Shown: positions 1 through 40,961 of the stretch, piece after piece
Layout of the letters: each line of letters begins with the position of its first letter
Numbering within the stretch: position 1 is the first letter of the stretch
DNA from: Patescibacteria group bacterium
GTDB taxonomy: Bacteria; Patescibacteriota; Gracilibacteria; UBA1369; UM-FILTER-53-11
NCBI GenBank assembly: GCA_038062615.1
Contig: JBBTWV010000066.1
Coordinates: forward strand, 1 to 40,961
Reading direction: 5' to 3'
DNA length: 40,961 nt
Notes under the pieces: model-generated
What the model was told of the DNA's origin: nothing
The model's input: the letters and a program-made list of their open reading frames with translations, nothing else
The model's database searches: none
Program-made: the position numbers and the translations under genes

Positions 1-16
1 GTTTGATGCAAATATA

Positions 17-1831
17 ATGGACCAAGACGAACCTTTAAGACCGCGCTTTAAAATCGAGCGAAGGCGACTTTCTTCCGACGAGTCAGGGCAAAAGGAAGTG
101 GCCTCAAAGGAAGATTTTACGCCCGATAAAGTCATTTACGCCGAAATTGATGATGAGATCACCAACGTTTTTGATGTTATCAAAAGAGTTCGCGGAAAAC
201 GTATTGCGCTCGTGATTCCCAAGAGGGCCATCATTTTGCAAAGTATCGTCAATCTCAAAATCCTCAAAAAAAAGATGGACGAGCTGGACAAAGAACTCGT
301 GATCGTGACGACGGATATTCCCGGGCTTCAACTGGCGCAAAAAGCCGGGATTCCCAGCATGGAACGGCTATTTGAAAAAGACAACGAAGCCAAAATTCCC
401 CTTCCTCCGCCGCCGCTTCGCGGGCAAAGACCGCAGCGTATGACAGGCGAAAAAGTTTCCCTTTCACAGGTTATTCGCCAGCCTGAGTCCCATTTTTTAA
501 GTTCTATGCTGGGACGCATCAAGGAGCGTATCAAAAAAAAGAGGATGGAGTCCAAGGGGACCAAGATTGTCTTTGTGGCACCAAACAAACAGGCCCTGTT
601 CACCCTCATTTTGGTGAGCGTGCTCCTGCTCTTAACCGTCGCCTACATTGCTCTGCCTGGAGCCACTATCTACCTTACTCCCAAATCCAGCGTGCTGGAC
701 CCTTCATTTAATGTGACCTTTTTGGATTTCGAAAAAAATCGCGTTCTATTGGAAGGCGTCTCGGGCAGCGGTTCCATTATTCTGGCAAGTTATGCCGTGA
801 GGCCGCCGGCTATCCAAAAAAAGTTTATGCATAACGCCACGGGGAAAATTTTCCACGGAGAAAACGCCCGCGGAACCGTTACCGTTACCAACCTAAGTTC
901 AGCGCCGTGGGATCTTGCCGCTACTACGCGGTTCCAGACACCAGACGGTTTGATTTTTAGGACGCCGGTGGCTGTGCGAGTTCCTGCGGCCAGCGCCACC
1001 GCGCCAGGAAAGCTAGAAGTGGCAGTGGTTGCCGACGAGTTCGATGTGAACCATCAAGTTATTGGTGACCGCGGCAATATCGGCCCAACCAAGTTCACGC
1101 TCCCGGGATTAAAGAATGAGGAAAATCGCAAAAAGTTATATGGCGAAAGTTTTGCGCCGATGGTTGGAGGAGTTACCGAAACGGTAAAAGTAGTGAGCAA
1201 AGAAGACATTGCCGCCGCTCAGGAAGCGGCAAAACGCGACATCATGAATAACGCCGCCGAAGATCTTAAAAGATACCTTGAAGAACAAAATCTCATTAAA
1301 AAAACGAATCTATCGCTCTTGCAGGATCGCAACGCTATAGAAATTTCCGAACCCAGCATAACGGTTCAAAGCGACCTCATTGGAAAAATAACCGGCCAGT
1401 TTGAAATAATCGCCAGCTATAACGTGAGCGGCGTGGCCTTTGATCGGCGAGAGCTCGTGGATGCGCTTAAGGATAGGCTCACTTCCCGCACCGATCCCGA
1501 TAAAAAAATTCTCAAAGTGGAAGAAGATGATGTGAGTTACCGTTTTTTGGATAAAGATACGAGCGCCGGACGCCTACGTCTTACCGCCACCATGCGAGCT
1601 ATTCAAATTTATGAACTGGATCCCGAAAAAGAAAACGGCCACCGGTTCGTCAAAAAAATCACCGACCACATTTTGGGCATGAGCGTAAAAGATGCCCAGA
1701 CTTATCTGGAACAGCAGACTGATGAGATTTCTAGGGTAGAGATCACCACCTGGCCCATTTGGGCGCCGACGATCCCTAATATTGTGGATAACGTGAAGTT
1801 TGTGATTCAGGAACAAAACGATTTGCAGTAG
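17..1831 (+). CDS. Membrane-anchored protein with baseplate J/gp47-like extracellular region (CPR-type)
   Basis: 604 aa ORF. N-terminal 'IYAEIDDEIT...IALVIPKRA..LQS.VNLKIL' segment, one TM helix (ALFTLILVSVLLLLTVAYIALP), then 'A.GTVTVTN...L.ATTRF...G..F....V.VP....G...V.V.A......GNI', resembling the baseplate-J-annotated proteins common in Patescibacteria. Confidence 0.7.
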   Translation: MDQDEPLRPRFKIERRRLSSDESGQKEVASKEDFTPDKVIYAEIDDEITNVFDVIKRVRGKRIALVIPKRAIILQSIVNLKILKKKMDELDKELVIVTTDIPGLQLAQKAGIPSMERLFEKDNEAKIPLPPPPLRGQRPQRMTGEKVSLSQVIRQPESHFLSSMLGRIKERIKKKRMESKGTKIVFVAPNKQALFTLILVSVLLLLTVAYIALPGATIYLTPKSSVLDPSFNVTFLDFEKNRVLLEGVSGSGSIILASYAVRPPAIQKKFMHNATGKIFHGENARGTVTVTNLSSAPWDLAATTRFQTPDGLIFRTPVAVRVPAASATAPGKLEVAVVADEFDVNHQVIGDRGNIGPTKFTLPGLKNEENRKKLYGESFAPMVGGVTETVKVVSKEDIAAAQEAAKRDIMNNAAEDLKRYLEEQNLIKKTNLSLLQDRNAIEISEPSITVQSDLIGKITGQFEIIASYNVSGVAFDRRELVDALKDRLTSRTDPDKKILKVEEDDVSYRFLDKDTSAGRLRLTATMRAIQIYELDPEKENGHRFVKKITDHILGMSVKDAQTYLEQQTDEISRVEITTWPIWAPTIPNIVDNVKFVIQEQNDLQ

Positions 1832-1841
1832 CCTAAAAATA

Positions 1842-1850
1842 TGATATAAT
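1842..1850 (+). promoter_or_regulatory. Putative extended -10 promoter (TGnTATAAT)
   Basis: TGATATAAT in the AT-rich gap, 38 nt before the ATG at 1888. Confidence 0.5.
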
Positions 1851-1887
1851 TCACTAATAACAAAAATAAATTTTAACAAACAAAATT

Positions 1888-4368
1888 ATGGCGAAAGCTC
1901 AACGCAAATTTTGGCACGGTGCCCTTCTCATTGTTTTGGTTTTTGGAATCGGAGTGGGTGCACACTTTTCCACGGGGTCTGTTTCAGCTCAAGATGCTGT
2001 TCAACTCGACCTGCCAGCTGATTCCGCAAATGGAGACAGCGTACGACCGCTGGAGAGCGGAGCCAAAAATTTTAGTAATGGGATTGATTTGGGGAACCCT
2101 TTGCCAAGCGGTTCACCAGGTTCTGCCACCCAGCCAGTTCCAAATTTTTCTGGTATCAATGCGCCATGGTGGGTTAATTCAGTGGGTCCTGTTGAAGTTC
2201 CTGATGATTCTATTTTTCACGGTCTGGTGGATGTACGAAGAGGCCTCATTAATAATGGGCCGCTCTTTGGAGCCGGAAACGCGCCGGGTAACAATGGTAC
2301 GCTCACCATTGCCGCAGACGCCGCCAACCCCAATACCAATATTGCTGCCAGCCCAGGGAATACATACGTTGATCTTGGCTCCTTCCTTTTGACGCTTACA
2401 GGCAGAACGAGCATAACGGTGTCTAAATTTATTTTTACCAAAAGCGGATTTGCACCGGACAACAACATCGCTCGTTTGGAACTCCTTTCTGGAGATATTA
2501 TAGATGGAACTACCATTGGAACTACCAACACCAGTTCTGCCGGAGTTTTCACCATTACTCCAGGCACTCCAATAAGTGTTTTAAGCTCGCAGGGAAGCCG
2601 AAAATTCCAACTCTTGGGTGACATTAGTGCGGCAGCTGCCGTTGGAGGTGATTTCACCTTGGCCCTCACCGCTCTTGAGACAAAAGATGCCAATGGAAAT
2701 AGACTCACTATCAATGTTAATGGATCCAATTTCACGCTGAGAAGAATAACTCTTGCTGCCGCACCAAAGCCTGATCTCACCGTAGATTCGGCAACTCAGT
2801 CAGTGGCTCCGGCAAATCCTACGGCAGGAAACGCCGCAACCTTTACGGTGAATGTTAAAAATTCTGGAGCCGCGAATGCAGACATGAATACTATTAAATC
2901 AAAACTCTGTATTAATTTGGGTAATGATGCTGGTACAACTTGTGACACCGCCGTTACGTTTAATCACAGCGGTACCCTGGCAAGTAATGCCACGGTGGCA
3001 GCTACTTTTGCATGGACGCCTGATGCCACACAAGCCGGCAATCACTCCTTTACGGTTTGTGCGGATTCAACAGCAGGATTGGCGGAATCTAACGATGGCA
3101 ACAACTGCTCGTCCGCAAAAGCTTTTTCCATAGCAGCGGCGGCAGGAAGTACCGTTACCTTTACAAGAAACCCCGCTCCCCTTGTTACAGAGGTCATTCC
3201 GGCAGGAGCCAAAATCCCCGTCCTGCTTTTTGACGGGAAGGCGAGCAGCGGAACTTCACGTTTGAGTAAGTTGTATGTAGAACCTACTCCTGGCGGAGGC
3301 TCCCCGACGCTCGCCAACTTCATACTACAAAGGAAAGACGCCGGCGGCATATGGAAAGATTTAGCAGCTGTAGCTGCGGCCTCGAATGTCGGATCTGCTG
3401 CGGTTCCTAGATTCGTTTTGTCATTTAGCATTGGAGGCGGCACGGCTAACTCCGATATTTCTACATCAAATGTAAACTTCCGCGTCCTGGCCGATGTAGC
3501 TTGTGCCAATGTGCCTTCGAGTATTGATTTTATTGTAAGGAGAGACACCGATGCTTTCTTTACCACGGCGCCAACGGTTGCCCGCAGCGGTTTTGCCCCA
3601 GTCATCCGTAACATAGCAATGTGTGGCGTAGGCGGAGGCCTCCCTCCTCTTGGTGGAGGCGGCAATCCTCTCATGAATTCTGTTTTGGGCAGCGGAATGT
3701 ACGGTGCTTCTGTTTTAGGAAGTGATTCATTTGGGACATTCAACTTCTTTGGCGACACGGCCAAGTTGGCTCAAACATCTACTCTATTAGAAATGGCCGT
3801 ACCTGCCACCGGCGGAAGCGTCCTCAAAAATCCTGTAACCATTTATGATGATCTCTATATTCATGGAGCTGGCACCGCCGAAGAGCCAGGTGACATTATT
3901 ATCGAAGGAGCTATTTATGCAGGCGGCACAGGATCCCTTAGTATTGCCTCATCCACTCAAATAAACGGCGATCTTCAAGTATTAGGAACCGTCGAAGTGG
4001 CCGTCCTTACGGTGAGTCAAAATATCACCGTCAGCGGAAACATCTACGCCAGAAGCATCGGGCAATATTACCGAGTTACCAATAGTTCTTCTTCCACTTC
4101 CACTGCCGGCACAAAGAGTGCCACGGCCAGTTGCGATGCTGCCGGCCCAGGCAGTGACACCAATGACATTCTCATTTCATGTGGAGGAAGATTTACGAAT
4201 GCCACGAATACTGCTTTTGCCGGTACATTCATGAGCGGCGTTACATGTACGGTATATGGAACGCAAAGCACAACCACCTCACGTACGCTTCAAGCTCAAG
4301 CGGTCTGCTTGAATCCTGATGGAGACGGCGAAGCGAATTTGACGGGAAATCCGATAGAAAGTCTCTAG
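1888..4368 (+). CDS. Large secreted surface protein with CARDB (Ig-like) domain and fibre/pilin-like C-terminus
   Basis: 826 aa, G/S/T/A/N-rich, N-terminal hydrophobic signal. CARDB signature 'KPDLTV...TFTVNVKNSG...VCADS....AESNDGNNC'. C-terminal 'GDLQVLG..NITVSGNIYA' stalk-like repeats and a Cys-containing tip 'ATASC...LISCGG...AQAVC'. Confidence 0.65.
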   Translation: MAKAQRKFWHGALLIVLVFGIGVGAHFSTGSVSAQDAVQLDLPADSANGDSVRPLESGAKNFSNGIDLGNPLPSGSPGSATQPVPNFSGINAPWWVNSVGPVEVPDDSIFHGLVDVRRGLINNGPLFGAGNAPGNNGTLTIAADAANPNTNIAASPGNTYVDLGSFLLTLTGRTSITVSKFIFTKSGFAPDNNIARLELLSGDIIDGTTIGTTNTSSAGVFTITPGTPISVLSSQGSRKFQLLGDISAAAAVGGDFTLALTALETKDANGNRLTINVNGSNFTLRRITLAAAPKPDLTVDSATQSVAPANPTAGNAATFTVNVKNSGAANADMNTIKSKLCINLGNDAGTTCDTAVTFNHSGTLASNATVAATFAWTPDATQAGNHSFTVCADSTAGLAESNDGNNCSSAKAFSIAAAAGSTVTFTRNPAPLVTEVIPAGAKIPVLLFDGKASSGTSRLSKLYVEPTPGGGSPTLANFILQRKDAGGIWKDLAAVAAASNVGSAAVPRFVLSFSIGGGTANSDISTSNVNFRVLADVACANVPSSIDFIVRRDTDAFFTTAPTVARSGFAPVIRNIAMCGVGGGLPPLGGGGNPLMNSVLGSGMYGASVLGSDSFGTFNFFGDTAKLAQTSTLLEMAVPATGGSVLKNPVTIYDDLYIHGAGTAEEPGDIIIEGAIYAGGTGSLSIASSTQINGDLQVLGTVEVAVLTVSQNITVSGNIYARSIGQYYRVTNSSSSTSTAGTKSATASCDAAGPGSDTNDILISCGGRFTNATNTAFAGTFMSGVTCTVYGTQSTTTSRTLQAQAVCLNPDGDGEANLTGNPIESL

Positions 4369-4380
4369 CCCTTGACTCAA

Positions 4381-5310
4381 ATGGCAAATGAAGTTGGGCC
4401 AGATCAGATTGTCAACAAAAGCAAACCCAAAGATGGGAAAGAAGATCAATGCGTAGGCAATACCTGCGTACAGTCCTCCCTCACCTCTTTGGGAAATGTT
4501 GAAAATGCCATTGATGGTGCGGAAAAGCCGCCGGAAATTCCTTCGGTCACAGAACAACTTTCACGCATTTTAGAAATCGGCGAGACGGCTTATGCTATGG
4601 GATCGTTTCATGCCAACATGGATGAACATCAAATGGAAGAGTTATGGAACGCCTACCTACAAACCATTGATGATTTTCGCTTGGCCTACGCCAATCTTCC
4701 ATCCCTCAGGGAAATTGATAATGAATATAAGCAAGCTATTTTTAAAGCCATGCGCAATAAAGATACTTCGACCCTTATAGAAATCTTTGATACGGAAGCA
4801 AAAGAATATAATGAACCTGGCTGGGAAAAAATTCCCGGAGTTAAATTTGGAAAAGGATTTTTTGAAGCAGGCAAGCAACTCGTGCAGGGAGGATCAATTC
4901 TCGGAGAATCCATCATCAAAGCGCCGGGAATAGGCGTTTCGGAAAATGAAAAAAAACGCGCACGGCAAATATTAAAAACCGTTGGGAATTCACTCCTCAA
5001 CTTTACTCAATTTGCTCAGAATTATTTTCGGATTCCGGAATACGAAGCAGCGCTTGCCAAAAATAAATTCAAACGGAGCGATTTTGATGAAGAAATCGCA
5101 AGAAGATATGCATTCGATGCCGCCACATTTTTTGCCGCAAGTCTTGTAAAAGTTGTAGCCGTGCCGGCTCAAGCTGCCAAAGCTTCCGGTGCCGTGGCAC
5201 AAGCCGCAAGAGTGGCAGAAATAGCCGGCAGAGTCATTCTCACCGAAGTTGCTCCAGAGGTGGCGGAATACGCATCAAAAGTGGCTGCTCGCAAAGAAGC
5301 AGGATTGTAA
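4381..5310 (+). CDS. Hypothetical helical protein with Ala/Val-rich hydrophobic C-terminus
   Basis: Long ORF (track start TTG 4372; first ATG at 4381) directly after the surface protein; no recognisable motif. Confidence 0.6.
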   Translation: MANEVGPDQIVNKSKPKDGKEDQCVGNTCVQSSLTSLGNVENAIDGAEKPPEIPSVTEQLSRILEIGETAYAMGSFHANMDEHQMEELWNAYLQTIDDFRLAYANLPSLREIDNEYKQAIFKAMRNKDTSTLIEIFDTEAKEYNEPGWEKIPGVKFGKGFFEAGKQLVQGGSILGESIIKAPGIGVSENEKKRARQILKTVGNSLLNFTQFAQNYFRIPEYEAALAKNKFKRSDFDEEIARRYAFDAATFFAASLVKVVAVPAQAAKASGAVAQAARVAEIAGRVILTEVAPEVAEYASKVAARKEAGL

Positions 5311-5325
5311 TTGGCCCATCTCAAC

Positions 5326-5604
5326 TTATTTGGCTGATGCTTTTACCTTTCCTTCACACTTTGTCTTCAAACTGCCATTTTTAATCTTTCCACACATCTC
5401 TAAACTCTTCGTTGCCAAAGCCTTTAAATAGATATCGCCGTCTTGAAAACTTGGAGGTGTCTCTTCCGATTTTTGAGGCTGACCAGAAACCGTCTGGCCG
5501 CTTGGAGCTTCTTCCGCCGCTGGCTTTTGGGTATCTTTTTTACCAAAACAACCCGAGAGCAAAAGCGCAGAAGCGAGCGCAAGAATGAGGAGTGATTTTT
5601 TCAT
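5326..5604 (-). CDS. Small putative lipoprotein with C-terminal Cys pair
   Basis: MKK, hydrophobic core, lipobox LLLSG-C; disordered linker; 'C.KI.....K.KC' at the C-terminus. Confidence 0.75.
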   Translation of the reverse strand: MKKSLLILALASALLLSGCFGKKDTQKPAAEEAPSGQTVSGQPQKSEETPPSFQDGDIYLKALATKSLEMCGKIKNGSLKTKCEGKVKASAK

Positions 5605-5609
5605 GGGAG

Positions 5610-5658
5610 GTTGCGCCCTTTGGGCACGTTATTTATAGCCTCGCTGAGGCTCGGCCTG
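5610..5658. repeat. Palindromic element, family A (hairpin + TAGCCTCGCTGAGGCTCGGCCTG module)
   Basis: 5636-5658 matches 18337-18359 at 22/23 nt and is preceded by a GCCC-TTT-GGGC hairpin. It fills most of the 54-nt intergenic gap. Confidence 0.8.
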
Positions 5659-6192
5659 TTAGAGGCCAAGCTGCTTGCGGATTTCTTCGGCCTTTTGAGC
5701 GTCCTCATCGGCTTTAGAAGCCTGTTGCTGGCTCATTTCGATATCTACCCAGTCTTCGTAATGTTGCTGGGCCAATTTTTCCAGTTGAGGAACATGCTCC
5801 TCACCAAGTTCGGCAAACTTCCGGCGCTCTTCTTCAAAAATCCTTATAAGCTCATCAACTTGTGACTGCTTCAGTTTTGGAATGGACTGAACAATGCGTG
5901 CTTTTTCGTCTTTGGTAAGAGAAATGGAACCTGCCAATAAATGCAGGAAGTACTGTTCATCAAAAGAAAGTTGATGAACCGGAACTTTTATATGCAAGAC
6001 AGGCCCAAGCTTGGCGCCAAGTTGAAAGTTGGCAGGCTTGCTTGGCTTTGGTGGTGGAGGAGGCGTACCTCCCATGTCACCCCCTTGGCCAGCCATCATC
6101 GGATCGTCGTAACCGCCTGGCGGCGGTAGAGGTGGGGGCGGCGGAAAACCTCCGTTATCCCCTGTTCCTTGCTGAGCAAATGGATCATCCAT
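5659..6192 (-). CDS. Hypothetical protein, Pro/Gly-rich N-terminus plus helical domain (paralogue 1 of 3)
   Basis: Likely start ATG 6192 (MDDPFAQQ). The longer track ORF extends into the divergent promoter region and overlaps the next gene. Helical core aligns with ORFs at 20278 and 31919. Confidence 0.75.
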   Translation of the reverse strand: MDDPFAQQGTGDNGGFPPPPPLPPPGGYDDPMMAGQGGDMGGTPPPPPKPSKPANFQLGAKLGPVLHIKVPVHQLSFDEQYFLHLLAGSISLTKDEKARIVQSIPKLKQSQVDELIRIFEEERRKFAELGEEHVPQLEKLAQQHYEDWVDIEMSQQQASKADEDAQKAEEIRKQLGL

Positions 6193-6286
6193 ACTGCACA
6201 AAATTCTACAACAAAGCTTTTCAGTTGAGAAGAGGAAATAAAAATTTTCTATTGAATAATCGAACTGCTGATAATAACTTGTATAC

Positions 6287-6985
6287 ATGCAATCAAGATG
6301 GTTCAAATTAAAGGCTCAAGCGATACAACTCCGAGAAGAAGGAAATTCCATTGGAGGCATTGAAAATAAGCTCCAGATACCACGCTCAACTCTCAGCGGT
6401 TGGTTTAAAAATATAAAAATATCTCAAAAACAACAAGAAATACTTCAAAATAATTGGAGAAATGCCCTTAAAAAGGCAAGAGTAAAAGCGGCTTTATGGC
6501 ATAATCATCAAAAAATAAAACGACTCCAAGAAGCACGAGATTCTGCGAAAAAAATTTTAAAAAATATTGATATAAATGATAATACTATCCTTGAGCTTGG
6601 CCTTGCGCTTCTCTATCTTGGCGAAGGAACAAAAAAGAATGATGAAACTGCGCTAGGAAATTCCGACCCCAGAGTGCTACAGTTTTTCCTCGCTATTTTA
6701 AGAAAAGTTTACAATGTGCCTATTGAAAAAATTCGCTGTCAATTAAATCTTCGAGCAGATCAAAATCCAGAGGAAATAAAACAATATTGGGCCAAAGAGC
6801 TGAGATTACCAATTGAAAGTTTTGGATATGTGAGCATTGATAAAAGAACTAAAGGAACAAAAACTTTTGCTCATTACAAAGGCGTATGCCAAATAAGATG
6901 CTCAGCAGTGGAAATACAAAGAAAATTAATCTATCTTAGTAACCTATTTTGTGACAAAGTTATCCAAGAATATTTGGGCGGTTAG
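6287..6985 (+). CDS. HTH + LAGLIDADG-like homing-endonuclease-family protein overlapping tRNA-Val
   Basis: N-terminal HTH 'AIQLREEGNSIGGIENKLQIPRSTLSGW'; LAGLIDADG-like helix 'LGLALLYLGEGTK' then 'LGNSDP..LQFF' and 'KGVCQIR'. Basic protein, visibly AT-richer than its flanks. Stop TAG is tRNA nt 8-10. Confidence 0.65.
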   Translation: MQSRWFKLKAQAIQLREEGNSIGGIENKLQIPRSTLSGWFKNIKISQKQQEILQNNWRNALKKARVKAALWHNHQKIKRLQEARDSAKKILKNIDINDNTILELGLALLYLGEGTKKNDETALGNSDPRVLQFFLAILRKVYNVPIEKIRCQLNLRADQNPEEIKQYWAKELRLPIESFGYVSIDKRTKGTKTFAHYKGVCQIRCSAVEIQRKLIYLSNLFCDKVIQEYLGG

Positions 6986-7052
6986 CTCATCTGGCTAGAG
7001 CGCCTCGTTGACGTCGAGGAGGCAATAGGTTCGAATCCTATACCGCCCACCA
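6976..7052 (+). tRNA. tRNA-Val(GAC)
   Basis: Full cloverleaf: GGGCGGT/ACCGCCC acceptor, GCTC/GAGC D-stem, CCTCG-TTGACGT-CGAGG anticodon arm, ATAGG-TTCGAAT-CCTAT T-arm, encoded CCA. Confidence 0.95.
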
Positions 7053-7065
7053 GATAAAAAAATAC

Positions 7066-7084
7066 GGGCGATTAGCTCAGTTGG
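7066..7084 (+). repeat. Duplicated 5' fragment of tRNA-Val(CAC)
   Basis: GGGCGATTAGCTCAGTTGG matches 7167-7185 (GGGCGATTAGCTCAGCTGG) at 18/19 nt; no T-arm or acceptor 3' half follows. Confidence 0.85.
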
Positions 7085-7166
7085 GGCGCCTGCGGCTCAT
7101 CAAAAGCGCGTTGCGAGACACATACTTGTAGATACATCCGGTTAGAACAAAGAGATCCAAACTTTC

Positions 7167-7243
7167 GGGCGATTAGCTCAGCTGGTTAGAGCGTACGATT
7201 CACATTCGTAAGGTCAGTGGTTCGAGCCCACTATCGCCCACCA
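7167..7243 (+). tRNA. tRNA-Val(CAC)
   Basis: Full cloverleaf: GGGCGAT/ATCGCCC acceptor, TACGA-TTCACAT-TCGTA anticodon arm, AGTGG-TTCGAGC-CCACT T-arm, encoded CCA. Confidence 0.95.
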
Positions 7244-7322
7244 AAACACATGCGGCCAAGCAAGTTGCCGAATATTTGTAATAAGTATATAATATACACA
7301 GGCAATAGATTAAAAAAACGAG

Positions 7323-9032
7323 ATGAAAACAAAAAATCAAAAGCAAATAGCACTCGTGGTGCTCTTTATTCTTTTACTTCTTGGATTTTCGAGCGTTTTT
7401 GCTTCAACGACTATATCCACCGACATTAGCATGGGAGGATCTTTAGTTGTTGGCGGCAATGCCAGTATTACCGGCAACAGTACTGTAACTGGTAACAGCA
7501 CCACCACAGGCAATACGACTGCATCAGGCAATATAGCCATTGCGGGAAACAGCACGATTGGTGACACATCCGATGACACTGTCCAAATAAACGGATCGCT
7601 TGTTGGAAACATTTCCCATAAAGCCACCGCATCCATCACCCCGACACTCAAAGGAAGCGTTACCATAGCCGGCGGTACATCGTTTGGCAGCCTCTATATT
7701 GAAGGCAAGTATGCCTATGTCGGAACCACCAACGGACTTTTTGTGGTGGACATTGCCAATCCGGTTGCGCCAGTTGTTATAAGCCAATCCCTCCTCAACA
7801 GTGTTGCTAGCACAACAGCTTCAATGCATAAGGTCGGCAAATATGCCTATATAACAAAAGCAGGAACATTCTTTACACTTGATGTCTCAAATCCTTACTC
7901 ACTAGCGAACTCTTCGATCCCAGCAGTGTCCATAGCCACAAGTTCAAAAAGTATTTCGATTAGTGGCACCTATGCCTACGTTGCCGCCTCAACGAATGGA
8001 TTAAAAGTCGTTGATATCAGCGCACCAGCCACTCCCGTTCTCGCGGCAACCGTCGGTTCCCCTATCACGGACAGCTCGGGATCGGCAAATGGAATTTATG
8101 TCATCGGAAAGTATGCTTACGTCGCAAACACAACAAACGGATTGCGGGTTGTGGACATTTCAAACCCTATCTCTCCTTCCGTGGTTGGGACATATTCCGG
8201 GGGAAGTCTTTCGGCGGATGATGTTTTCACGGTCGGAAAATATGCGTATGTCATTGGAGGCGACGGCCCTCTGCGAGTCATTGATGTTTCCAATCCGGCA
8301 TCGCCCACGCTCACCGCAACCTATACCCCTACCTTGAGCGGTGTTAGCCCGGAACAATCGTTACGAAACAAAATCGTGGTTGAAGGTAATTATGCCTATA
8401 TCTCATATAACACCAGTACCGATGCGCGCATGGAAATTATTGATATTACCAATCCGGCCGCACCTACATTTGTGAATAGTTTCTCCATATCCGGCGGTGG
8501 ATTTGAAACGGTGGTTTCCGGAAAATATGCCTACATAACGGATGCAACAGCAGGCCAGCTTAAAATCGTTGAGCTCGCGGGATTGACGGTACCGACACTC
8601 TCGGCGGGTGCCGTGGAAACCACCAGCATTATGGTGGATGGAGATGCCATCGTGACCAATACGCTGAATGTGGGAACCTCCTTGAATGTGGGTAACGGCG
8701 GAATGCATGTACAGGGTGTGCTGGCCTCAAGCGGGCGGAAGCAGTCATATACGGCGACGACATCGGCAACCTACACCGCAACTTTTGAAGATGACGTCAT
8801 TGCCGCCAACGCGACTTCTGCTCCCATTACCGTCAACCTGCCTTCTGCATCAAAAAAATCCGGCACCGTTTTTACCGTTATAAAAACAGACGTCAGTGCT
8901 AATGCGGTAACCATTGATCCCAGCGGATCGGAAACCATCAATGGCACCTCAACCATCGCTCTTGCGAATCAATACGACTATAGAACAGTAACTTCTGACG
9001 GTACAAACTGGATAACCATTGGACAGCCGTAA
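7323..9032 (+). CDS. Secreted LVIVD-repeat (beta-propeller) protein with fibre-like stalks and phage-tail-fibre-like C-terminal module
   Basis: Signal peptide; 'GN.T.T' hexapeptide repeats; about 7 'G.YAYV....GL.VVDIS.P..P' LVIVD repeats; C-terminal 'ITVNLP.AS...G....VIKTD.SANAVTI.PSG.ETING...V.SDGTNW'. Confidence 0.8.
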   Translation: MKTKNQKQIALVVLFILLLLGFSSVFASTTISTDISMGGSLVVGGNASITGNSTVTGNSTTTGNTTASGNIAIAGNSTIGDTSDDTVQINGSLVGNISHKATASITPTLKGSVTIAGGTSFGSLYIEGKYAYVGTTNGLFVVDIANPVAPVVISQSLLNSVASTTASMHKVGKYAYITKAGTFFTLDVSNPYSLANSSIPAVSIATSSKSISISGTYAYVAASTNGLKVVDISAPATPVLAATVGSPITDSSGSANGIYVIGKYAYVANTTNGLRVVDISNPISPSVVGTYSGGSLSADDVFTVGKYAYVIGGDGPLRVIDVSNPASPTLTATYTPTLSGVSPEQSLRNKIVVEGNYAYISYNTSTDARMEIIDITNPAAPTFVNSFSISGGGFETVVSGKYAYITDATAGQLKIVELAGLTVPTLSAGAVETTSIMVDGDAIVTNTLNVGTSLNVGNGGMHVQGVLASSGRKQSYTATTSATYTATFEDDVIAANATSAPITVNLPSASKKSGTVFTVIKTDVSANAVTIDPSGSETINGTSTIALANQYDYRTVTSDGTNWITIGQP

Positions 9033-9055
9033 CGTGCTTATTTTACAATGGGCCA

Positions 9056-9415
9056 ATGACTCATGTAACGCCATCTGAACGTACCGGACTTGAAAGAAAC
9101 ATTTGGCTCTTAAAACTCCACCGCATTGATGCCTTCATTTTTATGGGAGCGGTTTTTGTGGCGTTTCAGATGCATACCGTCGGCCTTTCGCTTACTCAGG
9201 TTTTAATTGGAGAGGCGATTTTTTCCCTCACTTGTTTCCTTTTCGAGATACCGACCGGTATTTTTTCCGATCTCGTGAGCCGGAAAAAAACACTCATCAT
9301 GGCGCAAATAAAATTGATGGCAACTGGAGTGACTGTTCCAGTTTCTTCTACCAACCGAGGAAGTTGACTTGCGGCGGTTGCGACACTTGCAGACATAGAT
9401 ATGGTTTACTCATGA
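9056..9415 (+). pseudogene. Truncated MFS transporter fragment
   Basis: MFS N-terminal signature 'GLSLTQV...EAIFS....LFEIPTGIFSDLVSRKKTL'. TGA stop after 103 aa, with only about 15 further degenerate codons before lemA. A complete MFS protein is about 400 aa. Confidence 0.75.
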
Positions 9416-9459
9416 CCCAAAAAGAGTAAACTCGCCTTAGTTATTTTTAACCAACTTTT

Positions 9460-10029
9460 ATGACATTTTTGATTGCCGGGCTCGTACTTATCCTCATCAT
9501 CTTTTACATTATTTACGCGGGCTTGATCGGCAAAAAAAACGCCGTTATGGAGTCTCTTTCTGGCATTGATGTGCAGCTGAAAAAACGCCACGATTTGATT
9601 CCTAATATTTTGACGCTGGCACAAAAATTCATGGATCATGAAAAAAGTCTTTTAAGTGAGATTACAGAGTTACGCGCGGCTGTTCAAAAGCCTCTTACGG
9701 AGGCCCAGGGCGCGGAGCTCCAGGAACGCTTTGACCTTGAAGCCCAGCTCAATGCAAAAATGGGAAAACTTTTTGTGAATGTAGAAAATTATCCGCAACT
9801 CAAGTCGGACCAGACCATTCTTCACGCGCAAGAGACGTACAACGAAGTTGAAGAACACATCGCCGCTTCACGCCGCTTTTACAACTCATCGGTGACCATT
9901 CTCAACAATGCCGTCAAAATCTTCCCAAGCAGCACAGTTGCGGGAATGTTAAACATTCAAGAGATGCCCTACTTTGAGGCCAGCGCAGAAGATAAAAAAG
10001 AAGTGAATGCCGCAGACTATCTCAAATAA
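9460..10029 (+). CDS. lemA: LemA family protein
   Basis: N-terminal TM; 'IDVQLKKRHDLIPN', 'ENYPQLKS', 'IAASRRFYN.SV...N...FPS' LemA motifs. Confidence 0.92.
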   Translation: MTFLIAGLVLILIIFYIIYAGLIGKKNAVMESLSGIDVQLKKRHDLIPNILTLAQKFMDHEKSLLSEITELRAAVQKPLTEAQGAELQERFDLEAQLNAKMGKLFVNVENYPQLKSDQTILHAQETYNEVEEHIAASRRFYNSSVTILNNAVKIFPSSTVAGMLNIQEMPYFEASAEDKKEVNAADYLK

Positions 10030-10984
10030 TATTATTTTCACCGAAAAGGAGCCCTACGAGAAGGGCTTTTCCGTTATTTTTGACCAGTATATAAAACCAA
10101 AGTTGCAATCCTTAGAAGAAAAAAGGGTAGAGCTTGAAAAAAAATATACGCAGAGAAAAATCATAAGCATTCCGGTAATAGCGGGAATCACGGGAGTTTT
10201 TGGTGTGCTCCTGGCTCTTGGAATTTTGCCAATAGATAGGCTCCCCGTTTTTCTTTATATCCTGGCCATAACCGGCGTGCTGTGGTGGATGCGAGGACCC
10301 GTGCGAGAATACACACGGCTGGCCAAAGAAAATATTATTCCCGAAGTCCTCAGATTTTTTGGGGACTTTGTTTACTCTGTGGATGACGGCATCGAGCCGC
10401 AAATACTGCAGCAATCACGCATTATGCCAACATACGATCACTACGATCATGAGGACTATTTGAAGGGCACGTATAAAAATGTTTTCATTGAGATGAACGA
10501 AGCGAATTTGAGAGTAAAAAGAGGCAAACATACCTCTACGGTTTTTAAAGGCCAGCTCATCCATTTTGTTTTGAATAAAAAGTTTACAGGGCAAACCATC
10601 GTCACTACCGATTCCGGCAAGTTGGGCAATTTTTTGGGATCACTTTTTTCTGGCATGAAAAAAGTGGGGCTGGAAGATCCTAAATTTGAAGCCATGTTTG
10701 AGGTGCGCGGAACCGATCAAATTGAGGCCCGCTACTTGCTCACCACGGCTTTTATGGAGCGCCTCATAAACCTCTCGGAGCTTTATCAAAACCACAAAAT
10801 TCAGTGCAGCTTTTTTGATAACACCCTCTTTATTTCCATTCCCTCAACGCTCAATTTATTTGAGCCTGGACCCATTGGGGTATCGGTTTATGACACCGAT
10901 AGCATCCATACCTTTCTTAAACAGATGCACTACGTTTTTGACATTGCCAACCAGTTAAAACTCACTAGCACCACTGGCCTTTAA
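10007..10984 (+). CDS. DUF3137-like membrane protein
   Basis: Two TM helices; 'ED...G', 'TVFKG', 'VGLEDPKFE..FEV...DQIEARYLLT..FMERL'. This family is a typical lemA neighbour. Confidence 0.75.
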   Translation: MPQTISNNIIFTEKEPYEKGFSVIFDQYIKPKLQSLEEKRVELEKKYTQRKIISIPVIAGITGVFGVLLALGILPIDRLPVFLYILAITGVLWWMRGPVREYTRLAKENIIPEVLRFFGDFVYSVDDGIEPQILQQSRIMPTYDHYDHEDYLKGTYKNVFIEMNEANLRVKRGKHTSTVFKGQLIHFVLNKKFTGQTIVTTDSGKLGNFLGSLFSGMKKVGLEDPKFEAMFEVRGTDQIEARYLLTTAFMERLINLSELYQNHKIQCSFFDNTLFISIPSTLNLFEPGPIGVSVYDTDSIHTFLKQMHYVFDIANQLKLTSTTGL

Positions 10985-10992
10985 ATCTCTCT

Positions 10993-11532
10993 ATGGAAGT
11001 TCTTCATTTTCACGCACAGCGCTTGGCGCATTTACGCCAAAAAATCATCATGTTTTTGATCGTGGTTTTTTTGGCAGGCATAGCAGCATTCCTCGTGGGC
11101 AAGGTTACCCAAAATGCCTATCACCGCTGGATTGGCTACAATGAGACGGAAACAGCGCAAGAAAAAGCGGCACCAAAAACCGCAAATGAAATATCTGCGG
11201 AAGAATTAACGTACACGCAAAAATTGAAGCAGTTCTTCGTAGAAATCAAAGATGCCTCCAAACAAAAAATTTCCCAAGTCGCTAAAGAGAGTGATACGAT
11301 TCAGTCATTTATCCATTTTCAAGAAAGCGTTTTTATTTTGATAGATAAAGCGGCGTTTTGGATTCCATTTGCGTTTGCTTTTATCGTTTCATTTTTCCTG
11401 ATCCACAAGCTCATAACGCTTAAGCAAAGCCTTTTTGGCGAAATTGACCCAGCGGTGAGACATAATATTGAAGCCGTGATGGTGCAGGTAAATGAACTGG
11501 AGAAGAAAGTGCAAAAGTTAGAAAACAGCTGA
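10993..11532 (+). CDS. Hypothetical membrane protein (2 TM, C-terminal coiled coil)
   Basis: 179 aa ORF in line with lemA-DUF3137; two hydrophobic stretches. Confidence 0.7.
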   Translation: MEVLHFHAQRLAHLRQKIIMFLIVVFLAGIAAFLVGKVTQNAYHRWIGYNETETAQEKAAPKTANEISAEELTYTQKLKQFFVEIKDASKQKISQVAKESDTIQSFIHFQESVFILIDKAAFWIPFAFAFIVSFFLIHKLITLKQSLFGEIDPAVRHNIEAVMVQVNELEKKVQKLENS

Positions 11533-11533
11533 A

Positions 11534-11637
11534 GCGAGGTTTGGGTCTTGCGGGTCCCAAACCGAGCGAAAAAAGGGAGGGGGCGCGAGTGTCGAGCCTA
11601 GCGAGACCGAGCGTAAGAGGGGGAACCGTAGGTTCCC
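11534..11637. repeat. Cluster of three REP-like hairpins
   Basis: GC-GA-GGTTTGGG...CCCAAACC-GA-GC (11534-11567); nested GA-mismatch hairpin (11583-11614); GGGAACC-GTA-GGTTCCC (11621-11637). Confidence 0.7.
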
Positions 11638-11639
11638 AC

Positions 11640-11674
11640 AAAAAAAGCGCCGACCATTCCTGGCCAGCGCTTTT
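11640..11674. terminator. Putative bidirectional intrinsic terminator
   Basis: AAAAAAAGCGC...GCGCTTTT imperfect hairpin between convergent genes, with a U-tract on both strands. Confidence 0.55.
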
Positions 11675-11683
11675 GACGATCAT

Positions 11684-14600
11684 TTATTTCTTCACACTCT
11701 TTTGAGGCTTCTTTTGATCTTTGAGATATTTGGCGACCGCTTTTTGAGTGGCTTTACCATAAACGCCATTGACGCTGAACTTCTTAGGAAGGTAACCCTG
11801 AGCTTTAAGCACTTGCTGAAGCTCTTTTACCTGTTTGCCCTTTGAGCGCACCGTCAATTTTTTGAGCAGCACATCGAGCCGAGAAACTTTGGCACCGAGT
11901 ACAACTCCAGGGATTACATTGTTCACGCTGTTTATACTTCGTCCTGAATCACCACCACCCACAGAAGGGGCAACAAAAGTAATAATCTGACCTGTATCTG
12001 CAGCGGCTCTATTTACCACTACAGAATACGTCGTTGTAGCGCCATTCTCTGCGGTTACCAAAAAGGATAATGGATTGGCACCGACAGAAAGATTCAAGTC
12101 TAAGGCTACTCCCGGTTGTACTACAAATTCACCCATCGTAATTCGCGCGAGCGGATCGCTGGCTGTGAAAGTGAGAGCGAATCTATCCACGGCATTATTA
12201 ACGTCCAACGTGTATGCCGCAATATTAGGAGCAAACGCCGGGCTCAAATCGCCGCTCGTGTTTTCCGTAAGAGAAGCAAGCGTAGAAACCGAATTCAGCA
12301 CTCTAGGAGCTGCCCTATCCACAATAATTCTCTGGCTTCCAACATAGATTTCATTCAGAGAGAAGGTAAACATAAAATTATTTTCACCAATATCAAGATC
12401 GAATGCGGCTTCGGTTCCTGGCTCAACCATACGGGTTCTTTCACTATTTTCCAGTTGAATAAAGACCGTATCAGCAAGACCTTCCGGCAGAACCGGAACA
12501 AAAGTCACACTGTCCTCATCATTGTTGGCATTAATAAAATTCTTGAATGATGCAGGATCATAAACCGGATCAAAATCCTGGACGAGGTTTTCGCCAAGCT
12601 GCATCATGCGGACGGAAGGCGTTACCGTAATGGTAACCGTACCTTCATTAGAATCCTCCGTGCCGTTATTGGCGACAAACGTGAAGGAATCAACTCCCGA
12701 AAAATCATCGTTCGGCCCGTATTCAAATGTTCCGTTAGGATTTATTACAAGGGTTCCTTGAGTTGGCATATTGGTTGCCGACACCAAAACAACATTGCTC
12801 CCATTGGCATCCACAGTAACCGCTTGAGCCAATAAGCCGCCTTGCACCACGCTAAACTGTGCATCCTGCGCCACAGAAACAGGCTGTGAGCGAGTCACTG
12901 ACACTGAATATACATCCTCGCTCAGCTGAGTATTATCTGCCGACATAGGGACCAAAATAAATTGGTTATCACCAACCTCCAATGGTGCCGAAGTAAATTC
13001 ACTCAGAGCCATAGAAGTTCTTTCGGAAGTTGCCAGCTGAATAAGATCATAATGATCCACCGCGAGATTATCGGAAGAGAGCCTGAATTGTGCAAAGGCA
13101 TCGCCATTCTTAGCCGAAACATTGTAATTAAAGAGTTCTTGATCAAAGTTCGTAAGAAGGTTGTTCTCAGAACTATCAACCATTACTTCAATTCCACCTA
13201 CGAGAGGTGCATTGCTGACGTCTTTATGGATTTCTAGAGGATACCGTCCCAAATAACTGCCCTGGGCGTCCCTAAGCTCAACATTAAAATAATTATTGGC
13301 GGCGGGAACAGGAACCTGGATGGGTGATCCCGGCGTACCCGCAACAGCGGAGCCCTCAGACGAGCGAACAACAATGCTCGTTACCCCTTGGTCATCAGTT
13401 TCAGCAATGACATTCACGCTCGTAGTTTCGTAGGGAATATCATTCAAAATGGCCATCATTCCGTTAAATGGAAACGCCAATTCAAAGCCTGGAGCGCGAA
13501 GATCCGAAAGCTGCGCCTGAGCTCTATCTACAAAGAAGAATAAACTATTGAGAGGCTCATTATCCTGTGAAAAAAGAGTAAAGGTAAAACCATTACCGCC
13601 AACATCCAGCGGGAAAGTTATGGCAGAGGTCGGCTCTATGGTCGTTACTTCTTCTTCATTTTTCTGGACCTGGATGGAGGCAATGAGTGGACTTTGGGCA
13701 TCTACACGGAAGGTTATCTCCGTCTCGGTATAGGCCGCCACAATGCCATTAAAATCGAGGTTCAGCGGTAGCTCAAAATCTTCGGCAAGATTTTCATCCA
13801 TATCAATCATGGGTATGAGCTGGACGTTAATCGTCACCGTGGCCGGCGCAGAATCTTGGGTTCCGTCGTTAACAACAAAAGTGAAAGAGTCCTGGAACTC
13901 AGCAACGTCTTCAAATGAACGGTAAGAGAACATTCCATCCTCTTCATCAAAAACAAAAAATCCATTCTGAGGCTCATCCACGACGCGGAAGCTCAAAAGA
14001 GCATCTTCAGCATCGGTACCAATCACCTGCCCATCAAGATCACGGCCAGAAAATACCGAAAATTCTTCTGACACCGCCACTGGTGGCGCGTTTACTTCTG
14101 GCTGAGGAATTTGAACCGTAAAGGTGTTATTGATTTCATCCAGCTCGGCAACTTCATTAGAAGAGTCGGTCATAATTTCCATGGCAAACGCACCTTCCGG
14201 AATATCAAAAAATGCAAGCACGTCTCTTTGTTCACCTGCCATCAAGCCAGCTATGACTCCTCCAGCCCCCGCCGTTCCGATATTTTCTGCGTTGGCATTA
14301 TAGTAATTGATCTGTGAAAAAAAATTAACGGTAATATTGTCGGTTCCGGTATTTTGGACCGTAAACGTCATGCTGCCAAAATCAAAATTGGGATCGGCTG
14401 AGGTAATAATAAGGTCTTGATTCGTAGGAAGCGGCTCAGCAGCGTCAACATTCAAAGTATTGTTAGTTTCATCAGTTTCAGAAATTTCATTTGGAGCATC
14501 GGCAACAACTTCAATAGTTACGGTACCTTCGGGAAGATCCAAAAAAACAGGCTGCTCAAGTTGGGCTCCTGCTGCAATTCCACCAAATAAGGTAAAGTCA

Positions 14601-15190
14601 GAGCTTCCAAGAAGCTCCCCGTTTTCTGCTAAAAAGTTCAATTCGTTATTCACATTCACCGTGATGTCATCAGTTCCATCATTGCGAAACATCACATCAA
14701 TTCTTCCTGCAGAAAAAACAAAATTTGCTGAGGGAAGTGTAAGGTCAATATCAGAAGGAGGTGGGACAGGAATCATGAGATCCATGACATTATTCGTCTC
14801 GTCCTCTTCCTCCTCCAAAGCAGGATTAAGAAACACACGAATAAAATCTGTTCCCTCAGGAAGCGCAGGAGCTTGCAATGGCAGTGAATACATTTCCCCA
14901 GGCAAAAGATCATCGGCGATATTAAATCCCGACATTCCTAATTGAGTTGGATTGTCTGGATCCGTATTATCCATGTACAAAAAATCCAAGAAAAAAGTCT
15001 GAGTTATTTCTTCGGTACCTATATTTTTTATGCTGACATCAAGAATCCCATCAATAAAAGTGGCTGACTCTATGCGCAAATCGATGGGGTCTCCCTCGAC
15101 GGCCAAAACTGGCTTAAGAGAGGGGAAAAACACCGATACGAGAAAAACCGACAGTGTTACTGTAGAAAGGAACTTTCTAAAAGTACCCAT
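11684..15190 (-). CDS. Large acidic surface protein: 3x CARDB, Ig/cadherin-like repeats, C-terminal peptidoglycan-binding domain
   Basis: Likely start ATG 15190 followed by a signal peptide. Three 'DL.I...N.G...E.DE.NN' CARDB repeats; two 'PVA...F.Y...DSFTFV.N.GT.DS...TVTI.V' Ig repeats; cadherin-like 'LSPAF.P...AYT...VTAENG.TTTY'; C-terminal 'G.QVKELQ..L...GYL.....NG.YG.AT..AV'. Confidence 0.8.
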   Translation of the reverse strand: MGTFRKFLSTVTLSVFLVSVFFPSLKPVLAVEGDPIDLRIESATFIDGILDVSIKNIGTEEITQTFFLDFLYMDNTDPDNPTQLGMSGFNIADDLLPGEMYSLPLQAPALPEGTDFIRVFLNPALEEEEDETNNVMDLMIPVPPPSDIDLTLPSANFVFSAGRIDVMFRNDGTDDITVNVNNELNFLAENGELLGSSDFTLFGGIAAGAQLEQPVFLDLPEGTVTIEVVADAPNEISETDETNNTLNVDAAEPLPTNQDLIITSADPNFDFGSMTFTVQNTGTDNITVNFFSQINYYNANAENIGTAGAGGVIAGLMAGEQRDVLAFFDIPEGAFAMEIMTDSSNEVAELDEINNTFTVQIPQPEVNAPPVAVSEEFSVFSGRDLDGQVIGTDAEDALLSFRVVDEPQNGFFVFDEEDGMFSYRSFEDVAEFQDSFTFVVNDGTQDSAPATVTINVQLIPMIDMDENLAEDFELPLNLDFNGIVAAYTETEITFRVDAQSPLIASIQVQKNEEEVTTIEPTSAITFPLDVGGNGFTFTLFSQDNEPLNSLFFFVDRAQAQLSDLRAPGFELAFPFNGMMAILNDIPYETTSVNVIAETDDQGVTSIVVRSSEGSAVAGTPGSPIQVPVPAANNYFNVELRDAQGSYLGRYPLEIHKDVSNAPLVGGIEVMVDSSENNLLTNFDQELFNYNVSAKNGDAFAQFRLSSDNLAVDHYDLIQLATSERTSMALSEFTSAPLEVGDNQFILVPMSADNTQLSEDVYSVSVTRSQPVSVAQDAQFSVVQGGLLAQAVTVDANGSNVVLVSATNMPTQGTLVINPNGTFEYGPNDDFSGVDSFTFVANNGTEDSNEGTVTITVTPSVRMMQLGENLVQDFDPVYDPASFKNFINANNDEDSVTFVPVLPEGLADTVFIQLENSERTRMVEPGTEAAFDLDIGENNFMFTFSLNEIYVGSQRIIVDRAAPRVLNSVSTLASLTENTSGDLSPAFAPNIAAYTLDVNNAVDRFALTFTASDPLARITMGEFVVQPGVALDLNLSVGANPLSFLVTAENGATTTYSVVVNRAAADTGQIITFVAPSVGGGDSGRSINSVNNVIPGVVLGAKVSRLDVLLKKLTVRSKGKQVKELQQVLKAQGYLPKKFSVNGVYGKATQKAVAKYLKDQKKPQKSVKK

Positions 15191-15313
15191 ATTGAAAAGG
15201 GGATAAGGGATATTGGTACCTTTTATAGCAATAACACCGCTAAATGTCAAGTCTTTACCTGTAAGGCATTTATATACAAGCACTAGTTAAACCAAAAACA
15301 GTCAATAATTGAC

Positions 15314-16717
15314 TTATTTATCTAAACCTCTGAAAAAATTCCAGATCGCAGTACCAGTGAAATTAGGCCAAGTATGAGGATAATAGCTGTGATCATATTC
15401 GGCGATATCCACATTATGAGGACACCAAATAAGAGGCGCATCGGTGCTGCAGGTATATTGGACGCAGTTGCCTACGGAAGGCTCTACTTTTACCGTTTTA
15501 TTATTGCACTGATTTTGATTTTTGAGTTGGTCACGGGCAACTTCTCCATCATGAAAAGGCACTAAGTTATCTTTAGGGTTATGCAGAATCATGGCGGCCA
15601 CCGGACCCGTGCAAGAACCCGTCGTCGTCCCACCACCAAGGGAGGCAATACCACGGATTGTGTCCCCACGGGCACACGCCAAGCTGTTGGTAAACCACGC
15701 ACCCAGTGAATGGCCAACTACAAAAATGTGATCCATATCAACACAATAACGAGTAGAGAACTCTTTCAGCAGCTGGTCAAAAAGCGCAAAATCCCGCAAG
15801 TTATTGGCTTTATCGCCGGGGCTGCTCCATGTATAGCTGCTGCCATTTTTTATGCCGCTGGGGTAAACGATAATCGCCTCTCCGCGGGAAGGTTTTTCAA
15901 TACCATAATAGCGACGCACCATTTCGTTGGAGTTGGTGCGTCCATGAAATGCAAAAATTAAGTTTTTGGGAATATTTTTTTCATAATCAGAGGGAATGAC
16001 GGTAATGTAGTTGCGTGCAACGCCATTCACCACCGAGCTCGTAGGTACTTTTTGTGGAGGATCCTTGCCGCAACCCAAAGAATTGGTGACGCGATGGTTT
16101 TGAGGCTGCTTGGTGCCCTCCTTCATGAGAATAATTTGATGCAAAATATAAGCTGCCTGTTCACGGGTAATTTCTGTTCCGGGCAAAATGGCATATTTGG
16201 AAAAAATGTTGTTGGTATGCGCAAAATCAACGAGCGCTTGGTACCACTCATCATTGGGATTATTTTGAGGAGGAGTTAAAGAACCAGCTTTAAAGCCCAT
16301 CGCAAGGGCTTCGGCAAAAAGAACATTATTGGATGGACGAAATCTTCCATCCGGATACCCGCTCACGATATTTTTCTTTTTGGCATAACACACGTAGCGC
16401 ACATACCAACCCGTTTTCACATCCTTAAAACAGCTGGGTGTAGCCGGCACGGCCACCTGGTCACCCAAATAGACTCGTAGCAGCATGGTAACCATCTCCG
16501 CACGCGTCACTTTATTTTTAGGGCCAAAGGATCCGTCCTCATAACCGCTTACCACACCCCGCTGGGCTAAAAAGGAAATACTCGCTCGATAGGTCTCACG
16601 AGCGGCTAAAATATCCGTAAAAACTGGAGGTGGTGCTTTTTGGGCGTCGCCTTGATGAAGAAAAAAAGCCGCACCGATAACGGTTCCAAAAACAGCCCAC
16701 AAAATATTTTTTAGCAT
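15314..16717 (-). CDS. SLH-domain protein fused to an alpha/beta-hydrolase (PHB depolymerase/LpqC/feruloyl-esterase-like)
   Basis: Signal peptide; three SLH repeats ('GVVSGYEDGSFGP...VTRAE', 'IVSGYPDGRFRP', 'ITREQAA'); 'LIFAFHG', nucleophile elbow GHSLG, 'H...D.LVP', terminal 'H.WP'. Confidence 0.82.
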   Translation of the reverse strand: MLKNILWAVFGTVIGAAFFLHQGDAQKAPPPVFTDILAARETYRASISFLAQRGVVSGYEDGSFGPKNKVTRAEMVTMLLRVYLGDQVAVPATPSCFKDVKTGWYVRYVCYAKKKNIVSGYPDGRFRPSNNVLFAEALAMGFKAGSLTPPQNNPNDEWYQALVDFAHTNNIFSKYAILPGTEITREQAAYILHQIILMKEGTKQPQNHRVTNSLGCGKDPPQKVPTSSVVNGVARNYITVIPSDYEKNIPKNLIFAFHGRTNSNEMVRRYYGIEKPSRGEAIIVYPSGIKNGSSYTWSSPGDKANNLRDFALFDQLLKEFSTRYCVDMDHIFVVGHSLGAWFTNSLACARGDTIRGIASLGGGTTTGSCTGPVAAMILHNPKDNLVPFHDGEVARDQLKNQNQCNNKTVKVEPSVGNCVQYTCSTDAPLIWCPHNVDIAEYDHSYYPHTWPNFTGTAIWNFFRGLDK

Positions 16718-16769
16718 CTTCACGCATCCTTATTATACTGTTCGCCATTCATTTTGTTACTATAATATA

Positions 16770-16852
16770 CGCGAAGACCTCATTCAGTCGCCAATCGCGG
16801 GGACGCTCTGGCTCCTTCACTCGGTCTTCGCGGCCTCGCCGTGCTCGGCCTA
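16770..16852. repeat. Palindromic element: long hairpin plus family-A module
   Basis: CGCGAAGACC (16770-16779) pairs with GGTCTTCGCG (16823-16832), followed by GCCTCGCCGTGCTCGGCCTA (16833-16852). It lies just downstream of TATAAT at 16761-16766. Confidence 0.75.
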
Positions 16853-16879
16853 GCAAGGAAGAATTAATTAATAGTGAAT

Positions 16880-18190
16880 ATGAAGACCATTGGAATTATT
16901 GGCGGAGGTGCAGCGGGAATGATGGCAGCATGCCTTGCAAAAGAGCAAAATCCGGATTCGCATGTGATGCTTTTTGAAAAAAATGCCTATTTGGGAGCTA
17001 AAGTTATTATTAGTGGTGGAGGCAGATGCAACGTCACCACCGGCATTACCGACGTCCGAGAACTTTTAAAAAATTACCCGCGAGGTGCCAAATTTTTAAT
17101 GACCGCGCTGTATCGCTTTCCGCCAGAAAAAGTCATGCAGTGGTTTGAAAATCACGGCGTGCCGCTAAAAACCGAAGAAGATCTGCGGGTTTTTCCAAAA
17201 TCAGATAACGGCAAGGATGTGGTTGGAGCGCTAGAAAAAGAAATGCGCAAAAAAAATGTTAAAATCTTCTGCAAAGCACCCGTGCAAAGCATTACGCAAA
17301 AGGTTGCCCCGACGTCACGTCGGGGCATTATTGGCTTAGCCTCCCCACGGCTCGGCCTAAAAGAGAAAAAATTCGTCATCACGCAGCAAGATGGAAAAGC
17401 TTACGAATGCGACGCCGTCATCATAACCACCGGAGGCAATGCTTATAGGCACACAGGCTCCACAGGCGACGGTTACGCATTTGCGCAGTCCCTAGGGCAT
17501 ACCATCACTCCCCTTGCCGCTTCCCTCAGCTCATTCAACGCCGCTGAACCTTGGGTCAAAAATCTTGCGGGTGTGTCGTTTGAAAAAGCTGCATTTACAT
17601 TCGCGCGTGAAGGCAACTCCAAAACATATGAACGAACCGGCGCGTTTGTATTTACCCACCGCGGCGTGAGTGGCCCAGCCGTATTCGCTCTCTCTAGTTT
17701 TTGCGCCTATGAGGCCATTTCACCGCAAACATCGTGGCAGCTCACCATCGATTTTTTCCCTGATGAGTCCACCCAATCTTTCACAAAACGATTCCAGAAT
17801 CTTGTCCTCAAAAATCCCAAAAAAAATATTGAAAACTTTTTAGACATGCTTCTGCCAAAATCACTCTGTGGAGCCGTCTTAGAAGTTTCTGGCGCAGCGT
17901 CCACTCTGATGGCTGGCAGCCTCAGCAAACAAAACCGAGAAAAAATAATCAGTCTATTAAAAGGATTTCCACTCACCATTATAGGACGGAGCGCCGGAGA
18001 AGAGTTTGTAACCGCCGGAGGAGTAAGCCTGAGTGAGGTAAATACCAACACCATGGAATCAAAAATCTGCCCAGGACTCTTTTTTGCGGGCGAGATTCTT
18101 GATATTGATGGATTTACCGGCGGCTTTAATCTTCAAGCTTCGTGGGCCACTGGAGCCTTAGCGGGTGAATGCGCGTCCGCATTTTTATAA
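16880..18190 (+). CDS. HI0933/BaiN/YhiN-family flavoprotein (NAD(P)/FAD oxidoreductase)
   Basis: 'IIGGGAAGMMAA', 'KVIISGGGRCNVT', 'GSTGDGY..A..LGH', 'FTHRGVSGPA', 'VTAGGV', 'GLFFAGEILDIDG.TGGFNLQ'. Carries a 19-codon repeat insertion. Confidence 0.92.
   Translation: MKTIGIIGGGAAGMMAACLAKEQNPDSHVMLFEKNAYLGAKVIISGGGRCNVTTGITDVRELLKNYPRGAKFLMTALYRFPPEKVMQWFENHGVPLKTEEDLRVFPKSDNGKDVVGALEKEMRKKNVKIFCKAPVQSITQKVAPTSRRGIIGLASPRLGLKEKKFVITQQDGKAYECDAVIITTGGNAYRHTGSTGDGYAFAQSLGHTITPLAASLSSFNAAEPWVKNLAGVSFEKAAFTFAREGNSKTYERTGAFVFTHRGVSGPAVFALSSFCAYEAISPQTSWQLTIDFFPDESTQSFTKRFQNLVLKNPKKNIENFLDMLLPKSLCGAVLEVSGAASTLMAGSLSKQNREKIISLLKGFPLTIIGRSAGEEFVTAGGVSLSEVNTNTMESKICPGLFFAGEILDIDGFTGGFNLQASWATGALAGECASAFL
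17303..17358. repeat. Palindromic element family A, in frame within HI0933 gene
   Basis: TGCCCCGACG-TCA-CGTCGGGGCA hairpin plus GCCTCCCCACGGCTCGGCCT; 46/56 identical to 18303-18358. Confidence 0.9.
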
Positions 18191-18195
18191 GCGGA

Positions 18196-18239
18196 CGGCT
18201 GTTAACAAAAAGTTCATAAAAAGTTTAAGAAAAGTTCAT
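18196..18239. promoter_or_regulatory. Phased 11-bp direct repeats upstream of comF (candidate regulator boxes)
   Basis: AAAAAGTTCAT / AAAAAGTTTAA / GAAAAGTTCAT at 18207-18239, plus an in-phase GTT unit at 18196-18206. Confidence 0.45.
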
Positions 18240-18278
18240 GAATGACTGCTAGGCTGAAAGAAATTTTCAGCCATTTTC

Positions 18279-18988
18279 ATGAAACTCCTACGCTCGAATA
18301 ATGTTGCCCCGACATCTTGTCGGGGCATTAATTTCTTAGCCTCGCTGTGGCTCGGCCTGCTAGATTTTTTATTTCCTATTTCATGTGTGGGATGTGCTGC
18401 TGGAAAAACACACTGCTGCCAGCTCTGCTGGGCAAACATTTCAAATCATAGGCCAACCATTCAAAAAATTTCACATGCCGATAATGAACCTGGACTGGAT
18501 GGAATTATTTATGCTGCGGTTCATCAAGAAAAATCACCTCTCTCACAACTTATTCATCGTTTAAATATGACGGCGCGCAGGAAATTGGCAAAATTTTGGC
18601 GCAATTTTTTATAAACATAAAATCACCAGCAGATTTCTCGATCCTCATCCCGGTGCCTCTTCATCCACGCCGACATCGCTTCCGAGGTTTTAATCAAAGC
18701 AAAATTCTGGCTCAAGAAATAGGCAAATACTGGCAAAGTCCGGTACAAGAAATCTTAAAACGCCACCGTTACACTCCCCCGCAAGTGGAACTGAGTCGAA
18801 ACAATCGGCTCAAAAATGTGCGTGGTGCATTTTCTCTCATATATGGCACCCGCATCAACCCGCAAGCAACCTACTTTCTCATTGACGATGTCTGCACTAC
18901 TGGAACCACCCTTCGCGAGTGCGCACGAGTTCTTAAACATCACGGCGCCCAAAAAGTCTGGGGCTTCGTCATCGCTCGCGCCCTGTGA
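18279..18988 (+). pseudogene. comF: ComF family phosphoribosyltransferase, split by a -1 frameshift near 18560-18566
   Basis: Frame 1 has 'LLDFLFP..C.GC....C..C' and 'LIHR'. The -1 frame continues 'KYDG.QEIGKILA', 'IPVPLH..R...RGFNQS' and 'LIDDVCTTGTTL'. It may be a pseudogene, an assembly error or a recoded gene. Confidence 0.8.
18303..18358. repeat. Palindromic element family A, in frame within comF 5' end
   Basis: TGCCCCGACA-TCT-TGTCGGGGCA plus TAGCCTCGCTGTGGCTCGGCCT; read in the same frame as the 17303 copy. Confidence 0.9.
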
Positions 18989-19001
18989 TACCCTGCAAAT
19001 A

Positions 19002-20102
19002 ATGAAGATCGCCCTCGTCCACGACTACCTTACCCGGCTTGGCGGCGCTGAGCGGGTTTTAAAATGCCTCAGCGAGCTTTTTCCGCAGGCGCCCATCTAC
19101 ACCCTGCTCTATGACGAAGCCAAAGTCGGTGAGGTTTTCCCAAAAAATAAAATCATTACTTCGCGTCTGCAAAAATGGCCGGCGTTTTTACGCAAACACC
19201 ACCGTTACCTTGTATCCATGCTGCCGCGGCTGGTGGAAGAGTGGGATTTTTCGGATTTTGACTTGGTAATTACCTCCAGCAGCGCTTTTACCCACGGCAT
19301 CATCACTCCCACAAAGACTCATCACCTCTGCTACTACCACTCACCCATGCGCTTTGCTTGGGACTGGACGCATGAGTACATCCAAGAACAGCGCATCGGT
19401 CCCCTGCGCAAAATCGCCATTGCTCACATCCTCAAAAAGCTTCGAATGTGGGACCAAACGGTTTGTGATCGGCCAGATACTATCATCGCCAACTCACAGC
19501 ACGTAGAACGGCGAATCAAAAAATATTATCACCGCGATGCTCAAGTTATCTATCCGCCGGTGGATATTTCCCGCTTTCAAATTTCAAAAAGAAAGGCTGC
19601 TCCTGAAGATTTTTTCTTGATTATCTCAACCCTTACGCCCTATAAACGCGTAGATTTGGCCGTCCAGCTCTTTAACAAAATCGGCAAAAAACTAGTGATC
19701 ATTGGGGATGGACCGCAACGTGAATTTCTACAAAATATTGCTGCAGAAAATATTCAATTTTTGGGATATCAGAGTGATGAAGCCGCTGCGGAGTATTTGC
19801 AAAACTGCCGCGCCATGATTTTTCCCGGCGAGGAAGATTTTGGAATCACGCCCATTGAAGCTATGGCTTGCGGAAAACCGGTGCTGGCTTACGGCCAAGG
19901 TGGCGTAACAGAATCCGTTATTGCTGGGGTAACCGGAGAGTTTTTTCATCAACCTACGGTAACTTCCATGGAGCAGGGTTTGGCACAGCTCATCCTCAAC
20001 GAAAAAAATTACGATCCGGCGGCATGCAGAAGACAGGCCGAAAAATTCACCAAGGAGATCTTTGTGGATCAGATTAAAAAAATCGTAAAAACGATAGCTT
20101 AG
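19002..20102 (+). CDS. Glycosyltransferase family 4 (GT-B)
   Basis: Start ATG 19002 (MKIALVHDYL..LGGAERV); 'YYHSPMR', 'IANS', 'YKRVDL', 'EEDFGITPIEAMACGKPV' (EX7E). Confidence 0.9.
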   Translation: MKIALVHDYLTRLGGAERVLKCLSELFPQAPIYTLLYDEAKVGEVFPKNKIITSRLQKWPAFLRKHHRYLVSMLPRLVEEWDFSDFDLVITSSSAFTHGIITPTKTHHLCYYHSPMRFAWDWTHEYIQEQRIGPLRKIAIAHILKKLRMWDQTVCDRPDTIIANSQHVERRIKKYYHRDAQVIYPPVDISRFQISKRKAAPEDFFLIISTLTPYKRVDLAVQLFNKIGKKLVIIGDGPQREFLQNIAAENIQFLGYQSDEAAAEYLQNCRAMIFPGEEDFGITPIEAMACGKPVLAYGQGGVTESVIAGVTGEFFHQPTVTSMEQGLAQLILNEKNYDPAACRRQAEKFTKEIFVDQIKKIVKTIA

Positions 20103-20239
20103 CTGACGTGGCCATTTCCCTCGAATAGATGGAGCGCAGCCCCCCTCCACCCGCTTCGCGGCTTCCAGGGGACGCTCGCCACATGTGACTCGCTCTGCTT
20201 CCTAAATAATCTATTCTCGAAAAATGATCCACGTCAGCT
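20101..20239. repeat. MITE-like/structured element with perfect 11-bp terminal inverted repeats
   Basis: AGCTGACGTGG (20101-20111) / CCACGTCAGCT (20229-20239). The stem extends inward (CATTT..GAATAGAT / ATCTATTC..AAATG) and encloses internal hairpins. Confidence 0.7.
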
Positions 20240-20260
20240 CTTTTCATTAAGTCCACTTTC

Positions 20261-20269
20261 TGCTATAAT
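20261..20269 (+). promoter_or_regulatory. Putative extended -10 promoter giving a near-leaderless transcript
   Basis: TGCTATAAT ends 8 nt before the ATG at 20278. Confidence 0.55.
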
Positions 20270-20277
20270 TTTATGAT

Positions 20278-20520
20278 ATGCCAAGTACAACAGGACTCCA
20301 ACTCGAAGACCTCATTCTCAGCTCACGCTCGCTGACCCTGGAAGAAAAACAGGATTTGCTTAAGCGGCTCGATACACTGGACGAAGACAAGAAAACAAAA
20401 TTGCGCGAAGTTCTTGAACGAGAATTGCAATCCTTTCAAAAAATGGATCAGATAGCACTTAGGGCGCTTCAAGAGTTCACCCAAGATCTGAGGCCACTGA
20501 CGCAAGCACTACAAATATAA
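20278..20520 (+). CDS. Small helical hypothetical protein (paralogue 2 of 3)
   Basis: 80 aa; 'LILSSRSLTLEEKQDLL..L..L.....KLREVLERE' aligns with the ORFs at 5659 and 31919. Confidence 0.75.
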   Translation: MPSTTGLQLEDLILSSRSLTLEEKQDLLKRLDTLDEDKKTKLREVLERELQSFQKMDQIALRALQEFTQDLRPLTQALQI

Positions 20521-20530
20521 ATAAAAATAT

Positions 20531-21208
20531 ATGACAGACAACCCTGGAGAAATAACAAATCAATTTAAAAAAGCTGCCGAACCGGCGCTTGATCAAGCAA
20601 AGCGTGAATATGCCGAGGCTAAACTCCCTGCTACCAGCGCCACAAGATTAGCGTATGCAACAGAAATATCCGATGCGCTTGATGCTCTTCAAGATGCAGC
20701 TGAAAAAGCCAGAGAAAATATCGAAGCAGCGTTACAAAATCCTGAACTCACTCCTGAACAACGCCAAGCGCTGAGTGAAGCTTTTGCTGATAGGCTCACC
20801 TATGCTCTAGAAAAATTAAAAAGAAATCTGCCAGAACCAGAGAGCGACACCGATACCATTGATCAAACGAGAAAAGAGCTGGACCTCATTGGTAGATTTG
20901 CAACCTTAGGGCCAAGAGATACATGGAAAACACGACTGAGCACACAAGTTGCAAAATGGATTGCCGAAATAAAGCATGACCCAGAAGCTGTTGCTGCAGG
21001 TATTGTTGCCGGAATAGAAGGAGCACGCGCCGGACATGACACCGAAATACAAACACAACAAGCAGAAGCTGAAGCGGCGGCTGTAACGGCAGAAGGAGTA
21101 CGAACGGCTCAAGCACAAAGTGGTGAATTGGTAGCTAGACCGTATGGCGAGGATGGCGCTATAGAACTTGTGAGAGCAGATCAAGTAAACGAGCAGAAAC
21201 CACAGTAA
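20531..21208 (+). CDS. Hypothetical Ala/Glu-rich helical protein
   Basis: 225 aa ORF with coiled-coil-like composition; no recognisable motif. Confidence 0.65.
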   Translation: MTDNPGEITNQFKKAAEPALDQAKREYAEAKLPATSATRLAYATEISDALDALQDAAEKARENIEAALQNPELTPEQRQALSEAFADRLTYALEKLKRNLPEPESDTDTIDQTRKELDLIGRFATLGPRDTWKTRLSTQVAKWIAEIKHDPEAVAAGIVAGIEGARAGHDTEIQTQQAEAEAAAVTAEGVRTAQAQSGELVARPYGEDGAIELVRADQVNEQKPQ

Positions 21209-21240
21209 CAGTCACATATTTTTTAGACTTTTCCCTGCTA

Positions 21241-21249
21241 TGGTACAAT
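21241..21249 (+). promoter_or_regulatory. Putative extended -10 promoter of dnaX
   Basis: TGGTACAAT ends 25 nt upstream of the ATG at 21275. Confidence 0.45.
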
Positions 21250-21274
21250 CCCTAGCGCTTCTTTAGCCTATACC

Positions 21275-22870
21275 ATGTCCCTCTACAGCAAATATCGCCC
21301 TCAGAATTTTGCCAACCTGGTGGGCCAGGAGCACATTCGCATCACCCTCCTGCATGAGATTCAAAAAGGCACGGTTTCGCATGCCTACCTTTTTGCCGGG
21401 CCTCGCGGGACGGGGAAGACTTCCACGGCGCGACTTATTGCTAAAGCGCTTAACTGCGAAAAAAAGAATGCCGAAGGTGAACCATGTGATGCCTGCAACT
21501 TGTGCACCACTATTAAAGAAGGCGGACTCATTGATGTGATTGAAGTGGACGCTGCCAGCAATCGCGGCATTGATGAGATTCGCGATTTGAAGGAAAAAAT
21601 TAAATTTGCGCCAACATTGGCCAAGTCAAAAACCTACATCATTGATGAGGTGCATATGCTTACTAAAGAGGCATTTAATGCGCTTTTAAAAACCTTGGAG
21701 GAACCTCCCGAAAATGTGTACTTTATTTTATGCACCACGGAAGTCCACAAAATTCCCGAGACGATTATTTCTCGCTGCCAGCGTTTTGATTTCAAGCGGA
21801 TTGATATGAAGACGATTATGACGCGCCTCAGTTATATTGCGCAGATGGAAAAAATTGAGGCCGAAGAACAAGCTATTGATCTCATTGCAAGGCACGTAGA
21901 GGGTGGTTTACGCGATGCCATAGGGCTTTTTGAGCAGATGGCCATCTCTGGAAAACTTTTGGCGGATCATGTGCGCGTGCATTTGGGAATCACTGGCCAC
22001 GAAACCATAACGGCGCTTTTGGATGTATTAGAGAAAAAAGAAACCGCTAAGGCACTGCACTTAATTAATGAGGTGCACCATGAAGGATACGACTTAACGG
22101 CTTTTGTGCGTGAAGTTTTAGAATGCCTGCGCGAAAGGCTCATTGCCGGCGTCTTAAAAACGGGACCTGGATCACCTCTTTGGCTGGGAATGATTGAGCG
22201 ATTTGAGGAGGCTCGCGACATGCTTCGCAACACGGTTATTCCCCAGTTACCACTCGAAATTGCGGTGATAAAAATTTGCGGTACGACGGGCACAAGCCCG
22301 CTCATGGAAAGCGTAAAAGAAGAGAAAAAAGAAGAGGTAAAAAACGAAGTACCAGCAGCAAGGATAAAAGCAAAAGTTGAGGACGCCATTGAGACGGCGC
22401 AGGCTCAAAAAGGCGAAGTAGAAACCGCACAGACACTCAAACAAGAAATTGAAATGGAGGCCTATAAAGGCGATGGCAAAGTGGTAAAGCTGTGGCAACG
22501 CGTGCTGGAGAATATCCAGCCACCATCCCTACGAAGATCCATGGCCGAGGCCAAAATTGCCGGAGAAAAAGACGAGACATTAACCCTGCTCTTCAACTCA
22601 AAATTTCACATGGAGAAAGTGAATAACGCCGAGAGCAAAACGAAAATTGAAAGTGCCGTAAATAAGCTCGTAGGAAAAAGCTTTAAGGTTATATGCCAAC
22701 TGGATGCCAGTCTGCAAATAGAAGTACCAGCCGTAAGAGAAACCAAACAACCCCAAGTTCCAACGCGTGTCGCGACAGGCGGTCGCGACCAAAAAGCACA
22801 GGCTAAACTCGCTAAAAAATCTCAGGACGTTGCCGCGGAAGCCATGGAAATTTTTGGCGAAGAGTTTTAG
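21275..22870 (+). CDS. dnaX: DNA polymerase III subunit gamma/tau
   Basis: 'LYSKYRPQ.F..LVGQ', Walker A GPRGTGKTS, zinc module C..C..C, 'EVDAASNRGIDEIR', 'IIDEVHML', 'SRCQRFDF'. Confidence 0.97.
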   Translation: MSLYSKYRPQNFANLVGQEHIRITLLHEIQKGTVSHAYLFAGPRGTGKTSTARLIAKALNCEKKNAEGEPCDACNLCTTIKEGGLIDVIEVDAASNRGIDEIRDLKEKIKFAPTLAKSKTYIIDEVHMLTKEAFNALLKTLEEPPENVYFILCTTEVHKIPETIISRCQRFDFKRIDMKTIMTRLSYIAQMEKIEAEEQAIDLIARHVEGGLRDAIGLFEQMAISGKLLADHVRVHLGITGHETITALLDVLEKKETAKALHLINEVHHEGYDLTAFVREVLECLRERLIAGVLKTGPGSPLWLGMIERFEEARDMLRNTVIPQLPLEIAVIKICGTTGTSPLMESVKEEKKEEVKNEVPAARIKAKVEDAIETAQAQKGEVETAQTLKQEIEMEAYKGDGKVVKLWQRVLENIQPPSLRRSMAEAKIAGEKDETLTLLFNSKFHMEKVNNAESKTKIESAVNKLVGKSFKVICQLDASLQIEVPAVRETKQPQVPTRVATGGRDQKAQAKLAKKSQDVAAEAMEIFGEEF

Positions 22871-22880
22871 TTGCGTAAGA

Positions 22881-22893
22881 TGTCATTGCGAGC
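22881..22893. repeat. Remnant of family-B palindrome (TGTCATTGCGAGC)
   Basis: 13-nt match to the terminal arm of the elements in ligA and mnmA, 10 nt after the dnaX stop. Confidence 0.5.
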
Positions 22894-22933
22894 AAAAATA
22901 ATTATGCACCCTACACTGGTGTTACCAACAATT

Positions 22934-23128
22934 ATGAATGACGAAAAAGAAGAAGCGGAAAATGAAATTGTAAAAGAAGCAGTTGCTCAATTAGATGGTC
23001 GTCCAACTGAAGACGATAATATAGCAACAATAAGAAAAAGATCAGCAAGAGCAGCAAAATTAGCTCCAAGTTCTGCAATCAGAATTGGAAGAAAATTCTT
23101 ACAAGAAACTGATGTTGAAAAACATTAA
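22934..23128 (+). CDS. Small hypothetical protein (64 aa)
   Basis: AT-rich ORF between dnaX and the convergent ligA; ATG 22934 is preferred over the TTG at 22871. Confidence 0.45.
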   Translation: MNDEKEEAENEIVKEAVAQLDGRPTEDDNIATIRKRSARAAKLAPSSAIRIGRKFLQETDVEKH

Positions 23129-23132
23129 AAAT

Positions 23133-25193
<2,061 letters not shown>

Positions 25194-25257
25194 TTATAGC
25201 TCTTGAGGAAAAAACGATTTTCTGGTATGATTATAAGATTAAAAAACAAAAGAACCT

Positions 25258-25632
25258 ATGGCAAATACAGACCAGAATCAAATAAATCCAGAGACGCAAA
25301 AAATTCTCAACCAGCCTCTGCAAAAAAAGGCAGGCCTTTCGGCCGAGGATCAGGCGTTTTTAAACCTCGTGGTGGATAGAGTTGATCGCGGAGAGATTAA
25401 GCTTTTGCAACCTGATACGCTCATCAACCATGCGATTTATGATGCATTGCCCGAAGAGCAAAAAGGCAAAGTGGATTTTGATGCGGTAAACCTAGCATCT
25501 ACCCTGCGCAACATCTACGACCTGTGGAAAGCTGAGCCCATAGCCACTTTCCAGATTGAAAACATGGTGCGCCAAGCCCGCCTCACCAAAGAACGATTTG
25601 AGGAAATTTCGGGCGACGTTTACGTGATCTAA
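25258..25632 (+). CDS. Hypothetical protein, first gene of the 25-32 kb operon
   Basis: 124 aa globular-looking ORF after a TGGTATGAT box (25223-25231); 13-nt gap to the next gene. Confidence 0.75.
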   Translation: MANTDQNQINPETQKILNQPLQKKAGLSAEDQAFLNLVVDRVDRGEIKLLQPDTLINHAIYDALPEEQKGKVDFDAVNLASTLRNIYDLWKAEPIATFQIENMVRQARLTKERFEEISGDVYVI

Positions 25633-25645
25633 ATTCAAAATCAAA

Positions 25646-27103
25646 ATGGAAATCAAATTTCAAAAAATCCAAAATACAAAATTTTTAACGGCTGAAGCGC
25701 GGCTGGTGTTTTTGCAGGAAGGCGGACCAGCGACTTCAGAAACACCAAGAAGTGCCACCGACCAACTCAAGGCCGGCATGCAAAAGCTTGCCGAAAAAGA
25801 AGCGCAAAATGCTCTCGGGGAGGCCGTGCATTTTGATGAAGTAAAAAACGATTTAAACAAATTCGGCGATTTGATGGATCGGCTGGCAGGCGCTTTTCAC
25901 GACAACTGGGACAAATTCTTGGCCATATTTGCCCCATTGGATATGCGTCCTAGTGAAATTGATGCCGCCGTGAACCGTCCCGATGACATGGTCGCGCAAA
26001 TTACCAATCCGGATATTCCTCCCGAAGATGCTTTTCAAAGAGCCACGCATGCCAATGCGGCGTTGGATCGCAATCCGACGTGGAATAATTACATCGAAAA
26101 AGCCGCAGAGGATTACGGGTTTCCCGAGACCATGCTCACTGCATTCATCGAAATGGAGTCCAGTTTTGATCCCAACAAAAGGCCCCTAGATTCAAAAACC
26201 AAAAAACCCCGAACCTCTGCTTTAGGACTTGCACAAGCACTGAATGATCAGTTTAACGTGTATCGCCGAGAAAAACCAAATCTCACTGCAGATCCCACAG
26301 ATCCTGCCGCGGCCATAGATTTTATGGGATGGCATTTAACGCGAACGATTCGTGAAGTCAATGACGAAGTAGATCAGCAAGTGCAACGCGAAAATTTCCC
26401 AGAAAGTTACAAACTTTCTCCAGAGTCCGATACGCAGTACCTGTACATGGCGTATAACAGCGGCGGATTGGGGTACTTAAAGTTGCGACGTTATATGGAT
26501 AATCCCACGCCGGAAAATTTTGACGGCCTCACGAGTTCGCAAAAAAAAGATCACGGAACCGAAAAAGATGGGACATTGTATTACGAATGGGAGCTGCGAA
26601 GCCGTTATGCCAAGCGCGTGGAAGAAACTCAAAAAGCTTACGAAAAAATCAGCATTGATGCAGAAATTGCCATACAGTTTGATACACCACCATTGCCAGC
26701 GGTCAGGAAAACGTCGGGATATGGCGACCGCATTCATCCTCTACATCATGACAAAAGATTCCATAACGGTGTGGATTATGGCGCGCCGGAAGGAACCCCG
26801 GTATATGCAGTAAAAGCCGGCGTGATTGCGGCAATTGTACCAGACAGGCCCGATGGCATTTCTGGAAATTACGTCATTATTCGCCATGAAGACGGTTCCA
26901 GAACAGAATATTTGCACCTCAATAGTTTTGCTGCCGGCCTTACCAAAGAACAACAAGTAACAGCCGGTACGATTATTGGAGCCGTAGGACAAACTGGCGG
27001 CGCCACCGGACCGCATCTTCATTTCATGTACCGCGATCCAAAAGGGAGAGTTCGGAATCCAGAAGCTGCCGTAGTAACTGCTATAGCCAACAAAAATCAA
27101 TAA
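25646..27103 (+). CDS. Bifunctional peptidoglycan hydrolase: SLT lytic transglycosylase + M23 metallopeptidase
   Basis: SLT motifs 'AFIEMESSF', 'ALGLAQ', 'YMAYNSG'. M23 motifs 'TSGYG.R.HP', HNGVD (HxxxD), 'YLHL', 'TGPHLHF' (HxH). No Sec signal peptide. Confidence 0.88.
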   Translation: MEIKFQKIQNTKFLTAEARLVFLQEGGPATSETPRSATDQLKAGMQKLAEKEAQNALGEAVHFDEVKNDLNKFGDLMDRLAGAFHDNWDKFLAIFAPLDMRPSEIDAAVNRPDDMVAQITNPDIPPEDAFQRATHANAALDRNPTWNNYIEKAAEDYGFPETMLTAFIEMESSFDPNKRPLDSKTKKPRTSALGLAQALNDQFNVYRREKPNLTADPTDPAAAIDFMGWHLTRTIREVNDEVDQQVQRENFPESYKLSPESDTQYLYMAYNSGGLGYLKLRRYMDNPTPENFDGLTSSQKKDHGTEKDGTLYYEWELRSRYAKRVEETQKAYEKISIDAEIAIQFDTPPLPAVRKTSGYGDRIHPLHHDKRFHNGVDYGAPEGTPVYAVKAGVIAAIVPDRPDGISGNYVIIRHEDGSRTEYLHLNSFAAGLTKEQQVTAGTIIGAVGQTGGATGPHLHFMYRDPKGRVRNPEAAVVTAIANKNQ

Positions 27104-27109
27104 AATTTT

Positions 27110-29251
27110 ATGATCGGAAAAATATTTTTACAATTTGATGAAGGCAAGCCGGCAAGGTTGGTGTGGAATGGAGAGACACCAGAAGCACACGCAGCGCCAA
27201 GAGCCGCACCTGAACCTCGCCGTGCGCCAGATGCTAATGCAGGAGAAAGAGCAAAGAGAAAAGGCGAAAGAAAACTCGACCGTGTAGCTAATGCTGCCGG
27301 CGATGCCAAGGGACCAGAAGTTGAAACAACGGAAGTTACTCTTGAAAAAGCCAATAGTGTACAGCAAAAATATGCAGCAAAAATTAATGAGTATTCTACC
27401 GAACTCATCAAAAAACCAAATGAATATGCCGGACTTCGCAAAAAACTTATTGAATCCATTCCAACTGATAATAATGAACGCGCCGCAGTGGAAGCTTTAC
27501 TGAATGGTCTTATAAAAATACCGGTGCATCCTGCTGAAGGTGAAAATCCAAAAACGCTAGAACTTGCCAGAAAACTCCTTAAGGGCGAAGAAATGCCTGC
27601 CCATGAAGCACTCGCTGCTGCTGCCGGTGTTGCTGTCTCGCTCACAGAAGCCCAATACGAAACTTTGGCTAATGAAAATATCATTGATAAAACAAAAATT
27701 AAAACTGTTGCTGATCTTTCTAAAATTATTCTTGAAGCATATACGGCTAAAAATCTCCCCGTGATGATTGCGGGAGCCCAACTGGTAGAAACCGGAAAGC
27801 TCTTTGAAAGATACAAAGACGGTTATAAAAAATATATTGAGAATCCAACCGACGAAGCCAAAAAAACATTTTTGACCTCAATTCAGGATGAGGGAGAGAG
27901 AACAAAAGTCCAAAAAGCTATGGAGGATCCCGCAACGAATGCAGAAAAGCAAGCCGTGCTTTTGTTCACCTTAGATAATAAAAAATTGGCTCCGGGCGAA
28001 ATTGCAAAAAATCTGGCAGAAGGAAAACTCAATATACGTGAAGGAAATATCGCTGGTGAACTTATTACTGATAAAGATATTGCTGAGTTTGAAAAGTCAG
28101 ATCCTCCAAGAATTACCCCTGAAGAAGCCAAAGATTGGAGAGATAAGTTGCAGCAAGTAGCCAAGGACGCCGCACCTTCTAACCTTCCAGAGAAAAAAGA
28201 CTGGATGCAACAGACTTTTGAAACTATTAAAAAGTTTTTTGAGAAAATCAGTGCGCTTCTTGCTAAGGCTCTCAGCGGAGTTTCCAATATCACGGAAGGT
28301 CCTAAGTTTGATAAGTCTCCGCTAGGTGATGGTAAAGGCAAGTTCAAAACCGGAGAGTATACAAAAGGCCAGCCCTTAATAATTGAAGCCAATGAAGACG
28401 CGCCAGTTTCTGCCGTACACGATGGAAAAGTGGTTGATAAAGGAGACGATTTCGTCGTTATTCAAGAAGGAGAAAAAGGTCCAAAAATTAGATACAGCAA
28501 CCTCATCCCTGATATCGCAGTGGTAAAAGATGCGCCAATAAAAGCCGAAGCAGTTATTGGGACTATAAAAGACGGCAACGGCCTTGGATTCCAATCCTTT
28601 GATGCGAGTGGAGAAGAACAAGATCCTACCTCTCTATTAAGAGACTTCATTGAAAAACCTGCACCCGTAACTCCACCTGCGGCACCGGCAGGAGCACCAG
28701 CAGCCGCACCAACCGCAGAACCGGTTGCGCCAGCAGGAGTTGCAGTAGCACCCGGTGCAATAGGTGCTGGGAAAGAAGCCGAATTAAGAGCCCTAGATGG
28801 CACACCGCTTGCAACACAACCTGTTGATGCCGCCGCCGAAGCAGAAACCGCACGAAAAGCACTCAATTCTCAAATGATCACCAATGCCAACGAAGCCTTT
28901 AATCATGGTTACAATCCCAATACTCCTGGTAATCCCACGCTTATACTTGAAGCAGTACCATTCATTGATGGAGATAAAATAACCAATATAAAAATGGAGA
29001 TCTCAAAGAACCAAATCGCCATTGGAGGGAAAAAATACAATATGACTCTCCCCAGCGGGACTGAGCTTCAAGGCATTATTCCGGCCAATGAAGAAAATCC
29101 CCAGCCGAGTTTTGTCTTCACCGGCGACAAAAAAATTCCACTCATCGAAATCCTTCCCAGATTTGATGAACTCCGAACAAGTAACGACGATACAGTCCAC
29201 GAATATACCTTCAATTCAGGGATTACACTTACATTTAATAAAACTTCGTAA
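27110..29251 (+). CDS. Large protein with degenerate M23/LytM domain, Ala/Pro linker and unrecognised C-terminal domain
   Basis: 'PVSAVHDGKVV....FVVIQ.....IRYSNL.....IKA..VIGT.....LGF.......QDP' follows the M23 fold pattern but lacks HxxxD and HxH. C-terminal domain is shared with the next ORF. Confidence 0.7.
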   Translation: MIGKIFLQFDEGKPARLVWNGETPEAHAAPRAAPEPRRAPDANAGERAKRKGERKLDRVANAAGDAKGPEVETTEVTLEKANSVQQKYAAKINEYSTELIKKPNEYAGLRKKLIESIPTDNNERAAVEALLNGLIKIPVHPAEGENPKTLELARKLLKGEEMPAHEALAAAAGVAVSLTEAQYETLANENIIDKTKIKTVADLSKIILEAYTAKNLPVMIAGAQLVETGKLFERYKDGYKKYIENPTDEAKKTFLTSIQDEGERTKVQKAMEDPATNAEKQAVLLFTLDNKKLAPGEIAKNLAEGKLNIREGNIAGELITDKDIAEFEKSDPPRITPEEAKDWRDKLQQVAKDAAPSNLPEKKDWMQQTFETIKKFFEKISALLAKALSGVSNITEGPKFDKSPLGDGKGKFKTGEYTKGQPLIIEANEDAPVSAVHDGKVVDKGDDFVVIQEGEKGPKIRYSNLIPDIAVVKDAPIKAEAVIGTIKDGNGLGFQSFDASGEEQDPTSLLRDFIEKPAPVTPPAAPAGAPAAAPTAEPVAPAGVAVAPGAIGAGKEAELRALDGTPLATQPVDAAAEAETARKALNSQMITNANEAFNHGYNPNTPGNPTLILEAVPFIDGDKITNIKMEISKNQIAIGGKKYNMTLPSGTELQGIIPANEENPQPSFVFTGDKKIPLIEILPRFDELRTSNDDTVHEYTFNSGITLTFNKTS

Positions 29252-29260
29252 CTCTTTAGT

Positions 29261-31882
29261 ATGGCAGAGCCAACACCAAATCCAACCTTCGAAGACATTG
29301 ATTTAGAAGCCACAAGCCGGCTCAGCGAGCTTGAACCCGAATCCGAGTTTGATGATCCCGTGGCGCATTTTCATGACGATTTTGTGGAGCAAGTTAAAAA
29401 AGGTTCTTTTGATTTTTCGGGAAGTCATGATGATGCCACAGAACTCGATCAAAACGCATATTACCAACAATTAGACCAAGCATTTGCGCAGTTCCTCACG
29501 GTAAACAACAATCCAGATGTACCCCAAAAATTCAGCAACAAATGGATGCAAGCCGCTGAGGATTTTATGGTGAATGAAATTGCGGCATACGATTGGAAAA
29601 GTGGAGAAATTGGCCAAAAAGAGGTTGATGAAATCATTGTCGCTCTCATAACACCTAACAAAGCGGCACCAAAGTCCGGCAAACCGGGCATTGGGAAATT
29701 AGAAGAATGGATACAAAACCAGCCGGCTTTAAAAAGGGAATATGATAAGTGGAAGAAAGATCATGCCGTTGCATCTGCGGAAGCACAAAAAGGTGATGCG
29801 CGCAGTCGCCTGCAAGAGTTAAGACTGGAAACCGATAATCCCAGCCAACACTACATGGATCAATTTGTTTCACGGGTTAAAACCGGGGCTTTCAACTTTG
29901 GCGGCGAACACAATAACGAAGCAGAACTGGAGCAAAATGTTCATTTTAGTCAGTTAGTGAGCACACTTGAACGATTCCTACAAGTGCACGATAACCCGGA
30001 ATTGCCGACAAATATACGAGGCGCCTGGATGAAGGCTTGCATAGATTTTTTGACAGGAGAAATCACCGCCTATAATACCAATCCACCTCCACCGTCCGTC
30101 AATCCACCGTTCGCCAACCCCGAATACGGTCAGTTTGGAATTGGAAAAAAAGATGTTGATGAAATGAGAAAAGCCTTGATAACGCCAGGCAAACGCGGTC
30201 CCATAACAGGAAAGCCCGGCATTGGAAGGTTGGAAGAATGGATTCATAACCAGCCGGAATGGAAAGGAGAATATGAAAAATGGGAAAAAACCAAAGCGGC
30301 ACAAAAAGCACAGGAAGAAGCCGCCGCTAAAGCCGCCGCCGCCGCCGCCGAAGCCAGCAAGACCGAAGCGCAACGGGCTGAGGATGCAAGACTAGCCGAG
30401 CTCAGGGCTCAGCAAGAAACAGAGCAAGGCAGACAAACAGCCGCGCAAGAAGCGGCGCAAAATCTTGCTACAACAAAAGAGCAACTTGTACAAAGGGATA
30501 CAGAGCTCGATACACAATTTCTAGCTCTTCCACCAACCATAGTTTCCGCCAGCCTAGCGACGAGAATAGCCGCCATGAAAACGGACATTGCCGCCATGAA
30601 TAATGCGGCGCAAGAAGGACCTCTCAAAACAAGAATTGGAAAATTGGAATCTGAAATTTCTGCTTTCGAAAATTTATGGAGCATGTCCGGCGATCCGGAT
30701 ATTCCAACAGCGGCACGCGACAAAGTATTCAAAGCAGTAAAAGATGGAACGCAAACTCCACAAGACGGTTGGGCAGAATTACAAAAGGCCCAAACGGCAA
30801 AACGAGCCGCTGACGAAAGAGCATTAGCCGAAGACGGTCCACCTGCCGACAAATGGATCGCCAGCATTGAGAAGATGAAGCCTGGAGCGTTGAGAACGCT
30901 GGCCACGATGGCTGTATCAGTGGTAGTAAGTCTTTCCAAAGCCCCATTAATTGGCAGTTATTTTCGAAAATTATTCTCCAATAAATATCTTTGGGAAAAA
31001 TATGGCGACGAAGATGCTCACAAATCTTATGACGTGGAACAAGAATTCAGAAAATTTGGAATTAAGAGAAGCGTCTGCGCGGCTCTGGGAGACATGCCAA
31101 CAAAAGATGCCGTGACTGAGTTGGAAACGAATGCTGAAGCCTATGCGCCCAACGATGCGTCCGGCAAAGTAAAACTCGAGTGGTTGGCAACTCAACTTCG
31201 CGCCAAAGGAGGTGACACGAGCGAGGCAACGCTTTATGAATTCATGGGCTCGCCGGACTGGCTGCCTGTAAAATATCGTGCAGACCAGGCACCAGCCGTA
31301 GTTCAAAATGCACCAGCTCCACGACCTACGCCAGCACCGGCACCACCAGGAGCACAACCGCAAGCCGCGCCAGCAGGGACACCGCCGGTTACTATCGTCG
31401 CGGCACCTGCGGCGGCGGCCGCGGCCGCCGGCACCGCCAACGAAGGTGCCAAAGATGCTCAAGCGCCTACCCCTGCAGAATTAGAGACTCAGTATGCAGC
31501 AGCCCTTAATAAAAGCCTTGAGCGATATAAAGATAAACCACCTTTTGATCTCACGGCAGGACAATTTCCCTTCGAATTACCTTATAAGAACAATGGAAAA
31601 GTAGAAAAAATTCCCTGCAAAATCTACGGCAATACATTTGAAATCGGCTCCTACAAATATAATCTCAAATTGCCGATGGGAGCTAACCTCCAAAGTATCA
31701 GCATTTCCGGCTCGGTAGAAGACGGCAAAGTAAAACTTGTTGCTGGAGCGCTTATGATTACGGGCGAGCGAGAAATCTCACTAAGTAAACTTGTAGAACA
31801 TTTGGAAGCCTTACGAGTCGGCCCAGCGTCACATCAAATTCCTCTAGGAACTGAGACCGCAACATTTGAAAAGGTCGCTTAG
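29261..31882 (+). CDS. Large protein with two tandem ~150-aa repeats, coiled coil, hydrophobic helix, Ala/Pro linker and shared C-terminal domain
   Basis: 873 aa ORF with an internal duplication ('ALITP.K..P..GKPGIG.LEEWI.NQP..K.EY.KW' occurs twice). Confidence 0.75.
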   Translation: MAEPTPNPTFEDIDLEATSRLSELEPESEFDDPVAHFHDDFVEQVKKGSFDFSGSHDDATELDQNAYYQQLDQAFAQFLTVNNNPDVPQKFSNKWMQAAEDFMVNEIAAYDWKSGEIGQKEVDEIIVALITPNKAAPKSGKPGIGKLEEWIQNQPALKREYDKWKKDHAVASAEAQKGDARSRLQELRLETDNPSQHYMDQFVSRVKTGAFNFGGEHNNEAELEQNVHFSQLVSTLERFLQVHDNPELPTNIRGAWMKACIDFLTGEITAYNTNPPPPSVNPPFANPEYGQFGIGKKDVDEMRKALITPGKRGPITGKPGIGRLEEWIHNQPEWKGEYEKWEKTKAAQKAQEEAAAKAAAAAAEASKTEAQRAEDARLAELRAQQETEQGRQTAAQEAAQNLATTKEQLVQRDTELDTQFLALPPTIVSASLATRIAAMKTDIAAMNNAAQEGPLKTRIGKLESEISAFENLWSMSGDPDIPTAARDKVFKAVKDGTQTPQDGWAELQKAQTAKRAADERALAEDGPPADKWIASIEKMKPGALRTLATMAVSVVVSLSKAPLIGSYFRKLFSNKYLWEKYGDEDAHKSYDVEQEFRKFGIKRSVCAALGDMPTKDAVTELETNAEAYAPNDASGKVKLEWLATQLRAKGGDTSEATLYEFMGSPDWLPVKYRADQAPAVVQNAPAPRPTPAPAPPGAQPQAAPAGTPPVTIVAAPAAAAAAAGTANEGAKDAQAPTPAELETQYAAALNKSLERYKDKPPFDLTAGQFPFELPYKNNGKVEKIPCKIYGNTFEIGSYKYNLKLPMGANLQSISISGSVEDGKVKLVAGALMITGEREISLSKLVEHLEALRVGPASHQIPLGTETATFEKVA

Positions 31883-31918
31883 CGAGTGTAGATTAAATGC
31901 GGCTACTAACCACGTCTT

Positions 31919-32452
31919 ATGGCTGATAACACCAACCAAAATCCGGCAACAGGAAACCAGGGTGGAACCATTGATCTTCGCCAACTGCCACCGACGCAAG
32001 CCGGTGCTGCGGCAGGAGGAAGTTCAGCCACTCCTCCAGCAAGCGGCGCATCGACAACGAGCGCAGGAGCAACCGGTGATCAAAGCGTTTTTAATAAATT
32101 TGAAATTCCCGAGACGGTGCGTCAGCAGTTCCCAGAATTGATTCCGCTTGTTCTAGCGACGGAATCGATGAATGACGAAGAACGCCAGTACTGGTTCCAA
32201 ATCTTGCCGATCATGACGCAGGAACAGGTCGCAAAACTGCGAGAAATTCTGGCGAATGAAAAAAAGCAGCTGGAAAAACTGGATAAGGATTATAAAGAAG
32301 ACATCAAAGAGATCAACCAAAAACATGTGGCAGAATGGAAAGAGTTTGAAGCCAAAGAAAAGCGCCAGAAACTCAAAGCGGAAGAAACCAAAGCCGAGTC
32401 CACCGAACAGGAAGAGGAAGAAGCCTTGCTCAAAAATTTACAGAATTTATAG
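31919..32452 (+). CDS. Hypothetical protein, disordered N-terminus plus helical domain (paralogue 3 of 3)
   Basis: 'LVLATESMNDEERQYWFQILPIM..EQV.KLREIL.NE' aligns with the ORFs at 5659 and 20278. Confidence 0.8.
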   Translation: MADNTNQNPATGNQGGTIDLRQLPPTQAGAAAGGSSATPPASGASTTSAGATGDQSVFNKFEIPETVRQQFPELIPLVLATESMNDEERQYWFQILPIMTQEQVAKLREILANEKKQLEKLDKDYKEDIKEINQKHVAEWKEFEAKEKRQKLKAEETKAESTEQEEEEALLKNLQNL

Positions 32453-32615
32453 GATCATCATTCATCTGAAGGCCAGTGCTGATGTATTTTTTGCAAACAA
32501 TTTAAAAAACTCTTCAATGTTTATAAGTAGCAACACCTTGCCACAGACGTAATGCCTTTCATTTTTGCACAGCGTGGCGGCCATTGTTGGCAAAAATATA
32601 CTCAGCACTGGCCTA

Positions 32616-33455
32616 TTAGCCTTTCTCTATCAACTTCGCCGTCACAATCAGCCTTTTTAAGTTTGTCCCAATAGGCGTGCAAGTAATAAGCGTGAGCTGC
32701 TCACTGGCCGTTGGACCAAGCACATTTACGTTTTGCGGCAAAACTACTTTAATATCGGTCACTTGGTAAATATATTTTTTCTGACCAAAGTACATCACTA
32801 TTTTGTCGTCCTTGCGAACATCATGCAAAAGCGCAAAAACATCCTTAAATCTTCCAGGATCCCAAGCGTAGTAGGATGAATGGCCAGTAAGCACAACATT
32901 GCCGTTATCCCCAGGCAAAGCCGTTCCCGGGTAGTGGATCACCCCATTTTGAAGCGACTTTTGAATGTCGGACTCCAACTGTTCCCATTTACGCGCAATG
33001 AGATTTTCATTTTTAACACCCACCACCGGAACATTTTGATTGATGCGCGGAATCACCAAACGCATATCCGGCGGATAAACTTCTAAATTGAGCGGAGGAG
33101 TTGCCGCCGTGGAGGGCTTGCTTCCGACTTTATCTACTGCCACAATTTTTTCCGGCTCCGGCGCTTTTTTGTCTGCGAGCTGGTGCAACGGGCTTTCATA
33201 TCCGCGCCAAACATCCCAATAATGAACCAAATTAATCTCAATCGCCTGCCAATTAATCACCAAATAAATCGCCGCAAATACTGCAACCGATACCAGGACA
33301 AACTGGATTTTGTCCCACACAAAAGACCAAATCCGATGGTTCGGTTTTTTATCTTTCCATCGCAACACCGGTGCCGACGCCACTTTCTCAGCCACATGCG
33401 GTATGGCATCAATGTGCAAAAGGTAGACTTCTTTTTTTGCGGATTTTTTCTTCAT
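32616..33455 (-). CDS. Sortase family protein
   Basis: N-terminal TM; 'L.IPRI', 'GVIHYPGT..PG..GNVVLTGHSS', catalytic 'LTLITC.P.GT..KRLIV' (His/Cys/Arg). Confidence 0.93.
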   Translation of the reverse strand: MKKKSAKKEVYLLHIDAIPHVAEKVASAPVLRWKDKKPNHRIWSFVWDKIQFVLVSVAVFAAIYLVINWQAIEINLVHYWDVWRGYESPLHQLADKKAPEPEKIVAVDKVGSKPSTAATPPLNLEVYPPDMRLVIPRINQNVPVVGVKNENLIARKWEQLESDIQKSLQNGVIHYPGTALPGDNGNVVLTGHSSYYAWDPGRFKDVFALLHDVRKDDKIVMYFGQKKYIYQVTDIKVVLPQNVNVLGPTASEQLTLITCTPIGTNLKRLIVTAKLIEKG

Positions 33456-34666
33456 ACTTTTGTGATGACATTGTCATTGCGAGGAGTGGAACGACGAAGC
33501 AATCTAGCTTCGGTATTAGATTGCTTCGCTAACGCTCGCAATGACACATCCTCAATCACACCTCCTCCTATAAGTTTTTCACCCTGATAAAACACGGCAG
33601 ACTGTCCCGGTGCAACCGCGCGAAAAGGTTTTTCTGAGGTTATAAATCCCCTACTATCACGCACTGTCAAAGTGGCTGGCGTAAGCTCACCGCGATGACG
33701 AATACGCACACTCACGAGCATTTTTTCGCTCGGCATGCTGCCAGAAACAAAACTTAAAGACGCGCACTCCACTTGGTGTTCCAAAATCGCCTCCTCCCGA
33801 CCCACAATGAGAGCATTTCGTTTTGAATCCATGGCCGTCACATACCATCCCTGCCCAGCAGGCTCCCCCTGAATTCCCCCTACACCAAGCCCTTGCCGCT
33901 GCCCAATGGTGTAAAGCGGCAGCCCCAGGTGCTCGCCAATTACCTTTCCATCCGCCGTCATAATAGGTCCCGATTCAAAAAGTTTTCCGGGTAAGTATCG
34001 CTGCAAAAAATACTTGGGAGTACCTTCCGAAAAAAAACAAAGCCCCTGGCTTTGCGGTTTTTCCACAACCCGCACTAAGCCAAACTTTTTTGCTAACTCA
34101 TACACCTGCGGCTTTTGCATCTCACCCAGCGGAAACAAAATTTTTGCCAATTTTTCCTGGCCCAAGTGATACAAAAAATACGTCTGGTCTTTAGAAGCAT
34201 CGTTCGCCATCCAAAGTTCAAAAAGTCCGTTTTGCTTATTTTGAAGCACCTTGGCGTAGTGGCCACTCGCCAAAAAATCCGCATTCAGTTCACGCGCCCG
34301 ATCCAAAAGTTGGCCGAATTTAATATGTCGATTGCACTCCACGCATGGATTGGGAGTCTGTCCTGCCGCATGCGTCTGCAAAAAATAATCCACCACACGC
34401 TCCTTAAACTGCGCCTCCACATTCATCACATAAAAAGGAATGCCTAATTTTTCGCATACCCAGCGTGCATCTTCCAACCCACCAAGTGTACAGCACTTAT
34501 TTTGAGGAAGATTATCCGACTCCGGCGATTTTTGCGGATCCGTCCAAAAGTGCAGATGCATGCCAATGCAGTCGTAGCCTTTCTCCTGCAAAATGGCTGC
34601 CGTGACGGAAGAATCCACACCGCCTGACATTGCGACTACCACCAGCTTTTTTTGCGTTTTCCCCAT
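33452..34666 (-). CDS. mnmA: tRNA-specific 2-thiouridylase MnmA
   Basis: 'AMSGGVDSSV', 'TPNPCVECN..IKF', 'ASGHYA', 'KDQTYFL', 'YTIGQR.GL', 'PGQSAVFY....GGG'. C-terminus is extended by a palindromic insert. Confidence 0.97.
   Translation of the reverse strand: MGKTQKKLVVVAMSGGVDSSVTAAILQEKGYDCIGMHLHFWTDPQKSPESDNLPQNKCCTLGGLEDARWVCEKLGIPFYVMNVEAQFKERVVDYFLQTHAAGQTPNPCVECNRHIKFGQLLDRARELNADFLASGHYAKVLQNKQNGLFELWMANDASKDQTYFLYHLGQEKLAKILFPLGEMQKPQVYELAKKFGLVRVVEKPQSQGLCFFSEGTPKYFLQRYLPGKLFESGPIMTADGKVIGEHLGLPLYTIGQRQGLGVGGIQGEPAGQGWYVTAMDSKRNALIVGREEAILEHQVECASLSFVSGSMPSEKMLVSVRIRHRGELTPATLTVRDSRGFITSEKPFRAVAPGQSAVFYQGEKLIGGGVIEDVSLRALAKQSNTEARLLRRSTPRNDNVITKV
33472..33547. repeat. Complete two-armed family-B palindrome at the mnmA 3' end
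   Basis: TGTCATTGCGAGGAGTGGAACGACGAAGCAATCTA ... TAGATTGCTTCGCTAACGCTCGCAATGACA inverted arms. Confidence 0.9.
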
Positions 34667-34742
34667 AAGCATACAGTAACCTGAAAATATCTTCTTGTAA
34701 ACGATGCCCTACCAAGTCTACAATTAAAAAACTCTCTCGTTT

Positions 34743-34770
34743 CTTGATTCATAATTCATGATTATTGATT
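34743..34770 (+). repeat. Heptamer tandem repeat (CWTRATT-like) at rel start
   Basis: CTTGATT CATAATT CATGATT ATTGATT. Confidence 0.55.
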
Positions 34771-37118
34771 CATCAATTGACGCCTTCTCCAACGAACTCC
34801 TGGAAAAAATCCACGGCTACTCGTCCGAAATTGATCTAAGCCGCATCAAATCCGCTTACGAGTTTGCCAAAAAAGCCCATCAAGGCCAGCTGCGCCAGTC
34901 CGGTGAGCCGTACCTCATGCACCCCATGCGCACCGTGCAAATTCTCACCAACTTTCGCGTAGATGAAGACACGCTTGCCGCCGCGTTTTTGCATGACGTT
35001 CCCGAAGATACCGACATTCCCATTTCAGAAATTGAACGCCTTTTTGGTTCAAAAATCGCTTACTTGGTAGATGGCATTACGAAACTATCAAAAGTTCACT
35101 ACCGCGAACGCATGGAACAGCGCCAGATTGAATCACTCAAAAAACTTTTTATTCACAGTGCGCAAGATCTTCGAGTCATTCTCATCAAACTGGCCGACCG
35201 GCTGGATAACATGCGCACGCTTAATTTTATTGCGGGTGAAAATAAACGCCATCGAATTGCACGCGAAACGCTTGAAATTTATGTGCCTATTGCCAATCTC
35301 CTTGGTATTGGTGAAATACGCACCGAGCTTGAAGATCTCTGTTTTGAGCACCTTTTCCCCATGGATTTTGCACACCTCAAGCGCGAGGTGGAAGAAAATC
35401 TGGAAGAACGTGATTTCATTCTTAAAGAAATGATCCACCTCACCGAAAAGGAGCTTCAAAAACGCAATCTGGAAGCCGAAATCATCGGCCGGCCAAAAAC
35501 CCTCTACAGCATTTATCGCAAACTCCAAACCAAGCAAACGCTAAATAATATTGATGATCTCCTCGCCATTCGCGTCATGGTCCCCACACGCAGCGACTGT
35601 TACAACATGCTGGGAATTGTGCATCAACTTTTTAAACCAAAAATCGGACGCATGAAGGATTACATTGCCGTGCCAAAACCTAACGGGTACCAAAGCCTCC
35701 ATACTACCGTTTTTGGTCTCAGCGGAAGCATTGCGGAATTCCAAATACGAACGCGATATATGCATCTTGAAGCCGAATACGGTATTGCCGCACATTATTT
35801 TTACAAATATTCCGACGAACAAGAACTGGCCAACATCATGCAGCAAAAATCCAGCTGGGTTCAGCGTATTTTAGAAATGCAAAAAGATAATAATGACCAA
35901 GGAAATTTTATTGAGAATTTGAAGTTGGATGTTTTTCAGGATCGCATTTTTGTCTTCTCTCCCAAGGGTGATGTCATTGATTTACCGCGCGGCGCTTGCA
36001 CCCTGGATTTTGCCTATGCCATTCATACGGACGTGGGAAACCATGCAGTAAAAGCCGAAATCAATGGCGTTATGTTCCCCGTGAATACCACGCTGGTGAG
36101 CGGAGATACGGTCCGCATCATAAGCAGCAAAGACTCCCACCCGGAGCGCGAGTGGCTTAATTGTGTAAAAACAAGCGTGGCGGCGCATCGCATTAAAGAA
36201 TACCTCCGCAATGAGCCTATGGAAAAAAAGCTGGCTCTTGGCCGCAAATTTCTCCAAAAAGAATTCGACCGAATCGGCAAAGACTTTCAGCACGTGCTCA
36301 CCTCTAAACGCATCAAAATTATTGCCGAAAAGCTCCCATATCACCGGCTGGATCACATTCTTGTGGCGATTGGCGAAGGCCAGCTTCAGCCCCAAAGTAT
36401 TTTGGAAATTCTTTTTGAAACCAAAGAACTTTTTGCCGGGCCGGATGAGCATTTGACCAATCAGCGGGACCACGGAAGAAACCCGCTTTTCCGTTCCCGT
36501 GCAGGACTTCGCATTCTTGGGAGTAACCATCAGAATCAATTCCGTGAAATCATGCGCACCATGAACTCTTTGCACATTCCCATTGTAAAATTCATTGTGG
36601 ATAAGCCGTGGTACTTGAATCATGACAGGTGCCAACTTTCGGTGATGGTGAAAAATTACAACGAACTGGCCCAAGTTTTTGAGAGCCTTGAGCAGATCGA
36701 AGGAGTCCAGCAAATTTCTCGGCTTTTTTATCATCGCAAAGCGTGGTTCATTTTCTGGAGTATATTTACCAGCGTGATGTGGTTGATTCATCCTTTCATT
36801 GTGGATTGGATGCTCACCAATGCTCAACATGCCGGCGCAATCACGAATTTGAGCATCTACGCGGGGCTCGTAAGTCTCATTGGCCTCAGTCTTTACCTCA
36901 AAAAAACGGCGCGTCGGAGTTTTCCCGAGTTAGCCGAAATACGCCATTTTTGGCCTTTTCTTTATGGACTTACTACCCTCGCTTTATTTGTATTTATTGG
37001 TGAGATTCTCACGTTCAAACTCCAATTTAATTGGATGTTCGTTCTCTTTCTCATCGTTGGAATCTATGCTCTCCTCACCGCGAGCTACCTGAGCTATAGA
37101 AAAGAACAGTTTAAATAG
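34758..37118 (+). CDS. rel: Long RelA/SpoT homologue (bifunctional Rel) with C-terminal transmembrane domain
   Basis: HD hydrolase 'R.SGEPY..HP', 'FLHDVPEDT', 'IKLADRLDNMRTL'; synthetase 'GRPK..YSIY.K', 'KDYIA.PKPNGYQSLHT', 'EFQIRT..MH..AE.G.AAH'; TGS 'LDFAYAIHT.VG'; about four hydrophobic helices from residue 663. Confidence 0.93.
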   Translation: MIIDSSIDAFSNELLEKIHGYSSEIDLSRIKSAYEFAKKAHQGQLRQSGEPYLMHPMRTVQILTNFRVDEDTLAAAFLHDVPEDTDIPISEIERLFGSKIAYLVDGITKLSKVHYRERMEQRQIESLKKLFIHSAQDLRVILIKLADRLDNMRTLNFIAGENKRHRIARETLEIYVPIANLLGIGEIRTELEDLCFEHLFPMDFAHLKREVEENLEERDFILKEMIHLTEKELQKRNLEAEIIGRPKTLYSIYRKLQTKQTLNNIDDLLAIRVMVPTRSDCYNMLGIVHQLFKPKIGRMKDYIAVPKPNGYQSLHTTVFGLSGSIAEFQIRTRYMHLEAEYGIAAHYFYKYSDEQELANIMQQKSSWVQRILEMQKDNNDQGNFIENLKLDVFQDRIFVFSPKGDVIDLPRGACTLDFAYAIHTDVGNHAVKAEINGVMFPVNTTLVSGDTVRIISSKDSHPEREWLNCVKTSVAAHRIKEYLRNEPMEKKLALGRKFLQKEFDRIGKDFQHVLTSKRIKIIAEKLPYHRLDHILVAIGEGQLQPQSILEILFETKELFAGPDEHLTNQRDHGRNPLFRSRAGLRILGSNHQNQFREIMRTMNSLHIPIVKFIVDKPWYLNHDRCQLSVMVKNYNELAQVFESLEQIEGVQQISRLFYHRKAWFIFWSIFTSVMWLIHPFIVDWMLTNAQHAGAITNLSIYAGLVSLIGLSLYLKKTARRSFPELAEIRHFWPFLYGLTTLALFVFIGEILTFKLQFNWMFVLFLIVGIYALLTASYLSYRKEQFK

Positions 37119-37219
37119 CGAAAAGGCATTTGCCTTCGGGCGCTCTGAATCGGGGCTCGGATGCATGATCCTCGCCCCTCAACCGGCAAACGCGCCCTGC
37201 GGCAAATAACCTTTTCGCT
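37117..37219. repeat. 103-nt imperfect palindrome between convergent genes (MITE-like, possible terminator)
   Basis: AGCGAAAAGG..ATTTGCC...GGGCGC / GCGCCC...GGCAAAT..CCTTTTCGCT outer arms; inner GGGGC-TC-GGAT-GCATG-ATCC-TC-GCCCC. Confidence 0.75.
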
Positions 37220-37231
37220 GTGTTCCTAGAG

Positions 37232-37912
37232 CTAATCTAAAAAAAATTCCAGACACTCGCGTAGCGAAATCTTCCCTTCAAACAACGCACGAGAGACCAT
37301 GACGCCGGCCACACCGGTGTTTTTAAAAACTTCTAAGTCAGACATACTTCCCACCCCACCAAAAGCATAAATCTTACTTGATGTAGCCAGCACCAAGCGG
37401 TCCGCTTCATCAAAATTAGGATGAAACGTGCCTTCGGTATTTTTGTCATGAAAAATAATTTCTTCAAACCCTTTTTCTGCCAAATCCTTGCCATAATCCA
37501 CCACCTCAATATTCGGCTTTCCTTCAACAAAATTTCGCTTTGCTAAAATCGTAAAACAAATTTTTTGCGATCCAAATTCTTGCAAAGCGTCTGCTGCCAG
37601 GGCTTCATTTTCTTGTGTCAACGAAACTTTAAAAATCCCCTGTTCCAGCAAGTCCCGAATCAAAGAGATTTCAGCCAGCCGCCCAGCGTATGAAATTTGC
37701 AACGCCGTATGGCGTGCTATCTGCTGAGCCATTTTTTGGCCGCGGTCCTCCGTATTCAGATCAACGAGATGCAAAAATTGCGCTCCCTGCTTCTCAAACT
37801 GCCGGGCACAAGCTAAAGGATCACGGCTCAGAATCGTCGTCTGATCGCGCTCGCCTTTGTAGTGAGAAACCACCTCGCCGCCCAGTAAATACAAAGCAGG
37901 AATAATGACCAT
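37232..37912 (-). CDS. HisA/HisF-family TIM-barrel protein, degenerate active site
   Basis: Likely start ATG 37912. Motifs 'IIPA..L.GG.VV...KG', 'GA..LHLVDL', 'IIF.D...EGT', 'GGVGS..DL', 'GV.V.RAL.EG'. Both catalytic Asp positions appear substituted. Confidence 0.8.
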   Translation of the reverse strand: MVIIPALYLLGGEVVSHYKGERDQTTILSRDPLACARQFEKQGAQFLHLVDLNTEDRGQKMAQQIARHTALQISYAGRLAEISLIRDLLEQGIFKVSLTQENEALAADALQEFGSQKICFTILAKRNFVEGKPNIEVVDYGKDLAEKGFEEIIFHDKNTEGTFHPNFDEADRLVLATSSKIYAFGGVGSMSDLEVFKNTGVAGVMVSRALFEGKISLRECLEFFLD

Positions 37913-37919
37913 AGAGCCA

Positions 37920-39014
37920 CTAAACATTAAACCTAAAATGCACCACGTCGCCGTTTTTCATAACATATTCCTTTCCTTCCACTCGCATTTTTCCTTTTTC
38001 CCTAGCACCTTGTTCTCCTCCGCAAGAAACATAATCATCAAAACTGATCACTTCCGCGGCAATAAATCCTTTTTCAAAATCCGTATGAATCACCCCTGCT
38101 GCTTGCGGAGCCGTGGCTCCCTGCACCGTGGTCCAAGCGCGAACTTCTTTTGGTCCGGCGGTAAAAAATGTGAGATACCCAAGCGTGTGGTAAGCCGCAT
38201 GAATAAGCGCATAAAGCCCTGGCTCCTTAAGTCCTAAATCATCCAAAAAAGCCTTGGCTTCTTCATCCGAAAGTTGCGCTAACTCTTCTTCAATCTTGGC
38301 CGAAATGGGAATCACATGCTCCGCATTTTTAATGCCGAGCTGCGGAGCCAACGCCATTTTATCTACTTTTTTAATTTCATCCTCATGCACATTCGCAATG
38401 TACAAAAATGGCTTGTTGGTAAGCAGATGCAAATCTTTTAAAGAATCCTTTTCTTCTGCCGTTACCGCAAAATCAAACGCTTTTTTACCGGAAGCCAAAT
38501 GATCCCTCAATTTTGCCAGCAGTATGGCATACGCCGCTGCTTTTTGATTTCCCGATTTGGTCTCCGCTTTGGCTTTGTCTAAGCGCTTTCCCAGCGTATC
38601 TAAATCCGCCAAGATGAGTTCGGCTTCAATAATTTCAATGTCGCGCTTGGGCAGAACATCACCATGCACGTGAATCACATTGGGATCGTTAAACACACGC
38701 ACTACCTCCGCAATGGCGTTACATTCACGGATATTCGCCAAAAATTTATTGCCGAGCCCCTCGCCCTTGCTGGCGCCTTTTACCAAACCCGCAATATCCA
38801 CAAACTCCACCGTAGCTGGCAATACTTTTGCAGGATTCACCATTTGCGCGAGCTTTTTGAGCCGCTCATCGGGTACCTCAACAATGCCTACGTTGGGGTC
38901 AATCGTACAAAAAGGATAGTTGGCCACATTGGCCTTGCGCGTGCGCGTAAGGGCGTTAAACAGAGTTGATTTGCCAACATTCGGAAGTCCTACAATGCCA
39001 ATTTGAAGCGCCAT
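37920..39014 (-). CDS. ychF: Ribosome-binding ATPase YchF
   Basis: 'GIVGLPNVGKSTLFNALT', 'NYPFCTIDPN', 'DIAGLVKGASKGEGLGNKFL', 'APQAAGVIHTDFEKGFI.AEV', 'FRFNV'. Confidence 0.98.
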   Translation of the reverse strand: MALQIGIVGLPNVGKSTLFNALTRTRKANVANYPFCTIDPNVGIVEVPDERLKKLAQMVNPAKVLPATVEFVDIAGLVKGASKGEGLGNKFLANIRECNAIAEVVRVFNDPNVIHVHGDVLPKRDIEIIEAELILADLDTLGKRLDKAKAETKSGNQKAAAYAILLAKLRDHLASGKKAFDFAVTAEEKDSLKDLHLLTNKPFLYIANVHEDEIKKVDKMALAPQLGIKNAEHVIPISAKIEEELAQLSDEEAKAFLDDLGLKEPGLYALIHAAYHTLGYLTFFTAGPKEVRAWTTVQGATAPQAAGVIHTDFEKGFIAAEVISFDDYVSCGGEQGAREKGKMRVEGKEYVMKNGDVVHFRFNV

Positions 39015-39021
39015 AGAAAAA

Positions 39022-39056
39022 AATCAGGAAGCAAGAATCATGAATCAGGGAGCAAG
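39022..39056 (-). repeat. Heptamer tandem repeat upstream of ychF
   Basis: Plus strand AATCAGG AAGCAAG AATCATG AATCAGG GAGCAAG; reverse complement of the array type at 34743. Confidence 0.6.
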
Positions 39057-39119
39057 ATACAGCAAAAAAGCATCGGCGCGAAGAACAATCCGCGCCAAGT
39101 ATAAGCGCTGAAAGAAGCT

Positions 39120-40175
39120 TTAAGATTCAGGAAGAGTCCATTGAATACCCCGAAGTTTTGCCAGGTAGTTATGAGTCATCGCCATATGAATGGTCGGCGT
39201 AACGTTTTTTGAATCCATCTTTGTCACAATAATGTGCTGGGCAATAAGTGCCGCTAAAATTTCATAAGCTTTATCCAGTGATACACGAGTGACTCGGCAT
39301 TGTTCTTGATCAGCTTCGCCATATTCAGACATCGGCACCAAAGCGGTAGCCGGTGCTTCATTTGTTGCCGGAACATATTGTCCTTCAGAACCGTACATAA
39401 CAGCACTGCGGGTCGGTAACAAATCTACGGCAAGATTTTTGATATCCAGAGCAAAGAGAGCAGCACGCAACATTCCCAAAAATGCTTGGCGTACCTCCGG
39501 AGGTTCAACTGCTTCACGAATACCGTCAATACGGGCCATTTCACCCTGCATAAAAAGTTCACTATTTATCTGATTCTTTGCCATAATGGCACTCACAATG
39601 CCCATCATCGTAGGATTAATTTCACTCATAACAGAGCTTACTGCTGCCCGCGTCATAGCGTGCAGACCTGTACCAAACTCCTTCAACTCACCAGCAATAT
39701 CTTCAGCAGATCCTTTCGAAGCGTCAGCGGTATACATAAATGGATACCAACGGTTTTCAGGGGTTGGGAACATTGAAAAACTCACAGCACGCCTTTGCTT
39801 CTGGACCAGCGCCATTACTTCATCATGAGGGAGCCTCTTCCATGCAGTTCCAGTTATCAACTGGCCAAAATCTTGCCAAAAAGCACTAACATCCCCGGAT
39901 GCTCTTGCTCTACGCGCAAAGTTGGGAACAATACGGCTTGGTGGCACAAACGTCCAACCATCATTAGCAGAAACTGACCCAGATAATACATGGGGAGGTA
40001 AATCTTCTGTCATTGATGGATATGACAAACTGCCTAAGCTGACAGTCCTTACAAGCGCCTCAACCACTTCAGGGTCAGGAATACCTCGTCCTGTAGCTCC
40101 ATCCATAGAGCTATATGCTTTTCCGGCTTCTTCACTTACCGTTTCATGTTTTTTAAAGCTAAACATAGATGCCAT
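39120..40175 (-). CDS. Hypothetical protein (351 aa)
   Basis: Long ORF co-oriented between aroD and ychF; no recognisable motif. Confidence 0.7.
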   Translation of the reverse strand: MASMFSFKKHETVSEEAGKAYSSMDGATGRGIPDPEVVEALVRTVSLGSLSYPSMTEDLPPHVLSGSVSANDGWTFVPPSRIVPNFARRARASGDVSAFWQDFGQLITGTAWKRLPHDEVMALVQKQRRAVSFSMFPTPENRWYPFMYTADASKGSAEDIAGELKEFGTGLHAMTRAAVSSVMSEINPTMMGIVSAIMAKNQINSELFMQGEMARIDGIREAVEPPEVRQAFLGMLRAALFALDIKNLAVDLLPTRSAVMYGSEGQYVPATNEAPATALVPMSEYGEADQEQCRVTRVSLDKAYEILAALIAQHIIVTKMDSKNVTPTIHMAMTHNYLAKLRGIQWTLPES

Positions 40176-40191
40176 TTATAGCATAAATAAA

Positions 40192-40881
40192 TTAAATGTC
40201 AAGAAAATTGACCATCTCTGCCAAATTCCACTGTCCGGGAGCCGTTTTTTGTGCATCAGAAAGTGCCACATAGGTAAGGTAGGAACCCAAGAGAGGGCAA
40301 CCCATGCGCGAAACCTTCCCCTTTTCACCCATCCCTACTACGATCATTTTTATTTTTTGCGTGGACGCGCGGCGGGTAAGCTCAAAAAGTGTCACGTTAT
40401 CTTCCCAGTGGTTCACGGTAACGGCTATTTTGATGATATCAGCACCCATTTTTTGCGCTTTTTTGACCCATTCAATGAGCTCCAAAAGCGGGAGCATTTT
40501 GCCCCAAAAATGCTGAGAAATAATAATGGAGGCACCCATCTTTTGAGTGACTTTTTTGATCTCCTCTATATAACGAGGATGAGTTTGCATGCCCAAATCA
40601 ACAAACCGAGAACCAGCGATAATGCCTTCTTTAAGCCTTAAAACCCTCTCCTGTTCGGTTCCTTTAAATGAGCCTTTTTCAATGGGACCTCGGCAAACGA
40701 CAATCACTGGCCGCTTCACTCTCCTAATAAAATCTCCAAGCCCTGCCATATCATCCAGCCAAACTTCAAAAAGTAGCTCATGGCCGGCATCTTCTAATTT
40801 TGATGCCTTTTTGAGCCCTTCCTGAGCCGCTTTTATGGCTTTCTTGAGGCTTTTTTGACGGATGGGGATACAAATTCTCAT
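40192..40881 (-). CDS. aroD: Type I 3-dehydroquinate dehydratase
   Basis: 'E..LD', 'I..CR...EKG', 'IISQH', 'ADIIKIA' (Schiff-base Lys), 'MGEKGK.SR', 'APGQ'. Confidence 0.88.
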   Translation of the reverse strand: MRICIPIRQKSLKKAIKAAQEGLKKASKLEDAGHELLFEVWLDDMAGLGDFIRRVKRPVIVVCRGPIEKGSFKGTEQERVLRLKEGIIAGSRFVDLGMQTHPRYIEEIKKVTQKMGASIIISQHFWGKMLPLLELIEWVKKAQKMGADIIKIAVTVNHWEDNVTLFELTRRASTQKIKMIVVGMGEKGKVSRMGCPLLGSYLTYVALSDAQKTAPGQWNLAEMVNFLDI

Positions 40882-40961
40882 CTGTTGTACTATAGCCTTA
40901 AAGATTCCCTCCCGTGAGTCTTGACTTTATTTGGATATTATGATACTGTATGGATCTCTTA

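Follow-up and report, generated by a model that had tools for sequence, protein, structure and literature searches.

The genomes of CPR bacteria are tiny and densely packed with genes, and these bacteria are usually called poor in mobile DNA. Among the short repeats of other bacteria, REP elements are marked by a GTAG head motif. The families of Rickettsia palindromic elements (RPEs) measure about 100-150 bp. They are the closest described systems (Ogata et al. 2000/2002, as summarised in the review PMC10969869). In-frame insertions are also described for bacterial MITEs, with ERIC, Anabaena MITEs and others as examples (PMC10969869).

Here we describe a dispersed repeat from an uncultured groundwater bacterium, a member of the Peribacteria within the CPR; that this was a CPR genome had been surmised from the letters of the DNA alone (hereafter the sequence-only reading), and its assignment to the Peribacteria/Peregrinibacteria agrees. 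The genome, G000 (1.38 Mb), is a MAG, 95.5% complete and in 100 contigs, and the window, i.e. the whole stretch of DNA that was analysed, comprises 40,961 nt of it. We found no description of this repeat family in the literature. Three copies lie in the window (Table 1), and the pattern GCCCCGACNNNNNGTCGGGGC matches it twice, at 17306-17326 and 18306-18326, both on the plus strand, against 0.01 matches expected; at least two matches were reached in 0 of 100 shuffles. The sequence-only reading had noted a 56-nt element in the HI0933 gene and at the 5' end of comF, in the same orientation and frame and identical at 46 of 56 positions. Both copies were recovered at these places, and a string comparison gives ten differences over their first 56 bases. 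Each begins on a codon boundary of its host ORF (17300-16874 = 426; 18300-18279 = 21), so that orientation and element frame are the same in both, and the in-frame peptides are VAPTSRRGIIGLASPRLGL for copy 1 and VAPTSCRGINFLASLWLGL for copy 2. Each folds into the 10-bp stem that had been proposed, closed by a 3-nt loop (MFE -32 kcal/mol and z -4.5 against shuffles for copy 1, z -3.6 for copy 2). Copy 3 occupies the spacer between the stop of a minus-strand ORF (5659..6306) and the start of another (5326..5604), as given by the ORF table.

Table 1. Features of the analysed window that are discussed in the text.
Feature	Position	Strand	Description
Host gene 1	16874..18190	+	HI0933-like FAD flavoprotein, 438 aa; Pfam HI0933_like 265.8 bits over residues 8-434
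Repeat copy 1	17300..17359	+	60-nt long-stem form, in frame within the HI0933-like gene; CM R1 66.3 bits, E 1.2e-18
Copy 1 peptide			K-VAPTSRRGIIGLASPRLGL
Copy 1 hairpin 1	17305..17327	+	10-bp stem, 17305-17314 with 17318-17327, loop TCA
Copy 1 hairpin 2	17333..17357	+	AGCC/GGCT core with weak outer extension; MFE fold
Host gene 2	18279..18988	+	comF-type phosphoribosyltransferase; in this assembly two ORFs, 18279..18614 and 18596..18988
Repeat copy 2	18300..18359	+	60-nt long-stem form, in frame behind codon 7 of comF; CM R1 65.1 bits
Repeat copy 3	5605..5659	+	short-stem form; CM R1 57.4 bits

The window copies are no assembly artefact, since identical contigs span both copy 1 and copy 2 in the sequencing runs of a second study as well. 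Contigs from four runs, in which rare variants are dropped, contained no joint that skips copy 1 or copy 2. The lone joint seen in the run contigs, 18018>18107 (side 23), is unrelated to the repeat.

The HI0933-like protein has homologues of known structure (PDB 2i0z, 4cnj and 2gqf). The insert is absent from 4cnj and 2i0z, and the alignment to 4cnj shows a gap of 20 residues at copy 1; the repeat recognised at first thus stands, but its size has to be corrected from 56 nt to an inserted unit of 60 nt. All 11 HI0933 orthologues lack the insert, ten with a clean gap and one with an unrelated five-residue stretch. The residues 'GLAHT' at the insert site of the closest orthologue were considered as a trace of the element; they do not match the element HMM, and we left them as a coincidence. 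In an AlphaFold2 model, residues 145-164 form a coil between strands 137-144 and 165-171, with pLDDT<50 at residues 147-162. As modelled, the insert is a low-confidence loop that joins two beta-strands and is compatible with the fold, a position modelled for this protein alone among the host proteins. The model bears out the suggestion that this copy sits between two beta-strands.

The second host gene, comF, is split in this assembly by a one-base difference in the T run at 18559/18560. Orthologues read HRFKYDGA across the split point, and the contig of run X2 has one T more behind 18559, which by our own reading of the sequence would restore the comF frame. In all six comF orthologues the N-terminus is short, with 3-15 residues ahead of LDFLFP, and is free of the element. 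On reading the window sequence, we found no in-frame ATG, GTG or TTG between copy 2 and the conserved LDFLFP motif.

The sequence-only reading had counted on further genomic copies, and in all G000 contains 78 copies by nhmmer (E<1e-5) and 91 by covariance model (CM). Together they form a two-hairpin family with unit lengths of 54, 57 or 60 nt and a rarer form of ~90 nt. Structural variants differ by multiples of three, with cores of 51, 54, 57 and 60 and a 36-nt insert at the apex. The layout starts with AA-GGTT and hairpin 1, which reads GCGCCC..GGGCGC or GCCCCGAC..GTCGGGGC, and ends with ATTAWTNGCTT, hairpin 2 (AGCC..GGCT, with a variable apex) and CGGCCT-R. The stem of hairpin 1 is conserved as a structure: it is 91-97% paired across the family, both sides have changed in eight of its nine pairs, its covariation score was reached by none of 500 shuffles, and slid controls are just 24-55% paired. 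A G-C pair in one window copy and A-T in the other had been put forward as a compensatory change. The difference is real, but it is a weak witness, as the pair is apical, paired in just 5 of 12 long-stem copies (unpaired in the other 7), and better covariation exists lower in the stem. The basal 4 bp of hairpin 2 are nearly invariant and do not covary, and the apex differs among subfamilies. An outer extension of hairpin 2, GGCT..CGGCC, was dropped; in our own reading its 5' side is variable and its 3' side constant. When AAGGTTGCGCC is set against the reverse-complemented 3' end of the consensus, a hand count gives 8 identities in 11 positions, and the corresponding terminal helix is 87.7% paired, with no pair changed on both sides.

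Copies were located against a crude set of 1286 ORFs, which covers 91.5% of the G000 DNA. Outside ORFs lie 34 of the 78 copies (about 44%), although non-ORF DNA makes up 8.5%. A further 11 run across an ORF end, 12 lie at most 50 codons from the upstream-most start, 6 at most 20 codons from the stop, and many copies adjoin start or stop codons. The remaining 15 are internal, and in all 15 the length of the core is a multiple of three. For 21 copies the host ORF remains open over 40 codons or more on either side, and all of these use three stop-free frames, open frames being part of the criterion by which they were detected: 11 read KVAPxGRIxxLASPRLGL, 4 read GCAxxAHxxSLxxARP, and 6 are reversed and read RPSRGEAKQIMRPxGAT. 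Pfam families are present in 16 of 20 host ORFs, and the envelopes of HI0933_like, UvrD_C, LplA-B_cat, ABC_tran, NTP_transferase, RibD_C, FAD_binding_3, GSH-S_N and GshA cross the insert. In comparisons with homologues, MJ0796 has an 18-residue gap at the insert site and PcrA is likewise empty there. Family HMM scores are slightly higher for in-gene copies than for the others (median 54.3 vs 47.4 bits, Mann-Whitney p 0.023), which plain neutral decay does not predict.

These placements bear on two readings at the protein level. The 19 residues that the two window proteins have in common, being one peptide in one frame, could be taken for a conserved protein motif or a small domain with its own function. 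This is already contradicted by identical DNA that is read in three frames across genes, by the many copies outside ORFs, by the lack of the peptide in orthologues and by a predicted structure that is a disordered loop, and we consider it extremely improbable. The in-gene copies might instead remain untranslated, through ribosomal bypassing or excision from the RNA. Precedents for bypassing are the hop in phage T4 gene 60 and the mitochondrial 'byp' elements, and a compact GC-rich hairpin of 54-60 nt within coding sequence belongs to the size class of known bypass elements. Bypassing needs neither lengths in multiples of three, seen in 15/15 internal copies, nor the absence of stops, seen in 21/21 in-ORF copies (where open frames were part of the detection). 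Excision in silico flagged 12 copies whose removal yields a long ORF. As a test for disrupted genes it was rejected for over-calling, because removal of the element often deletes the stop codon of the neighbouring gene. Five of the flagged flanking ORF pairs were checked by Pfam; two are different complete genes (HisD|HisC and FolD|PurF), and each of the other three includes at least one ORF without a family. GshA|GshB are likewise separate genes, and so, on our reading of the ORF table, is the pair that flanks the window copy at 5605. We regard bypassing or excision as very improbable and infer that in-gene copies end up in the protein, not skipped or cut out.

In comparisons among genomes, orthologous sites are empty. 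The element was found in none of 28 orthologous loci, insertions in genes of G004, G006 and G001 are absent from the G000 orthologues, and five of five otherwise syntenic spacers are empty in G000. One orthologous gene carries insertions in both G000 and G004, at different sites and in opposite orientations. The 28 loci, together with the 11 HI0933 and six comF orthologues, uphold the proposal that the insert is lineage-specific. CM matches occur in 6 of 11 genomes of the host family (91 in G000, 39 in G003, 33 in G004, 21 in G006, 3 in G001 and 2 in G009), i.e. five of ten sister genomes carry the repeat in 2-39 copies and the other five have none. A CM search of 110 genomes from 18 other families of the order found no copy, which makes the repeat a sharp lineage marker. 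A loose pattern matched viral contigs at least 120 times; 80 of these loci were screened with the CM and none was a true copy (best score 15.9 bits); one specific 22-mer pattern had no match.

The same observations help to judge whether the repeat is selfish DNA or a functional RNA or DNA signal under selection. Such a signal could terminate or attenuate transcription, stabilise mRNA or bind a protein. The covariation of hairpin 1 would fit a signal, and in the plus orientation this hairpin precedes AUUAUUUGCUU, a sequence that looks like a weak intrinsic terminator but has no clean U run. Position next to start and stop codons could be read in the same way, and so could orientation: of the copies between co-directional genes, 12 run antisense and 3 sense, a skew that hints at some selection on the transcript and also fits a weak polar effect. 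Against a signal, the copies stand at non-orthologous places, with empty syntenic spacers and orthologous loci; one and the same gene was hit at different sites and in opposite orientations; both orientations occur inside genes; half of the sister genomes lack the repeat; and Rfam returned no match at E<=1 over positions 16500-19500. Taken together, this makes a signal function improbable.

How the element moves is addressed by its termini and by the enzymes encoded in the genomes. Target-site duplications are not apparent: flanking k-mers of k=3-6 match in 27, 14, 3 and 1 cases, against shuffled means of 25.1, 8.9, 3.0 and 0.9. The profiles PF01797, PF07282, PF01609, PF00665, PF02371, PF13358 and NF047646 have no match in G000; they include DDE_Tnp_1, rve, DDE_3 and Transposase_20, by which a parent IS or transposase with the same ends was sought, although a MAG of 95.5% completeness in 100 contigs does not prove absence. 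Of the five element-bearing genomes that were searched, four gave no Y1, TnpB or DDE enzyme. Three large serine recombinases are encoded in G000; as mobilisers they were rejected, since G006 and G001 carry the element without them and their presence thus does not track it. Since no transposase was found in G000, mobility is deduced from the distribution of the copies alone.

For movement, and for this part only, we considered that the repeat could be a REP/REPIN, or else a PATE, a minimal element derived from IS200/IS605; a Y1 HUH tyrosine transposase supplied in trans would then cut and paste it as single-stranded DNA in folded form. A subterminal hairpin at each end and the absence of a target duplication are as such an element would have them. 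The 5' flanking A-A is conserved (0.7 and 1.1 bits at -2 and -1) and could be a target tetranucleotide, but it may also be part of the element itself, because the inserted length equals the core plus three. The possible terminal helix AGGTT/GGCCT has two conserved G.T pairs, so that it would function on one strand only. A complete Y1 gene of the IS200 type (134 bits) is present in the element-bearing genome G003, along with four fragments, of which three lie at or close to the end of a contig. However, this gene scores 31.5 bits for REP_Tyr_transpos, against a cut-off of 80, has no element copy in its flanks, and the Y1 copies of G003 have no DNA in common with one another and thus define no IS200 ends. 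The LeuRS open frame of G000 is 838 aa long, about the usual size of bacterial LeuRS, and with no PF01797 match in this genome there is no sign of a HUH module embedded in it. Y1_Tnp has no match in G000, G006 and G001 and just a fragment in G004 (E 0.002), and REP_Tyr_transpos (NF047646) has none in G000, G004, G006 and G001, so that the RAYT/HUH partner anticipated by the sequence-only reading did not turn up in G000. The absence of Y1 is weak evidence because MAGs can lose IS copies. The element would probably move as a folded single strand. A Y1 enzyme of this type as its agent is, in our judgement, rather unlikely.

The two window sequences are best explained as members of a selfish dispersed repeat family that is small, of MITE/REP size, non-autonomous and RPE-like; we put the probability of this reading at about 0.85. 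The coding-tolerant mobile repeat proposed at the outset, by analogy to RPEs, is supported by the many copies, 21 of them in frame, by domains that cross the insert in at least nine enzymes, and by the empty orthologues. Under this reading, the repeat would have multiplied inside one family of Peribacteria once the genera had separated. It could insert anywhere, and selection would then purge the copies that break genes. Two classes would survive: copies in short spacers and at gene ends, and in-gene copies that happened to hit a surface site able to tolerate them, in any of the three frames without a stop. The latter would be transcribed and translated with the host gene, and the 17-20 residues they add would form a disordered loop in which Gly, Pro, Ser, Arg and Ala are abundant. 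The element would probably be neutral or slightly harmful to its host rather than useful.

A more far-reaching idea, which we hold to be unlikely, is that the family has adapted to coding DNA and is moved by an activity outside the known transposase types. It draws on the multiple-of-three variants, on the three of six frames that are stop-free, on the Gly/Pro/Ser/Arg-rich loops, on in-gene copies that are no more decayed than intergenic ones, and on the four element-bearing genomes in which no Y1, TnpB or DDE enzyme was found. If true, it would imply selection at the level of the element for a 'translatable' repeat that can spread in a genome with 91% coding DNA, and CPR proteins would continually gain new surface loops from it.

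At about 90 sites in 1.38 Mb, the repeat has remodelled at least 15 conserved enzymes, among them both enzymes of glutathione synthesis, a P-type ATPase, a UvrD-type helicase, RibD, LplA and the two window genes, and it has altered the ends of genes as well, for instance the ComF N-terminus and the FolD C-terminus. It bears on the tolerance of proteins for random loops and their possible recruitment, and on the movement of elements without a visible transposase. In the annotation of CPR MAGs, it can give rise to spurious 'insertions', to unusual start sites and to alignments that are split.

Among the known systems, REP/REPIN elements with their RAYT (TnpA-REP) resemble the present repeat as short GC-rich hairpin repeats that are common in intergenic spacers and lack target duplication. 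In contrast to these, G000 has no RAYT or Y1 match, the consensus lacks the GTAG head, and the two hairpins are unlike and form no inverted doublet. REP elements are also extragenic, whereas a quarter of the present copies are in coding sequence, with 15 of 78 internal and 18 more within ORF termini. Set beside IS200/IS605-derived PATEs, the repeat has hairpins and no target-site duplication was found, but its 5' A-A flank carries just 0.7-1.1 bits and may be part of the element. The share of in-gene copies in MITEs is typically much lower than in this family. The termini of the present repeat match imperfectly, at 8/11. No target-site duplication and no parent IS with the same ends were found, which also sets it apart from MITEs. 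MITEs as described in PMC10969869 are nevertheless similar in being small, non-autonomous and structured, with occasional in-frame fusion to host ORFs. The closest likeness is to RPEs as the same review presents them: a palindromic repeat scattered over a small genome dense in genes, with many in-frame copies in unrelated housekeeping genes whose ORFs are kept open, an encoded segment at a fold-tolerant place and no transposase known. The present repeat differs in belonging to an unrelated phylum (Peribacteria, CPR), in measuring 54-60 nt as against about 150 bp (PMC10969869), in having two unlike hairpins rather than one long palindrome, and in using three reading frames. We have not filed it as a member of RPE-1 to RPE-10, from which size and host, as described in that review, set it apart; the RPE phenomenon would thereby have arisen in nature a second time, independently of Rickettsia.

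Two similar copies of the element, a 54-60-nt two-hairpin repeat, lie within coding sequence in the window. GTTGCCCCGACGTCACGTCGGGGCATTATTGGCTTAGCCTCCCCACGGCTCGGCCTA starts at 17303 and its near-copy at 18303, with 10 differences over the first 56 positions. Both are in phase with the codons at their start in their own ORFs, and are read as VAPTSRRGIIGLASPRLGL in a HI0933-like flavoprotein and as VAPTSCRGINFLASLWLGL in the 5' part of the phosphoribosyltransferase gene comF. The sequence-only reading had described such a repeat in these two genes, in the same orientation and frame and identical at 46/56 positions, and this was borne out. The stem pattern GCCCCGACN5GTCGGGGC matches the window exactly twice, both times on the + strand, against 0.01 matches expected by chance; two or more matches occurred in 0/100 shuffles. 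Folding of either copy gives two hairpins, one with a 10-bp stem closed by a 3-nt loop and a weaker second one; against shuffles the two copies have z-scores of -4.5 and -3.6 for the + strand, and of -4.3 and -6.7 for the - strand. The two starts (17300 and 18300) are exactly 1000 nt apart, which we take as a coincidence.

Contigs from other public sequencing runs, X2 from the study of the likely source and X3-X5 from a second, match both genic copies with zero differences, and none of these contigs skips a copy. Identity across runs of two studies shows that the copies are not an artefact. In the window assembly a run of three T at 18559-18560 breaks comF into two ORFs, and the X2 contig has one more T (four) behind 18559, which by our own reading restores HRFKYDGAQEIG as in orthologues. 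The difference stems either from an assembly error or from polymorphism in the population; since the extra T restores the orthologue frame, some or all of the population probably has an intact comF.

Coordinates of ORFs, element copies and matching contigs in the window, and of examples, among others, of the ~90-nt form in the host genome
Feature	Coordinates	Strand	Remark
HI0933-like ORF	16874..18190	+	438 aa
comF 5' part ORF	18279..18614	+	
Element copy (covariance model)	17298-17360		in HI0933-like ORF
Element copy (covariance model)	18298-18360		in comF 5' part
Element copy (covariance model)	5605-5659		
X2 contig coverage	16900-18520		
X3 contig coverage	17168-17396 and 18081-18362		
X4 contig coverage	18271-18534		
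X5 contig coverage	17210-17450 and 18042-18400		
~90-nt form	C80:4473-4565		
~90-nt form	C37:2402-2495		
~90-nt form	C75:1134-1226		
~90-nt form	C20:2729-2820		
~90-nt form	C22:7978-8068		

The element belongs to a large repeat family. A profile HMM, built from 7 full-length matches and iterated once, found 78 copies at E<1e-5 and 15 further copies at E<1e-2 in the host genome G000 (1,383,857 bp, 100 contigs), and the covariance model R1, built from 62 copies (alignment A4), found 91 at E<=0.001, exactly 3 of them in the window. The element has no Rfam match at E<=1. Its consensus is AAGGTT-GCGCCC-TTY-GGGCGC-ATTAWTTGCTT-AGCCTCG..CGGCT-CGGCCT-R, and its variants are modular. Hairpin 1 has 6 bp in the majority of copies and a long form, GCCCCGAC..GTCGGGGC, in 12-14, the two genic copies of the window among them. 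At its apex hairpin 2 has CAC, CTGA/CTGT, CCTCGA or TGACG, and at least 7 copies have 36 nt inserted there; the insert forms a hairpin of its own (GATGCCTTAGCATC) and produces a ~90-nt form that is also common in the sister genome G003. A small tandem array of 2-3 head-to-tail copies of a 57-nt variant lies at C49:18717-18853 of the host genome.

Hairpin 1 is conserved as a structure. Over 63 copies its pairing is 95-97%, compared with 24-55% of cells in slid controls, and 8/9 pairs show two-sided changes, among them G-C to C-G in 13 copies and C-G to U-A in 3; the sixth pair is C-G in 26, G-C in 10, A-U in 4 and U-A in 2. The covariation score was reached by 0/500 shuffles. Conservation of the hairpin had been proposed from one compensatory pair (G-C vs A-T) at the apical end of the long stem; the conservation holds, but that pair is weak evidence by itself, being paired in 5/12 long-stem copies. 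The 4 basal pairs of hairpin 2 hardly vary, and this hairpin shows no covariation. A candidate terminal helix, AGGTT/GGCCT, is 87.7% paired with two conserved G.T pairs and no two-sided change.

Comparison with orthologues shows that the genic copies are insertions. The HI0933-like protein has matches in 23/31 related genomes, and 10 of 11 aligned orthologues (53-69% identity) have a clean gap at the insert. The closest orthologue (G002, L021:1498-2745) has five extra residues, GLAHT, exactly at the insertion site; its DNA holds GGCTCGG...GGCCT yet gives no element HMM match, and the five residues could be what is left of a decayed copy, or a coincidence. Both sides of the insert align to PDB 4cnj with a 20-residue gap at kvaptsrrgiiglasprlgl, so the inserted unit is 60 nt, 17300-17359; the alignment to PDB 2i0z is broken into two stretches there. 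As predicted from the sequence, the insert lies between two beta-strands: in an AlphaFold2 model made with orthologues (mean pLDDT 83.5), residues 145-164 are predicted as coil, flanked by strands 137-144 and 165-171, and pLDDT is <50 at 147-162. Six comF orthologues of the family have 3-15 residues ahead of the conserved LDFLFPxxCxxC and lack the element. The host comF has no in-frame ATG, GTG or TTG from the element to LDFLFP, and translation would therefore have to begin at ATG 18279 and run on through the element. The proposed lineage specificity of the insert thus stands, the element being present in none of the 28 orthologous HI0933 or comF loci checked.

Other genes tell the same story. 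When aligned to an ABC ATPase, in which the element is read in the third frame, MJ0796 shows an 18-residue gap at the element, and PcrA lacks some of the residues that a UvrD-type helicase has there. Inserts of 18 and 20 residues at empty sites imply that three flanking bases, A-A on the 5' side and G/A on the 3' side, probably belong to the unit. Gene-internal copies of the sister genomes G004, G006 and G001 are absent from the G000 orthologues. Syntenic flanks were found in G000 for 7/22 examined copies of relatives; the spacer is empty in 5, and the other 2 concern a YfiH-like gene with independent insertions in G000 and G004, which differ in site and have opposite orientations. Second in-frame inserts from other repeat families occur in the ABC ATPase gene (C86:10166-10339, L008; copies on C78, C64, C34, C29 and C93) and in the TilS gene (C42:13635-13754, L001; copies on C54 and C94); the ABC protein has ~40 residues without counterpart in MJ0796.

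Against a crude set of 1286 ORFs (>=80 aa, greedy non-overlap choice, 91.5% of G000 covered), 34/78 copies lie outside ORFs, 11 overlap an ORF end, 12 lie no more than 50 codons from the upstream-most possible start, 6 no more than 20 codons from a stop, and 15 are internal. Purifying selection predicts an excess outside ORFs, which matches the 44% of copies in the 8.5% non-ORF DNA. Among the 70/78 copies anchorable on their 3' end, the reading frame stays open for 40 codons or more to either side in 21, and every one of these is in one of three stop-free frames, reading KVAPxGRIxxLASPRLGL (11 copies), GCAxxAHxxSLxxARP (4) or, on the reverse strand, RPSRGEAKQIMRPxGAT (6); this count is not an independent test, because open frames helped to detect in-ORF copies. 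By our own reading each of the remaining three frames of the consensus contains TAG or TAA. A Pfam family was found in 16/20 host ORFs, and domain envelopes span the insert for HI0933_like, UvrD_C, LplA-B_cat, ABC_tran, NTP_transferase, RibD_C, FAD_binding_3, GSH-S_N and GshA; both glutathione-synthesis enzymes are among the hosts, and a P-type ATPase has one copy between its E1-E2_ATPase and Cation_ATPase domains. One of the 4 family-less ORFs (C17) is probably not a gene. Core length is a multiple of three in 15/15 internal copies and in 21/33 copies outside ORFs, where such lengths are common, the main forms having 51, 54 or 57 nt plus 3.

Three observations, all from small numbers, hint at some selection. 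Copies between co-directional genes are antisense in 12 cases and sense in 3, a bias that could reflect a weak polar or terminator effect; in the sense orientation a U-rich tract follows hairpin 1. The median HMM score is 54.3 bits for in-gene copies and 47.4 for the rest (p 0.023). Gene-end copies contribute terminal residues and stop codons: the FolD ORF ends within one, and ComF begins before one.

The element is confined to one family. The covariance model matched 6/11 family genomes (G000 91, G003 39, G004 33, G006 21, G001 3, G009 2), with no element in G002, G005, G007, G008 and G010, nor, at E<=1e-8 and stricter filters, in 110 genomes from 18 other families of the order. The same distribution came out of a simple pattern search, with 0 reversed-pattern control matches in element-holding genomes. 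In viral contigs, no real copy was found among 80 loci screened with the covariance model.

Copies are preceded immediately by A-A (0.7 and 1.1 bits) and followed by G/A, and no flanking target duplication was found. The suggested cognate RAYT/HUH transposase did not appear: a profile search of G000 gave no match to Y1_Tnp, REP_Tyr_transpos, TnpB zinc-ribbon, DDE_Tnp_1, rve, Transposase_20 or DDE_3, which is weak evidence because G000 is a 95.5% complete MAG. The LeuRS open frame of G000 is 838 aa and, with PF01797 (Y1_Tnp) unmatched in this genome, shows no sign of a HUH module embedded in it. Large serine recombinases number 3 in G000 and none in the element-bearing G006 and G001. Among five genomes searched, only G003 has a clear Y1 gene, of IS200 type (134 bits, C77:324-683), plus four fragments on C101, C90, C64 and C28, three at or near contig ends. 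No element copy flanks this gene, and the Y1 copies have no DNA in common.

Other repeats occur near the window genes. A different ~90-nt repeat at 16770-16860, of which G000 has at least 8 partial copies, ends ~20 nt before the HI0933-like start codon in GCAAGGAAGAA, which resembles a ribosome-binding site. It has the 3' module CCTCGCCGTGCTCGGCCTA in common with the element, and these termini could reflect common mobilisation. Upstream of comF, three tandem 11-nt units (GTTNANAAAAAGTT-like) lie at 18201-18242; a similar motif, TTCATAAAAAGTTTAGAAAAATTTCAT, stands ahead of comF in four sister genera (L057, L059, L060, L062), possibly as a conserved promoter or operator. In relatives (L058, L059, L061, L062) the stretch immediately upstream of comF has a further palindromic element, CCAGAGCGGGAC...CTCCCCCGCTCTGG, which is absent from G000.

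The passages of the 2016 Peribacteria genome paper on repeats and mobile elements do not mention such a repeat, and the literature matches listed held nothing relevant on MITE or in-frame palindromic elements in Peregrinibacteria or the Candidate Phyla Radiation (CPR), to which the host belongs. The analogy drawn earlier to a coding-tolerant repeat is upheld for this CPR genome by copy number, empty orthologous sites and family-only distribution: the element is a coding-tolerant hairpin repeat, like Rickettsia palindromic elements, confined to one Peribacteria family. Those elements are its nearest precedent; a 2024 MITE review (PMC10969869) describes them as ~150 bp long, with 44 integrations in R. 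conorii genes and in-frame fusions.

Follow-up and report, generated by a model that had tools for sequence, protein, structure and literature searches.

A conserved long RelA/SpoT enzyme with a predicted four-helix membrane tail in an order of Patescibacteria

The gene and its cytoplasmic domains

The window analysed here (40,961 nucleotides of contig JBBTWV010000066.1, from the genome of a Candidatus Peregrinibacteria/Peribacteria bacterium of the Patescibacteria) contains, at 34758..37118 on the forward strand, a single ORF of 786 aa without internal stop, whose product joins the domains of a long RelA/SpoT homologue (RSH) to a hydrophobic C-terminal tail. We call it TM-Rel, and its features are:

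34758..37118, forward: membrane-tailed long RSH (TM-Rel), whole gene, 786 aa; stop codon at 37116-37118; TIGR00691 620 bits
34854..35309, forward: HD (hydrolase) domain, aa 33-184; HD_4 E 2e-42; residues H55, H79, D80, E83, D84, D147, N151
35487..35816, forward: SYNTH (RelA_SpoT) domain, aa 244-353; residues R245, K247, D267, R272, RxKD 298-301, H315, E327, Q329
35946..36122, forward: TGS domain, aa 397-455; TGS E 1.2e-18; His423
36180..36485, forward: helical (AH) domain, aa 475-576; RelA_AH_RIS, model positions 9-105 of 185 matched
36501..36722, forward: ACT/RRM domain, aa 582-655; ACT_4 30 bits (cut-off 27), AF2 model
36747..36803, forward: predicted TM1, aa 664-682; hydropathy; conserved W675 and H678-P679 (P in 35/38)
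36837..36893, forward: predicted TM2, aa 694-712; hydropathy, AF2 model
36894..36953, forward: predicted cytoplasmic loop, aa 713-732, K/R-rich; conserved RSFPELxE (P723 in 35/38) and W732 (36/38)
36954..37016, forward: predicted TM3, aa 733-753; hydropathy; membrane-buried Glu749
37032..37097, forward: predicted TM4, aa 759-780; behind it a short, basic end in the cytoplasm; hydropathy, AF2 model

On the whole protein TIGR00691 reaches 620.3 bits, above its cut-off of 499.2, which places TM-Rel among the long RSH enzymes of the RelA/SpoT family, and the equivalog models for SpoT (NF008303, 508 bits against 947) and RelA (NF008124, 379 against 728) both stay below their cut-offs. Pfam finds the domains in the order HD_4, RelA_SpoT, TGS, RelA_AH_RIS and ACT_4. 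An AF2 model from a 38-row alignment has an overall pLDDT of 82, and its N-terminal half matches S. aureus Rel (7OIW) with a TM-score of 0.95 at 45% identity.

The HD residues listed above, the catalytic set of Rel structures, are each kept in 34-37 of the 38 family members. For the SYNTH domain the corresponding range is 32-38, with the exception of R298 in the RxKD motif (here R298-M-K-D301), which is kept in 21. His423 of the TGS domain, the equivalent of the histidine described as stacking on the tRNA CCA end (PMC7797070), is retained in 30/38 members, so that tRNA or the ribosome may still provide input.

What is missing is the Cys-rich zinc-finger domain (ZFD): between the helical domain and TM1 a CC pair is lacking in all 38 members, which have 0-3 Cys there, TM-Rel does not match the Pfam RelA_AH_RIS model in its RIS/ZFD half, and the AF2 model has a low-confidence linker (aa 557-578) where the ZFD would sit. 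In the RelA enzymes that have been studied, the ZFD is described as an aid to ribosome binding (PMC7797070), and TM-Rel may act independently of the ribosome. The ACT domain is present, with a beta-alpha-beta-beta-alpha-beta fold at 580-656 in the model, where its last strand (650-656) joins TM1 almost directly.

A preliminary description of this DNA had read the gene as a full HD-SYNTH-TGS-helical Rel with intact motifs, without the Cys-rich zinc-finger segment, with an ACT-like region and with four hydrophobic C-terminal helices in one ORF. The profile matches, the retained catalytic residues, the Cys counts and the ACT fold bear out the cytoplasmic part of this reading; the hydrophobic stretches it quoted all occur in the translation, and both Kyte-Doolittle hydropathy and the AF2 model agree with the helices. 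The feature it described starts at 36480, close to where ACT begins, and the hydrophobic sequence sets in at 36747.

The membrane tail, its relatives and its distribution

Hydropathy, the positive-inside pattern and the AF2 model underlie the assignment of the tail as transmembrane (TM). In a Kyte-Doolittle scan with a 19-residue window, only 664-682, 694-712, 733-753 and 754-780 exceed 1.6, and the maximum before residue 640 is 0.97. In the model, four long helices span 658-688, 692-720, 724-752 and 759-785, and their block pLDDT values are 59-89 (mostly 75-89). Averaged over the 38 members, K+R counts alternate as expected for positive-inside: 4.0 before TM1, 1.0 in loop 1-2, 3.9 in loop 2-3, 0.5 in loop 3-4 and 2.4 at the C-terminal end. 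The predicted topology is therefore N-in/C-in with four TM helices, which would leave all catalytic and regulatory domains in the cytoplasm and the ACT domain at the inner face of the membrane. From domains, retained residues and tail, we infer that the product is integral to the membrane and probably a bifunctional (p)ppGpp synthetase/hydrolase.

The preliminary description had suggested that (p)ppGpp turnover may answer to a membrane cue, for example host attachment or envelope state, as might suit an epibiont. Because the outward-facing loops are tiny (medians of about 11 and 6 residues), the tail offers no obvious sensory surface and is unlikely to sense an external ligand or host contact directly; a cue, if there is one, would have to arise inside the membrane or be relayed by a partner. 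Several polar or special residues are conserved in the tail (W, HP, FPEL, W732, E749, N758 and Y), among which Glu749 is invariant in 11/11 close tails and kept in 31/38 across the family, and they exceed the needs of a mere anchor. That the tail is regulatory is a real possibility, though one that we would stop short of calling probable.

The genome has a second RSH, on contig C27, as the preliminary description had proposed checking: a canonical Rel of 724 aa with ZFD and ACT, 40% identical to TM-Rel over aa 21-588, where the alignment stops. The catalytic motifs for hydrolase and for synthetase are retained in the two paralogues alike. In the RSH phylogeny, likewise proposed there, 28 TM forms and 6 soluble ZFD-less forms group in a single clade (SH-aLRT 99) that excludes canonical Rel and the other Patescibacteria RSH, and an AU test does not reject a single origin of the TM forms (p 0.418).

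The soluble ZFD-less long RSH of the order (loci L035-L037 and L039-L041; 643-679 aa) share with TM-Rel the clade, the loss of the ZFD and a position beside hisA-like and ychF genes, but end about 10-25 residues past ACT without a TM helix. At the loci examined they are not followed by a separate TM gene, and we take them for a distinct soluble form that gives no evidence of read-through; the TM part as a gene of its own, which the preliminary description had named as the sign of an artefact, was never found there. In genomes of family f7 the soluble and TM forms coexist, and the TM form is then located elsewhere in the genome.

A search with the tail profile (A1) extended the architecture, as that description had envisaged, to 101 of 150 further genomes in the order and to 13 of its 19 families. 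The fused frames measure 770-889 aa apart from four shorter ones, of which the one inspected ends at a contig edge, and the fusion also occurs in complete single-contig genomes (for example G011, G065, G069, G084 and G130). The 815-850-aa RSH frames of tail-less families, considered as candidates for a hidden divergent tail, were rejected as canonical ZFD+ACT proteins. Outside the order the fusion is rare: among 1.84 billion protein representatives, the search of which with the tail profile was also the sole means by which split or larger forms were sought, the profile matched 60 clusters, all with the module at the C terminus. This library holds many short fragments that begin within the tail, and the longer ones carry ACT sequence upstream. 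ESM Atlas gave no usable match by features and, by structure, only one 116-member Peregrinibacteriota RelA_SpoT cluster. With the single TM-Rel tail as query no related loci were found, and the closer tail alignment (A2) retrieved six related named loci. That this gene is a real, conserved membrane-tailed RSH seems to us very likely.

Similarity of the tail to EamA/DMT transporters

In relatives, an EamA gene lies directly downstream of TM-Rel in 7 of the 12 loci examined; in L016 and L020 the TM-Rel stop and the EamA start share one base. Profile-profile alignment (hhalign) of the tail with this downstream EamA gave two collinear matches, tail 15-100 to EamA 6-93 (probability 90.6, E 1.3e-6) and tail 89-139 to EamA 264-314 (probability 80.2, E 1.4e-5), which correspond to roughly the first 90 and the last 50 residues of the transporter. 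The real score of 47.8 was reached by none of 60 column-shuffled controls, the best of which scored 25.0. Among 89 other ORFs of this genome with at least four TM helices the highest score was 26.9, compared with 29.2-43.2 for seven neighbour EamA proteins taken singly.

Whereas EamA/DMT transporters (PF00892) have ten helices, the tail retains four. Sequence identity across the hhalign match is low (17%) and Pfam EamA matched the tail in just 1 of 11 members (E 0.28), so that a DMT origin is suggestive, not proven, and the tail is no EamA member in the functional sense. On these alignments and the gene order, the tail appears fairly likely to be an internally deleted copy of the downstream EamA/DMT gene. 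The EamA gene is absent from the TM-Rel locus in L017, L013 and L014. In this genome, which is 95.5% complete, a protein query did not find the neighbour EamA subtype, so that pairing with a transporter cannot be the rule throughout; the remaining EamA genes of the genome do not resemble the tail (scores 12-16).

Other comparisons of the tail gave little. Pfam found no usable family match in the 11 tails. A fold search with the tail-only model retrieved nothing beyond designed or generic bundles of helices, at a best Z of 10.8 where about 13 is common for helical models, and Foldseek had no match at E <= 0.001; the SMR protein Gdx-Clo (6WK5), a 4-TM member of the DMT superfamily, ranked second, with E 1.1. 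A prediction of the tail homodimer with two copies scored 0.00, was run without controls and counts neither for nor against.

A possible membrane input to alarmone control

Taking these observations together, we find it reasonably probable that TM-Rel is a lineage-specific, membrane-integral Rel paralogue that has lost the ZFD, carries a four-helix module behind ACT and is under membrane-coupled control. A Rel paralogue would have lost its ribosome-intersubunit zinc-finger domain, and a four-helix membrane module, its source a DMT gene copy with an internal deletion, would have been fused straight behind ACT. Labour may then be divided between the two enzymes: canonical Rel, presumably ribosome-dependent, would report amino-acid starvation on the ribosome, and the membrane form would toggle between hydrolase and synthetase states on input received inside the membrane or from its cytoplasmic side, the signal running from TM1 and the conserved cytoplasmic loop to ACT and on to the rest of the C-terminal regulatory region. 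In a more specific version, which we think improbable, the tail would be a cut-down DMT that still reads a transporter input, either the occupancy of an imported metabolite or the proton gradient via the buried Glu, alone or docked on a full-length DMT, and the protein would be a transceptor-like alarmone switch.

Three other explanations were weighed. Soluble relatives at the same genomic position end right after ACT and many library fragments start inside the tail, as might be expected if read-through, mis-assembly or a chimeric join had linked rel to a separate small membrane-protein gene; yet a stop-free fusion that recurs in so many other genomes across 13 families, complete single-contig ones included, with the tail C-terminal in every library match, ACT upstream of it in the longer fragments and no separate TM gene behind the soluble forms, makes an artefact of this kind exceedingly improbable. 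The helices could instead do no more than hold a Rel-type enzyme at the membrane, where it would supply a local alarmone pool or act on membrane-bound ribosomes, with control left to TGS/tRNA or cytoplasmic partners and no signal passing through the tail. The short external loops, the TGS His kept in most members and the lack of a recognisable sensory domain in the tail fit such a passive anchor, which we nevertheless regard as somewhat unlikely: one helix would suffice, the ZFD described as helping RelA to bind ribosomes (PMC7797070) is gone from every member, and the buried Glu, the HP of TM1 and the FPEL loop motif are conserved across families, a constraint beyond hydrophobicity.

A DMT-derived tail might also still cooperate with a DMT transporter or assemble into an SMR-like oligomer, reading metabolite transport or the proton gradient or helping to move a nucleotide. 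The two-part collinear similarity to the neighbouring EamA, the abutting or overlapping genes in relatives (L016, L020) and the conserved buried Glu speak for such a link to transport, but with six helices gone a transport path is unlikely, the neighbour EamA is missing from several loci and was not found in this genome by the protein query, and the remaining EamA genes here do not resemble the tail. We judge this quite improbable, and membrane-coupled control of a ZFD-less Rel paralogue stays our preferred reading.

Long RelA/SpoT enzymes are treated as soluble and as regulated by the ribosome or by partners. Canonical Rel (B. subtilis Rel, 6YXA; S. aureus Rel catalytic domains, 7OIW) shares with TM-Rel the HD-SYNTH-TGS-helical-ACT order, the catalytic residues and RxKD (Foldseek against 6YXA, E 2e-36), but has the ZFD/RIS, lacks the 4-TM module and forms a separate clade in the same genomes. 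Partner proteins regulate SpoT away from the ribosome. ACP and YtfK are named as its regulators in a published abstract. As in TM-Rel genomes, SpoT of Beta- and Gammaproteobacteria (7QPR) is a second long RSH beside a ribosome-dependent one, and it may serve as a working analogy for non-ribosomal input to TM-Rel; it is, however, soluble, keeps the ZFD and is no orthologue, as the NF008303 score indicates. For Arabidopsis RSH1 a putative C-terminal transmembrane region (811-827, 848-864) was once proposed, and evidence for chloroplast localisation came afterwards (PMC5633626); unlike the tail of TM-Rel, it consists of two weak segments in an unrelated sequence context, with no conserved 4-TM module. 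DacA/CdaA and GdpP, whose catalytic domains are described as lying in the cytoplasm on a tether of TM helices (PMC4342491), likewise place second-messenger turnover at the membrane, but belong to other enzyme families with other messengers and have N-terminal helices. In the openly accessible literature searched, we found no described case of such tethering for a long RSH and no paper on a TM-fused one, and the word 'transmembrane' has no occurrence in the main texts of Atkinson 2011 (PMC3153485) and Jimmy 2020 (PMC7229694).

The family offers an evolutionary example of a regulatory domain swap in which the ZFD was lost and, if the suggestive DMT origin holds, a transporter remnant was gained. 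Should the transceptor-like switch prove true, ppGpp would be tied to the membrane traffic of a host-dependent, ultra-small bacterium independently of the ribosome. Peregrinibacteria genomes measure 1-1.5 Mb, yet most of those sampled in this order have two or three RSH matches (counted by eye), compared with none or one elsewhere (26 of 38 other Patescibacteria sampled have a match, and only one of these has two), suggesting unusually elaborate alarmone control in this lineage. Through a membrane-built subfamily that lacks the ribosome-intersubunit domain the stringent response would gain a new source of input, and the conserved layout suggests that the membrane, alongside the ribosome, sets alarmone levels in this lineage.

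Domain architecture and catalytic residues

The window encodes a long RelA/SpoT homologue (RSH), here called TM-Rel, in which HD, synthetase, TGS, helical and ACT domains are followed by four hydrophobic helices in one open frame.

Features of TM-Rel (domains are Pfam matches, in residues of the protein)
34758..37118, plus strand: TM-Rel open reading frame, 786 residues, no internal stop
33-184: HD_4
244-353: RelA_SpoT
397-455: TGS
475-576: helical half of RelA_AH_RIS (model positions 9-105 of 185)
582-655: ACT_4

TM-Rel scores 620 bits against the RelA/SpoT family model of NCBIfam (TIGR00691, cut-off 499) and lies far under both the SpoT and the RelA equivalog cut-offs. The four helices quoted in the preliminary description are all found in the translation, where a Kyte-Doolittle scan places hydrophobic segments at 664-682, 694-712, 733-753 and 754-780 and none before residue 640 (maximum 0.97). 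An AlphaFold2 model built with 38 family members (mean pLDDT 82.2) predicts a beta-alpha-beta-beta-alpha-beta ACT fold at 580-656, from which four long helices continue (658-688, 692-720, 724-752 and 759-785), and a single low-confidence linker (557-578) at the place of the Cys-rich zinc-finger domain (ZFD) of ordinary Rel. Foldseek neighbours of the model include Bacillus subtilis Rel (6YXA, E value 2e-36), SpoT (7QPR) and ribosome-bound RelA (5IQR), and its catalytic half superposes on that of Staphylococcus aureus Rel with a TM-score of 0.95 at 45% identity.

Counted over an alignment of 38 full-length members, the residues identified as catalytic from Rel structures are largely kept, both for the hydrolase (H55, H79, D80, E83, D84, D147 and N151, in 34-37 members) and for the synthetase (R245, K247, D267, R272, K300, D301, H315, E327 and Q329, in 32-38). 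Of the 38, 30 retain the equivalent of the TGS histidine that, according to PMC7797070, packs against the CCA end of the tRNA in both RelA and Rel, and the membrane form may still receive an uncharged-tRNA input. The same paper describes Escherichia coli RelA without its RRM and ZFD as compromised in ribosome binding; the ZFD is missing from all 38 members.

Recurrence of the fusion and RSH paralogues

A search for the RSH-plus-membrane architecture across genomes, as the preliminary description had proposed, found the fusion to recur. Of 40 relatives, 24 match the last 207 residues of TM-Rel, each time within a long frame, and the six closest loci carrying the fusion belong to genomes named Candidatus Peregrinibacteria, Peribacteria, Gracilibacteria or Patescibacteria group. 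A profile of 11 tails detects the module in 101 of the 150 other genomes of the order (13 of 19 families), several of the matches coming from single-contig genomes; it forms the end of frames of 770-889 residues, apart from four shorter ones (276-575 residues), of which the one inspected runs off its contig. A search of 1.84 billion representative proteins yields no more than 60 clusters at E ≤ 0.001, and every one of them has the module at the C terminus. Eighteen short matches inspected in this library show ACT sequence upstream wherever their length allows, some beginning with a methionine inside the tail, and look like N-terminally cut fragments, although one or another may be a free-standing gene. 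The fusion is not an artefact, and membrane-form sequences have already been deposited in public databases. Neither a full-text literature search nor a word search of the main text of two RSH classification papers, Atkinson 2011 (PMC3153485) and Jimmy 2020 (PMC7229694), turned up a long RSH described as having a transmembrane module. What comes closest is an old and since questioned proposal, mentioned in PMC5633626, of a C-terminal transmembrane region in Arabidopsis RSH1.

Beyond the order, the tail is rare, with matches in 7 of 178 sampled genomes of the same class (5 convincing) and one convincing match among 284 genomes of other classes of the phylum. In-frame TGA occurs within some of the matches from the class's other orders, and several conserved glycine positions read tryptophan in 5-8 library proteins; both are consistent with an alternative code, in parts of the class, in which TGA is read as glycine.

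Tail matches with in-frame TGA in other orders of the class (number in brackets)
G154:C17:5328-5747 (1)
G190:C12:34086-34496 (6)
G277:C15:11159-11569 (1)

The genome of the window (1.38 Mb, 95.5% complete) also holds the second, canonical Rel whose presence the preliminary description had left to be checked.

Second RSH of the genome
contig C27:10579-10950, minus strand (locus L002:397-2571): canonical Rel of 724 residues, with Cys-rich ZFD and ACT and without a hydrophobic tail

TM-Rel and this canonical Rel align with 40% identity from residue 21 to 588, where the alignment stops, and share the same catalytic motifs, so the paralogues appear, from these alignments, to have diverged in regulation and location rather than in catalysis. 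RSH matches occur in 147 of the 150 other genomes of the order, most with two or three (judged by eye); by contrast, of 38 genomes sampled from the other classes of the phylum, 26 have a match, and just one of these has two. A third type in the order is soluble, lacks the ZFD and ends shortly after ACT (643-679 residues; six loci). Its genes adjoin hisA-like and ychF genes, the place that the membrane form occupies in the window; in family f7, where soluble and membrane forms coexist, the membrane form lies at another genomic site.

A quick IQ-TREE phylogeny of 67 proteins, built on their first 620 residues and leaving out six loci without a frame of at least 400 residues bearing the synthetase motif, is split by one branch (SH-aLRT 99) into 33 and 34 sequences. 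The former are the canonical Rel proteins of the order and all RSH of other Patescibacteria; the latter are all 28 membrane forms and the 6 soluble ZFD-less forms, a grouping that makes ZFD loss common to both. A single clade of membrane forms is not rejected (p-AU 0.418), and the tail may have been gained once, or lost secondarily. Separately, two genomes of family f2 carry an RSH synthetase domain in a 1107-residue frame, far longer than all other RSH encountered (G125:C124:8022-8351 and G053:C1:92449-92778).

Other genes of the window
37232-37927, minus strand: His_biosynth-family (HisA/HisF-like) gene
37920-39014, minus strand: ychF
40192-40881, minus strand: type I dehydroquinase gene
27110-29251, plus strand: frame of 713 residues
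29261-31882, plus strand: frame of 873 residues
31919-32452, plus strand: frame of 177 residues
1888-4368 (+), 7323-9032 (+), 11684-15283 (-), 15314-16723 (-) and 32616-33455 (-): probable surface proteins and sortase

The first three genes form a block beside rel that is conserved across families; the hisA-like gene stands alone in this small genome, and YchF reportedly binds ppGpp in a plant. In the relative G001, the hisA-like gene contains a stretch of masked residues (L007:3099-3419, minus strand), whose bases read as N. The frames of 713, 873 and 177 residues, consecutive at 27110-32452, have no Pfam match; they show strongly positive AT skew (0.22-0.29) and lie downstream of an M23 peptidase/SLT protein. 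The probable surface-protein cluster comprises CARDB, LVIVD-repeat, 1198-residue cadherin-like/Big_9 and SLH-domain proteins, and the sortase adjoins mnmA.

Topology and origin of the membrane tail

Averaged over the 38 members, lysines plus arginines number 4.0, 3.9 and 2.4 in the stretch before TM1, loop 2-3 and the C-terminal end, against 1.0 in loop 1-2 and 0.5 in loop 3-4. The latter two loops, which face outward, have median lengths of 11 and 6 residues. Both observations agree with an N-in/C-in topology that leaves almost nothing outside the membrane. Conserved positions include a Trp and a His-Pro in TM1, RSFPELxE and W732 in the cytoplasmic loop, a Glu within TM3 (in all 11 close tails and in 31 of the 38 members), an Asn at the TM3-TM4 turn and two Tyr in TM4. 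The tail matches no Pfam family, and structure searches returned generic bundles rather than a specific fold.

An EamA/DMT transporter gene (320-342 residues) directly follows the membrane-form rel in 7 of 12 loci examined, in some sharing a base between the rel stop and its own start.

EamA/DMT genes abutting or overlapping the rel end
L015:1739-2728
L016:2751-3743
L018:3652-4620
L019:4634-5617
L020:4624-5583
L010:454-1479, minus strand
L012:456-1451, minus strand

The window lacks the gene, its rel and hisA-like genes lying just 113 bp apart, and so do L013, L014 and L017; the sequence of L011 stops short of the region in question. A protein query found no transporter of this type in the window's genome. 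Profile-profile comparison aligns tail 15-100 with EamA 6-93 (probability 90.6, E value 1.3e-6) and tail 89-139 with EamA 264-314 (probability 80.2, E value 1.4e-5), two collinear matches at only 17% identity. None of 60 column shuffles (maximum 25.0) came up to the score of 47.8, nor did the reversed profile (12.9). Compared singly with the tail, each of the seven neighbour transporters scores between 29.2 and 43.2, against at most 26.9 for the 89 other frames of this genome that have four or more hydrophobic segments and 12-16 for the genome's own, different EamA genes. Removing helices 3/4 to 8/9 would take out an even number and so keep the topology. With moderate confidence, we take the tail for a copy of the transporter that lost its middle part and became fused to rel; a fold search gives no confirmation of this origin.

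Proposed control from the membrane

The analysis shows the architecture with its conservation and paralogy, the retained catalytic residues and the topology pattern. Beyond this, we infer that TM-Rel is built into the membrane with its catalytic domains in the cytoplasm, and that ACT is held against the inner membrane face by its last strand, which runs into TM1. How the tail acts can be read in two ways, of which the main rival is a plain anchor. The reading we favour is that the switch is set through the membrane bundle. In the Rel enzymes discussed in PMC7797070, the C-terminal region controls the hydrolase/synthetase switch; in TM-Rel this region is tied to conserved membrane helices, and the switch could follow what happens to their bundle, candidate triggers being a protonated state of the buried Glu, the state of the lipids or a membrane partner.
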